64,000 nucleotides of DNA from Chlorokybus atmophyticus (Eukaryota > Plantae > Mesostigma and Chlorokybus algae). The DNA lies in contig RHPI01001855.1 in NCBI GenBank assembly GCA_009103225.1, forward strand, positions 1 to 64,000, in the 5' to 3' direction. This document shows positions 1 through 64,000 of the stretch, one piece after another. The position numbers and the translations under genes are program-made. Numbering within the stretch: the first letter of the stretch is position 1; each line of letters starts with the position of its first letter. The notes below the pieces were generated by a model, which did not search any database, was not told the origin of the DNA, and worked only from the letters and a program-made list of their open reading frames with translations.

Positions 1-1078
1 GGGGGGGGGTTGGTAGCAAAAAATGTGAAAATGGGTGGGTGTTTGAGATTGACGAGATGAGCTCGGGGATGAGTTATAGGCTATGTCAAGGTTAGGTTGG
101 GGCCCGGCATACCACATGATAGGATGGTGAGGTAAACAATTACAATACTTTTTTAATCGTTTTACATAAAGATATACAAGCTTAATTTGATCGTGAAAAT
201 AGATTCAACCTAATCACATATTTAATTTGTTTTAAAGAAGTTGTTAATGAGCCACACTCTATTGTATTTCAACCACAATATTTAATTTTACTAGTAGTTA
301 AGCAAAATGATCTAATTGCCTTTAATCAATTTTGATCATGAATTTATTATAAGGTGACTTTAATATATTACCTTTAAATCAAAATTTCCATAGCGCTATC
401 ACATGGGATTGCGCTTCAGAAGACAATTCATATATATGACAGCCCGCTTTATTGGCTGCCATGTAAACGCGGGTACATGTGGGGGTGATGTTTGGTTTGT
501 TACCGTGACCTTGTCAATTGATGTTTTTAAATACATTAAAGTAGTATGCTTCTTAGCAGCCTTATTGTTAAACGAGGAGATATTGGAGCCGTTCCATAAT
601 TAATAGGCCTTAAGCAATTTGTTTATTCGCGCTAATACTAGTAGCACAATGTGCTAGTAGCGGCGACAGCAAAAGTGGTGCAAGCGCAACACTGGCAAGC
701 GCTTTTTCCTCCATATCCTTCCCTTACGTCGTAGATATAGCCGTACACTAGCCGTAATTAATTATCGTACATAACATGTTGCATTATATAATGTAATCCA
801 GCATTGGACCGGTAGCGTAAAGTTATATTATATTATTGATACGCTTAGCTTATACTCTGGCATGAATAGGTTCATTAATGTGGCTCACAAATCCGCTTTG
901 GGGTGGGCCAAGTATGTGACTACGTTACTGCTATAAAAATCAACGTAATAAGTTATGATAAGTTTATTTTAATACTATCAGAAAAACTATACACCAGCCT
1001 TACTCCCAACTTGCTTGGCCCTAGTCCAACCTCTACATAACCCCCATGTCATCCCCCTACCTGGAAGCCCCCCCCCCC

Positions 1079-1307
1079 NNNNNNNNNNNNNNNNNNNNNN
1101 NNNNNNNNNNNNNNNNNNNNNNNNNNNNNNNNNNNNNNNNNNNNNNNNNNNNNNNNNNNNNNNNNNNNNNNNNNNNNNNNNNNNNNNNNNNNNNNNNNNN
1201 NNNNNNNNNNNNNNNNNNNNNNNNNNNNNNNNNNNNNNNNNNNNNNNNNNNNNNNNNNNNNNNNNNNNNNNNNNNNNNNNNNNNNNNNNNNNNNNNNNNN
1301 NNNNNNN
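1079..1307. other. Assembly gap (N run) flanked by poly-C and (AT)n
   Basis: Run of N in the sequence; the ORFs that span it are artefacts. Confidence 0.99.
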
Positions 1308-1331
1308 ATATATATATATATATATATATAT
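1308..1331. repeat. (AT)n microsatellite
   Basis: Direct inspection. Confidence 0.95.
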
Positions 1332-1814
1332 GCATCTTACAATCCATTGTAACTTGGTATAAGCATCAGTAAGCCAATCTCTTAAAAGCTGCTCATAACA
1401 TTTTATGGGTTTGATTTCGTCCACAAAAGCCAACTCTTAATCTACATTCTTAGCATTAACACCAGCGATGTAGATTAATTGTAAATTCAGCAACATCGAA
1501 TGCTAATTGTTAATACTTTATTATACATATTATATAACATCACCATTGTAACTAATATGAGAATCTCTTTTGCTCTTTCGTTTTTGTGCGATTATCATAA
1601 TATCATAAAATGTTCATGAAAAGCGTTTTTAATTTGATAAATTAATTTTAATTACCACACCCGTCAAACCATGCATGTAATATAATTTATAATTATTAAG
1701 AGCATAAATGATTGTTACGGCAATCGCAATAAGTTGTGTAGCTGCGAGTAACAAAAAGCGGCAAAATGCAACAGATAGTATGCATGCAAGTAATGGTATT
1801 AAAACAGGGAGGGG

Positions 1815-1867
1815 CCTAACCCTAACCCTAACCCTAACCCTAACCCTAACCCTAACCCTAACCCTAN
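1815..1867 (+). repeat. Interstitial telomere-type repeat (CCCTAA)n, about 9 copies
   Basis: cctaa followed by 8 ccctaa units (the last contains an N), with non-repetitive DNA on both sides. Confidence 0.9.
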
Positions 1868-3740
1868 CTAGAAATGACAACTGATTAATATTGAGAGCAA
1901 AGACGAGGAGGCAAGCGGACGAGAAGATGAACTTACGCAGCAAAGCTATAGCTATGCTGTTACACTAGACTACAAGTCTATCAGCACGTTCAAGCTAGCA
2001 GCTGTTGCTGTTGTCGATCAACAACGGCAGCTTAATTGATTAAAACACATGAAGCACAACACTTAACTGGACCACAACGCCGTTTAGCTCGCACATACAT
2101 TACAACCCAAACTCACTTTTGTGGATTATTTTTCATTCCAACCTCTCATTATGACGACTACAAAAGTTAATCCATTAATGTTACAGTGAACAAGACATGT
2201 CATACCTTGTTACAATTTTAACAAGGATTGTGAAAAATACTTTTGGGTTGTAACGTATGTGTCTCCATGGTATATGAGTACAAACATACAGCGCATAGTC
2301 AATGTTATGTTCGTACGGTGACCCCACGAGTTTATTTTCGTATGAAGATTTTGCACTACAATAGTATCATAATGTCATATGTGACTTGCAGTTGTATATA
2401 CGTAATTATGTATATAAGAGAGCACCTTATGGAAAAACGGGGCGCAGTACAACCTAATTGCATATGCTCTTGTAAGATGCAAAAGATTGTTGTAACGAGC
2501 GGCATTGAAAGATTAACCGCGATTTTGTGACCGTGCAAGCATTCATAGCAAATTATACATGTGATAACGCAATTGTAATCCCCAAATAATAAGCTTAAAT
2601 GTTCAGAGGCACATGTTTTGAACATTGTACAATTCACACAACTGTTGAGGTGTGCTGCTATCTACACATAAATAATCCGGTTACACATTTCTTGCGTAGT
2701 ATGCACATCCATTGCTCGGGTAGAGGGAAGCACTAGCTTCACACACATATTATACAAGGTGTGATTGCATGGTTTTATGTTGCTGTATGATCAAAGCGAT
2801 TCCTCGGCTGTAGTTGCATGTAGCGTGTTGTGCAGATACGTGAGTTTTTGACTTTTGCAATTGCATTCCGGAGCGAACAGCATTCTCTTAGCAAGTATTA
2901 TTACTGTTTACCTGTGTCGAAGCTGATAGATTGCTGACTGCCGCGCATGTGTGAACTTTGGCATAACATGCCTGTCCTCAAGTTATGCGCGGCGGTTCTC
3001 GCGGGTTACGCTTACGTCACGACTGTCCCGCTCTACCACGTGCCTCTGTGGCGACGACGCAGAGTCCAATGACGCGCTGCACAGGTACGGTACCGCGCCC
3101 GCGACGCGGTTACGCGTTCTCTGGCCACTTCGAATGGGGCTGCGTTTCTACATCATGAGAATTATGACAGCAATGCCAGTACCCGCCTCAATACTCGTAC
3201 TGCATGCATCCAGCGGTACTGAGTGTCCCGCCCATGGCGTCACTGGCGATCGGTTTCATGAGTGTTTGCGTAGCGTTAGTATGACAGCGAAACTGGATGA
3301 ACGACAGCTTTTCATGCAGAGGCTAAAACTTACTCAGTCTCCCGGTAACCATGTCCGTATCATAACGCGCTTGATCTCGCGCTTGATCTCGCACTTGATC
3401 AATGGCGTACACGATCTCTAGGGCTGACATTGGACATTGAGTAAGCGCGTACGGCGCCATTTGGCGCGGAATTGCCACCTCCACCCTAGAAAGGCAATCA
3501 TTTGTCCATGCAAGGGGGTGTCGTCTCTAGCGCAGTGTCAGCGTCCGTGCACGCAGCAACCCAAAAAAGTACACGTGTCCGCGCTCGACCTCTCTGGGCC
3601 GCGCGGGAAGGCAGGGCCACGTAGGCCAGCCCGTATACGCGGTCCCGTTACACTTATAACGCGCGAGATTCATACTTTCAGTGGCCAGTGAGTGGAATGT
3701 GCTAGCGTTCTTGTGTGCAAAACAGGCGCGTGTATCTATT

Positions 3741-3817
3741 GCGGCGGCGGTAAAGGTGGTGGCGGCGGCGGCGGTGGTGGTGGTGGAGGAGGTCACGGCG
3801 GCGGTGAGGGAGGTGAG
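3741..3817 (+). repeat. (GGC/GGT)n trinucleotide tract upstream of dehydrogenase paralog 1
   Basis: Direct inspection; lies in a GC-rich upstream region. Confidence 0.7.
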
Positions 3818-4589
3818 AGCGTTGCGGCAGCTGCTGTGGCGGCGGCGCTGACCGCTACACAGTGTGAGGCGTAGGTGTGAAGCGGCCGTGCCTGAGTGGT
3901 CGCGACGTCACGCCTCTGAGGTGAGCACTCGTGCATGCCGGCGGGCACGCACTAGTGTTTCTTGCTCTGGGGTTTGAAATGCTTGCGGGCGCTGCATGAC
4001 AATGCCGGCGTTGTCCGTGCTGGTGTCGTCGGTGGTATTGACGCTCATCTTCGTTGTCGCTGTTAGCTTGGTGTTGTGTCACAGCAATAGTAACAGCAGC
4101 GCTTTTGACCAGTTTTGGCGTGTCCCACTTATCCTTGTGGTCTTCTGGCAGCAGTTGCTAGCAGTACTCTTGCCAAAGTTGCCTGTGCCGCTGCAGAACA
4201 ACCCGTGTGCATATGCAACATGGCTTTCAAATTAAATGACAAACACTCACAGTGTCCCACCCTGGTTGACAGTGGCAAACCTACCTGTATAACATGCATT
4301 CATGAATGAAGTTGACTTTTGCAGGTGTATACATTTGAGAGGAGGGTGACTGGCTGCACTTGGTGCCACTGCGTGTGCTTATTGCGCATGGCCTGACAAG
4401 AAATTTTAAGGCCTCTTGCCCCAGCGGCCATTCCAGCTTAGCAGGCAAGCGATATCCACATGCCACATCAGACTGTCAATTTCAAAATTGCACCATACTC
4501 GTTGCACCCTGCCAATCTCACCCTTTGCTAATTGTTTTGCGACTCTTCAGCTCTGCCTCTCTCCTATTAAGGAGCGCCTTTCCTCAGCC

Positions 4590-7500
4590 ATGCAGTCCGC
4601 ATGGGTTGCGGCCGCGGCGGCTTGTCTGCTGCAGCTGCTGGTACTCGTCTCCGTGGCTCGTGCTCAGCCCTACACGCGTGTCGCTGGGTTCCAGCTGGAC
4701 CAGATGCCGCCGTACATCCCCGGCCCCATCAATGTCAAGTTCCCCGGTGATGGCAAGATCATTGTGGGACAGAAACAGGTAATGATTGTGCGTGTCACGC
4801 AGCGGTGTTGAGCTGTCATGGAGTTTAGCTTGCTGGACATGCATGTGTTGAGGTGCACTTGCTAGCGTCATGCAGTGTTGCCATGAAATGCAGTGTAGGA
4901 GGCTATGCTACGCATGCATGTTATTGATGTAGTGGAATGTTGCCTACTGCAGGGAACAGTAGTGGTGTTGGACTCCTGGACATCTGCCCCCTACACGCTG
5001 CTCGACTTCCAGCCACAGGTCAATGTTGTGAACGATCGTGGGCTTCTCGGGCTTGCTTTGGACCCCAAGTTCTTGTCGGGAAGACCCTACCTCTATGCCT
5101 TTTACACCTACGACCCAAGTAAGCATGCACAGCGCTGCATGACTGCAACTGTCGGTATGTCATCGTTTCTCAATTTGGCTGACACAGTGTTGCTGCCACT
5201 ACCAGCCAGGACGCACATGAGCCAGTGTCCTCCAGACGGCTCCTGCGCCTCATATGGTCGGCTGTCGCGGTGGCGCTTGAACATAGGCGCAAAGTATTCT
5301 CTAGCTTCAGGTGAACAAGTGATAATCGGCGGAGAGCAGATGTGTCATGAGTGGGGCTCTCACTCTGCTGGCGCCATCCACTTCGACCAGTATGGAGGAC
5401 TCCTTGTACCCAATGGTACGTGTATACATGTCTCACGCAAACTACTCGTAGCTGAGTATCTTTGTACTCTTGCTTAGTAGTTGTGTTTGCCAACAAATAG
5501 GTGATGGGTCTGCATGGTGGACGTCCGATTATGGCATGGTAGGCCCAGCCGGCTTCACCAACCCGTGCAAAGACCCCCCCAGTCAGAACCTGGTTGTGCC
5601 CACATCACAGGGAGGCTCCCTCAGATCCCAATCATATCGCTTCCGTAAGTATCTGTTCATGCAGAAGCTGCCCAAAGCACTAACTGGTCGTATGGTGGAC
5701 TCACACCTTTCCCATACCTCAGGTGGTTCCAACCCATCGCTCGATGGCTGCGTGCTTCGCATCAACCCCGACACCGGCAACGGCATGCCTGAGAACCCAC
5801 TGTTCAGTTCAGCCAGCCCGGGCAGTGGCAGGAGCCAACTCCTCGCATGCGGGCTTCGCAATCCCTATCGCTCTGCGTTGCGGCCGGGCACAAACGAGCT
5901 GTGGCTTGGAGATGTGGGCCAGGATACTTGGGAGGAAATAAATGTCATCAAGGACATCCGTGACCGCAAGGTTTATAGCTGCAGTCACTATTACAATTGT
6001 TGCCATCCCTCTTTCTGTACACAGTCAGGATTGGGAATATGTCTTGTGTAGTTTCTCATGTTGTGTCCCAACATTGCAGATGCGCAACTTTGGATGGCCG
6101 TGTTTTGAGGGAACTCCTCAGCAGCCTGCTTTCAGCCAGTTTGACGTGTGCAAATCGTACTACCCAAACCCGAGCTCGTACGTGCCGCCTCTCTACTCGT
6201 ACAGGCATGGAACTGCTCCCAACCCGAGCGGCATCACGAGCCCGTTCTCGGGTTCAGTCTCAGGCATGGCCTTCTACAGTGGCACCACATACCCAACGCA
6301 GTACCGCGGAGCACTCTTCTTTGGTAAGTAACAGCAGTGCTGGGAGTAGGTGAACATGTTGAAACATAGATTGGTGGCATGGTTGGTTCTGGTTGCCAAG
6401 TCCATGTGTGTTGACGGAAGTGGTTTACACCCAACTGCAGGTGACTATTCTCAGCAAGGTATATGGGCCATGCTGCCCACTAATGGCGTACCTGACCCTG
6501 CGAAGATCGTGACCATTGTCGATCAGGTACTTGTTGTGCACTCTACTGCACACCTTGACGCATATCTTCCTATGCACACATGACTGAGATGTTGTCATGC
6601 TTGGCAGACTCGCGTTGCATCCATCGAGTCCGGCCCCAACAATGACCTGTACATTGTGGACTACGGTCGCAACTATATCTACCGCCTGCGCTACGTGTCC
6701 AACGCGCCATCAGCCGCCCTCACGTGCACGCCCACATCGGGCAACGCACCATTGAAGGTCACTTGCAACGCCGGCGGTTCCAAAGCAGGAGCGGCGGGTG
6801 GAGCTTTGTCCTATAGTTGGGATCTCAATGGTGATGGGACCTTTGGCGATAGCGCAGCTGTGGCAACCGCATCCACAACATTGGGGTGAGTTGTGTGACT
6901 AGAAAAAAGTTATGTAATTATTAGTAAAGAGCTAATCTTCTCTTGCAAATGTCTACAGACAAGGCACGCACAAGGTGACAGTTCGCGTCACTGGCACGGG
7001 CGGGACGTCCACAGCATCTGTCACAATCACTGTGGTGGCTAGTCCGGAAGACGTGCCCTATGCAGTGATCACCTCACCCACGGCGACGTTCAAATGGGAC
7101 GTTGGCATGACGGTGAACTACGCCGGCAGGAGCACCGTGGCGGGATCCACTCTCAAGTGGGACGCCTTTCTGCGGCATTGCCCTGTTGGACTCAACTCTT
7201 GCCACTCGCACGACATCATGCGGGTACGCTCACTGAGAGACAGAGTCTATGCGAATGCATTGACCTGTTATTGTTTTGCCCCAACCACTCACCCGCTATG
7301 CACTATCTGCAGGGTGTTGGCGGCGCATCTGGCAGCTTTATCGCTCCCCAGCATGAGATGGACACGTACATCATCGTCACGTTGACGGTCTCAAAGAATG
7401 GCATTACCAACTCCAAGTCTGTGAATATCTATCCCAATGTCGTGGACATCACCATCGACTCCAGCCCGCGGGGCATCAGCATCACATTTGGCTCGCTGAC

Positions 7501-8534
7501 TGAGCCCACGCCATTTGTAGTAAAGGTACACCCACCCACCCACCCACACGCACGCAGAGCTTATGCACACCAAGTATATCTTTGCTGCTTAAGACTTGCT
7601 ATAGTCCTGTGTGCTTGGAGGGGTCCAAGGAGATGACCAAGTGATGTTGTTTTGGGCAGGCTGTTGTTGGTGGTACACTGTCATTGATCGCTCCTGGCAC
7701 TTCCGGCAACCACAAGTTCAGCAAGTGGTCTGATAATGGCGGGCTTGGCCATTCAGTCAAGATTGGCACGACAAACGCCGCTTACACAGCCACCTACACA
7801 ACAGTTGCTGGTGAGTTGTGGTCTCCATGCGTCTGCAAGGGCGTTGTCTGCACCTATCAATTTGAATAGCCCTTTCAATCAGTTGTGTGCATCATAGTAA
7901 TGTGTACTGTACTTTTAGGGCCACCACCTTCATCCGGAGGTGCGATGAAGTATGCCGTCAACTGTGGCAAAGAGTCCGCTGGTGGCTTCACCGATACAGC
8001 AGGCTTTGCATGGTCTTCTGAGACGACTGCTGCCCAGCAGCACTACACGGGGTTTTCTGAAAGCAATGAGTATCTTGGCATCAATCGGCCTATGGCCAAC
8101 GTTGACCGTGGGCGACAGCAACTCATGTTCACAGAACGCTTTGGAGAGGTAAGTAACGAGAGATGCAGATGATATATCTCATGCATGCCAATTCACGTAT
8201 ATGCACTTGTGCACACATTGGTGACTGAATGTTTGGGTTTCTTGTCTGGCAGGCCTTCTCATACGACTTCCCAGTGACTAATGGAGGCTATTTTGTGACG
8301 ATGTATTTCACTGAAACGTATTGGACAGCTGCGGGCAAGCGCTCGTTCGATGTGTCCATAGAGGGCGTGAAGGTCCTCTCCAAGTTTGACACATACGCTG
8401 CTGCTGGTGCGAAGGACACGGCTGTCAAGCGGCAGTTCTCCACAAAAGTCTCAGACGGAAAGTTGACAGTCGCCTTCAATGCGTATGTGGACAAAGCACA
8501 CGTCAACGGCATTATGATTCAAGTGCTTCAGTAA
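4590..8534 (+). CDS. Secreted PQQ-dependent glucose/sorbosone dehydrogenase-like protein with PKD and C-terminal malectin domains, paralog 1 (13 exons, 901 aa)
   Basis: Exons 4590-4778, 4953-5118, 5206-5415, 5501-5644, 5723-5970, 6080-6323, 6441-6526, 6608-6885, 6959-7223, 7313-7525, 7660-7810, 7919-8148, 8253-8534 join in frame (2706 nt), all introns GT-AG. Signal peptide MQSAWVAAAAACLLQLLVLVSVARAQ. GSDH motifs DRGLLGLALDPKF, GLRNPYR, GDVGQDTWEEIN, NFGWPCFEG. PKD motif YSWDLNGDGTF. Malectin motifs AVNCG and YFTETYW...KRSFDVSIEG. Confidence 0.9.
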
Positions 8535-10406
8535 CGCACAGCTGGAGGTGCACTACATGCGTGCACGCAGCATGCACGCTGCATCATTCAATAAAAGGAT
8601 GGGGAAATAGGCACACGACTCGGCCTGTACCACCTTTGCTAGGATTGTGAATTGGCTTTGAGCAGTGCTTCTGTTTTGTAGATAGGGAGTTAGGGTTTTT
8701 GGTATTCTCGCGGACCGAAGAAGCCGAGAGAGGCTTGCGCGTCTCATCGCTGTGTATCAAGAGCGAACTTAAGGAGTAGACTTAAACTCTTGTGTATAAG
8801 CCTGTTTTGTGCACTTGTTTCAGTTCTCATGCTGTATGTGCGTGCATGTGCTTTTGTAACAGCATCTTGACATTGCTGCATCCTTCTCTCATAACGTGAC
8901 AGTGTTCAGCAATAATGCTGCAGACTGTGAAGTTGTGTTCGGTGCTATTTTGGTAAGCACAGTAGGTTGCTAACCATGTTCAACCAGGCTAAGTGCATGC
9001 ACACATGTTGTAATGTTTTTACCTGCGCAAGCCTTTTGCACGCATAAGATGTAATCTATAAGCGCATTAGCTCAAAGCAAGCAACAGAGCAGATGCTACG
9101 ACCGGACTTGACCCAGCGGTACATTGTGGAACGCTGCGAAAATACTTTCCAACACCGAAGTTGGCCTGGTACGATGCTACAGCCTGCAGCGGCCACCTGC
9201 TCGGAATATGCAAGTTGGACTTGAAGTCTGTAAAGCAGGCTGCTGCATCCCAATGATGTGCAACCATTGACAGGTAAACGCTTGCGTGTCTCGTAGTAGA
9301 GGTTGTTAAACGCCAAACAACATGCCAAACACACTGTGTGCACCCGTGCGCACACAGCAGTGTGTGCACACACGCGTCTGCACGCACTCTTACGTGCGGG
9401 CGCAGACGCATGCAGCAAGCTGCCGCATAAACGCCGTCATTGTGCCAAGGTGTCTTCAGCAATCGACTCTGAGGCTTAGGCTGTGGTGCTGGCTGCCACT
9501 CCATGAACGATGATTCCATATATAACCACTCCCGGTGGCGGCCACGGTGGGGGGAGCTGCATACTTGAACCCCAGGACAGTGGTTGATTGCGCTGTGCCA
9601 CAGCCTCAATCCGATGCGGCTGTGCTTACGGCTTGCAATGCACTAGCGGTGTATCTGTGGCCCCGGGGCCTGTCATGATTACAGAAGACTTGCATATTGT
9701 AGTTGAATGCCATGATGCAAGGGGAACACTACCATCGCAAAGCACTTGCGTGGAGCATCAGCCCCTTGCGTGTTGGTGCAAGCTCCACCTTTGCAGCTAT
9801 TGGCACCAACATCTCTCATGAGCTGCGTGTGCGGGGTGAGCTGCCCAATGTCTGACGTGCAAGTTGCTGCTGTGTTGCACACTGGTTGGAAGGCTGCTAT
9901 GTCACTGCAGCCACCACATGCTAGCACGTCATGTAACAGAGTGTGAACATGGTTGACGTTGTGGGCAGATGCCCACAGAGCAGCATTCGTCTCAGCGGCA
10001 CTGGCGCGCATGAGTGTTGATGGCATGGTGCATAGTGTTGACAAAGTGTAGCCCAATGACTGCTAATGTAAGCATATTAGCTGTATGGAAATAAAGCGTG
10101 CTGTACAAAGTGGGCACGATTGACCCTGCACACACACGCACACAGGAATGCGCACAACCATGGTCCACTCAATGGTGTACAACGCAACGCAAGGTAGTAC
10201 CTACTTGCAATTGTACTGCATTCGATAATCGTGTTAAAGTTAAGCTGCCTATTTAACTACAAAACTGAGCACCGCCCAAACTGCTCGCAACCACATGTCA
10301 GAGGGTTGGTGCTGTTGTGTGTGTTGCTCACAAACACTGCTAACCCCTCGCTGAAATAAAGCCCATACACTGCGCAGCGCACTTCCAGCTAAACTACTCT
10401 ACTTTA

Positions 10407-13400
10407 TCACAGGAGCACTTGCACCATGATGCCGTTGATGTGCGCTTTATCCACATACGCCTTGAAGTAAATTGTCAGCTTGCCATCTCTAACCGTCGTA
10501 GGAAACTGTCGCTTGACTGCAATATCCTTCCCGTGTGCAACTGCAAAACGTTCAACAATAGGTCAACATGTGTATGTGTGGCTGCAAGAAGTGACAACCT
10601 TCTCCATATGCTGCTGACTGTGCAGATGACTGTGCAGACTTGTGTAATGGCTCACCGGCGAATGTGTCGAATCTGGAGAGGACCTTCCTGCCCTCTATCG
10701 ACACATCAAACGAGCGCTTGCCCGCGGATGTCCAGTACGTCTCCGCAAAATACAATGTCACAAAGTAACCTCCATTCCTCACTGGAAAGTTGTAAGAGAA
10801 GCCTTGCTATAATATAAGAAAAGCACAGAGTAAGTCACACCACAAAGGACTTTCAGAGATGATTGGCATGGAACAACAAGCCCAACAACAACACAATTTC
10901 TACTCCTCCCACTGACCTCTCCAAAGCGTTCTGTAAACAACAGTTGCGTCCGTCCGCGGTCTACGTTCTTCATGGGACCATTGATGCCAACATACTCGTT
11001 GCTCTCGGTGAGTCCCGTGTAGTACTTGCGGGTCGCCTCGGAAGCCCATGTGTAACCCACAGCGTCTTTGAAACCGCCGCCGGTCTCCTTACCGCAGTTG
11101 ATAGCGTATCTCACCGCACCTCCTGATGCGGGTGGTGGCCCTGCCGACATAAAACAACTACTTTGGCATCTCACCCAACATGTGTCACACACACACACAA
11201 CGCTGTGTCCTCGAACAACAACAACATGACATGTTGTCCTCAAAAGTTACTTGCGTCAAGTTGCTTGTCACTTACCGGGAGTTGCCCTGTAGAAGGCTTT
11301 GTAAGCAGCGTTCCTGGTGCCTATCTTGATGGAATGGCCGAGCCCGCCATTGTCGGACCACTTGGTGAACTTGTTGTTGCCAGAAGTGCCGGGAGCAATC
11401 AGCGACAATGTGCCACCAACCACAGCCTGCACAAGACACTGTCAGTTTAAACCTTAAGGCTCCATGCTGTGTGGGTGTGTGCGTGTGTGCGCACGCGCGT
11501 GCCCGGGTATGTATGCTCACCTTTGCGACATAGGGTGTGCGCTTGGTGAGCGATCCCAATGTAATGCTGATGCCCCGCGGGCTGGAGTCAACGGTGATGT
11601 CCACGACGTTGGGATAGATGTTGACGGACTTGGAGTTGGTGATGCCATTCTTCGAGACCGTCAGCGTAATGATGATGTACGTATCCATCTCGTGCTGGGG
11701 AGCAATGAACCTGCCAGACGCGCCGCCAACACCCTGCATGTAATAAGAGTGAGCCATACGCCAACACACGCATGCACAAGAACAAAGATACGCACTCACA
11801 CGCTCGCACACGCGCTCACCAAGCAGTAGCGCGCACGTGTGTATGAGTATGCGTGCGTGTGCGTGCGTATGCACGCACACGCACGCATACTCATACACTC
11901 GCACACGCACGCATACTCATACACACGTGCGCGCTACTGCTTGGTGAGCTTACCCGAATGATGTCGTGCGAGTGGCAGGAGTTGAGTCCAACAGGGCAAT
12001 GCCGCACATAAGCGTCCCATCTCATCGTCGACCCTGCGACGGTGCTCCTGCCAGCGTAGTGCACCGCCATGCCGACATTCCACTTGAGCGTCGCCGTGGG
12101 TGAAGTGATCACTGCCTTGGGGACATCCTCTGGTCTACCCACAACTCTAATTGTGACTGAAGCAGAGGACGTCCCACCATTGCCAGAAACTCGGACACTC
12201 ACTCTGTGCGTGCCTTGCCTGTAGCCAATCACAAGAGATGTCAACTCTCAACAAGCAGTGAGCACAACTTCTTTGAAACACACACACAATGCTTACCCGA
12301 GTGTTGTGGATGCGGTTCTGGCTGCGCTGTCTCCAAACCTCCCATCCCCGTTGATATCCCAACTATACCCCAACCCTCCCCCCGCCGCTCCCGGTCTCGA
12401 CCCACCCGCATCACAGCTCACCCTCAATGGTGCGTTGCCCGACGTGGGCGTGCACGTGAGGGCGGCGGTGGGTGTGTCAGACACGAAGCGCAGGCGGAAG
12501 ATGTAGTTGCGCTCGTAGTCGACGATGTAGAGGTCACCGTTGGGACCGGACTCGATGGAGGCGACGCGGGTCTGTGCAGTGATGTCTCAATCATGTGTGC
12601 CAATGTGGAGGTGTGGGGGAAAGTGGTAATGTACCTGGTCGACGATGGTCACGATCTTTTTGGGGTCAGGTTGGCCTGTCGTAAGCAGCATGGCCCATAT
12701 GCCTTGTTGGGCAAAATCACCTGCACAGTTGCACATATTTGTTACAACCTGAACTCGGCAACAGCTCATCACACAACAGAAGGCACCATTCACAATACCC
12801 TTGCAACTACTTACCAAAGAACAATGCTCCGTGATATTGCGTTGGGTATGAGTTGCCAGTGTAGAATGCTACACCGGAAATTGAACCCGAGGACGGGGTT
12901 GTAATGCCGTTTGCGTTGGGAGCATGGCCGTGCCAGTATGAGTAGAAAGGTGGCACGTACGAGGTTGGGTTTCTATAATACGACGAACACGCATCGAACT
13001 GGGTCCAAGCAGGCTGCTGCGGCGGACCCTCAAAACACGGCCACCCAAAGTTGCGCATCTGCAATATGTTGCAACAACATAACAACTTTGTTCAGAGGAT
13101 GATGTCACATGCTACTCCTGATTGTGATGTACAGCTAAAGGCATGGAGCGTACTGTACTATAATTAACGACTTCATACCTTGCGATCACGGATGTCCCTG
13201 ATGACATTGAGTTCCTCCCACGCATCCTGTCCCACATCCCCAATCCACAACTCATTCGTGCGCGGCCGCAGCACCGAGCGATAGGGATTGCGCAAACCGC
13301 ACGCGAGGAGTCGGCTCCGACCACTGCCAGGGCTGGCAGAGCTGTAGAGTGGGTTCTCGGGCATGCCGTTGCCGGTGTCGGGGTTGATGCGCAGCACGCA

Positions 13401-14556
13401 ACCGTTGTACGACGGGTTCGAACCACCTGAGATGAGGTAAAGGTGAGCCCACATACACAACTAGTTGGTGATGTGAGTGCTAGTTACAAACCAACACTCA
13501 CGGAAGCGGTATGATTGGGATCTGAGGGCGCCTCCCTGTGAAGTGGGCACAACCAAGTTCTGGCTTGGGGGGTCTTTGCACACGTTGGTGAAGCCGGGTG
13601 GGCCCACCATGCCATAATCAACCGTCCACCACGCAGACCCATCACCTGTTTGTGTAAACACAACTACTGAGAACGAGTCTGATGAGGTCACATAGAGTGG
13701 CTTGTATGAGAGGTGCATGCGCTCACCGTTTGGTACGAGGAGCGCTCCATACTGGTCGAATTGGATTGCGCCCGCTGAGTGAGAGCCCCACTCGAAACAC
13801 ATCTGCCCACCTGAGAGGATGACCTGCTCGCCCGAAGCGAGAGAGTACCTCTTGCCCACATTTATGCGCCATCGGGACAGGCGGCCGTACGCCACGCAGG
13901 AGCCTTGTGGAGGACACTGGCTTAGGTGGGTCCTAGCTGGGGAGGAGCAAAAGGACATCCCATGTCAGCCACATCGAAGACAACATGCGCACAGAACAAG
14001 CAAGGCATGTGTGCTTGTATATGTATGGCAACAGGGAAACGGGATTACTTGGATCGTAGGTGTACAGTATGTAGAGGTATGGCCTCCCGTGCAAGAACTT
14101 GGGGTCTAAAGCCATCCCGAGCAGCCCGCGATCGTTCACGACGGAGACCTGCGGTTGGAAGTCCAGCAGCGTGTAGGGAGTAGACGCCCACGAGTCCAAC
14201 ACAAGCACTGTGCCCTGCAACAGATAACATTCCACATCAACAACGGTGACCACGCAAGCATGGTAGAACCCTAGGCAATGCACACAACAAAGCAACACTG
14301 CAGAATGCTTGCAGGAACTTCTACCTACACAAACTATACAGCACACGTAACAGTACATCACACTCGCCTGTTTCTGTCCGACAATGATCTTGCCGTCTCC
14401 GACAAACTTGACATTGGTTGGGCCGGGGATGTACGGCGAGATTTGGTCCAGCCGGAACCCAGCAACTCGCGTGTACGGTTGAGCGCGCGCCACAGAAAGG
14501 AGTAGAAGCAGCTGCAGCAGACAGGCTGCCGCAGCCGCATGCGCAGGCAACCCCAT
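10407..14556 (-). CDS. Secreted GSDH-PKD-malectin protein, paralog 2 (14 exons, 899 aa)
   Basis: Exons 14556-14368, 14214-14049, 13936-13727, 13645-13502, 13426-13179, 13058-12815, 12720-12635, 12571-12297, 12218-11954, 11733-11521, 11426-11276, 11140-10917, 10806-10656, 10540-10407 join in frame (2700 nt). Exon lengths mostly equal those of paralog 1. Intron 1 has a GC donor, and the malectin exon has one extra intron. Ends INGIMVQVLL-TGA. Confidence 0.9.
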
Positions 14557-15808
14557 GGAAGAAAACTCTGCTCACAAAGTGTTGGATACATTCAATACAA
14601 GCGCATGCAACAGCAATCGCGGAACTGAAATTCTATGATGAGTAGCATTTGAGTACACCATGATCAATTGCTAACTGACTGCTGTTCATGGAGGTTCAGC
14701 ATGCTGGCAGTGATGATGAACATCATCACTGCCAGCATGCTGCTAGCCAGAACAACTGCATCCAAGTAATGTGTGTGTGTGTATGCATGTCTGCTTGCCT
14801 ACGGGGTTATGTGAGGGACGATGGTGTGGAGGCTTCAAAGCGGCCTCTTCAAGCCATGTGCAGCGCCGCCATATGTGCACCTCTTTTGTAGCAAACGATC
14901 TGGGCAAATGTACTCACCTGCAAAAGACCTTTACATCACGTCACAATAAGCAATCATCATTGCATGCGAGCCAGCGCTACTGCCAGTGCCTCTGTGCAGT
15001 GCACTGGCATTAAATTAGAAATGCTGCTGGGAACAACGCTGTTGACAAGATAGCGTCGGCGAGAAACAGTGACTTTAACCTCATTCAACGATGGGCATCC
15101 GCAGGGTTGCGGGCATTGAACAGTTGCATGCATGACAGGGCTCCCCAATACATGTTGCCTGTAAGCAACGAACATGCAAGAGCAGCAGCGACGACTGGAG
15201 ACAGCGGACACCCATAACAACACCATTGACAGCGGATTTGTTGTTGCCGCACTGCGACTGCGATGACGAGCACAACGACACCAGCATGCATGAAGATAAC
15301 TGAGACACTCAAAGCACTGGCCTAGCCTGGAGTGCACCTGAGGCCCGGCACAACCGCAGTGATCTGATTACTCCAGTCCCACAAGAAGTCAGCCAAGCAG
15401 AGCTGTAATCAACGTACAAAGACACAATGCTGTGCACCCTCGGCGCCGCCACCGCAGCTGCCGCCGAAGCTCATAAAGGCTGTTAAGACCTCCAGCCAGC
15501 GGACAGCCGCCCGCGGACTGGGGCAAAAAGCAAGAAATGAAAAAGTAAACTGGCCTGGTCTCTCATCATCGTCTGACAGCTGCGTGCCTGCCACGTGGAA
15601 ACCTCAAGTGCGGCGGCGCTTCGGGCGACGCGGATTCCGTCGGCGCTAGTCTAGGCCTGATCTTCTATAGACCAATGACACCAACGGCACGTGCTGCAAG
15701 TCGGTACCCAGTGACTACTGGTCACTAACCAGTACCAGTAGGCTACTGGTACTGATTGGTAACACCGTGCCACTGTCATAATGAATCATTGTGCATGGCG
15801 CAGCTTGT

Positions 15809-15830
15809 CAGTCGGAGAGCCCGAGCAGCT
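15809..15830 (+). repeat. Left TIR of the Academ-like element
   Basis: Exact reverse complement of 25888-25909. Confidence 0.95.
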
Positions 15831-17020
15831 GTTGTGTGGTAAGCATTACATCACAAATGTCTGTGGTTTAGCGCGTGTGTCGATGGCGACCGACGACGAC
15901 CAGTCTGGTTGTGTCGATGTCGGCGGAGGCTGATCTGCCGTCTCCCGTCGAGGTCGACAAGTGTAGACGAATTTTGCAAAGACTATTCGTGTCGACGTCG
16001 GCATGTATGTTTTGGGTTCAGCCCATGTTAGGGTTTCCTTTACCTTCCCGCCAGTATTTTCCCGCCGGCGCCATTTCTGCTCCTGCAAGTTGTCATCCTC
16101 AGGGGCTGGGCGGTTGCTGGCGGGTTGCTGGCGGGGCGCGGGGCGCGGGGTTGCTGGGGCGGCGAAGGCGGAGGAACAGGAGGTGGAGGAGGGCGGGGCG
16201 GGGTTGGTTGCTTGCGCTGCGTGTGCAGCACCGCGCAGGAGGCTGAGCGCAGCCGTCTTGGTAACGCGCTGTGAGGCCTGAGAGCGTGCGTGTGCTCACC
16301 GCAGTTGCAACGGCGTGCCCCAAGCCGTCTTCCCGTCATCAGTAAGACCTGTCTAGAGATGGGGTTAAGAAAGCTGAAAGGCGGCGGGAAGGTGGTTGAG
16401 CTGTATTGGAGTGTCGGCGGTGTGGGCGTTGTTGTTGTTTAGGGGCGGGGTGAGTGTTCTTGCGCCCTGCGCGCAGGCTCAGTGGTGAGGGTGATTGCCG
16501 CCGCCTTTGGGCCGCCTGTGGGTTTCTCTGACTTCTGTACCCGGCAGCTCATCAGGCTTCTGGCGTGGATTGTGTGCCAACAGCGCTCATTTTTAAGGTG
16601 AGGATGTCGCTGTCTGTGCGCTGCTGTTCTATTTTTTTGGGGTGAACGAGGCAATCTGTTGTTGATGATGTGGTCTCGTGGCTGCTTGTTGTGCTGATTA
16701 TGCACACACGGGTGTCATGCTGTGCATGGTGTCATGGATGTCACGTTCCGAATCACTTGCATGTGACTGTGTGCACGGGTCTTTGCGTGTTGGTGCACTG
16801 TATTGTGCAGGCACAGGTGTTAACTCGCCGCTTGTTGTGCAAGGACTGCTGTGTTGCTGTATATCCTGAATAGGCTAACTGGTTTTGTATAAGTCGTTGC
16901 TGTTCTGCAACAGGTGTAATTGGCATTTTGTTGTTGTCCATTGGGTATTGCGCACACGTTTGCACGCATCCTTGCAACACAACCTGAGCATGTGCATCGT
17001 ATAGTTGACATGTGCGTTGT

Positions 17021-17749
17021 TCACTTCCATGACAATGGTTCACTACTGACTGTGTATCCTAAGCATTGTAGCATTTTGCGTCTTAGGTATTCTGAATAAG
17101 CTGGGGGTATGCATTCTACAAGCGTACTCTCAGCTTGTATCCAGTTTATTCCTAGAGCCTTTCTCCACCCTGTTGTTTTCCCCCGTGATCCAGCCTGCCC
17201 ATACACTGGGTACATCTGTGTTGCTTGTGCACTCTGTGGCTGACTGGCTGTTTGTGTCCGGTGCCCAGATAAGGTCCCAAGCCTCTTCTGTCTGTGGTCA
17301 CACACTGCGTCTGCTACGAGCATAGGAGAGGTCTCGAACAGTCTGTGGTGAAAGGTGGGGAGTCCAAACATTGTCCCGCAAAGCGTCAGATTGCTCTCCA
17401 TGTGACCTGCAGCTCCAGGTGTGTTTTCTAGGATGTAAGGCTTTCCGGCTCTGTGCAAGCGCATGCGCAGCTCGTGAAGTAGGGTGCTGTGGTTCCACTT
17501 ACTGCCGTGTTCACGCCTTTGTGATTCTGGAATGCATCTTGTAAATGCCTGACAGGGTGGGCTTGCCCAAATGACTGCGTACTCGGATAGGTCAACATGG
17601 AGCGCGTCTCCGAGGATGAAGTTGAACGGGTATTCTGGCTGAGGCAGAATATCTACACCGGTCACGTCAAAGCCAGCATGGTACAGTCCCATGCTGGCGC
17701 CTCCTCCCTCACAGCACAGGTCCAGCAGTTTGGGTCTGTGTGGAGCCAT
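17021..17749 (-). CDS. Compact prokaryote/phage-type C5 DNA cytosine methyltransferase (242 aa from MAPHRPK, intronless; possibly partly decayed)
   Basis: Motif I LLDLCCEGGGASMG, GVDI, catalytic motif IV WASPPCQ, motif VI YILENTPG, motif VIII region LCGTMFGL..HHRLFE, motif X ECIPPAYSEY. The layout matches small actinophage/bacterial DNA methylases. Motif I F>C and the R>H in RxR may be damaging. Confidence 0.88.
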   Translation of the reverse strand: MAPHRPKLLDLCCEGGGASMGLYHAGFDVTGVDILPQPEYPFNFILGDALHVDLSEYAVIWASPPCQAFTRCIPESQRREHGSKWNHSTLLHELRMRLHRAGKPYILENTPGAAGHMESNLTLCGTMFGLPTFHHRLFETSPMLVADAVCDHRQKRLGTLSGHRTQTASQPQSAQATQMYPVYGQAGSRGKTTGWRKALGINWIQAESTLVECIPPAYSEYLRRKMLQCLGYTVSSEPLSWK

Positions 17750-18808
17750 CGTGTCTCTTGGGTGTGTGCGTGAGGAGCAGAGGCGTTGATGCACTCCACA
17801 ATGGGATGAAGGGCAGCGGTGGAGCTGCCTTTTTACAGGTAGGTACTCTATTACCACCGACTTGCATGCATAAATCGGTGCCTTTGTGGCTGAAGCGCAC
17901 AACGATGTTGTGCTTCTCGATGTTCAGGTGTTGCACATCACCGTCGTCGAAGCGCACACTGTGTCTGCCTGCAATGGCTTAAGTGAGTTGTCGAGCTGCC
18001 ATGCTGGCGCGTGCAAGCTAACTCAGTGCTCACCTTGGGTCTGGTTGTATCTGTAGATGTGGCCTGGGTACCACTGCTGGTCCTCCGTCCAGAATACCAT
18101 GACGGAGCAGTCCAATAACCTGTCACCAGCGGCGTGGTAGCGCTGCCGATAGGATTCTATGTTGTCTTCTTCTGCCTGCATGATATCAACACTGAGACAG
18201 TGTTGCTCCCTGCAGGTGCATTTCACATGCACCCATTCTGGTCCTGAGCGACACTGACCTGGTTGTGGATGCTATACAAGGTTGTATCCTCATCCAGTAT
18301 GTGAGCCCGCTTGTTGCCACGTCCACATCGTGGTAGCGTTGGCTGCATGACACGTGGTGTTCAGTACCATGAGCTTGTATGGTCCGCTGCAGGAGTTACA
18401 AGAGAGCTTGACACTTACTGGTGCTGCTGCGATGATGTCTGGGGGCGCTGGTATTCCTGGTCGCACGTAAGGCATGTATTTGAGAGCTCGCCCATGCCAT
18501 TCAAAGGCTGCGTCGTTGCATTGTGTGCATGTGCATTTGTAGTTGGAAAATTCAGGTGTCTTGCATTGCAGCTTGCCTCTGCATCGGATGATGTGATCCC
18601 CTGCTGCGTAATGGTGCCAGCAAGCGGCTGTGAAATCAAACATATGCTTGTACTGACTGCATTCGCGCTCGTGGCAGGTGAGCCGCGAGCGCTGACCGTT
18701 GGTGACTACCTAAGCAAGGCATACACTGCAGGTGAGAACTGGGCGTGCAGGCTGTGTTGATTGGTTCTGTGGTGGAGGTCTGGACATGGCGCTTGTGTGC
18801 CGCTGCAT
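17709..18808 (-). pseudogene. Spliced Cys/His-rich + Tudor/Agenet-like chromatin-reader gene inside the Academ element (one in-frame TAG at 18710-18712)
   Basis: Exons 18808-18419, 18342-18259, 18175-18034 and 17968 onward join in frame through 76, 83 and 65 nt GT-AG introns. This gives LLDCSVMVFWTEDQQWYPGHIYRYNQTQG|RHSVRFDDGDVQHLNI, the VxWxxDxxWYxGxI...HxVxFDDGD Tudor pattern. The N-terminus has CxxC/CxxxxC clusters. Confidence 0.72.
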
Positions 18809-18987
18809 GCTTCCGCCTCTTGCAGCCGCCTCTGTCCCTGTGAGCGCTGCCAACTGTCGATCACGCCCGCCAAGTCGTCATCAGGTTCGGACTGTGAACC
18901 CTAAATTTGCGAGCAAAACCCTAAAAGTGAGAGCACCCAGGGCGTTGATGTTGCAACTGTCTGAGTAGGTATCGTGCTGCATTGCCA

Positions 18988-21900
18988 CTACAGCTGTATG
19001 TCTGCTTCGTCCACAGCTTCAAGCCAGGCATGCAATTGAAAGTCGTGCTCTGGATCAGAGCTCTCGCTGTCGGCGTCGTCTTGGTCAGGCTCAGGGTTAT
19101 CTGCTCTGTTAGCGTTTATGTCCAAGTGACTGTCGTCCTCATCACTGTCGTCTGCATCAGACTCGTCTGAAGTATGCGTGTCTTGCTGTGTCTCTGGCTG
19201 TGCTGCTTGTGAAGTTGGTAGATTCATGCAGGCAGTGCATCCGCAGCTTGGACCGCATGCGCTGCCGTTCTTGCGGCACTTGCAGCGCCGTGACTGACAT
19301 TGATCCTTCTTGCACTTGCAGCCGTGCATCAACAGTTGCGCACGTGCTCTTGTGTCACGTATGTTGTCTTCGGTGTCCATCTGCGCCTTGTACAGGCCTT
19401 CAACCAGGGTGTAACCATACTCGTCCAATGGGGGTTGGTTGACATTGGCCTCGCACATCTGGGACCACATGCGTACCACCCACATGACGCGCTTGGCATG
19501 CAGCAACAGTGCGGATGCTGGTGGCATTTCGTCCTTGTACTCCGCAGCCTTTTCCCAAATGCTCTGTTTAACTTCATGCAGCCATTTCTGGAGGCTGCTG
19601 TGGTCGTCCTTGGGTGCGGGTCCTCCATTCACCTCGATGAACACACTCTCTCCACTGTTGTGCGCAGGGAAGACATTTTTGTGCTTGCTGTAGTACGCAC
19701 AGCCGATGAGCCGCAGCAGCATGGTGGTGGCAGAATGCTCGTTCAGAACCTCCACCTTCGTGATGAAGTCGCACTCCCTGGTAAGCACATCAGCCCAAAA
19801 AAACTGTTTGCTGATGCCGGCAAAGTAGCTAGTAAAGTCACAGCCTGTGCCTGCAAAAAACAGCATAATAAATAGTGCCCTCTGTTGCGCAGGAATGAAG
19901 CGCAGCTGCGGGAATTGTCCAAGGTGTTGATACAGGCGGGTTAGGTCAACAAATGGAGGTCGGCTGCTGTGGTTGAGACTGGTGGCAAGCTGTATGTACA
20001 CCTGCTTGCTGTGGGTACCCCATTGCTCAAGTGCTGCAAGTCCAATTATGGACACATCGGTGTCCGGAGAGTAAATGAGGACCTGGCGGTGCGAACATCG
20101 CTGTGCGTGCAGCCACATGCGAGAATCACTTTCGGCGTGGTTGCACTGAAACAGGTCAGTAACTGAAAGAGAGACTTCACCGTCATGGTTGGTAACCACC
20201 CTCGCCTTGTCACGCCACTGTGGTGCATCGCTGCCCCCTGCAATAACGAATGTCTGGCCTGGTCTCAGGTGCTGGGCGACCATTGGTGGCAAGAACTCTG
20301 TCATCAACGAACACAAGCTGCGCTTCAGGCTACGGTCGGCCAGCAGATCACGCCATGAGCGCGGGACCTCAGAGTTGAGGGTGAGAGCCTGTCCACTGCG
20401 TGTTGCTGCACCATCTCTGCATTGTTGTAGGCTGGATTTAACTCCCGTGGCATGTGCAGGGTCATCAAAGATGACATGCATCTCCTTGACCGAGGGATTG
20501 TAGAGCCGAGGCAGAATGCAGCTGCGCAGTGTTTGCACCAGATAATCCTGCATGTTCTCAACGCCGCTACTCGGGCCTTTGCTGATCATGAACATTCCCT
20601 CGGCTATCACCGTCTCCACGCCCAAAGGGTGCCGAAGCAACTGGACACCCTCACAGGAGGCACACAGGTCAGTAAGAAATTTGGCTTTGTCTCCCTTGCG
20701 CATGCTGCCATCCTCTGCAAACATAGCTAGTGGAATCTCTTGATACTGAGCCATGCATGTTTCCTGAGTGGCATTGCTTTTGCAGAGCTTCTTCAGGATG
20801 AGGGTCTTGGTCTTTGTCATGCGTGCAAGCACCTGGGTTGACCTCTGCACCTGTTTCTTTACTTGCATTGTCTTCAGACCAAACCTCCGGCCCACATTGG
20901 TAGCTGTCATCTCCTTGCAGTGCGTAACCTTGGCATATAACAGGAACTGGTCGGGGCCAATGTCGTAGTGACGCGCCAAGTCTTGAGCAACTGCTGGGTT
21001 GGCTTCTCTGGCTGTGATCAAGTGCACGAGCTGCTCTCCATGCGTCGTGCCGAGGATGTCTGCATTAGTCCGGATGCTCACCATTGCTCTGACATTGCAG
21101 CCCGTCCTGTCGCTGGCCACCACCAAAGGCGGTGTCACTTGCGCTTCGGGATCTTTGCTTAGTGGACTCAGCAAGGCCAGCACTCTCTTGACAACAAGCG
21201 CACGATACGGCAGGTATAGTGCCTTGCGCATCATGTAGTCTGCTGTTGGCCGACATAGAGTAGACTTCAGGTCCTTATTAATGAGAGTCTCGTGTGCTTC
21301 ATCACCAGCAATACTGCAACACTGTTTGCCTGTAATACTAATAGTGAAGGCCCTGGCATGCAGGTGCTCCAGCACGTCTTCCGGCCATGATAGGATGTCA
21401 GCCAAGTGCTGCGTAATGAGGCGTTGATAATGCGGACGATCCCACGCAAACGCCAACGGTCCCAGCGCCTTGTACGAGGCAACGCGCAGCCTCCAGTTGC
21501 TGCTGCGGATGGCAAAATAGAGGCCCAGGTATGCAGCTGCATCACGGGTGGTGTAGTGCCACCACAAGGCCCATGTCGCGTCAGTGTGCGCGCGTCGTCG
21601 CCCATAGTCCATGAACTCCATATAGTGGCGCTCGTCCAGCACCGGCATATCTTCGAGGCTTGGCACGAGTACTCTCGCCCAAATGTCCGGGCAATCCTTA
21701 TGGAAGCACATCAACTGATAGCGGTAAATGGCTTCCCAAGTCTGCACCAGGTACGCATGCATTCTCTTCCAGTTGCTGCCTTCAGCAATCATGTTGCGTG
21801 CTGTCGATGCTGGTATCCCTGCTGCAATTGCCATGGCGTCTAACCCCGCATCCCAATACACCTTGAAGATGACAGGCAGCAGGTTGTACAAGGCATGCCA

Positions 21901-24900
21901 GTCCCCGGGAATTGGCAACACCGAATCCCAGTATCCAGGTTCGGTGTTTTTCAAATGTATCATCAAGCTGAATGTCTTTTGGTCTCCAACCACAACAATC
22001 TTGTGCTGACTTGCATCAACCCCAAGCCTTTGTCTCAGCTCGAGCAGGGCCAGCTTCAAATTATCTGGCTTATCTGGATTGTAAGGTAGTAATGGCATGT
22101 ATAGGACTCTGCTGGGCGGCCTCTCATCAGTTGGGCACAAGTTGGCCACCACATTCTTCAGGGAGTTGATGTCATAGCATGGGATCTCTGCGCGCTTGAT
22201 GACAGTGTTGTGCAACACCTTCTTGAAGTGATCACTCGCTGCCCGCTGATGCTCTTGCAACTCAATGATGGTTTCTGATGCTGGTGGGTACACATACTGG
22301 CGCTGTCCTGGAGGTGGTAGTTGCAATGTTGATGGGTCCGGCGTCTCCATGCGGGCTTCACGACACGTGCGCGCTCTGACTGCAGGTACTGGCTCTTCCG
22401 CAATACTTGTTGTGGCAATGGGAGCTGGTACCACAACTTGTGTAGTTGTACAATGCAGATCTTTGTCAACACCACCGTTAAATCTGATCTGCCCACAGGA
22501 CCTGAAGTCCCAGTTGTCGAGGCTTGCAATGATAAACTCACTTGTGCCTGCTTACAGGGGACAGGGCGCAGCTTGCATGGCCTTGCAACGGGACATAATG
22601 GCACGTTCTAGTGTGCTGATGCTCGTGCATACGCCAACTCTGTTTAGCAGCCACATGAGCTGGCTGGATGTGCTCATTGCGTCTACGCAGTCCGCGATTG
22701 CAAGATGCATGCGGGAATAAGCATGCGAGTTGCGGGTGTATACAGCACTGCTGAGCAGGTACGCACAGCGCAAAAGCTTTGCGCGCTCCCATGCCTTAGG
22801 TTCCTCGACTTGCTTGATCTTGACGCTGCACAATGCCTTGAACAGACGCTGCAGATCGGGGTGACTCTTGTCGAGCTCCTTGGTCTCGTCCAGGAAGCGC
22901 ACGTCAGCACAAGTGCTCTTGTTCTGAAGACATCGTCTTGCCGCCTCCTGCTTCATCAGCCCCGTAAGGTAAGCCAACGTTTTGTCGCTGAGCTCGCCTT
23001 CGTCATGTGCTGACTGGTCCACACTGTTGGGTACCGACCCCAACATGCACACTGCAGGATCCACCCACGACGGCAAGATCAGCGTCCCATGACGTCGATG
23101 CCCAGTGATCACCACAACCGCCTCTCCTAGCACGCGCTTGATTGTGCGCAGCAAGTTGTGCTGGTGCGTGAACTTAAACATTCTGGCCAGCTCGGTCAAA
23201 CGTACTGGTATGCTGTTCCGCAGCAAATACCAAGCGACATACTTCACAGGCTCGTTCGGCTGATCCACACACTGTCCAGTAATTGCACGCATGGTCTCCT
23301 GGTGCTGTGCGAGCCGCTCCAACTGCTGGCGCCAGCTGGGCAATGATGTGTCGACGCCTTGCCCAAGAGCATCAACCACCTCTTGCAACTGCGTCACCTT
23401 TGCCTGCAGGGCATCGGCGTTATCCTGTGCCAACGCTGCCATGTGCTCCGCCTCCGCCAACCGCAGGACGGTGGCGTCGTGCACATTCACACGGTCATTC
23501 AAGTCCGCTTGCACACACTGCAACAACGGCAGTGTGTGAGGCAAATGTCACATGCGCAATGCAATGCCCTATATCATTCACCGCCAAAGTGTGACCCGCC
23601 TCTAACTGCGACTGCAGATCTTCATTGCAGCTGGATAGATCAAGCAACTGGCCTTGGCAGGCTCTCCAACGTCGTTCCCATTCGCTGCGCACACCCGCAT
23701 GCAGGTCTTGCGCGTTACACCATCTCATGTGCTCAGCTTCCAGCTGCCGCATCACACTGTGCGCTTGTGCCTGGGCTGTACGCAACTGTCCTTGCAACTG
23801 ACACACCTCCTCCTGCAGGCTACTCCGTTGTTGGTGTGAAGATTGCGTAGCAGTCTCCACATGGTCATCATCCAAACATTGGCGCTGCGCCATCCGAGAC
23901 ATCTCTGCTGCCATTACTTGCTGGCGGTCGCTGGCATTCTGCAGCTTATCATGAAGCTCTTCCGCTTGGAGCCGGAGTACCTGCAACTCCGCACGCGACT
24001 TCTTATCGTTCACCTCCAGGTCACGCCTTTGCTGAGCAGAGGTCTCTAGCAGAGTTGCCAGCTGTGATTGCAAACCATCCTTGGCAGACAATGCAGCCTG
24101 ATAGTCGGAGGTTAGGCTTTGCACCATGTCTAACAGCTTTTGCCTGTCCGCTTCCCATGCAGCCATAACATCCTGAGAACATTGCGCTCTATCAACCCCA
24201 TGCAGCTTACTATTTCATATCATGCGGTGGCATACACTGCTCAACAACAATGTTACACCACACGCGCATCAATCAACACAGACTGCTCACCAACATCAAC
24301 CCCACACACCTGCATTGTATATAGGCCCTCGTCACCATGCTCAGTGCTGAAAGGCACAGCACCCCCGCTTTGCTCTTCTGCGCAGCGCATGGATGCATCA
24401 GTACCACGAAGCTTGCCCAAACAATCAGCTGCAAACAGTCTCTCACACACACTGTCAAGAACATACACTCCTTACGCAGGCACACTCTCACACTGAGATG
24501 TCAAGTAGCACAGCAGATGATGCAACAGCCGCATTGAGTGCAAACCATACGGTCATTGAAGGTATTACAATAACCTATGCATCTCGCCTAAGGAATATAA
24601 CTAACGGGGCGAACAAAAGGAGCGTTCGGACCTGCACTGGGCCAGAGTCCGGCATCCTTTGCTGCCTGCTGATTATTGCTGCCTCCGTTCCAGGCAGCTG
24701 GTCTACCTCCAAGCCCACCATTCTGGCTAGAGGGGTACTCAGGGGAGAGCATGCTTGGCTGCTGCTGGGAGTCATGGAAAGGGCGACCAGACAAGTGCCT
24801 ATTATTGTGTTCAGAAGGCGTGACGCATGAGCGCATCAGGAGTTGCTGCCCAGCATTAGGATCAACATTCTCAATGTCCTGGCCACGCAAGGCCTGCACG

Positions 24901-25538
24901 AGAAACGAGGATGAGTTCATGTGCACGCATGCATCGCATATGCTGTGCGACAGCAACATCGATATTACTCACCAGGCCTGTTGGCCGGCCACTGAATGCA
25001 TTATTTTCCACCCGAGCTCCTGGTGGCAAGAATGAAGGATGCATACCCTGCACGTACACCTCTATGTAAGTTGATCGATTACACTCAAGCCAAACACAGT
25101 TTGCACATGCCCGGCAGCAAGCGGAGGATGTTCACTCACCGGTAACATCACCAAGTGTCGCCGGTCAGTGGCAACGCGCCAACAACGTCCAGAGGTCAGC
25201 GCTTGCACATAAACTTCTCTGTCAGGTACACCAGAGATAGTGAGATCAGTGCGCAGACCCATAATAATAGCGGCCTGTTTACTACGTGTATTCCGGGCAC
25301 TGTCAGACTTCTGAACCCTGCGCTTCTTCTTTGCCTTCTCCGATGGTGTCGGAGAAGACCCCGTCTGTACAGCACCCCCAACTGGCACGACAGCCTGAGA
25401 CTGCACAACAGGCGTACCCGCCCCATTCTCCCCCACACCTGTCGCCTGACCACTACACCCATGAAGCAAAGGGCTTCCAAACCTCTCCGACCCCTCATGA
25501 CCATCGTACCCCTCGTCCTCCAGGGCATGATCACTCAT
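18988..25538 (-). pseudogene. Academ transposase: spliced low-complexity/coiled-coil N-terminus + DDE-type core + XPG/PIN-like nuclease + C-terminal CXC (Cys8); one in-frame TAA at 22552-22554
   Basis: ORFs 22552-23544 and 18988-22434 are in one frame, separated by a single TAA. The read-through reveals SLDNWDF; other core motifs are VVGDQKTF, PGDWHALY and AGDEAHE. Nuclease motifs are VIFDD, HAESD, SPDTDV and GTGCDFTS; the Cys cluster is GCKCKKDQCQSRRCKCRKNGSACGPSCGCTAC. Upstream exons are inferred from splice signals and are less certain. Confidence 0.8.
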
Positions 25539-25887
25539 CTTCGCCGCCGTCGCGGCGCACGCCCCACCGCCCCTCCGCCCCACCACACAGACCACACCGA
25601 CTGCAATGCACGCCCCTCACAATGCTCACCATTTGAATTTTCGCCAACTGCACCATCCCGCCCAACCAGTGCAAACGGTTCCAACATGGCACGTCCGTCG
25701 TCGTCGACGGTCACGGACCGGTCAGCTCTTCACTATGTCGATCGGGCCTGCGTCGCCGTCGACCGTCAGCGACCGAACACGCGAGACAACATCGACACAA
25801 GAAGTCCAATCACCCACAATCGACATCGACACAGCCAGAAACCACACGTCAAAAGGCGTGAAAACAGAGACCAAATGATGTAAAGAA

Positions 25888-25909
25888 AGCTGCTCGGGCT
25901 CTCCGACTG
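25888..25909 (-). repeat. Right TIR of the Academ-like element
   Basis: Exact reverse complement of 15809-15830. Confidence 0.95.
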
Positions 25910-25910
25910 T

Positions 25911-26734
25911 TGTAGGAAGTGAGGGGCCGTCCACAGAAACCCTGTGGACCCACCCTCTATGGTATGGTAGTAAGGATAAGAGCTAAGAGAATAGAGGGTA
26001 AGAATCCCTCAAACACTTACCTAAATAATAAGCGTTTATGAAGTTCAAAGGATCAAAGGATCAAAGGACGCCGGTCGCGACCGGCAAAGTTCGGTCGAGG
26101 ACCGACAAACGCGCGGAACTCGCGCGCATTACCGAATTCAGCCTTCTGATAGGCTGGGCGGTGTAAACAAGAATGGAGCCGCTGGATCAAAGTCCACAAG
26201 ATCTGGACCGTCCAACCCACATCCCCACGATCATAAGCAGCTCAAATTTATGCATTAAAATATGCAAAATGAGCACAACAACATGCACAGTGTCACTCAC
26301 ACGCGCATGGAAATATACAAGCGAAACACTTGTCACAAAGCACTTGTATTAGCAGGGGTGCAACTTTAGCAACTGCTCGAAGCACGAAATGGAAATGAGA
26401 CTGCATTTTATACTATGCCTATCACTGATCTTGAAAGGCTACATAGCTGTCCAATGCATGAAAGAAATAAAGTTAACTAGGAAACGTGCCTCTAAATGTA
26501 AATGCAATTTTCAAATGCATGAAGGAGCAAATAAGGAAAAAGGTCCATATTCTTCCCCGTTAACTGGTGTGCTACGGGGTAAGACCCTACGCCTAGCCCT
26601 AGGGGCTAAGTCTCTAACGCTTCCAGTGGGGCGCGGCTTGATATAGAGGCTTTGAGGGGCCTACATAGGCAATAGGCCAGATATCTACAGTGTGGGGCCA
26701 TTAACTTGGTTAGTCCACTAGTTAGGCACTCACA
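25911..26734 (-). repeat. 3' LTR of Gypsy element A
   Basis: Colinear similarity to 34053-34912, with several substitutions and indels. Confidence 0.88.
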
Positions 26735-26899
26735 GTGTAGGGAAGTCCTCCCCTCTTAAACCAAGCTCACCTGAGCGGATAAAAGTGTACGGTCAAAAGT
26801 GACCACGAGGCGTCAAAGCAAGCTCCAAACCACGAGGGTTGGTAGCCGGACGCCACTTCAGAACCCAGTCTTTTTGGTCGCCAACTAACTGCTCGTTAG

Positions 26900-28481
26900 C
26901 TACTTGGTGTGCCGGTATCCCTGGTATAATGACAAGATAATTTGACTGAAACAATACTCTAACTGCGGACATGCCTCTTTGAAACCGAGTAGTTCTCGAC
27001 GGAGGTCCGGCTTGAGGTCCCGAGCCATGAACAGCCCGAGTTGGGTTAGGGATTGCTCTCGGGTTCGATGGTTCCGGTTCGCGGCGTGGAAACCGGTACT
27101 GGATCGTCTCTCACGTGACGCCTGCTGCGAAGCAGTGGTGCGTCTGCAAGCCGCTCACACACGTCATCAACAAGAGCCGCTGCCTGGTTGTCAGTGGCAG
27201 TGGTGGTGACGGCGGCAGTCGGCTTGGCAGGCTGCTGCGTCGCCGGCTTGTCAGGCCTGTCAGTGGCGTGGCCTTTGGCGCGCCGAGCTGACTGTCGGCA
27301 GCGCCGACGGCACTGCCGTGACGTCGTCAGCAGTGAAGACTATCATGGTAGTCATGGGCGGTGGCGGCGGTGATGAGGGAGCCGCGGCTGCCTGCCAACA
27401 CATCGTCGCATGTGAATACGCATCTATAGGCATCACACATGTATGTAATAAAGCCACTAGCAACGCGAATAGCATCGCCTGGCTCAGATAAACATGCCAT
27501 GTGCAATAACTTGCATTGTGAATTTCCATAACACTAGTCCAAATGGTCTGAAATTTGGCACACCCACACTAAACAATATGTGTGACATAACTACCAAGTT
27601 TGAGCCAAAACGAACAAGCATGCAATGCACACAAATGTGTCCAATTTGTGCATGTTAACAGGACTTGCAGAAAAATGCAGAAAAACGGTGCATGTGCACC
27701 TACAAAACACACTCAAACACTCAACCACACACCCTAGAAGGGGTGGCTTCATGTTGAGAGTCTAGAGGGGAGTTCACGGTGATGATATTCACCATTTCCT
27801 CTTCCTCTTTAGCCGATTCGGGTGTCGGCGACGAGGGCGCCGAGTCGGTGAGGCCATAGTCTACCTCGTCCTCGGAGAGCTCTTTAGCCTTCCCTTTGGC
27901 CTTGGATGCCGTGTCTTTGTCCGTGGTGTTGTTCACCACCTTGACATGAACACATGTGCATAAGTGTCTTCCTATAAGGTGACGATCGTGAAAGAACACA
28001 CGTGGACGTAAGCGTGCGAACACGAATAGGGGCTCGCGCTTGCGCTTGCGCGTGCATTTGCTACGTTTGCCCCTTGGTGCTCATCTATCACAAGGTCGTA
28101 CCTCCATAAGAGCGCGAGTGGTGTCATCGCACTCGGGGTCGGAATCATCAAAGTGGCGACGGCGCTTACGTCGAGGCGGGGTGGAGGTAGGGCTCGCCGC
28201 TACCTTCTTCCCTTTATCGCCTCCTTTGTACACGAAGGGTGGCGGGTGAGGCACCTTCGGGTTTCTCAGGCTCGTCGGCGCGGTCAGGAACCATGCCGCC
28301 GGGGTGAAACTTGGCCGCATGCTTTCCGCCACTTGTTCACATGCTTCACGCGGGAAACCATGTTGGCTTCGCCGCGCACGCGATGCCCGGATGGGTAATG
28401 GCGTGGTATCTTGTCCCACAAGTTGTCGGGAAGGTCACTTGGGTACTCACGCACGTCCAAGAAAAAGCGTGCACGAGGCAT
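26900..28481 (-). pseudogene. Possible spliced accessory ORF between integrase and the 3' LTR of element A
   Basis: Sense-strand open segments (28481-28284, 28419-28081, 28023-27721, 27529-27260) bounded by plausible splice signals (tag|GTCACAATG, GAG|gtacga, caag|GTGGTG, AGG|gtgtgt, gcag|GCAGCC). Low complexity; no recognised domain. Confidence 0.35.
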
Positions 28482-29118
28482 TGTGACCTATGCATACACA
28501 CGCGCGTGTTAGAATAAATGTGCACAATGTGCCTATGGCCCCAAATGCATGAAATGCTTCATGCTCACATTATCAAACTTGAATGCAACACTTGGCATGC
28601 ATTATGGATGAGCCATGGCAGATACACACTAAATCTCGGAGCTTACCTCGGCTCCAACAAGTAGAGCAACTACGTCAAAGTTACCGCACAGTCATTTCCC
28701 TGACGGTGAGCACGCTGGCGCCTATCTATATGCCAGAGGCGTAACTCTCAAAATATCTTTGACTGTGTGCGGTCACAGTTAGATACATAGCCAATTCGGC
28801 CATAAAATTGTTTCCAACCTAGTTAAGGGCACGTTGGTCAGCGGTTTGCGGCCGCGTTGACCCATGTTGTTGACTGACAGCGCGTCAGTCGGCCGCGGGC
28901 GGCGTGGCGCGTTCTGATTGGCCGGCCGCCGATCACATGGCTATAAAATTGCCACGCTAGCAGTTTAATTGTTGGTTTGTGATGACCAGCAATTGAAAAA
29001 CTCACAACATGACCCGATTTGGGCCAAAGTTGAGCGCGTTACTTCAACCCGGCTGCTCCACGCCTAAGTTGAGGGCCCATAAGGACCACAATACCCCTTC
29101 TGAGGTAAATAAATTAAA

Positions 29119-32100
29119 TTAGTTAATTTCATCACCCCTCACAAAATAAGGGGCAAGCCTGTTGACATGCACCGTTCTGTAGGTGCCGGTGTCAAGATGC
29201 CTGATTACCACTTGAGTTCTTTCTCTGTTGCAAATGCGTTTGATCTCGTAATTTACGAGCCATTTTGCGGTGCTGTTATTTGTGCGCGGGGAAATGCGTA
29301 ACTTCACACATTGCTTCCTTTTCAACCAAGACGCATTGCGAGGGTTGATGGGAGTTTTGCGAGATAAAAATTTAGAAGATTGCTTTGCCTGAGCTTCAAC
29401 AATATTCTCTGCCGCATGTTCATGCAATTTTTTTGTAATGCCTGTCCATTTTTAATGAACCATTCAAAGTTTAAATCTTCCAAGTTCATGGCTTGAAAAT
29501 TGTTTCCCTCAATTGCACTGTCGATAGGGAGTCGTGGTTCACAATTGTACAGCATGTGAAAGGGTGAGATTATCGTGCTGCGCTGGCGCATCGCGCGATA
29601 TCCCAACATTGCAAAAGGCAACATATCATCCCACCTGTCCATGTACGTCTGTGCGTACTTGGCAATTGCAGATTTGATGGTTTGATTGAATCTCTCAACC
29701 AACCTATTGGTTTGAGGGTGGTATGAAGCAGATTTATAATGTGCAATCTGCAATCTGTCCAAATCGTCGAGCAACTGCTGTTGCATAAACTCCTCTCCCT
29801 GATCACTTTGCAAGATCTTGGGAAGGCCATGTCGGCCAATAATGTCCTCCATGATGAAGGAATAGACACTTCTTGCCTCTTTGTTTGGCAAGGCGAGCCT
29901 CAGCCCACTTGGTCAGGTGATCAATGGCAGTGATCACGTATGTGTTGCCACGGAGGTTTGGTAGCTGAATCGGCCCTATAAGGTCAGTGCTTACTCTCTC
30001 AAATGCTATTGCACTCACTTTGATTGGCTTGAGTGGTGCAGGTTCACGCACTTTGGAGCGTTAGCTTGGCATTCTGTGCATGTTTTCACATACTTTTTGA
30101 CCGCCTCCTCCATTTTGTACCAAAAGCATCGCTTTCTCAGCCATTCGCACACCACTGTGGCGGAACGATGGCCTAAGTTATCATGCGCATCCGCAATGAA
30201 CTTAGCACGGGTCCAATGCGGAGGGATCAATCTGTCCTTCTCATCTGTAGAGGTTGACTTCAGCCACAAACCTTGTTCATATACAAAGTAGCGTTTGGCT
30301 CTGCTGATCACCTTTCCTCTGATACCTCGGGGCTTTCAGTTAATGCATCTTCCCCTTTGTGAGGTAAACAATCACTTGTGCATCATCAAGCACATCTTTG
30401 AACTTGATGGTGGACTTGTGTGGGCAATTTCTAGTCTCATGCTGATTGCGTATGTAGCAATACGAGCACCGTAATTTCTTGCGAGGTGGAGATGACTCTC
30501 CCTCGGGTGTCAGAGCTTCTTCTGAAGCTATCTCACTTGGAGTTGCGGAAAGTTTCTCAACTTCATTACTCAAATTAGAGTATGAGTCTGAGCTATCAGT
30601 GAGCTCCTCCCTTGTGAGACCGAAGCTCACCTGAGCTTCAACTGCCCCCACGGTGAGTACCATTGTCACTGGCATCAGTGGCGGTATTTTCGGGTCTGAG
30701 ACAGGCATGCGGCTTAGTGCATCCGCATTGCCATTCTTTTCATCGGAGGACAGTACTGAACGTCAAAGTCATATTGCTGCAATTCCAAAGCCCATCGGGC
30801 AAGCCGACCTGTGAAATCCTTTGTGGTCATCAACCACTTCAGAGAGTGATGGTCTGTGAGTACAGTGAACTTGTTGCCATGTAAGTACACTCTCCACATT
30901 GAGACACCCCATACAATGGCCAAGCACTCCTTTTCGAAGACACTGTAGTTTTCCACTGCGGAGTTGAGCGATCTGCTTGCATACGCAATGACTTGTTCTT
31001 TGCCATCATCTGTGTAATGTGCTAGTACCGCACCAAGTGCAAAGTCTGAGGCATCAGTCATCAAGAGAAATGGTTTGTGTGGGTTAGGTCTGACCAACAC
31101 AGGCGCTGTGGTGAGGCTTAGCTTGAGCGCATCAAATGCTTGCTGTTGTTCTGGCCCCCACTTAAAGTCTAACCCCTTTTTGGTGAGGTCATGCAATGAT
31201 TGCGCAATTTGTGGAAAGTTGGGAACGAACCGTCTGTAATATGAGGCCAACCCGAGAAAAGACCTGACTTGTGTCACACTCTCAGGTGCGGACCAATTGC
31301 GCACAGCTTCAACCTTTTCAAGTTGAGGTAGTGTGCCTGCCATAAACACATGGTGGCCTAAGTGCTTAACTTCTGTCATTGCAAATAAGCACTTTTGTGC
31401 ATTCAACTTGATGAGTGCCTTTTGTAATACAGCAAACACTTTTTCCAAGTGTTCGAGATGCTCTTCATAAGTGTTTAAGAAGATGAGTATATCATCCAAG
31501 TACACGGTGATAAAATCACCGATGTAGTCCTTGAGCACTTCATTCATCAAGCATTGAAATGTTGCCGGGGCATAGGTTAACCCGAATGGCATACACACAC
31601 ACTTCCACTCGTACAAGCCATCATGTGTGGCAAATGCAGTCTTTTCTTTGTCACTTTCATTGACAAGTACTTGCCAATATCCTTGCAAAGCATCCAAGCT
31701 TGAAAAGAACTTGGCATTGCCCACTTTTTCCAACACATCATCATAGCGCGGAAGTGGGTACACGTCTTTCCTTGACACAGCGTTTAGCTTGCGATAGTCA
31801 ATACAGAAGCGTATACTTCCATCCGACTTTGGCACCATCACCACTGATGAGGCCCACGGACTATTGGAAGGGCGAATGATGTTTGCATTGAGCATTTTCT
31901 CAACTTCTTCGTTGACCTGCTTGCGTTTCGCAAGCAGGTCAACGAAGAAGTTGAAAAAATTCTATCAACGACAACCGGTAAGGTCTCTGTTTGATAGGCT
32001 TTGCATCACTTGTGTCAATGGCATGCTTGACCAAAGGTGTGTGAGAGAGAGGATCCCACTTTTTTGCAAAGTTGTCTGTGTTGGATTTCAACAGTACCAT

Positions 32101-33860
32101 CAACCGTTGTTGTTCATCAGATGTCAATGTGTTTGACACTTTGAATTGTGTGTGTGCAATATCACAAGACTTATGTGCGCGTTGTTCGCGCGAAGTTGCA
32201 GCCACCGAACAAGTTAATGCAGGCTCGTACATGAAGTGTAAGTCTACTTCAACACTCCTGCCATGTGGCTTACATGCAAATGGCATTTGTTGGGTCGAAT
32301 AATCCAACTTCGCACCGGCTTTATGTAGCCAGTTTGTACCAATCAACAGATTGTAGTCCAATAATGGACTTATTTCTATGTCCACTGCTCGTGTCACATT
32401 GCCAATTGTGATGTTATGCTGTGGTAACGTGCCGGGGAAGGAACATTCCTGTCCGTTGGCTACGCGCATAGTGCGCGTTGTGGCTTGCATTGTTTTGTCA
32501 AGCCCCAAGCTTGGGAGCAGTCGCAATGCCCATTACGGTGCATGCTGCACCAAAGTCTACGACAGCTTCCAACTCATGGCCACTGACGTGAACCATTGCT
32601 ATATATAATATATATATTTTTGTAGCGCACAGCCATGGTGGCAATGAGGCTGGGAAACTCTATGGTTTTGATACCATCAGTTTCATTGGCCAACCCATGC
32701 AAGTAATTAAGCAATTGTTGCCAATACTCAGGGCTAACCTTGAGCAATTGCTTGATTGAGATTTTAGCTGTCATGTTGTCCAATTGTTCGATCACATTAT
32801 GCTTACCACCTTTAGGTACTTGTACATTTGGTAAATCTGTAACGTCAACTTGTGACACACTTGCTCTCACCTCAGCTTTGGGAGGTATAAAGACCTTCCC
32901 ACTTGAGGTAGAACTTGTGATTGCAAAGGCATTGTCCTCAGTGACCAAGTCTTGCAAACTTACTGTCTGCACTTGCCGCTGTGAGGAACTGTTGTGCACT
33001 TGCTTACGCAAATCATCCCTCTCTTTAATGAAGCATCCTCCTGCAATGTGACCCGGGTTGTCACAATATGTGCAGTGCAGGTTGCTTCTGTTAAAGTTTT
33101 TCTTAGCACCATTGTAGCTTGACTCAGGTTTGTCACCGCTTTTGTACTCGGAGTACTTGGTTTGCTTCACCATTTGGGTGTGAGAGTTCACTATTTGCTT
33201 AAGCTTTTGAGTAAGATTATCAACCTTTTTCTCAAGTGCATTGTACGCCGGGGTCACGTGCTTTTACGGCATTAACCTTGTCTTTGTCTTTAGCCTTTGT
33301 TTGCTGTTGAACCGAGGCCACGGACTCAAAGTATATTAAAGGTTTCGGGTATGCGTGCAGTCACCTTTTCAGCTCATTTCATGTAGGTGAGGGAGAAGTC
33401 CTTGAATAAAGCGTACCTTGCGCCACGCTGCGGGGAAGGTTTTCCCACCGAGTTTGTATATGAGGACTTGTACGCCATCTGCGTATATTTGCACTGATTC
33501 ACCAACTTCTTGTTTTTGACTGTTTGGTTTCGTCGTCCACACATTGGGATCATCAGTGTCAAAGCGCACGCGTAATGCCTTCTCAAATTGTCCCCAAGTA
33601 CCACAATCAGAATGGTCGAACCATTCTTGTGCGCCATCGCGCAAGTATGTGGTCGCTAAATCAAACTTCTCATCCTCAGACCACTGATATAACCGCGCAG
33701 AACGGTTGAAGTGTGAAATCCACCGACCAACATCTTCGTGGGATTTCCCCGAGAAGGTCATTAATGTTGGCATTGGAAACTTCCTTTGTGCCAATTTAGG
33801 CACGATAGGTGTTGCTTTCGGGGCAGGAATACCGGTAGTAGCAATTGCAACACCATGCAT
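29119..33860 (-). pseudogene. gag-pol: gag-pol polyprotein of Gypsy element A, frameshifted with stop codons
   Basis: Gag FSGKSHEDVGRW and knuckle CTYCDNPGHIAGGC; protease region LLIGTNWL; RT RFCIDYRKLN and YLDDILI; RNase H TDASDFALG, EKECLAIVW, TDHHSL; integrase HDNLGH...CTEC, TDLIGP, SDQGEEF, VERFNQTIK. Confidence 0.93.
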
Positions 33861-34052
33861 ACTGTCGGTACCCTCCTTAAGTTTTTGAGGGTTGGGATTG
33901 TCATTGATGGAATCCCGCTGTTGCTATTTGTACGCATTGTACTAATATGATAGGCTTAAAAGATTTATTACAATTGTAACCCCCCCCCCCCCCCACAAGA
34001 TTTTGAATGTTTTCACGCCCGATTGGCGTAGGCGAGACTTGCTCCAATACCA

Positions 34053-34912
34053 GGAAGTGAGGGCCGTCCATTAAAACCCTGTGGACCCACCCTCTATGGC
34101 ATGGTAGTAAGGATAAGAGCTAAGAGAATAGAGGGTAAGAATTTCTCAAACACTTACCTAAATAAGCGATTATGAAGCTCAAATGATCCAAGGACGCCGG
34201 TCTCGACCGGCAAAGTCCGGTCGAGACCGGCGTCCTTGGATCATTTGTGCTCGACCGACAAACGCGCGGATTACCAAATTCAGCCTTCTGATAGGCTGGG
34301 CGGTGTAAACAAGAATAGAGCCACTTGATTAAAGTTTAGAAGATCTGGACCGTCCAACCCACATCCCCACAATAATAAGCAGCTCAAATATGCATAAAAA
34401 TATGCAAAATGAGCACAACAACATGCACAGTGTCACTCACACGCGCATGCAAATATACAAGCAAAACACTGGTCACAAAGGACTTGTAGGGTTCATTTCG
34501 TGCTTCGAGCAGTTGCTCAAGTTGCACCCCTGCTAATAGGGGTGCAACTTTAGCAACTGCTCGAAGCACGAAATGGAAATGAGACTGCCTTACATACTAT
34601 GCCTATCACTGATCTTAAAAGGCTAAATGGCTGTCCAATGCATGAAAAAAGTATAGATAACTAGGAAACGTGGCTCTAAAAGTAAATGCATTTTTCTAAT
34701 GCATAAAGGAGCAAATAAGGAAAAAGGTCCATATTCTTCCCCGTTAACTGGTGTGCTAAGGGGTAAGACCCGGCGCCTAGCCCTAGGGGGTAAGTCTCCA
34801 ACGCTTCCAGTGGGGCGCGGCTTGATATAGAGGCTTTGAGGGACCTACATAGGCAGTAGGTCAGATATCTACAGTGTGGGGCCATCAACTCGGTTAGTCC
34901 ACTAGTTAGGCA
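34053..34912 (-). repeat. 5' LTR of Gypsy element A (last 6 bp displaced to 38063-38068 by the hAT insertion)
   Basis: Similarity to 25911-26734; adjacent PBS; carries two long hairpins absent from the other LTR. Confidence 0.88.
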
Positions 34913-35297
34913 CATAGTTGCCTGATACGGCATCGACGCACTTTGGCTACCGTATTATGCGCGTAGCAGGCAGTGGCCGTAGCAAGTGCGTGTATTCTGC
35001 CGTATTAGGGTTTCGTCTCAAAGTTCTCATTAGGGTTTTTGCATTCTAATGAGCAGTGTCAATATGCCGCCAAAAGCCCAGGGTTGGTGGCGGCAGTGTC
35101 GGCAGTGCCATTGTGGGCGGCGGCGGCGGCGTGGGGCGGAGCCTTAGCGCTGTGCTGGCGAGGAGTAACCTCTGGGTAGGTGAGTGTGTGTGCATGTGAT
35201 CAATTTTGGCGTCAGTGTGACGCCATTGTTGCTGTGTGGTTGTGCATGCTTATGTGTGCCTGCATGCCAGCGTCACTGACTGTACAATGTGTAGGGA

Positions 35298-37583
35298 ATG
35301 GCGTCTAGCAGTAGATCAGCTGATGAGTGGAAGCATGTCAATGAAGTTGTCAAGGATGGTGAGTCCAGCAAGCAAAGGACAAACCAAGCTACAGTCGAGT
35401 GCACTCACTGCAAGAAACAGTTCAATGGAGGGGTCACTAGAATCAGAGCACATCTGGTAGGCAAGGTAGGGGTTGGAGTGGCGGCGTGTCAAGCTGTGCC
35501 TGATGATGTCAAGGCCCATTTTGCTAGCATTGAACGAGCGTCAACTGCATCCATTTCAGCATCTAAGAGGAAGCGCACAGTAGGGGATGTGTGGAGTCAG
35601 GAAACGGTTGATCAGACCAATTCTGCACCTAAGCCAGTAGCTCAGCCCTCACCTATTGAGGCAGCATTCAATATGCAGCGCAAGGGACAGACAGATCAGA
35701 TGGTTGCACGCATGTTCTATGCAAGAGGGATATCATTCAATTTGGCAAAGAGCGTGCATTTTAAAAACGCTGTGCGTGCCATTGCCAAGTTTGGGCCATC
35801 ATACACGCCTCCCACATACAATGCATTGCGCACAAACCTGCTAGATAAGGTTAAGCATGGTATAGACGATCAGTTGGGAGACTTCCGGGCAGCAATCACG
35901 TCGTCCGGTTGCACAATCACTAGTGATGGGTGGACCGATGTCAATAGCCGTCCGCTCTTGAATGTGTTGCAAGTAGCACCAGCTGGTGCACTGTTCTTGG
36001 ACGCAATCAACACAGAGTCAAAGACAAAGACAGCCAACTTCGTTGCGAGCGTGTTATCTCAAGCCATCATCAAGGTACGCATCAAATGCAAGGTTGTGGG
36101 TTGCTGCATGTGCTGCAAGCATGCTACATATTGATGCACGCTTGTCTCAAGAATAGGTGGGAGCAGAACATGTGGTTCAAGTGGTCACGGACAGCGCCAG
36201 TGTGTGTGTTGCTGCTGGTCGTATCATCATGCAGCAGTACAAGCACATTCTCTGCAGCCCGTGTGCAGCACATTGTGTCGACCTCTTGCTTGAGGACATA
36301 GGCCGCTTTGAGTTCTTTGAACAAAGCATCAAGAAAGGGATATATGTGGTCACCTTCATTGCTAACCACCACAAGAGCCTAGCCCTTTTTAGGTAGGCCC
36401 GCCTTTGAGTTTGTGTCTCCGCCCGCACATGTGCACATACAATTGCTGACTGCACATACATGCATACACACATGCGCATGCACACACACGCGCAGCGCAC
36501 ATACATGCATACACACGCATGCATACGCATGCACACGCGTGCAGCACCCATACATGCATATACACGCATGCGCATGCATGCTGACTCGTGTGCTACGCTG
36601 CTGCCAGATCCTACACAACTAAGGCACTGTTGAAGCCGGGTGAGACTCGTTTCGTATCAGCCTTCATCATGCTGCAACGGTTGCTCGACGTCAAGGGCGA
36701 GCTAGCAAAGACAGTTGTAAGCGACGAGTGGACAACATGGGCTGCACGCGGGCAGCATCGCGCTCAAGCCGAGTTGACTCGCGAGGTCGTCGTTCTCTCA
36801 TCATCGTTCTGGAAGAGCGTTGGCACCATCATTGCTGCCCTTGAGCCCCTTATCGAGGTGCTGCGCTTGGTAGATGGCCCCTACCCTACGACGGGTAAGT
36901 GTGTTGTACATGTTGCTTGCATTGTCTTGCTTGAACATTAAAGTCTGCAATGCACATAGCACAACAACTCACATACGTATATGTGGTGTAGGCAAACTGC
37001 TGCATCACATGATGAGTGCTCGCGAGTCTTTGCAGGCATCTGTTCTGCCTGCCAGCTTGGTAGAGAGCATGCTCAAAAAGTTTGATGCACGCTGGCGGAT
37101 GATGAAAACAGACTTGCTTTACGCTAGCTACGTGTTGGATCCAGAGTTTCGCCTCTCCGCACAATACAAGAACGCTGACATCACTCGCGGAATTGGAACG
37201 TTGTTGAGCGCATGCTTACCACGGATGAGCAGGTGCATAACAGTTACTTAAGTTGTTATGTTCTCCTATCATGGCATGCAAAGTGCATGACTATTTAGAT
37301 ATGCACAGTGTAGGTAACAATGACTACGCAGCTGGCACAATATCGATGTGGAGAGGGTCTATTTGGACGCAATGCTGCCAAGGCTTCGGCTTCATGCATT
37401 CCTGCTCATCAGTGGTGGCTTCAATTTGGTGCTGAGGTCCCTGAGCTTCAAAAAGTTGCAGTTCGCGTGCTTGCGCAAATGACGGTGGCCTCGTTATGCG
37501 AGCGGGCATGGAGCACGTTCGATCACATCCACAGCAAGAAGCGCAACAAGTTGAAGCCAATCAGAGCTCGAGATTTGGTTTGA
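35298..37583 (+). pseudogene. hAT transposase (BED finger, DUF659-like core, C-terminal dimerisation domain), spliced, probably frameshifted near 37190 and truncated
   Basis: Exons about 35298-36074, 36157-36392, 36608-36894, 36992-37232, 37314-37583. Motifs VECTHC..RIRAHL, SDGWTD, VVTDSA, CAAHCVDL, PGETRF, WWLQFG..PELQKVAVRVL, CERAWSTF..IHSKKRNKL. Confidence 0.85.
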
Positions 37584-37838
37584 ATCTCCAGCAACATCGG
37601 GTTGATGGACAGAATTTCTGCCTCTGATTATGCCGAGCAATTTGCGGCATGGGATGTTGAAGAAGCAGAGGTGGAGGTTGGCGACAGCGATGAGGATGAT
37701 GTCTGCTCAGATGATGATGCAAATGTGGACACTCTAGCCTTTGGAACAGAGTTCCAGTAAACTTATGTTGGTGGTGTATAAGGCCAGAGCGCATATATAT
37801 ATATAGCAATGCATGTGTAAGAGTGTTGCTGCTGATGC

Positions 37839-37840
<2 letters not shown>

Positions 37841-37883
<43 letters not shown>

Positions 37884-37884
37884 N

Positions 37885-37935
<51 letters not shown>
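37841..37935. repeat. (CT)n microsatellite inside the hAT
   Basis: Direct inspection. Confidence 0.97.
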
Positions 37936-37937
<2 letters not shown>

Positions 37938-38394
37938 CGTTGATTGCTATATTGTGAACCCCGCATCAGCCGCATCTAAGCATTTTTGGCGCGTATTGAT
38001 ACTCGCATCATCAAGGTCACGCATCTGATACCGTACCCGCATCGTGCAACTATGGTTAGGCACTCACAAGCTCTCCACCAGCTTTGTCACAGCCCACTCG
38101 ACCACAAAAGACTTGGTGCTTTTATAGTCGATTTGTGGTAATTTAATGTACCTTCCCGTTACATTCCCCCCCACTTAAGAACGCTGACGTCCTCGGCAGC
38201 TGGCGCCCATCAGCTGGGGAATCTTCCCAGGGGTCTGATTTAGGGTCGGTCACCGGCCCCACCATCCAAGGACCGGCCAATTTAGGCCCATACCGGTCAA
38301 CGCGCGCATAGCGCGCCGCTGCCGGCCCCACAGGTCGCGTCGCCGCGATAGGCAGGTCGCGCCCTGCCGCGCCGACTGAACTGGTCAGTTCGGN

Positions 38395-39310
38395 ATTTGT
38401 GTCCACGGTCTTTTGCGTTCACGGTATACCGCGTGAACTTGTCACAGATCATGATCCTCGGTTTGTCTCCAAGTTTTGGCGAGAAGTCTGTGAATTGTTG
38501 GGGGTAAAACAAAGCATGTCGACTGCTTTCCACCCGCAAACGGACGGTCAAACTGAGCGAGCAAATCAAATACTGGAAGAAATGCTTCGCCACTATGTGG
38601 CTTCTAATCATGCTGATTGGGACAGGTACTTGCCAATGGCAGAGTTTGCTGTGAACAACGCGTGGCAGGAAAGTGTAAAGGAAACCCCATTTTTCTTGAA
38701 TTATAGGATTCGCCCAAACACACCAGCGTCATTGCGTGTACCTCGCAATGCCCCGACTATACCAGCGGCAAAGGAATTTGCCACTGATATGCAAGAAAAT
38801 TTGGCTCGAGCCAAGCTGTGTCTGTAAGAAGCACAGGACAGGCAAAAAGCTTATGCTGATACACATCGAAAAATGGCCACTTTCGATGTCGGCGATAAAG
38901 TTTTGCTTAACGCAAAGAACATAACCATCAAAGGTACGGGTGCTCGCAAGTTGCTGCCCCGATGGTTAGGTCCATTCTCTATCACTGATAGAGTTGGTAC
39001 GCACGCTTATCGACTGCAATTGCCCCCAAGTGTGCGTATACATAACGTGTTCCATGTAAACTTGTTGAAACCTTACCGCTCAGACGGTAGAACACAGCCT
39101 CCACCACCGCCAGTTGAGGTGGACAGCGAGCTCGAATACGAGGTGGAAGCTATATTGAACCATAAGCTAAATAGTCAAGGACGCGCAACTCGCTATTTGG
39201 TGAAATGGAAAGGGTATGGCCCGGAACATAACAATTGGGAGCCCGACAGGCATCTTACGCACTGCCGCGAGTTGCTTCGAGCTTATTGGGATTCATGTTC
39301 TGTCCCATAA
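38395..39310 (+). pseudogene. pol: Chromovirus-type integrase C-terminal half with GPY/F motif and chromodomain (in-frame TAA at 38825-38827; 5' part missing at the single N, 38394)
   Basis: HGIPRELVTDHDPRF, STAFHPQTDGQTERANQ, WLGPF, HNVFHVNLLKPY, YEVEAIL..YLVKWKGYGPEHNNWEP. Confidence 0.93.
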
Positions 39311-39457
39311 ACTGTGGGCTTGGTTTTATGACAGACTGGCAGTGCAGTTTCATTACCACCCTGTCATTTCCTGCTATCTCACTGGTTACAATTACTGAAA
39401 GTCAAGCCTGATTAACTTGAGTTCAACGAGGACGTTGAAAATTTAAGTGGGGGGGAA

Positions 39458-39983
39458 TGTAACGGGAGCAATAATAATAGGGGTATTATTGCTACCTAAA
39501 TAACACATTTTGTATGAATAAGTATTTAAATATGCTTATTTATACCTCTTTTCTACGGTTCCTCGCTTATTAAAGGCTATGATGCTTTATCATATCTTAA
39601 ATAAGTCCCAATGGGTGTAGAACCGCTTATTCAAGCCTATTTAGTGTCACATTTGATATAATGTGATCACTATCTCGTTAGGTACCTTACGATAGGTATC
39701 TTTGGATAGGTACCTTATCGATAAGTACCTTATTTGAGCTGTGATTGGCTCACGCTAGATTTCCTAATTACCCTATCTGTAGGGTCGATGTCTAGTTGTG
39801 AGTTAATTTCCAAAAAGAATATAGTTGATGTACTCTTGATATAAAAGGTCACATCAATTTGATGTGGGGACTTACAGTTCTCTGCTCAGTGGCGGCCACG
39901 CCGTTGAAAGGCTTGTCATAGGCGGTGTGGGTGTTGGGGTAGAGGATTGAAGGGGCATCACCGGCGACGGTGGTGCTGTTACA
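39458..39983 (+). repeat. Single 526-bp chromovirus LTR with a PPT upstream and a PBS downstream
   Basis: Starts TGTAAC, ends GTTACA; preceded by a polypurine tract (39445-39457) and followed by PBS-like TGGTATTCAGGAGC (39985-39998). Confidence 0.8.
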
Positions 39984-40913
39984 TTGGTATTCAGGAGCTG
40001 GGGGGTGACGTGGGTACTTATAGGGGGCGGCGACCTGCTTTTGGCCAATTAGAAGGCGTCGGGGGCGGCCTCCTATTCGTCCACGCAGCCTAAGCTTCAA
40101 GTTTGCTTCCCTGCGCTACCTCCACGTTGAAGCCACCTATCAAAGAGGCGGCCTCTTCACGTGTGAGGTACCATCACACACGTCGGTGAATTGCCTGCTT
40201 GCCTGCTTGCCAGGTGCTTGCCAGGTGCACGTGTGTACTTTCATGCACATCACACAGTGGCTTGCCAGTGCACTAACATTGCTTGCAGTGATTGCCTGTC
40301 ATTGCATACGGTGATTGCGGCTTGCTAGTGTGCCATCACTGTTTGTCACACTTAGTGCACTATCATTGCTTGCAGTGATTGCTTGTCATTGCATGCGGTG
40401 ATTGCTTGTCATTGTGCTTGCCAGTGCATGTCACAGTTAGTCACCGTACGGCTTGCCTGTTGCATGCCTGTGGCTTGCCTGTTGCATGCCTGTAACGTAC
40501 CTGTGACCTGCCAGCGGCTTTGCCGGGTCGTTTGACCCGGGTCTGTAAGTTTCAAATTAAGCTGTTCCCAAACCCTCCCCCTCTGGCTTCGGCCTGGAGA
40601 TCGGGACTTGGTTGGAATAGTTGTGGGGAGGTTCTAGGACATTCTGATCCCAAACCCTGTTAGTCTGAAACCCTCCCCCTATGGCTTTGGCCTGGAGATT
40701 GGGACTTGGTTGAGGACAACACAGGGTTAGGACATTCTGGTCCCACTCAGACTTGTTCTATTTAGTGACACTCCAGATCCAACCTTTCTTCTTTTGAGAC
40801 TGGTTTGGACTCTGTTTGGGACTTTTACAACTTGGGGTCATTTTTATCCTCTCGTTGAACCTGGTCCATTGGTGAGGTTCTCACCATCCCATTCTGCCTG
40901 TTTTTGCAGACAA

Positions 40914-41905
40914 ATGGAAGAAAACTCGGTGCCCACCTCAAAAGGGGAGAGCTCGGAAAAAGAGCAACCTTCCCGTGAGGAGGAATTTCCATCCATGGAA
41001 GATATTCCGAATCCGGATGATGCACCTGATGAGTCTCAAGCTGCCAAAGCTGCGGAAGCTTTAGTGGATGATAGATCACCTTCTATATTCCCTGAGTTTT
41101 CTATTCGCATGACACAGCAGGACTTGATGGAGCATTTCCTTAGCACCTATGATCATGGCCCTCGTGAGGCAATTGTCTCATTCGTGAACTTTCTCTTCCT
41201 TTTGGCAGAAAAAGTTTCAAAGCTCACCACCTTTATGGGGCGAGATTGGGAGGGGCAGATGGGTGAAGGCAAACGTGTTCTGAATATAATCAAGCGTCTT
41301 CAACGTGCTGACGGTGGTCCACCTGTTCAAGCACTTGCTCGTCCTGCCGAGTTTGTTCCCAACAAGCAAGCGGCCATCTTCGACTGGCTTGTGCAGTTGC
41401 GACACTATGTCAACTCCCTTCACATTTCTGAGGAGGGGAAATTGCGTGTAGCTGAGTTGCTGATCCCAAACGATGCTCTGGCAGAGTGGTACCGCCGTAA
41501 GCAACGGGATACAAACCTCGGGCGGGAAGTAAATCAGTTGTGCTTTTTCATGGAGCAGCGCTATGGTGGCGCAGATCCTGCCCAGGTTGCTCGCAACCAG
41601 CTGCACAACCTGCGTCAGAACGGGCGTCCAGTTCAGCAGTATATCCAGGATTTTCAGTCGTTTGTCAGCAAGATCAATGCTGGCAAACTACCTATCAGTG
41701 ATGCTGATCAGCTGGATATGTTCAGGCGTGGCTTGGACACAGATCTTGTGCAGCATGTGGCCGTCAACCCCGCAAGTTTGCAAGAGTGGGCCTCGACGGA
41801 TTTACCAATGCTGATGCAGATGGTTGCTGCTGTGGACAGTGTAAAGCGCTCTCACGCCAACATGCAAACCACGGCAAAAGAGGCAGCCCCGGTTTCAGCT
41901 GCAAA
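40914..41905 (+). pseudogene. gag: Retrotransposon Gag, 3'-truncated, running into the PBS/LTR of element B
   Basis: Follows PBS and a repeat-rich leader; Gag-like motifs PAEF, WLVQLRHY, ARNQLHNLRQNGRPVQQYIQDF, FRRGL; no nucleocapsid knuckle before the junction. Confidence 0.75.
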
Positions 41906-43811
41906 GCTCCGATACCAATGTCACAGCCCACTCGACCACAAAAGACTTGGTGCTTTTATGGTCGATTTGTGGTAATTCAATGTACCTTCCCGTTACAAGC
42001 TTGCTGACTTCAAGACTTGCATAGTGATATTTGCAAGAAGTGCAGCAGCCATAAAAAGGCAGGCAAGCAGTCAAGGCAACACGTGGTAGCAATGTCTACT
42101 GATGATCAGTTAAAGTGGGTACAAGCATCACGCATTCCTGCTCCAGATGTTGGGTGATAAGATGCAATGAATAAGAGTATGGGCCTGTGTTTGTCATATA
42201 TACTTGATAGATGTTGATTTAATACATTTACGAGAGGTGTTAAAAATGTATAGGGTGTTGTAAAGCTTGAGTTGTTATTGTTTCACATAGTTATGTATAT
42301 AAATACATATACATATTATGTTTACTCTCTACAACGAGTATCATTAATTACGATTACCAACAATTGATGGTGCTTCGTAATCGGAACCGATCGATAAGAT
42401 TTGTGGAAGCAATGAGTAATACGTATAGAGTGGTCGCATAATGTCGGTGATATTACAAGTATTGTTATCAGTTGCTATTATTAGGTCATGTACATTTGCT
42501 TGTTTGCTTTACTAACTCTATCCAAGTTGAAGGTAATTATTGTAATGGTTCTCTTCTTTTGGGTGTCGTAATGCCTCAATTATTTCAATTATGGACTGAA
42601 ACATACTTAACACTAGGCTGGCAATGGTACTCGTTTGAATACCAAAAATTGTACTTTCAAAGCCACAAGATGGAGGAAAAGTATTACGTCTTGTGCAACA
42701 CCATATACAAAAAGAGGCAAAACATGAAAGCCTACGTTAGAAAATCAGTGCTTGAGGTCATTGGCAACTATTGCAGCACCCTCGGAAATTCAACATCATG
42801 CCATCACTCAGCACAGCATGATCCAATCTGTAAACGTGAACAGCACATGTTAAACCAAGCATATTGAGGGCAAGTGGCCTTGCAATACCGTTAACGTGTG
42901 CTGATAACACATGCAAAATATACTTATACGGTCATTCTTTGTTTTAGGCGTAAATAATTGATGATGTTATGGCACATCGTGTAGGCCTGCGCTGTATACC
43001 CACAGACGCATTGATATTTTTCTTTAATACACTCGAATGCTAATTAGCTTAACAAGCTACACAATATAGAGAATACTCTCTAAAAAAGGTGTGGTTTTGG
43101 GAGCTTTTTATATAATGTAGCATTGTACCAAAATTTTGTTAGATAATTGACGAGACTCCTTGAAGCTTATTAAAACGCCAACACTTATTGCTTGTCAAAA
43201 AGCCACATTCACGAGTTTGCAAGATTTGCTGCTTTGCACAGCTAGTATAAAAGTTCACAATCGATTTGGGTTCATAATTAGGGGCTGGCTTGCGAGTTTT
43301 ATCATCGACTTCAAGCATTCAATCGCATCCGCCGCAAGGTGTCCACCGATAGTCAACAAGGATGCTTAACTATCTTAAGCGGTATAAACCTAGCTATTTG
43401 CGGCTGCAGATGCTAAATTCGCGAGTCATAAAAGCCGTTGCTCATGTTTTATACCATTGCAAAAGCATTGATGTTTCATTTTATATACGGATAAATATTA
43501 ACCATGTGTTGCAAATATAATGCGTGGCAGATGCGTACGCGCAGGTTAGAGTTAAGGTTATGCATGCATCTGATATATATGCGTATGCCAACTTAAACGG
43601 CATGTTTATTCAAATAATCATATGTGGCTGCTTGCATGAACACGTAACACATACACACGTCATTGTGCGGGTTATAAATCGTAATGTGTGCTACGCACAA
43701 ATTTTGATGGTTTAGATCATTGAAGTAATGATCCTTGATGGTCACGTTCAACGTGACCAACCCTCACAACAAGTTGTTGTGCGGGTTCAACAGGCTGGCA
43801 ATGTGAGCGTC

Positions 43812-44396
43812 TGTTACGACAAGGGTCCGGCCATCTTAGCCATAAAGACCATGGTGGGATTTATGACTATTCTCATTCTTATGTATTACTAACCCTAACC
43901 CAGCCTCCCTGGCTGCCGTAACACACCTCCCCCATTAGAATGTAGCACGTCCTCGGCTACTTCTTATAGGGTTCTTTTTCTTAGCCCTCCGCCCGCGGGC
44001 GACCGAGCCATCTCGACCGGAATCAATTCGGTCATTTCTGCGACCGGCGGGTCAACACCGCGCGGTCGTTCTCGTTCTCGAGAACGTTGTCTGCCGTTCT
44101 CTCGAACGTTCTTTGCCGTCCCTTTTCGTTCCTTCCGACCTGCGACTTGCCCAAGGCCGCGGGTCCCACCGCGACTTTCCCAAGGTCGCGGTGCACTTTC
44201 CTTAGAACTTTTGCCAACCGAAAAAAATCGCCGCTCTATCCCCCTTGGGAGTCGAGCCCACGACCTTTAGGTCGTCAGCCCCGATATCAATTGTTACGAC
44301 AAGGGTCCGGCCATCTTAGCCATAAAAGACCATGGTGGAATTTGTAACTATTCTCATTATTATGTATTACGCCCAGCCTCCCTGGCTGCCGTAACA
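43812..44396 (-). mobile_element. TRIM (terminal-repeat retrotransposon in miniature), 585 bp
   Basis: LTRs 43812-43923 and 44292-44396 (TGTTAC...GTAACA); 5-bp TSD GCGTC (43807-43811, 44397-44401); PBS-like TGATATCGGGGC and PPT-like AATGGGGGAGG on the minus strand; non-coding interior. Confidence 0.92.
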
Positions 44397-46430
44397 GCGT
44401 CAGAGGCACATTGATATAACAAACAGGTAGAGCAGCAGCAGGTGGGGCAACCTTTTAATGCTTATTAGCGCATTTGATATGGTCGCCGCTTGATAAAGAA
44501 GTTGTTCTGCCTGCGGACAAAAGAGACGACAGTTAACCACATCCTGCAATTATGATAACAACTATAAGTAAACATTGAGACAAATGTCCAATATCTCCTA
44601 TAAAGAGTCTTTTTCAAAATTTACAAGTAAGCATACGCAAGATGAGAAAGCATTTTAATACTTGCCATCAGCATTTATTACCGAACGTGTCACACATGCT
44701 TGGAACTGCTTTAGCAATGGGTAGACTCTCACTTATAGCTCACTAAGTTTGAAACGAGAGCTAGCTTATATTGCATGCCTTGTAGTATTTGCGATTCAAC
44801 TTGAAAATCATGTGAAGTATTATCATTGACAATGGTATAAGCTAGTAGCAAATACACACACAACAGGCAGAAGCTGAACATCTGCTTGGAGGCTAAGAAG
44901 GTAAGGCCTTTACATGATGATGCCACCACTTCGGCAACCTCAACGCACGCACACGTGCAGTGGTGCGACGACAGCAGCGGTGTAATCTTTTGTTTATGCC
45001 AATTACAGGTGAACATGCAGTAATAAGCAAGGGGAGCAAGCAGTCGAGCGCAAAGAGCAACATTAGCCAACGACACCGTGAAATGAAAAGGTGTCCTGGC
45101 TCGAAGCGAACTGCACCCCTACTAGTCACCAGTAGGAGTGCTAGTCACTAATAGGGGACCATTGGTGTGTTTAAGTACTGTATTACAACTGTGATGCAAT
45201 AACTGCAACACAGTTGCTTGTAAGCTTGCAAGGTAACTTAAAGCTACGGCTTTGTCACTTACAAACCTCACCATTCACATGAAGCTGCCTACCTACCTCG
45301 CCGCTGCCAGGTAGCAATCTCCATAACTCCACTGTGGGTGATGATTATTGCTATATAAATTTTCAAAGGCTATTGAGGCTAGATGAGCGTTTTCATATTT
45401 CAATGGTTTGGGTGTGAATGTGCATTGTGCCGACGTATGCTTAGCTCAGCTAAGGCTTGCAAATACATTATAAGCTAGTTTCTGTCATATACACCGCCTA
45501 AAGTCTACGGCGTGCCACTGCAGTGCACATGCCGCGTAATCTAAGTCGATGTTGTTTTAGCGCCGCGGCGCTATAGGGTTCACTAGTTACAATCGTACGC
45601 GTACACTTACAGGGTCAACACGTGTATTGGAAGACCCCATAAACATGTTAGTGGATAAGTAGGTTAATGGATATGTAACATGGCGCCTTAATACTAGGCT
45701 GGCCAGTAACTGCATTCAGTACTGCTTTTATGCAACTTAGGTAACATGCTACCATAGTTATAAACTTTTAAAAATGAAACCCGCTTTGGAAGGCATCCCT
45801 TATAGACGTAAATATTCATGGAAAATTACTAGTTTGGCTGATCGGCACACGAGCATGGCATGAGAATTCCAACATGCTTACAAGTATGCAGACTGCGGCT
45901 GCGCTATGTGCCATAGTGTTGCACATTAAGAAAAAACCCCAAACTTGATGATGTGGGTGCAAGTGAATACAACATGTGTTTGCTAGCATGTATTGATGCT
46001 GTTGCAAGATTGGTAGCCATAATGTGCTTAATATAGCATGAGTTATGTCATGATTATCCATGGAGTCATGCTGTGTTGCAGTGTTGATATGACTTAAGAT
46101 TCTAGGGGTGCTACTCCATAAAGCAATAAATTTCAACGTTAAGTTAAGTATCGCGTGTAGGCCTTCCAATTCCGCTTTCAACCATATGTGGCACGATTAT
46201 GGATTAATACCACACACAGTTTGCAACTTAATGGCCAAAGAAGTCCGATTTTTAGTACTTTCGGTAGTACAAGTATTATATGAAGTACGGTAGCCATCAT
46301 AGTGTAAACACCAGAATGCCTGCTGTACTGTTTGAATACTAGAAATTGGACTTTTTTGCCATCAAGTTGCAAACTGTGTAGTACATCTCGTCGTGGCATA
46401 TATAGTTGGAAGCATAATTGAAAGGCCCAA

Positions 46431-46479
46431 ACTAGATTATTGAGCTACAGTGTACTACACTGTAGCTCAATAATCTAGT
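46431..46479. repeat. Perfect 23-bp inverted repeat with a 3-nt loop
   Basis: ACTAGATTATTGAGCTACAGTGT-act-ACACTGTAGCTCAATAATCTAGT. Confidence 0.95.
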
Positions 46480-49400
46480 AGCACTCTTGAGTTTTTACAG
46501 GCACATTAAAACCGCAGCAAAGCATGACGCAGTAGGTAATTGTGAAATAACACATGATGTATCAAGCATATTCTAGCTACCAACTTTGCAACAGCATCGA
46601 TACATGCTAGCAAACACATTGTATACTCATTAGCGCACACATTATCAAGTTTGAGATGTTGATTACATGATAACATCATAGCACATTGCGCAGCCGCAGG
46701 CGGCATACTTATACGCATGTTTAGAGTTTTAACGCAATGCTAACGTGCCAATCAACTTAACGACTATTTTTTTCATGAATGCTTACGTCATAAGGAATGC
46801 CTTCTCAAGAGGGCGTGATTTTTTGAGGTCTACATCAAATGTAGCATGTTACCCACGTTGTATTGAACAATACGGAATACAGTACAAGTACCGGCTAGCC
46901 TAGTGTTAACCACTAGCTCTGGCAACGACTTTTGCTGCGAGAGGGGAAGCCACATGTTTTAATATATGCCCAAATCTTATATAGTATGATGAATATTGTT
47001 GAATATTATTCCATGTACTTAATAGGTTTACACTGCTTCTAGAATATGCGCTAATGGCGCTGCAAATTCAACAACAAACGGAATTGGTCACTCAAGCATT
47101 GATTAAGACTTCCATCAACTTTGCAATGGTCATTATAAGTTTTGCCTCATTTTCGTATTAGGAACAATTGTGCCAACATTCTATCACATGCTGTCAACTG
47201 TAACACTAACGCAATGACATGTAGGCTACGGCAGCAAAAATCGCTGCTATAGGGAGAGTCACACGCATCATACATGCCCCATGTTATATATGTTCAACAT
47301 TAAATGATTAGTCATCATCTTATACTAAGTCAATATAACAAGCGGACGTGCACGTGTGCATACTGCGACCCTCATACACACGCATGCACACATATGCGCG
47401 GACAAGGACACACGGACCAGCTCACATGGACAAGCACATATGCGTGGACCAGCACGCACAGACCAGCTCGCATGGACCAGCACTCTATGCGAGGGCATGC
47501 TCGCATAGACCATCTGGCATGGACAGGCCTTGTGTAGCACACATGCGGACGTGCAAGCGCATACTTCAACCATGATACATACGCATGCACACATATGTGC
47601 TGACCAGCACACACGGACCAGCTCGCATGGACCAGCTCGCATGGACCAGTACACATGCGCGGACACGCATGCGCACATATGCGCAAAACGGCACGCACGG
47701 ATCAGCTCGCATGGACAAGCACATATGCGCGGACTAGCTCGCATAGACAAGAACACATGCTCGGGCACGCTCGCATGGTCAATCTCCCTTGGACAAGTAC
47801 ACGTGCGGACCAGCACACGCACATACGCTAACCATTATACACACGCACACAAATACACACGCATGTGGACTATCGGAGACACACGCACACAAACATGCAA
47901 GGTCCAACACGCACGCGCACCCATGCGGACAAGCATACAGACAGGCACATGTACACGCACAGATCATGAGCAACACACACATACGCATGCACGAACCAGC
48001 TTGCATGGACAGGCACGCACGTGTACAGACTCAAACGCTCAACTTACCCACGTGGCACTTCTTTTTGCTTGGGATGTCATTTGCTTAAAACGCTGCAGCA
48101 ATATAGGCGTACTGCGTTGTGTATGAGGTGGGTGTTGTGAGGCGCTTGTCGCCCATTAAGCCGTGTGGTAAAAACCTTCTATACCTTCCGACTCGAATTA
48201 TAACGTCAGGTGGCGGCTCTTTGCGAATATACTCAACTGGTCAAACAGCATGAGGGCGGTCGCTCCAATAGCGCACACCTGTTGTATCACACATTGCATT
48301 ACACAATGCGATACAAGTACCATCGATGTGATGGGAGTTATGATTACATAGTGAATAATAATACACAAATTGACCTCCACATCTTCTTAACGCAAGGCCC
48401 AGTGTATGCTGTGTTGGCATGCGGGTTGGTTTTGCCTGCATGTGACACGACAAGCAGAACATGGGCACCTTCAATTTCACTCCCAACTTCCTCGATGGTA
48501 AATGTAGCCAAGTCAGCAAGGCCTGCCATAAATGTGGTTGATGTGATGACGATGCAATTGCATAACACTACTGCCAGCATGGCATTTATACGCACAAGTG
48601 GAACACAACAGTTGCACAAGGACGCACCCGCCATGCGCGTGTCATTGGATCTACGCATAGCTTGACGCGACCAGAGATAATCATGCCGCACTTGCGTGTC
48701 AGCACGTGTGTCTATTTCAAACAACCATTGTGACACATGCTTATGTTGATTTGGACATATGGTTGGCCATTGTACAACGGGACATGTCCCGGCCTGTTTG
48801 TCAATGCAATCTACATTCCTGGCGAGCACACACCTGTCTTAACAAGGCAGTCAATGCAGTGCATGATGCTGCACTTGGTTGACAATGTCAGTTGTCACTT
48901 ACTTGGTTTGCTGCTGTCGCCATGACCATTTGCATATCTTCTCCACAATAGGAAGCTTGTACAAGAAGGTGCCTGAGGCAAATCAACTGTGCTTGAGGGT
49001 GACAAACCAAACATATGAGCATTGAACCTCTCGTTGATAGGCACTTGCCATGCCTTTGCCTTGCCACATATACGCTTTGAAGGTATTGTTTAACGAATAT
49101 TCATTTGATGTGTTTTTGTTGCGCAACACAACCGCAATAACCCATCTCACCGTCACTTTGCACAGCTCAACCACAATGTAGTCCCGACCATTGCTATGGC
49201 CAGCCAAGACTCGACAAAAAGCCTTATAGCGGTTGTAGCCGCTGGCATACTGGTTGAGTGTCGAAGTGCGATACAATCCTTAAAAGAGCTGTGTGACATG
49301 AGTTGTCATTACACCACAATCGGTTACTTTGCACATTGCTATATGCAGGCGACAGTACTTATTCATCCATCCCCTACTTATACGCACCTCAACCCTGTCC

Positions 49401-52400
49401 GACAAGTCTTGTTGAGTGACATTCGACTTTCCCGTCTCGTCCACAACTGGCTCATGAGACAAACCTGCTTTTGCGAATACCCTCTCTTGCTCCGTATCGT
49501 AACTTTCAAAGGGTGGTTGATCACCGCTTGCTCCATCATTGTTATCTCCTACGCTTCAACAAGCATGTGAACTCACGTAGTTATGCAGGTTGCTGTTGTT
49601 GTCCATCCGTTTTTTGCAAAAGAACAGCATCTACTCACCTGCCCTAGACATTTAACGGTTTCGCGGCATTCTTAGTGGCCAGACATCTGAGTTACTCTGT
49701 CACATGTGTTGGTTGGTTGCCTGGTTGCACACCGTGATTGTTGCTGCCATTGGCTGCGCGTTTATGCAAGGAATATCATCGGAGACTTTGCTTCGCAATC
49801 ATTTGTATGTGGATGTGTACAGCATGAGTGAACACTGCTTGCTTTTGCAGGGCTGAGTGTACCACCCGTTGTGTAGCCAAAAATTTATTGGCGGCACACA
49901 TATCGCACTGCAAGCGATGCATGCAGTGCTCTCCACAGCAGAACAAGCCAAGCAATAGCAGATTGCCACAACCAATCACACACTTTGTGCTTTGGTTTGC
50001 ACATGTTACAAGAGCTCTGTGCATGACTCTGTTTTTATGGGACCGGGATGCGTGTCACAAACGAAGTGCGATATGCATGTGTCGGTACAATAAACTGCAC
50101 ACTGCAGCAGGTCGCAAACCTGTTGCAACGTGCAGTTTCTTGTAACGATACCGCATGGCGCGCTTCTCACCTGCAGCTGGTGCAGAGGCTTGGTTGTTGC
50201 CCAGGCGCCACGGCTAATTATTTGTTGCACTCTCTCTCATGCGTTCTTCTCCGTGAGTAAAGACTCAACCTGTTGATCATCTGATCTATCAGCTTACGCT
50301 GTGCAAGGCAGCCAGCAATGTACTTGACAGTAATCAATTTGGGGTGTGCAGTAGCAAGTACATCAGATGAAGCAGTTGGTTAGTGACACACACCTCCTGA
50401 TCAGCATTGCGGAGCTTACATCTGCTCTAATCAAGGGCCGCCTGTTGCCAAGGACAATGAAGATCGTTCGCACGTACGCGATGCACAGCTTTATGCACGC
50501 GCATGCGTGCATAAAGCACACAATTCCTAGCAACTTGCGTGTGCCTACTTGCAAGCAATACCCTCACACACAAGCAGACATGCACATGCAAGCACATACA
50601 CGTGTACTCCACTGTAGCTCAATAATCTAGTAGCACTCTTAGGTTTTTACAGGCACATCAAAACCGCAGCAAAGCATGACGCAGTAGGTAATTGTGAAAT
50701 AACACATGATGTATCAAGCATATTCTAGCTACCAACTTTGCAACAGCATCGATACATGCTAGCAAACACATTGTATACTCATTAGCGCACACATTATCAA
50801 GTTTGAGATGTTGATTACATGATAACATCATAGCACATTGCGCAGCCGCAGGCGGCATACTTATACGCATGTTTAGAGTTTTAACGCAATGCTAACGTGC
50901 CAATCAACTTAACGACTATTTTTTTCATGAATGCTTACGTCATAAGGAATGCCTTCTCAAGAGGGCGTGATTTTTTGAGGTCTACATCAAATGTAGCATG
51001 TTACCCACGTTGTATTGAACAATACGGAATACAGTACAAGTACCGGCTAGCCTAGTGTTAACCACTAGCTCTGGCAACGACTTTTGCTGCGAGAGGGGAA
51101 GCCACATGTTTTAATATATGCCCAAATCTTATATAGTATGATGAATATTGTTGAATATTATTCCATGTACTTAATAGGTTTACACTGCTTCTAGAATATG
51201 CGCTAATGGCGCTGCAAATTCAACAACAAACGGAATTGGTCACTCAAGCATTGATTAAGACTTCCATCAACTTTGCAATGGTCATTATAAGTTTTGCCTC
51301 ATTTTCGTATTAGGAACAATTGTGCCAACATTCTATCACATGCTGTCAACTGTAACACTAACGCAATGACATGTAGGCTACGGCAGCAAAAATCGCTGCT
51401 ATAGGGAGAGTCACACGCATCATACATGCCCCATGTTATATATGTTCAACATTAAATGATTAGTCATCATCTTATACTAAGTCAATATAACAAGCGGACG
51501 TGCACGTGTGCATACTGCGACCCTCATACACACGCATGCACACATATGCGCGGACAAGGACACACGGACCAGCTCACATGGACAAGCACATATGCGTGGA
51601 CCAGCACGCACAGACCAGCTCGCATGGACCAGCACTCTATGCGAGGGCATGCTCGCATAGACCATCTGGCATGGACAGGCCTTGTGTAGCACACATGCGG
51701 ACGTGCAAGCGCATACTTCAACCATGATACATACGCATGCACACATATGTGCTGACCAGCACACACGGACCAGCTCGCATGGACCAGCTCGCATGGACCA
51801 GTACACATGCGCGGACACGCATGCGCACATATGCGCAAAACGGCACGCACGGATCAGCTCGCATGGACAAGCACATATGCGCGGACTAGCTCGCATAGAC
51901 AAGAACACATGCTCGGGCACGCTCGCATGGTCAATCTCCCTTGGACAAGTACACGTGCGGACCAGCACACGCACATACGCTAACCATTATACACACGCAC
52001 ACAAATACACACGCATGTGGACTATCGGAGACACACGCACACAAACATGCAAGGTCCAACACGCACGCGCACCCATGCGGACAAGCATACAGACAGGCAC
52101 ATGTACACGCACAGATCATGAGCAACACACACATACGCATGCACGAACCAGCTTGCATGGACAGGCACGCACGTGTACAGACTCAAACGCTCAACTTACC
52201 CACGTGGCACTTCTTTTTGCTTGGGATGTCATTTGCTTAAAACGCTGCAGCAATATAGGCGTACTGCGTTGTGTATGAGGTGGGTGTCGTGAGGCGCTTG
52301 TCGCCCATTAAGCCGTGTGGTAAAAACCTTCTATACCTTCCGACTCGAATTATAACGTCAGGTGGCGGCTCTTTGCGAATATACTCAACTGGTCAAACAG

Positions 52401-54881
52401 CATGAGGGCGGTCGCTCCAATAGCGCACACCTGTTGTATCACACATTGCATTACACAATGCGATACAAGTACCATCGATGTGATGGGAGTTATGATTACA
52501 TAGTGAATAATAATACACAAATTGACCTCCACATCTTCTTAACGCAAGGCCCAGTGTATGCTGTGTTGGCATGCGGGTTGGTTTTGCCTGCATGTGACAC
52601 GACAAGCAGAACATGGGCACCTTCAATTTCACTCCCAACTTCCTCGATGGTAAATGTAGCCAAGTCAGCAAGGCCTGCCATAAATGTGGTTGATGTGATG
52701 ACGATGCAATTGCATAACACTACTGCCAGCATGGCATTTATACGCACAAGTGGAACACAACAGTTGCACAAGGACGCACCCGCCATGCGCGTGTCATTGG
52801 ATCTACGCATAGCTTGACGCGACCAGAGATAATCATGCCGCACTTGCGTGTCAGCACGTGTGTCTATTTCAAACAACCATTGTGACACATGCTTATGTTG
52901 ATTTGGACATATGGTTGGCCATTGTACAACGGGACATGTCCCGGCCTGTTTGTCAATGCAATCTACATTCCTGGCGAGCACACACCTGTCTTAACAAGGC
53001 AGTCAATGCAGTGCATGATGCTGCACTTGGTTGACAATGTCAGTTGTCACTTACTTGGTTTGCTGCTGTCGCCATGACCATTTGCATATCTTCTCCACAA
53101 TAGGAAGCTTGTACAAGAAGGTGCCTGAGGCAAATCAACTGTGCTTGAGGGTGACAAACCAAACATATGAGCATTGAACCTCTCGTTGATAGGCACTTGC
53201 CATGCCTTTGCCTTGCCACATATACGCTTTGAAGGTATTGTTTAACGAATATTCATTTGATGTGTTTTTGTTGCGCAACACAACCGCAATAACCCATCTC
53301 ACCGTCACTTTGCACAGCTCAACCACAATGTAGTCCCGACCATTGCTATGGCCAGCCAAGACTCGACAAAAAGCCTTATAGCGGTTGTAGCCGCTGGCAT
53401 ACTGGTTGAGTGTCGAAGTGCGATACAATCCTTAAAAGAGCTGTGTGACATGAGTTGTCATTACACCACAATCGGTTACTTTGCACATTGCTATATGCAG
53501 GCGACAGTACTTATTCATCCATCCCCTACTTATACGCACCTCAACCCTGTCCGACAAGTCTTGTTGAGTGACATTCGACTTTCCCGTCTCGTCCACAACT
53601 GGCTCATGAGACAAACCTGCTTTTGCGAATACCCTCTCTTGCTCCGTATCGTAACTTTCAAAGGGTGGTTGATCACCGCTTGCTCCATCATTGTTATCTC
53701 CTACGCTTCAACAAGCATGTGAACTCACGTAGTTATGCAGGTTGCTGTTGTTGTCCATCCGTTTTTTGCAAAAGAACAGCATCTACTCACCTGCCCTAGA
53801 CATTTAACGGTTTCGCGGCATTCTTAGTGGCCAGACATCTGAGTTACTCTGTCACATGTGTTGGTTGGTTGCCTGGTTGCACACCGTGATTGTTGCTGCC
53901 ATTGGCTGCGCGTTTATGCAAGGAATATCATCGGAGACTTTGCTTCGCAATCATTTGTATGTGGATGTGTACAGCATGAGTGAACACTGCTTGCTTTTGC
54001 AGGGCTGAGTGTACCACCCGTTGTGTAGCCAAAAATTTATTGGCGGCACACATATCGCACTGCAAGCGATGCATGCAGTGCTCTCCACAGCAGAACAAGC
54101 CAAGCAATAGCAGATTGCCACAACCAATCACACACTTTGTGCTTTGGTTTGCACATGTTACAAGAGCTCTGTGCATGACTCTGTTTTTATGGGACCGGGA
54201 TGCGTGTCACAAACGAAGTGCGATATGCATGTGTCGGTACAATAAACTGCACACTGCAGCAGGTCGCAAACCTGTTGCAACGTGCAGTTTCTTGTAACGA
54301 TACCGCATGGCGCGCTTCTCACCTGCAGCTGGTGCAGAGGCTTGGTTGTTGCCCAGGCGCCACGGCTAATTATTTGTTGCACTCTCTCTCATGCGTTCTT
54401 CTCCGTGAGTAAAGACTCAACCTGTTGATCATCTGATCTATCAGCTTACGCTGTGCAAGGCAGCCAGCAATGTACTTGACAGTAATCAATTTGGGGTGTG
54501 CAGTAGCAAGTACATCAGATGAAGCAGTTGGTTAGTGACACACACCTCCTGATCAGCATTGCGGAGCTTACATCTGCTCTAATCAAGGGCCGCCTGTTGC
54601 CAAGGACAATGAAGATCGTTCGCACGTACGCGATGCACAGCTTTATGCACGCGCATGCGTGCATAAAGCACACAATTCCTAGCAACTTGCGTGTGCCTAC
54701 TTGCAAGCAATACCCTCACACACAAGCAGACATGCACATGCAAGCACATACACGTGTACTCCACTGTAGCTCAATAATCTAGTAGCACTCTTAGGTTTTT
54801 ACAGGCACATCAAAACCGCATCAAAGCATGACGCAGCAGGTAATTGTGAAATAACACATGATGTATCAAGCATATTCTAGC
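46451..54881 (+). repeat. Tandem direct duplication, unit 4152 bp (46451-50602, 50603-54754) plus a 127-bp third start (54755-54881)
   Basis: All ORFs recur at an offset of +4152. The units look near-identical; one internal difference was noticed near 48147/52299, plus a few in the first 127 bp. Confidence 0.95.
47340..48050. repeat. Degenerate minisatellite of GGACCAGC(T/A)CGCAT / GCACACATATG motifs (second copy about 51492-52202)
   Basis: Repeated catggaccagctcgcat and ggacaagcacatatgcgc motifs. Confidence 0.75.
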
Positions 54882-55683
54882 AGACACATACACGGCGTGC
54901 CAGACTCATACCGCATACATGCGCCAACGACAGCCACCAATAAGGATGCAACCAGTATGTCACTTACCCTAAGCAATGCATACCCCAGCACCAATGCATG
55001 CCTCAATCCTAACCAGCAACGCCTGCTTACTGGACGTTGTCCACGCCCTGCAACCAGACAGCCGCCTTAATAGGCGTGACGCAATTAGCGTGACGAGATG
55101 GATGTGACATGGTGAAAACCCTCGTCCATAACACATTGATGCCCTTGACGCCTATTGTTACGCTTTGAAACGCCAAGCGCATAGGATAACGCAGGAAATA
55201 GGATGCTCTCAGGGGGTAGACGGGGGGACAGGACGAAGCGCTGCTGCGCGCACTGAATCGACACATTGCAGCTGTTGTGTTGCCGCGTTTCGCTTTCTGG
55301 GGCCGCGGGGCAGGCGGCTTGTCTGCTGTGACGCTGGTCGGACGGCGTCGTGACATGCTGTCAGAGCGGGCCAAGAACGGCACGATGCAAAGGACTTCAT
55401 ACCGGTAGCACTGAGACTACCATATGGTTGACCATACGATTTTCAGCGATGCCGGTACTGTGGCTTATGTCATTTGTATTAACAGTTTTCATATTTCATG
55501 TTGTATTGCTATCCTTTGCTGACTACTCATTACAGTGGGACACGGGCCGCTGCCCCTGCCCTGAGAGTGGCCCATAGCACGCTGCATGGGCCGCGGCAGG
55601 CGTCCCGGTACTGGTAGTCCCATTTCATAACGCGAGCTGAACCGTTCCAGACAGGCAGTGCAAGGAGAAACCGAGCCAGTGTG

Positions 55684-58665
55684 ATGGCGGCGAAGGCTCT
55701 GCTGCCCCTGCTGTCGGTGGCCTTGCTGGTAGCAGCCGTCTGGGCGGCCTCAGCGGCACCTTCCTCCCTTGAAGGCCGCACCGAAGCCCTCCGTCACGCA
55801 ACTGAGGCTCAGGTAACGCACTGCAGCGCTGGCTGGCTTGGTTGGTGGCACTGTCGCATGGGGAGCAAAGTCGCCTTTACGAGCGTCCAGCATGCCATAG
55901 CTACACATGCTGCTGCTGCAGGACAGCAGCAGCAGCATGCATCATACAATTGCAGGCTCCAGACCCTCAATTGCTTATTTCGCTGTCCCTGACAGGCCGA
56001 CCTGGAGGCAGCTTTTGTCACCTGGTGCGTGAAGTACGGCAAATCGTATGCCAGCGTTGAGGTATGCGACTTCGTGTAGCATTGCTACGGTGGTGCACAC
56101 CAATCTGCACTGCTTCTGCCGTTGGGTGATGTGCTGCTGACTGTGTGTGTCATGGTCATGACAGGAGCACGAAGCAGCATTTACCAGATGGAAGGCGACG
56201 GTGGAGCGCGTGATGAAGCACAACCAGGACGAGAATGCCTCGTATTGGGTGAGCAAATGAGATTTGTTTTGCTACGGCAGCTGCTGTTACTTGCTGCTGC
56301 GTGGTAGCGCTATCGCACCTGTCTATGTGTCCAGTCTGGTTCTGTTTCTGCCTGTAGCTGTGCAGTCTTGTTGTTGTGCTTGTTGTGCTGCATCCGCCAC
56401 TGAATGCCGGATGGCTACAACCAGATGGCAGTGAATGCCCGCGCGGACATGGATGCTTCCTTCCTCCCAAGCCTTCAGAAACATCACGAGGGAGCCCATG
56501 CAATCAACACCAATGCTACCCTTGTGGCCAAGGATGAGGTGCAACATGCTTCTGCAAACTCGTGGATTGCGCAGCAAAGTATGGGCCTCCACTTAACAGT
56601 GTTTCTTCGGGCAGGCTATCTATATGGCCAACTTGCCCGCCGATTACTATGGGATATGCCCTACCCCTGACGCAATGGACTGGCGTCAATATGGCGCCGT
56701 TACTGCCATCAAGGACCAGGGGGAGGCACGTGTTCTTGCATAACATGCATAAATGTTGACGCATCTGTCGGTACACGGCGGTGGGTCATAAACTTTGTGT
56801 CTTCTGGGATGTGCTGCTTGCCTCAATATGTAATCTTCTTCAGTGTGGAAGCTGCTGGGCGTTCGCAGCGACGGGAGCAGTCGAAGCCATCAACTTTATC
56901 ACTACAGGGGAGCTCGTGTCTTTGAGCGAACAGCAGCTGGTGGACTGCGACAGTCTTTACTCTACAGATGGTTGCAATGGCGGGTCAACTCCTGGTGCTT
57001 ACGAATGGATGGTTGACAATGGCGGCTTAGCTGGAGAGGACAGCTACCAGTACACGGCGCAGAAAGGTACGAATCTCTTCCCCTCCATTAGTTGTGCACG
57101 GTATCGACCAAGTCACTTCATTGCGTGAGTTACTACAGACTGTCTTGACATCAATTGTTTATTGTGACAGGTGCTTGTCAGCCTCGCTCGGAGTTGGTAA
57201 AGATATCAACATTTTCGTTCTATGAGAATTATCACACGCCCCAGATTTTTCCAGATCACTTCTTGCTACAGGTCTGCCACCATTCTACTTTCGCTGGAAT
57301 AAGTAGGCCTAGTGCTGTCTGGCTGGATGGTGATAGCACCATCAGAGTCGGTGCTTGGGCTCTGTCACTAACTGCATGTGGTGTGCAGTTTGTGTGCAAG
57401 CAACCGATATCTGTCGGACTGAGAGTGACGGACAGCTTCCATTCCTATCAAGGCGGCGTGTACACCGGTGATGACGATTGTCAGACGGGCGACATCAACC
57501 ATGCTGTTCTGATCGTTGGCTTCGGGACCGATGAGTACACAGGCTTATCTTACTGGCTTATAAAGAATCAGTGGGGCACTTGGTGGGGAGAGGACGGTTA
57601 TATGCGCATATGGCGCTACAATAGCGTCTGCCAGATCAATGCACAAATCTCCTGGCCTGAACAGCCAGGTTGGAGTCAACTCATGCCTCCGCCTTCACCT
57701 CCTCCTCCATCTCCGCCCCCACCACCTCCTTCTCCATCCCCGCCCCCACCACCTCCTTCACCATCGCCTCCACCACCACCTCCTTCTCCATCTCCACCCC
57801 CACCTCCACCACCGCCTCCACCCCCACCTCCGCCCTCGCCTTCACCCCCACCTCCTCCGCCTCCGTCTCCACCGCCTCCTCCCCCTCCTCACCTTAGGCC
57901 GCCACGCCCCCACCATAAGCCTCCTCCGGTTCACAACAGGCCTCCTCCGCTTCATCACAGACCCCCTCCCCCTCACGACAAGCCTCCTCCGCTTCATCAC
58001 AGACCCCCTCCCCCTCACCACAAGCCTCCTCCGCTTCATCACAGNNNNNNNNNNNNNNNNNNNNNNNNNNNNNNNNNNNNNNNNNNNNNNNNNNNNNNNN
58101 NNNNNNNNNNNNNNNNNNNNNNNNNNNNNNNNNNNNNNNNNNNNNNNNNNNNNNNNNNNNNNNNNNNNNNNNNNNNNNNNNNNNNNNNNNNNNNNNNNNN
58201 NNNNNNNNNNNNNNNNNNNNNNNNNNNNNNNNNNNNNNNNNNNNNNNNNNNNNNNNNNNNNNNNNNNNNNNNNNNNNNNNNNNNNNNNNNNNNNNNNNNN
58301 NNNNNNNNNNNNNNNNNNNNNNNNNNNNNNNNNNNNNNNNNNNNNNNNNNNNNNNNNNNNNNNNNNNNNNNNNNNNNNNNNNNNNNNNNNNNNNNNNNNN
58401 NNNNNNNNNNNNNNNNNNNNNNNNNNNNNNNNNACCCCCTCCCCCTCACCACAAGCCTCCTCCAGTTCATCACAGGCCCCCACCCCCTCACCACAAGCCT
58501 CCTCCGGTTCACCACAAGCCCCTTCCCGTTCATCATAGGCCCCCTCCCCCTCACCACAAGGCCCCTCCGGTTCATCACAGGCCCCCTCCCCCCTCGCACA
58601 GGGCGTCACCTTCTCATCATGAGGCCCCACCGCCGCATCGCAAGACCCCTCATCACCAGCAGTAG
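55684..58665 (+). CDS. Secreted papain-family (C1A) cysteine protease with I29-like prodomain and C-terminal Ser-Pro(n) extensin-like plus His/Pro-rich repeat tail
   Basis: Exons 55684-55812, 55996-56061, 56165-56248, 56425-56538, 56615-56725, 56844-57066, 57171-57271, 57389-58665 (spans an N gap). Signal peptide; [61 protein letters not shown]...WGEDGY. Confidence 0.92.
58045..58434. other. Assembly gap within the His/Pro repeat coding region
   Basis: N run; the repeat continues on both sides. Confidence 0.99.
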
Positions 58666-61600
58666 AAGGTGTGCAAGAGGTGGGGGTGCGCCGGTGACTA
58701 CTAGCGCAACCGCTTGCTCAAACACAGCATGTGGCATGCTGTGCATGGCAGAGTGTTGGCGTAAGGCACCAGCTGATTGCCTCAAGAAACGGTAGTGCGA
58801 TAGCAATTGCTCATGCGGCAATTCAGGTACCACATAACAGTCCGGTTTGCTTGTACTAGTACGTGGAGTAGTTGTTATGTAATCATGATGCATGTATGTC
58901 AAGTGTGACTCTTACATGTCAGAAGCAAATGCGAATTGTGTTAACAACAGCTTGCTGCGAGTGCGGATCAGGTAGGCTATAGCTGCATTACATTGCAAGT
59001 CGTTAGCATCGTGAATGTTACCGTCAATTGCGCCTTCATATGCTCCTCGTGCAATGCGTGCCTTGGTATAAGATATAAGATACTCAATTGCTGCCTTCAA
59101 AACAGCTCCTCAAAGCTCCACTCCCAGTGTCCTGATTACCAAGGACATGCAAGCCCTTGCCCGCAATGTGGACGCTCGGATTACATATTGGTCTGGCATT
59201 GTTGACCTGAGGAGGTCCACTTAGAGTAGTTTCTACGATTCGATAAGGCATAGGTGAAGATTGCCGCTGACTACGACTAGCGCGTCACCTCTATCAGGGG
59301 GGGAGGCTCTCCATCGCAGCTTCACTGATGTCACTGCGCTGAACTTCTCGACAGTACTCAGCATAGACCTGTATGGTTGGCATGTGTGTAGTGACCTGGA
59401 TTGTGACCCTTATTCTACACTTTTTTGAACATGTTGAGCGTGACACCAACTGCGTAACCTTGCATAACGCTGCAGGGATAGGCCTATACCTTGCCAACGA
59501 TGCTTTGTGCTCTAACTAGCCTGGGCAGTCAGAGCAGACAGCATCTTCTGTCGTAGCAGAGTCAAAGCATTTGAGCGTGCATGCATGCAACACCAACACG
59601 CCACTACACATGTACACTTCGCGCGCGCACACGCAATGCGAAAGGTATTGCGCATATGCAATCGAGCCATGCGCACGTATTGCTACACTGCGACATCACA
59701 CAACACAAGTGCAGCCAGCATGTTTATTTGTTAACCACCAGGCTAACAAGCTTAAAACTTGTCAACAACATAATCACTGGCTCTTCAATCAGACATGCAT
59801 CCAGGCAAAGCAGATGTGTGCGCGATTGAGCAGGTTGCAAGCCTTCCACCACTTCCACCACCACCACCACCACTTCAGCTAACCTGCTGGTATTACTAAC
59901 TTACAACATGACTGCAACACTATGCACACTATCGGGACGTTCTCCCACTCCACCACATGGGGCGCACAGCTGCCTCCAATGAAAGCATGTTCATGCAGGA
60001 GTCTTGAGCTTGCTACATGCATTGTGTGGAGGGTTGAAGGAGGGGTTCGTAACCACCATGCGCTGCATGATTGCACCAATCGCTCTGCATGTATATTGAT
60101 TTTGCAGTTACTGACTGCTGCGCCAGTGTGCGTGCCACTTGCATCACCACAGGTCAGGCACACAGCGAGCAAAACTGTTCGCGTGCTGTGGTGGCTTACA
60201 GCACGTTGGTTCTTCGGTTCTACTCAACCTGAGAGCTTACCACTTCAGTGGGCGACATTGCAGTGTAGCATTCTGAAACTGACTTGCGCCAACCTGACGG
60301 TCGTTGTCTCTTCCTCGTTTACAACAATTTGGCATACCAGATGGGTTGGCAAATGTGCCAGTGAATGAGGCAGTAGAGTAAGTGACGCCAGCAATAGAGG
60401 TGGCGCGGTTGTAGAGAACAATGCTGTAGCCTGTAGCAGACCCGCACCCGGAGACACCTGCACGCACATGAGCGTGAACAAGATGCGAGCAGCATACTCA
60501 CGTTGCCAGCAGGTACTGTGTCTCAAGATGCAGCACTCAGCCGAGTGGAATCACTGGCAATGGCATGACACAGTGGCCAGAGAGAGAGATGCAGGCACCA
60601 GCGATCTCAAATGAACTCGCTAGGGTCGGTGTCGTCTCAATGAAACGCGTTGACTTCCACTGTTTGCGCACTGGCTGCAAAGTAGACAGAGGGCAGACAA
60701 ATGAAACGTAAGTCAATCGCATCAGCCAATGCCAAGATCAACAATCATTGCCTCAACCGCCAGCTCACAAAAGAGCATCAGAGACATGCGCGTGTCTTTG
60801 ATGCTATGTCACTACAGTTTTCTAGCTGGATTCAGACGTTGCAACATCAGTCGTATGCAGCTCGAAGACAGTTACAAACTGTTGACACGAAAACGTCTTA
60901 GAATGTCAGTCTCAGTGTCAGACATCAACGACTTCAACGCATGCTCTTCGCTAGCTCTCCTACCGTTAGCAGTGGTGCTAACTTTCAGCCGTAACGAACT
61001 GAGACTGCACTGTGTGCACTGCGTGCGTGTTGGGGCTTACAATCACACTTTGGTTGTTGAGCAATTCCATGAATTTCAATTCACAGGCAATGTCTTGTAC
61101 ACATATCTATCAATAAAGTGCTGCTAATCAGCGCTGACTGAATGATTGTATCACTACACAAGCCTGCGGCATTGCCCAACACACGAGAAAGCAGCTTGGC
61201 TCGTCTAAAGAATGCCAAAGTATACCATACTCCCACGCTTCTGCGGTTAGACACAGCTAGATCAATATGTACACACAACACACTTGTACTCACCATCTGC
61301 GCGTGCGTATGCGTGCGTGCGTGTGCATGTGCGCGTGCGAGTGCGCGTGCCCGTGGGCATGTGTGTGTTTTCTCTTACATCTATAACGATGTTGCAGCAG
61401 CATAGCGGTGTCTCGCAACACTCGCGACCAGCACCTTGCAACGAAAACATGGATGCCCAAAGCCGCAAGCAAACCACGCACGCATATGTATACTGCTGCT
61501 CCGCTCATGCGCTCACCTGCTTTTCAGCTCTTCCGGCCCGTTGTTTGCCATGTAACTGTCGTGAAACCCAGCGCCATAGCGCAGTAGTGATATACGATCC

Positions 61601-63216
61601 ACCTGAAATGCGACCGTGTCATCATCGAGATTAAACGCCTACCCTCTGGCATGGACCTGCCCGTAGCTTTGCAACCATACTTGAGGATATTGCTGCCATT
61701 CGCTGCAAGCTCAGTCTGTCACAGCGCCAACGCCGTGTAGTGCACGGCGTTGGCGATCCGCAAAGTACAGCACTGCACTGCATGGTGTGCAAGGGTGTGC
61801 TCGGCAGCAATGAAAGGGCGTGTTTCACAACAACTCAAACTCAGCACTCTGAATAGCTCTTACGCAGCGAGCTCACCTGGCACAGAGTGACTGGAAGGGA
61901 TGCACTCCTTGTGGTTCACATCCAATCCAACTATGAAACGTAGTTTATGTTGAACAGCACTTCCAGCAGTTGTCATGCAAGCTTGTACACCGTGTGCAGT
62001 GACTGCATTGTTCAAGGCTTCAAGAGCAGAGCAAACAATACTCGGTGCCACACATTGTTTCTGTTAATGTTACAGCTTACAATAGCTTACAGTGACTTTG
62101 ACGATCTAGGTGCAAAGGACTTTGCATTGTTCATTGCACAATGTCTACTGGTGCGCATCGACACGGGGGAAAGCAAGACTGAATCGCCGCCATTGAAAGA
62201 AAAAGCATGCAACGAATACCAAGCTTGCTGGCATAACACCCATGTACGTGCTAAAGCATGCTGTAGTGCCGCGAGTAAACAATTTCATTACCTGCAAAAC
62301 GCAGCAAACAGCGTTGTCACGCAGGAAGCAGAGCGTCAGCAACACAAAGCTAGCAAGCACACAACAACAAAGCGTGCTTCAGCTAGTCAGTGATGAGCAA
62401 GCAAGTTCCAACAAGTGCAACTTGTGCGTCAATGTTGCCTCAAGCCAATCTAATCTAAGGCATAGTGCTTGCTGTCTGTTGCATGCTGGCGTGCTTGCAC
62501 TTGTACAAGGCATGCACGGGTTTTGCTTGTAACGTGCGACACGTGCAATGTACAACACATGCGCTGGGGACAAGTACTCCATGACTTTATGCGTCAATCT
62601 GTGCACCAACTCCGTGCTGGGCTTTGCAGGTTATCGCCTAACTCAGCAGGTGACAGCTTAGAACAAGGAGATTACCAAGCTGGCCAGGGAGGTAAGCATG
62701 ATCAGGCATTGACTCTGACATGTGCCGACAACAGCGCTGGGTTGACGCTTGCGTGAATAGGTGAGAGCGCTGAAGGATTGAAACAAGGAAACACCACAAA
62801 GATAAGAACAATCCTTCTTGTACATATATCCGTCATATACATGTCTGTATCAATAGGTCAATAGGTCAATATGAAGTATGCGTGCACGTGTATGTATGCG
62901 CGTGTGTAAAAAGTTGCATGTTTGTCGACAGTCCCCACCCGCCCACACTCTCACCTCACACGAACGCGCATGCAAGCACACGCCCACATCAATGCACGAC
63001 TTTGCAGACGCATGCGTGCGCGCGCACGTACACACATGCATGTAGTCCCGCACTAAAACACTAACATGTGCGCAGGACCAGCAAGTCAAAGGATGATACA
63101 AGCTTGGAGTCTACAGGATGGGGTTGTAGTGTAGATAGCCTTGATAAGCATAGCGCATTGTGTTTTCTATAGCTGATATATGCAATTGATTACATGCATT
63201 TTCGTTAATGGTCTCG

Positions 63217-63245
<29 letters not shown>
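63217..63245. repeat. (AT)n microsatellite
   Basis: Direct inspection. Confidence 0.95.
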
Positions 63246-63248
<3 letters not shown>

Positions 63249-63249
63249 A

Positions 63250-63620
63250 TCATGATGTTCGGTGCGAACCAGATCTGGTCTGATTCGCATGCACATGTTC
63301 TCACACATGCATGGACCACTGTAGATCTATGTTCACATGTACAATTCGGACCATACATGGTCCACACATGTTGACACAGATGCATGGACCAAACCGGTCC
63401 GTGTTCACATGGTATTTCAAACCACACATGGTCTCAACAATCTCATGAAGGTTTGCATTAGCCACGGTCCGTACTAAGGGACCATGGTACCATTCACGTG
63501 AAATTCAAACCATGCATGGTCCAACTGTCCATGAAAGCCGGACCATGCATGGTCCGTCAATTTCACTTAAAAGGGGAAAACCCCGGTGCTGCGTCATGGA
63601 CCATTCATGGACCTTGAACG
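63250..63620. repeat. Cluster of GGACC/GGTCC and CATGG/CCATG motifs in both orientations
   Basis: More than ten GGWCC occurrences, e.g. catggacc, ggtccacacatg, ggaccatgcatggtcc. Confidence 0.55.
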
Positions 63621-64000
63621 TCAGGCGGTGTGTGCGTATTGCGAACATGAGCAAAGCTAACCCACGCACATGCCCGTGAAGTATACGGCGTGAAAGCGCA
63701 CGCATGAATGAATGCGCATGCACGCACACAACTTGTCATCGCACGCACTCACTTCTTGGTCAAATGAGTATGGTTAGCTATTGCAATACCATTACAAAGT
63801 TTATCACACATTCTCATGCAAATTTTATCACCTGATTGGCAATGTGTTAATCGCACGCAATCAAGGATCCATAATGAAAGCAAGTTATCAATGCATAAGT
63901 GGGGTTTCAAAAAATGCATGAGTGCGATCGAGGGCACATTGTTAACAATACCTGTTTGACTCAAACATACACCGTACCGGCCAGCCTAGTGTTGGTAATA

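Follow-up and report, generated by a model that had tools for sequence, protein, structure and literature searches.

Boundaries and architecture of the element

The analysed window, a 64,000-nucleotide stretch of Chlorokybus atmophyticus DNA (contig RHPI01001855.1, positions 1 to 64,000), contains a 10,101-bp (10.1 kb) element at 15809-25909, whose surroundings in the eukaryotic genome include LTR and hAT elements. It carries a transposase gene and a C5-cytosine DNA methyltransferase gene. The perfect 22-bp terminal inverted repeats (TIRs) and 4-bp target site duplication (TSD) claimed in the initial annotation were both confirmed. The terminal features are:

15805-15808, no strand: left TSD, TTGT, identical to 25910-25913
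15809-15830, plus strand: left TIR, 22 bp, starting 5'-CAGTCGGA, exact 22/22 match to the right TIR
15876-15885 and 15910-15919 (span 15876-15919), plus strand: two exact copies of subterminal TGTGTCGATG, left end
25790-25833, minus strand: two exact copies of subterminal TGTGTCGATG, right end, mirroring the left
25888-25909, minus strand: right TIR, 22 bp, exact 22/22 match to the left TIR
25910-25913, no strand: right TSD, TTGT, identical to 15805-15808

The TIR 22-mer occurred at only two sites in the window, even with three mismatches allowed (expected 0, 100 shuffles), and both TTGT copies directly abut the element ends, a 4-bp match with a chance probability of about 1/256 at fixed positions. 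The TGTGTCGATG motif is present as two exact copies per end, 34 bp apart and inverted in orientation between the ends, and its four exact copies in the window all lie within 110 bp of an element end; we infer that these are candidate transposase-binding sites. The identification of a TIR/TSD-bounded cut-and-paste DNA transposon is supported. An empty (pre-insertion) site would be expected to read ...GCAGCTTGT directly followed by AGGAAG...

All genes of the element are on the minus strand, and neither a second transposase nor an extra TIR was found inside it. The small ORFs within the element had no Pfam matches, so no restriction-endonuclease partner was recognised. A search for poly(A) signals found no informative ones, tRNA and Rfam matches were absent across the window, and a bacterial promoter/terminator scan was set aside as uninformative for a eukaryote.

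The transposase gene

The initial annotation described a transposase of the XPG type co-oriented with the methyltransferase. The shared strand and a FEN/XPG/XRN-like nuclease were borne out, but the large ORF proved to be part of a longer, interrupted gene whose frame runs upstream through a TAA at 22552-22554. All features below are on the minus strand:

~24166 to 18988: whole transposase gene, from joined ORFs including a candidate 64-nt intron
23582-24166: candidate exon 1, coiled-coil-like, ATG at 24166, from the in-phase join via the candidate intron
23518-23581: candidate 64-nt GT..AG intron, which would join ORF 23495-24166 to ORF 22552-23544 in phase
18988-23517: exon 2, a single reading frame with one in-frame TAA, from the ORFs and homologue alignment
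22552-23544: upstream transposase ORF, same frame, joined through the TAA
22552-22554: premature in-frame stop TAA, across which homologues P0125 and P0130 align straight
22507-22518: DNWD motif, within exon 2
18988-22434: large transposase ORF from the ORF list, part of exon 2
21259-22275: DUF6589 match (Pfam)
19345-20517: FEN/XPG/XRN-like nuclease, from the fold model and profile
19222-19326: CXC domain, Tesmin-like, within exon 2

Between the TAA and the first of the conserved DNxD motifs, which lies downstream of it, the distance is 11 codons. Because the stop precedes this catalytic-type motif, the present copy is predicted to be no longer able to make full-length transposase, and would be mobilised only in trans. 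Candidate exon 1 had no detectable homologues. A 33-nt intron around the TAA was considered and rejected, since homologues align across the conserved strand that precedes DNxD and that such an intron would remove.

The N-terminal region matched Pfam DUF6589 at 1.2e-10, a CXC domain was also matched, and the conserved transposase motifs DNxD, GD, GDWH and DEAHE were seen. When compared with the PDB, the N-terminal region (a mostly helical model, pLDDT 73) gave no match by profile or by Foldseek. The AlphaFold model of the C-terminal domain (pLDDT 89) matched XRN2/XRN1/Rat1 with E-values of 4e-5 to 1e-3, followed by FEN1/flap endonucleases at much poorer E-values (0.35 and above); a profile of this domain gave a weak match to the H3TH motif of EXO1, SGCDY (E 0.26), and there was no direct Pfam XPG match to the transposase. 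XRN and XPG/FEN nucleases both have the PIN-like 5'-nuclease fold, and EXO1 is an XPG-family member. The model thus points to the annotated nuclease fold class, for which "XPG proper" would be an approximate name.

The methyltransferase and its relatives

Downstream of the transposase stop by 1.24 kb, and on the same strand, is the second gene of the element:

17021-17749, minus strand: C5-cytosine DNA methyltransferase ORF, 242 aa, intact, with its own ATG and a TGA stop (PHROG_363)

Because the ORF lies inside the TIRs and TSD, within 15809-25909, the methyltransferase is cargo and moves with the element, as had been proposed. On either side of the methyltransferase region lies one member of a weak telomere-like AACCCTAAA inverted pair (16013-16036 and 18916-18939, 71% complementary); a search around the region for nested-element boundaries (TIRs, LTRs or TSDs) found none that were convincing.

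The SPPCQ, EN and IPPAY motifs named in the initial annotation are present at aa 63-67, 108-109 and 214-218, respectively. Motif VI reads ENT at 108-110 (V to T), with the PCQ of catalytic motif IV kept. Motif I reads LDLCCEGGGAS against DLFCGAGGAS in the family, with the family-invariant D, L, C, G and G kept and the F and first G replaced, and the conserved RHR carries R134H. Catalytic residues had been put forward as a check on the enzyme; it retains 49/52 family-conserved positions, among them those of PCQ, ENx, the RHR-type motif and IPPAY, and for this reason looks active. It could be that a donor lineage, and not the transposon, maintained this conservation.

The PHROG_363 profile matched the methyltransferase at 5.7e-24, and a PDB sequence search returned only marginal DNMT2 matches (E 0.5). 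The window enzyme itself had no Pfam match at E<0.1 and NCBIfam gave nothing useful, while most of its 3187 homologues carry PF00145 and the family occurs on at least 518 phage-sized viral contigs. These matches support its assignment to a small single-domain family abundant in phages and bacteria and not, as already argued, to the DNMT1/DNMT3/CMT type. The accompanying label "phage/bacterial-type" is apt for this phage-abundant family but not for the nearest relatives, which are four enzymes on giant-virus-like contigs, a group characterised by a methyl-CpG-binding domain (MBD).

These four MBD methyltransferases (P0001, P0002, P0003 and P0005, loci L002-L005), from runs SRR14454007, SRR14454025, SRR24908243 and SRR30923185, share 38-46% identity with the window enzyme. 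The grouping received an SH-aLRT of 98 in a quick tree of 121 rows, and a UFBoot of 82 (threshold 95) with an SH-aLRT of 96 in a careful tree, with a long terminal branch for the window enzyme (0.86-1.06 versus a median of 0.37-0.4). All share a C-terminal extension, an insertion after motif IV and a VYG..G.RG segment. In the window enzyme, motifs VIII and IX are joined by a short linker without an MBD. By contrast, P0001, P0003 and P0005 have a Pfam-detected MBD in the target-recognition region and P0002 has the same inserted segment without an MBD match; all four have PCF or PCL where the window enzyme keeps PCQ. The window enzyme therefore appears to be a sister lineage of the giant-virus MBD-methyltransferase clade, and not a member of it.

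The contigs carrying the MBD methyltransferases, together with their relatives, encode a D5 primase-helicase, topoisomerase II, KilA-N, a protein kinase and a PLOD-like enzyme, and appear to be giant-virus-like, an assignment made from short contigs. Resemblance to the viral contigs is limited to the methyltransferase coding sequence. IMG/VR scans for relatives of the MBD clade returned just phage-sized contigs with ordinary family members, and the viral D5 primase used as a query found no named relatives. Because the nearest relatives are MBD enzymes on giant-virus-like contigs, the sequence kinship suggests that the methyltransferase reached the element by a viral route. Separately, the viral enzymes whose target-recognition region incorporates an MBD appear to be an undescribed group of methyltransferases.

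Related elements and the origin of the cargo

An exhaustive search of representative proteins recovered 2776 transposase homologues at approximately 30% identity, none above 47%, including amphioxus, crinoid and annelid proteins; a word-indexed search gave one match. None of seven window ORFs was present in a collection of 15 billion proteins by exact look-up. Relatives at six loci (L001, L153, L164, L172, L179 and L203) are 5.9-6.9 kb long and have TIRs starting 5'-CAGTC, a start that these distant relatives have in common with the present element, as well as perfect 4-bp TSDs. Their 3' non-coding tail is approximately 0.6-1 kb, versus approximately 3.2 kb downstream of the transposase here. 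The initial annotation had proposed to look for the methyltransferase in other copies. It was absent from all 73 related loci compared (1.04 Mb), which are distant relatives at 22-39% amino acid identity and not of the same family, so its capture was probably lineage-specific or one-off; one copy of the methyltransferase-bearing element is known here.

AcademX elements are reportedly attributed to Kapitonov and Jurka 2010 and Kojima 2020. They are described as having 3-4 bp TSDs (PMC10045372, citing Kojima 2020) and a transposase with an XPG-family nuclease (PMC10045372); their distribution is mainly animal and their mean length in bivalves is approximately 5.6 kb (PMC10294476). By published description rather than by comparison with reference sequences, the present element fits AcademX in that it has TIRs, a 4-bp TSD, relatives in animals and a large protein in which transposase and XPG/FEN-type nuclease are united, and the nuclease fold, 5'-CAGTC termini and 4-bp TSDs agree with the Academ-type identity first given to it. 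It differs in its length, 10.1 kb against the bivalve mean and the 5.9-6.9 kb of its relatives, and in its extra methyltransferase gene, which is absent from the 73 related loci and from the literature searched.

We consider it probable that the locus holds a copy of an AcademX-type transposon with a horizontally acquired methyltransferase as cargo and a broken transposase. Under this explanation, a cut-and-paste element of 10,101 bp would have inserted recently, with a transposase protein in which a DUF6589-type N-terminus bearing conserved acidic motifs is followed by a FEN/XPG/XRN-like 5' nuclease and by a CXC domain resembling that of Tesmin, and with an enlarged 3' tail (approximately 3.2 kb) housing the separate same-strand methyltransferase gene. 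The methyltransferase would have been acquired horizontally, the likeliest route being from a phage or bacterium to a giant virus and thence to the transposon or host. As it has conserved catalytic motifs and a SAM-binding motif that keeps the family-invariant residues, the enzyme has most likely retained the ability to methylate C5 of cytosines within a short DNA motif, and this methylation would act in trans on element and host DNA. Possible gains for the element would be self-limiting silencing, blurred host methylation marks or protection of its DNA.

It is possible, though doubtful, that the methyltransferase is a dead-end passenger, picked up once and recently by a single copy or a very small family, without benefit and with its ORF open because the insertion is young. 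The absence of the gene from the 73 related loci, the stop codon that already inactivates the transposase of the present copy, and the fact that the evidence comes from a single copy without sister copies all accord with this, as does a GC3 of 0.51 for the methyltransferase against 0.56-0.69 for the transposase exons. However, despite 38-46% identity and a long branch the enzyme keeps 49/52 conserved positions, and such far divergence with so little loss therefore points to long purifying selection somewhere. Moreover, its GC content of 0.52 is like that of the host and element (0.53-0.54) and unlike that of the viral contigs (0.59-0.65), which disfavours a very recent transfer from those viruses.

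A more far-reaching version of our preferred explanation, which we regard as unlikely on present evidence, is that an Academ lineage recruited a giant-virus-derived methyltransferase as a selected working module that writes methylation on its own or host DNA (e.g. to tune silencing or for masking), with giant viruses as the vehicle that carries the gene, and perhaps the transposon as well, from one eukaryote to another. Cytosine methylation is the main weapon of the host against transposons, and a methylation writer aboard a transposon is for that reason counter-intuitive. Iyer et al. 2014 are said to have described TET/JBP genes on KDZ and other fungal DNA transposons. That fungal KDZ and other DNA transposons carry TET/JBP (PMC12730594) offers a parallel, as these too are DNA transposons with an enzyme that acts on cytosine methylation, but that enzyme is an oxidiser rather than a writer, and the transposon superfamily and host group are different.

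Carriage of a C5 cytosine methyltransferase by a DNA transposon, which bounds the novelty initially claimed, is already known from Mariner-1_OLpv of Organic Lake phycodnavirus (Bao and Jurka 2013, PMC3627910). This element likewise has the methyltransferase beside its transposase and a giant-virus connection, but it is a Tc1/mariner element in a viral genome and has an EcoRII-like endonuclease in addition, whereas the present element is probably Academ-type and resides in the genome of a cellular eukaryote, and no endonuclease partner was recognised in it. Retrotransposons bearing DNMTs with conserved catalytic residues are known in Symbiodinium and Klebsormidium (de Mendoza et al. 2018, PMC5890265); these are LINE, DIRS or LTR retroelements with eukaryotic-type DNMTs (DNMT3 or an orphan clade) in hundreds of copies, in contrast to a cut-and-paste DNA transposon with a small phage/giant-virus-type enzyme in one copy. 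No Academ-borne methyltransferase was found in the literature searched. The documented cases are retrotransposons of dinoflagellates and a charophyte, and one mariner element residing in a giant virus. Alongside these, a cellular genome that harbours an Academ-type DNA transposon with a methyltransferase of giant-virus kinship would present an unusual cargo carrier. Such an element would add a third, independent route for methyltransferase entry into eukaryotic genomes and link gene traffic among phages, giant viruses, transposons and hosts. The target motif of so compact an enzyme (242 aa) would be readable in a simple expression test.

We think it improbable that the element falls outside Academ, as a member of an undescribed DNA-transposon superfamily that merely shares a FEN-like nuclease. 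Such a reading could draw on an N-terminal region to which Pfam gives just DUF6589 and for which neither an RNase H/DDE fold nor a PDB relative came to light with the pLDDT 73 model, on top structural matches to XRN exonucleases rather than XPG/FEN1 proper, and on an AcademX assignment made from descriptions and not from an Academ reference sequence. Against this, XRN and XPG/FEN share one fold, the H3TH motif matches the XPG-family member EXO1, and to our knowledge the combination of a transposase-XPG fusion, 3-4 bp TSDs and a mainly animal spread is known only from AcademX. Finally, it is very improbable that the methyltransferase is not true cargo but lies in a nested second mobile element, or in host DNA bracketed by the TIRs of two copies (a composite or macro-transposon): the element is approximately 4 kb longer than its relatives and the AACCCTAAA pair brackets the region, but the element has a single pair of TIRs, its 4-bp TSD copies match, the subterminal motifs are arranged symmetrically and all genes share one strand, and the search inside it gave neither convincing TIRs, LTRs or TSDs around the methyltransferase nor a second transposase or extra TIR. 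A by-product of the analysis is a usable signature for this sparsely described superfamily, comprising 5'-CAGTC termini, a 4-bp TSD, and DUF6589 with a FEN/XRN-like nuclease and a CXC domain.

Termini and affiliation of the transposon

The Academ-type element spans 10,101 bp and has a GC content of 0.54, similar to that of its flanks. Its terminal inverted repeats (TIRs), target-site duplication (TSD) and minus-strand ORFs are all seen in the sequence as the initial annotation described them:

15805-15808 and 25910-25913, TTGT TSD, directly outside each end
15809-15830 and 25888-25909, perfect 22-bp TIRs, exact reverse complements
17021-17749, minus strand, C5-cytosine methyltransferase ORF
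18988-22434, minus strand, 1148-aa transposase ORF
22552-23544, minus strand, transposase ORF in frame with the 1148-aa ORF
23495-24166, minus strand, further upstream ORF

Every substantial ORF of the element lies on the minus strand, and the methyltransferase and transposase are co-oriented. No further copy of the TIR 22-mer was found in the 64-kb window with up to three mismatches allowed (0 in 100 shuffles). Each end also carries two exact copies of TGTGTCGATG, 34 bp apart and mirrored between the ends; these four are the only exact copies in the window and look like candidate subterminal transposase-binding repeats.

We compared the element with 73 related loci (1.04 Mb), comprising 72 from metagenome/WGS contigs and the locus of P0121, the closest full-length transposase homologue by word-indexed search, with element ends set by comparing near-identical copies. 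The related elements are 5.9-6.9 kb long, every TIR starts 5'-CAGTC, and one family starts CAGTCGGA, as does the window element. Perfect 4-bp TSDs were found in six of them (TGAG, TTAA, CTTA, GAAA, TAAA and TTAT). Loci with related DUF6589 and FEN-like elements, CAGTC TIRs and 4-bp TSDs were:

L001, 9165-15079
L153, L164, L172, L179 and L203

One WGS set (WLWD01) contained dozens of copies of related elements. The termini are conserved although the proteins of related elements are only 22-39% identical, and the combination of CAGTC termini, TIRs, a 4-bp TSD and a DUF6589/FEN-like protein provides a practical annotation signature for the group. AcademX elements, as summarised in PMC10045372 (citing Kojima 2020), have a nuclease among their products and leave TSDs of 3-4 bp. 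Judged against this published description, the conserved termini, 4-bp TSD and fused 5' nuclease make it probable that the element belongs to AcademX.

Transposase domains and a premature stop

The 1148-aa ORF has Pfam matches to DUF6589 (aa 54-392, E 1.2e-10) and to a Tesmin/TSO1-like CXC domain (aa 1037-1071). An exhaustive search returned 2776 relatives at approximately 30% identity, including uncharacterised proteins of Branchiostoma, the crinoid Antedon and the annelid Owenia that have the same DUF6589 and CXC pattern; full-length relatives are 1250-2250 aa long. Identity to transposase homologues never exceeded 47%, and the window's proteins were absent from the large protein collections searched.

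The transposase had been called XPG-type. Pfam gave no direct XPG match in the 1148-aa ORF, and the one match to a profile of its C-terminal 390 residues aligned with 28 homologues was confined to the H3TH motif (SGCDY..G.GK, E 0.26) of EXO1, a human member of the XPG family. A confident AlphaFold model of the C-terminal region (pLDDT 89) found its best PDB matches in the 5'-3' exonucleases XRN2, XRN1 and Rat1 (E 4e-5 to 1e-3), with flap endonucleases and FEN1 matching far more weakly (E of at least 0.35). Because XRN and XPG/FEN enzymes have a common PIN-like 5'-nuclease fold, the label is correct at the level of fold. Within an alignment of the N-terminal region the motifs GD, GDWH and DEAHE..N...K were invariant or near-invariant; the model of this region was weaker (pLDDT 73) and had no PDB matches, so a DDE/RNase H fold is only putative.

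A single TAA (22552-22554) is all that separates the ORF at 22552-23544 from the 1148-aa ORF. The last 140 residues of the former are homologous to the region preceding the DUF6589 match in many relatives, and the transposase homologues P0125 and P0130 align ungapped across the TAA and on into a strand and DNxD motif that are conserved (FTIISIDNID versus FIIASLDNWD). A 33-nt GT..AG intron around the TAA was rejected because it would remove this strand, across which the homologues align. A nonsense mutation is the simplest explanation and would leave this copy unable to make full-length transposase, barring sequencing error or readthrough. Further upstream, the coiled-coil-like ORF at 23495-24166 starts with ATG and plausibly joins the next ORF in phase via a candidate 64-nt intron, GTGAAT...TTGTTGCAG (23518-23581). 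With this intron the transposase gene would extend over approximately 24166-18988 and encode approximately 1,700 aa, in line with relatives.

An intact methyltransferase gene within the element

The methyltransferase ORF (METHYLTRANSFERASE, 242 aa) matched PHROG_363 'DNA methyltransferase' (5.7e-24). We found 3187 homologues of 200-250 aa, most with PF00145 and annotated as DNA (cytosine-5)-methyltransferase, and a family member is encoded on at least 518 phage-sized IMG/VR contigs. A DNMT2 match was marginal (E 0.5). The earlier assignment to the small phage/bacterial type holds at the level of the family. The claimed motifs are also present, namely motif IV SPPCQ, motif VI ENT and the C-terminal IPPAYSEY; the RHR-type motif is HHRLFE, and motif I is atypical, with CCEGGG where the family has FCGAGG. 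Among 52 alignment columns at least 90% conserved in 120 homologues, 49 are kept (deviations D58A, V110T and R134H). Three deviations are not exceptional for the family, whose members have a median of 1 and a 95th percentile of 5. Conserved columns and motifs together indicate that the gene is not decayed.

Downstream of the transposase stop, 1.24 kb precede the gene, and a further 1.19 kb separate it from the left TIR. Its surroundings show no TIRs, LTRs or TSDs that would hint at a nested element, and nothing beyond a weakly matching inverted pair of telomere-like AACCCTAAA motifs. One side of the pair consists of two tandem 20-nt units with this motif (18897-18935), approximately 50 bp past the transposase stop; the other, a weak inverted match close to the left end, is at 16013-16036. 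Between them they bracket the methyltransferase-bearing 3' region, and they may represent a promoter 'telo-box' or a remnant of the segment's acquisition. The 3' tail is 3.2 kb long versus approximately 0.6-1 kb in L001, the one relative compared. The supposed linkage of methyltransferase and transposon holds here, inside the TIRs, but not in the distant relatives compared (22-39% identity): none of the 73 related loci has a relative of the gene, which suggests an addition specific to the lineage, or even to a single copy.

The four best matches (P0001, P0002, P0003 and P0005; 38-46% identity) are encoded on Logan contigs L002-L005, from SRR14454007, SRR24908243 and SRR30923185. They have an additional segment in the target-recognition region, identified by Pfam as a methyl-CpG-binding domain (MBD) in all except P0002, and PCF or PCL in place of PCQ. 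Common to the window enzyme and these four are a C-terminal extension, an insertion after motif IV and a VYG..G.RG segment; unlike the MBD-methyltransferases, the window enzyme lacks the MBD and retains PCQ. It grouped with the MBD type in a quick tree of 121 rows (SH-aLRT 98) and in a careful tree of 46 rows (UFBoot 82/SH-aLRT 96), on a long branch.

Compact and without introns, the MBD-methyltransferase contigs have a GC content of 59-65%. On L002-L004 the methyltransferase gene adjoins a gene for a PLOD-like glycosyltransferase/2OG-oxygenase. On L003 it is followed by genes for an aquaporin and a D5-type primase-helicase, and contigs bearing related primases encode type II topoisomerase, KilA-N and Ser/Thr kinase. 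This gene set is giant-virus-like; a search with the D5 primase recovered no named relative. The MBD-bearing enzymes of these contigs look like an undescribed viral 'reader-writer' fusion. Similarity to the viral contigs is confined to coding sequence (17024-17737), with no resembling DNA flanking the gene. In GC (0.52) and GC3 (0.51) the gene agrees with the host and the element and not with the viral contigs, which makes a very recent transfer from these particular viruses unlikely.

Proposed working and genomic setting

The family transposase would cut at the CAGTC termini with its fused 5' nuclease assisting, and the element would take the methyltransferase gene along, the present copy needing transposase in trans; this part of the reading is fairly safe. 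More tentatively, the enzyme may be driven by its own promoter and methylate a short motif in trans, and the built-in MBD of the related viral enzymes hints at CpG-linked activity. Self-limitation is one benefit that the element could gain; dilution of the host methylation signal, the proposal made for DNMT retrotransposons (PMC5890265), or protection of DNA, an idea raised for viral mariner elements (PMC3627910), would be others. Retrotransposons are known to bear DNMTs (PMC5890265), a mariner element residing in Organic Lake phycodnavirus encodes a C5 methyltransferase (PMC3627910), and fungal DNA transposons carry TET/JBP genes (PMC12730594). None of the papers searched describes a methyltransferase in an Academ element, and the arrangement is known so far from a single, already defective copy.

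The neighbourhood of the element is a repeat-rich eukaryotic region and not a viral insertion:

25914-34913, minus strand, older Ty3/gypsy-type LTR retrotransposon
25914-26729 and 34052-34913, its LTRs, 86-93% alike
30714-31895, its RT/RNase H ORF
35298-36134, BED zinc finger and DUF659 ORF, a hAT-type transposase fragment
40794-41975, retrotransposon gag ORF

The outer edge of the Ty3/gypsy-type LTR (25914) follows directly on the right TSD, so the younger Academ element inserted no more than 4 bp from the end of the LTR. Next to the LTRs are a PBS-like TGGTATTGGAGC and a purine-rich tract. Beyond this retrotransposon lie the hAT-like and gag ORFs, the latter probably part of another LTR element together with a 79-nt direct repeat (38085-38163 and 41919-41997, 3.8 kb apart). 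On the left side of the Academ element, approximately 1.3 kb away, is a large inverted duplication (4607-8403 and 10653-14539) with arms of approximately 3.8 kb, 75-88% complementary, in which no Pfam-recognisable ORFs were found. At 46450-54881 a 4152-bp unit with internal CA/TG-rich short repeats is arranged head-to-tail in at least two copies (95-99% identity). The ORF at 57155-58795, which encodes the C-terminal half of a papain-family cysteine protease and long PPSPPPP-type proline-rich repeats, is probably a host gene exon.
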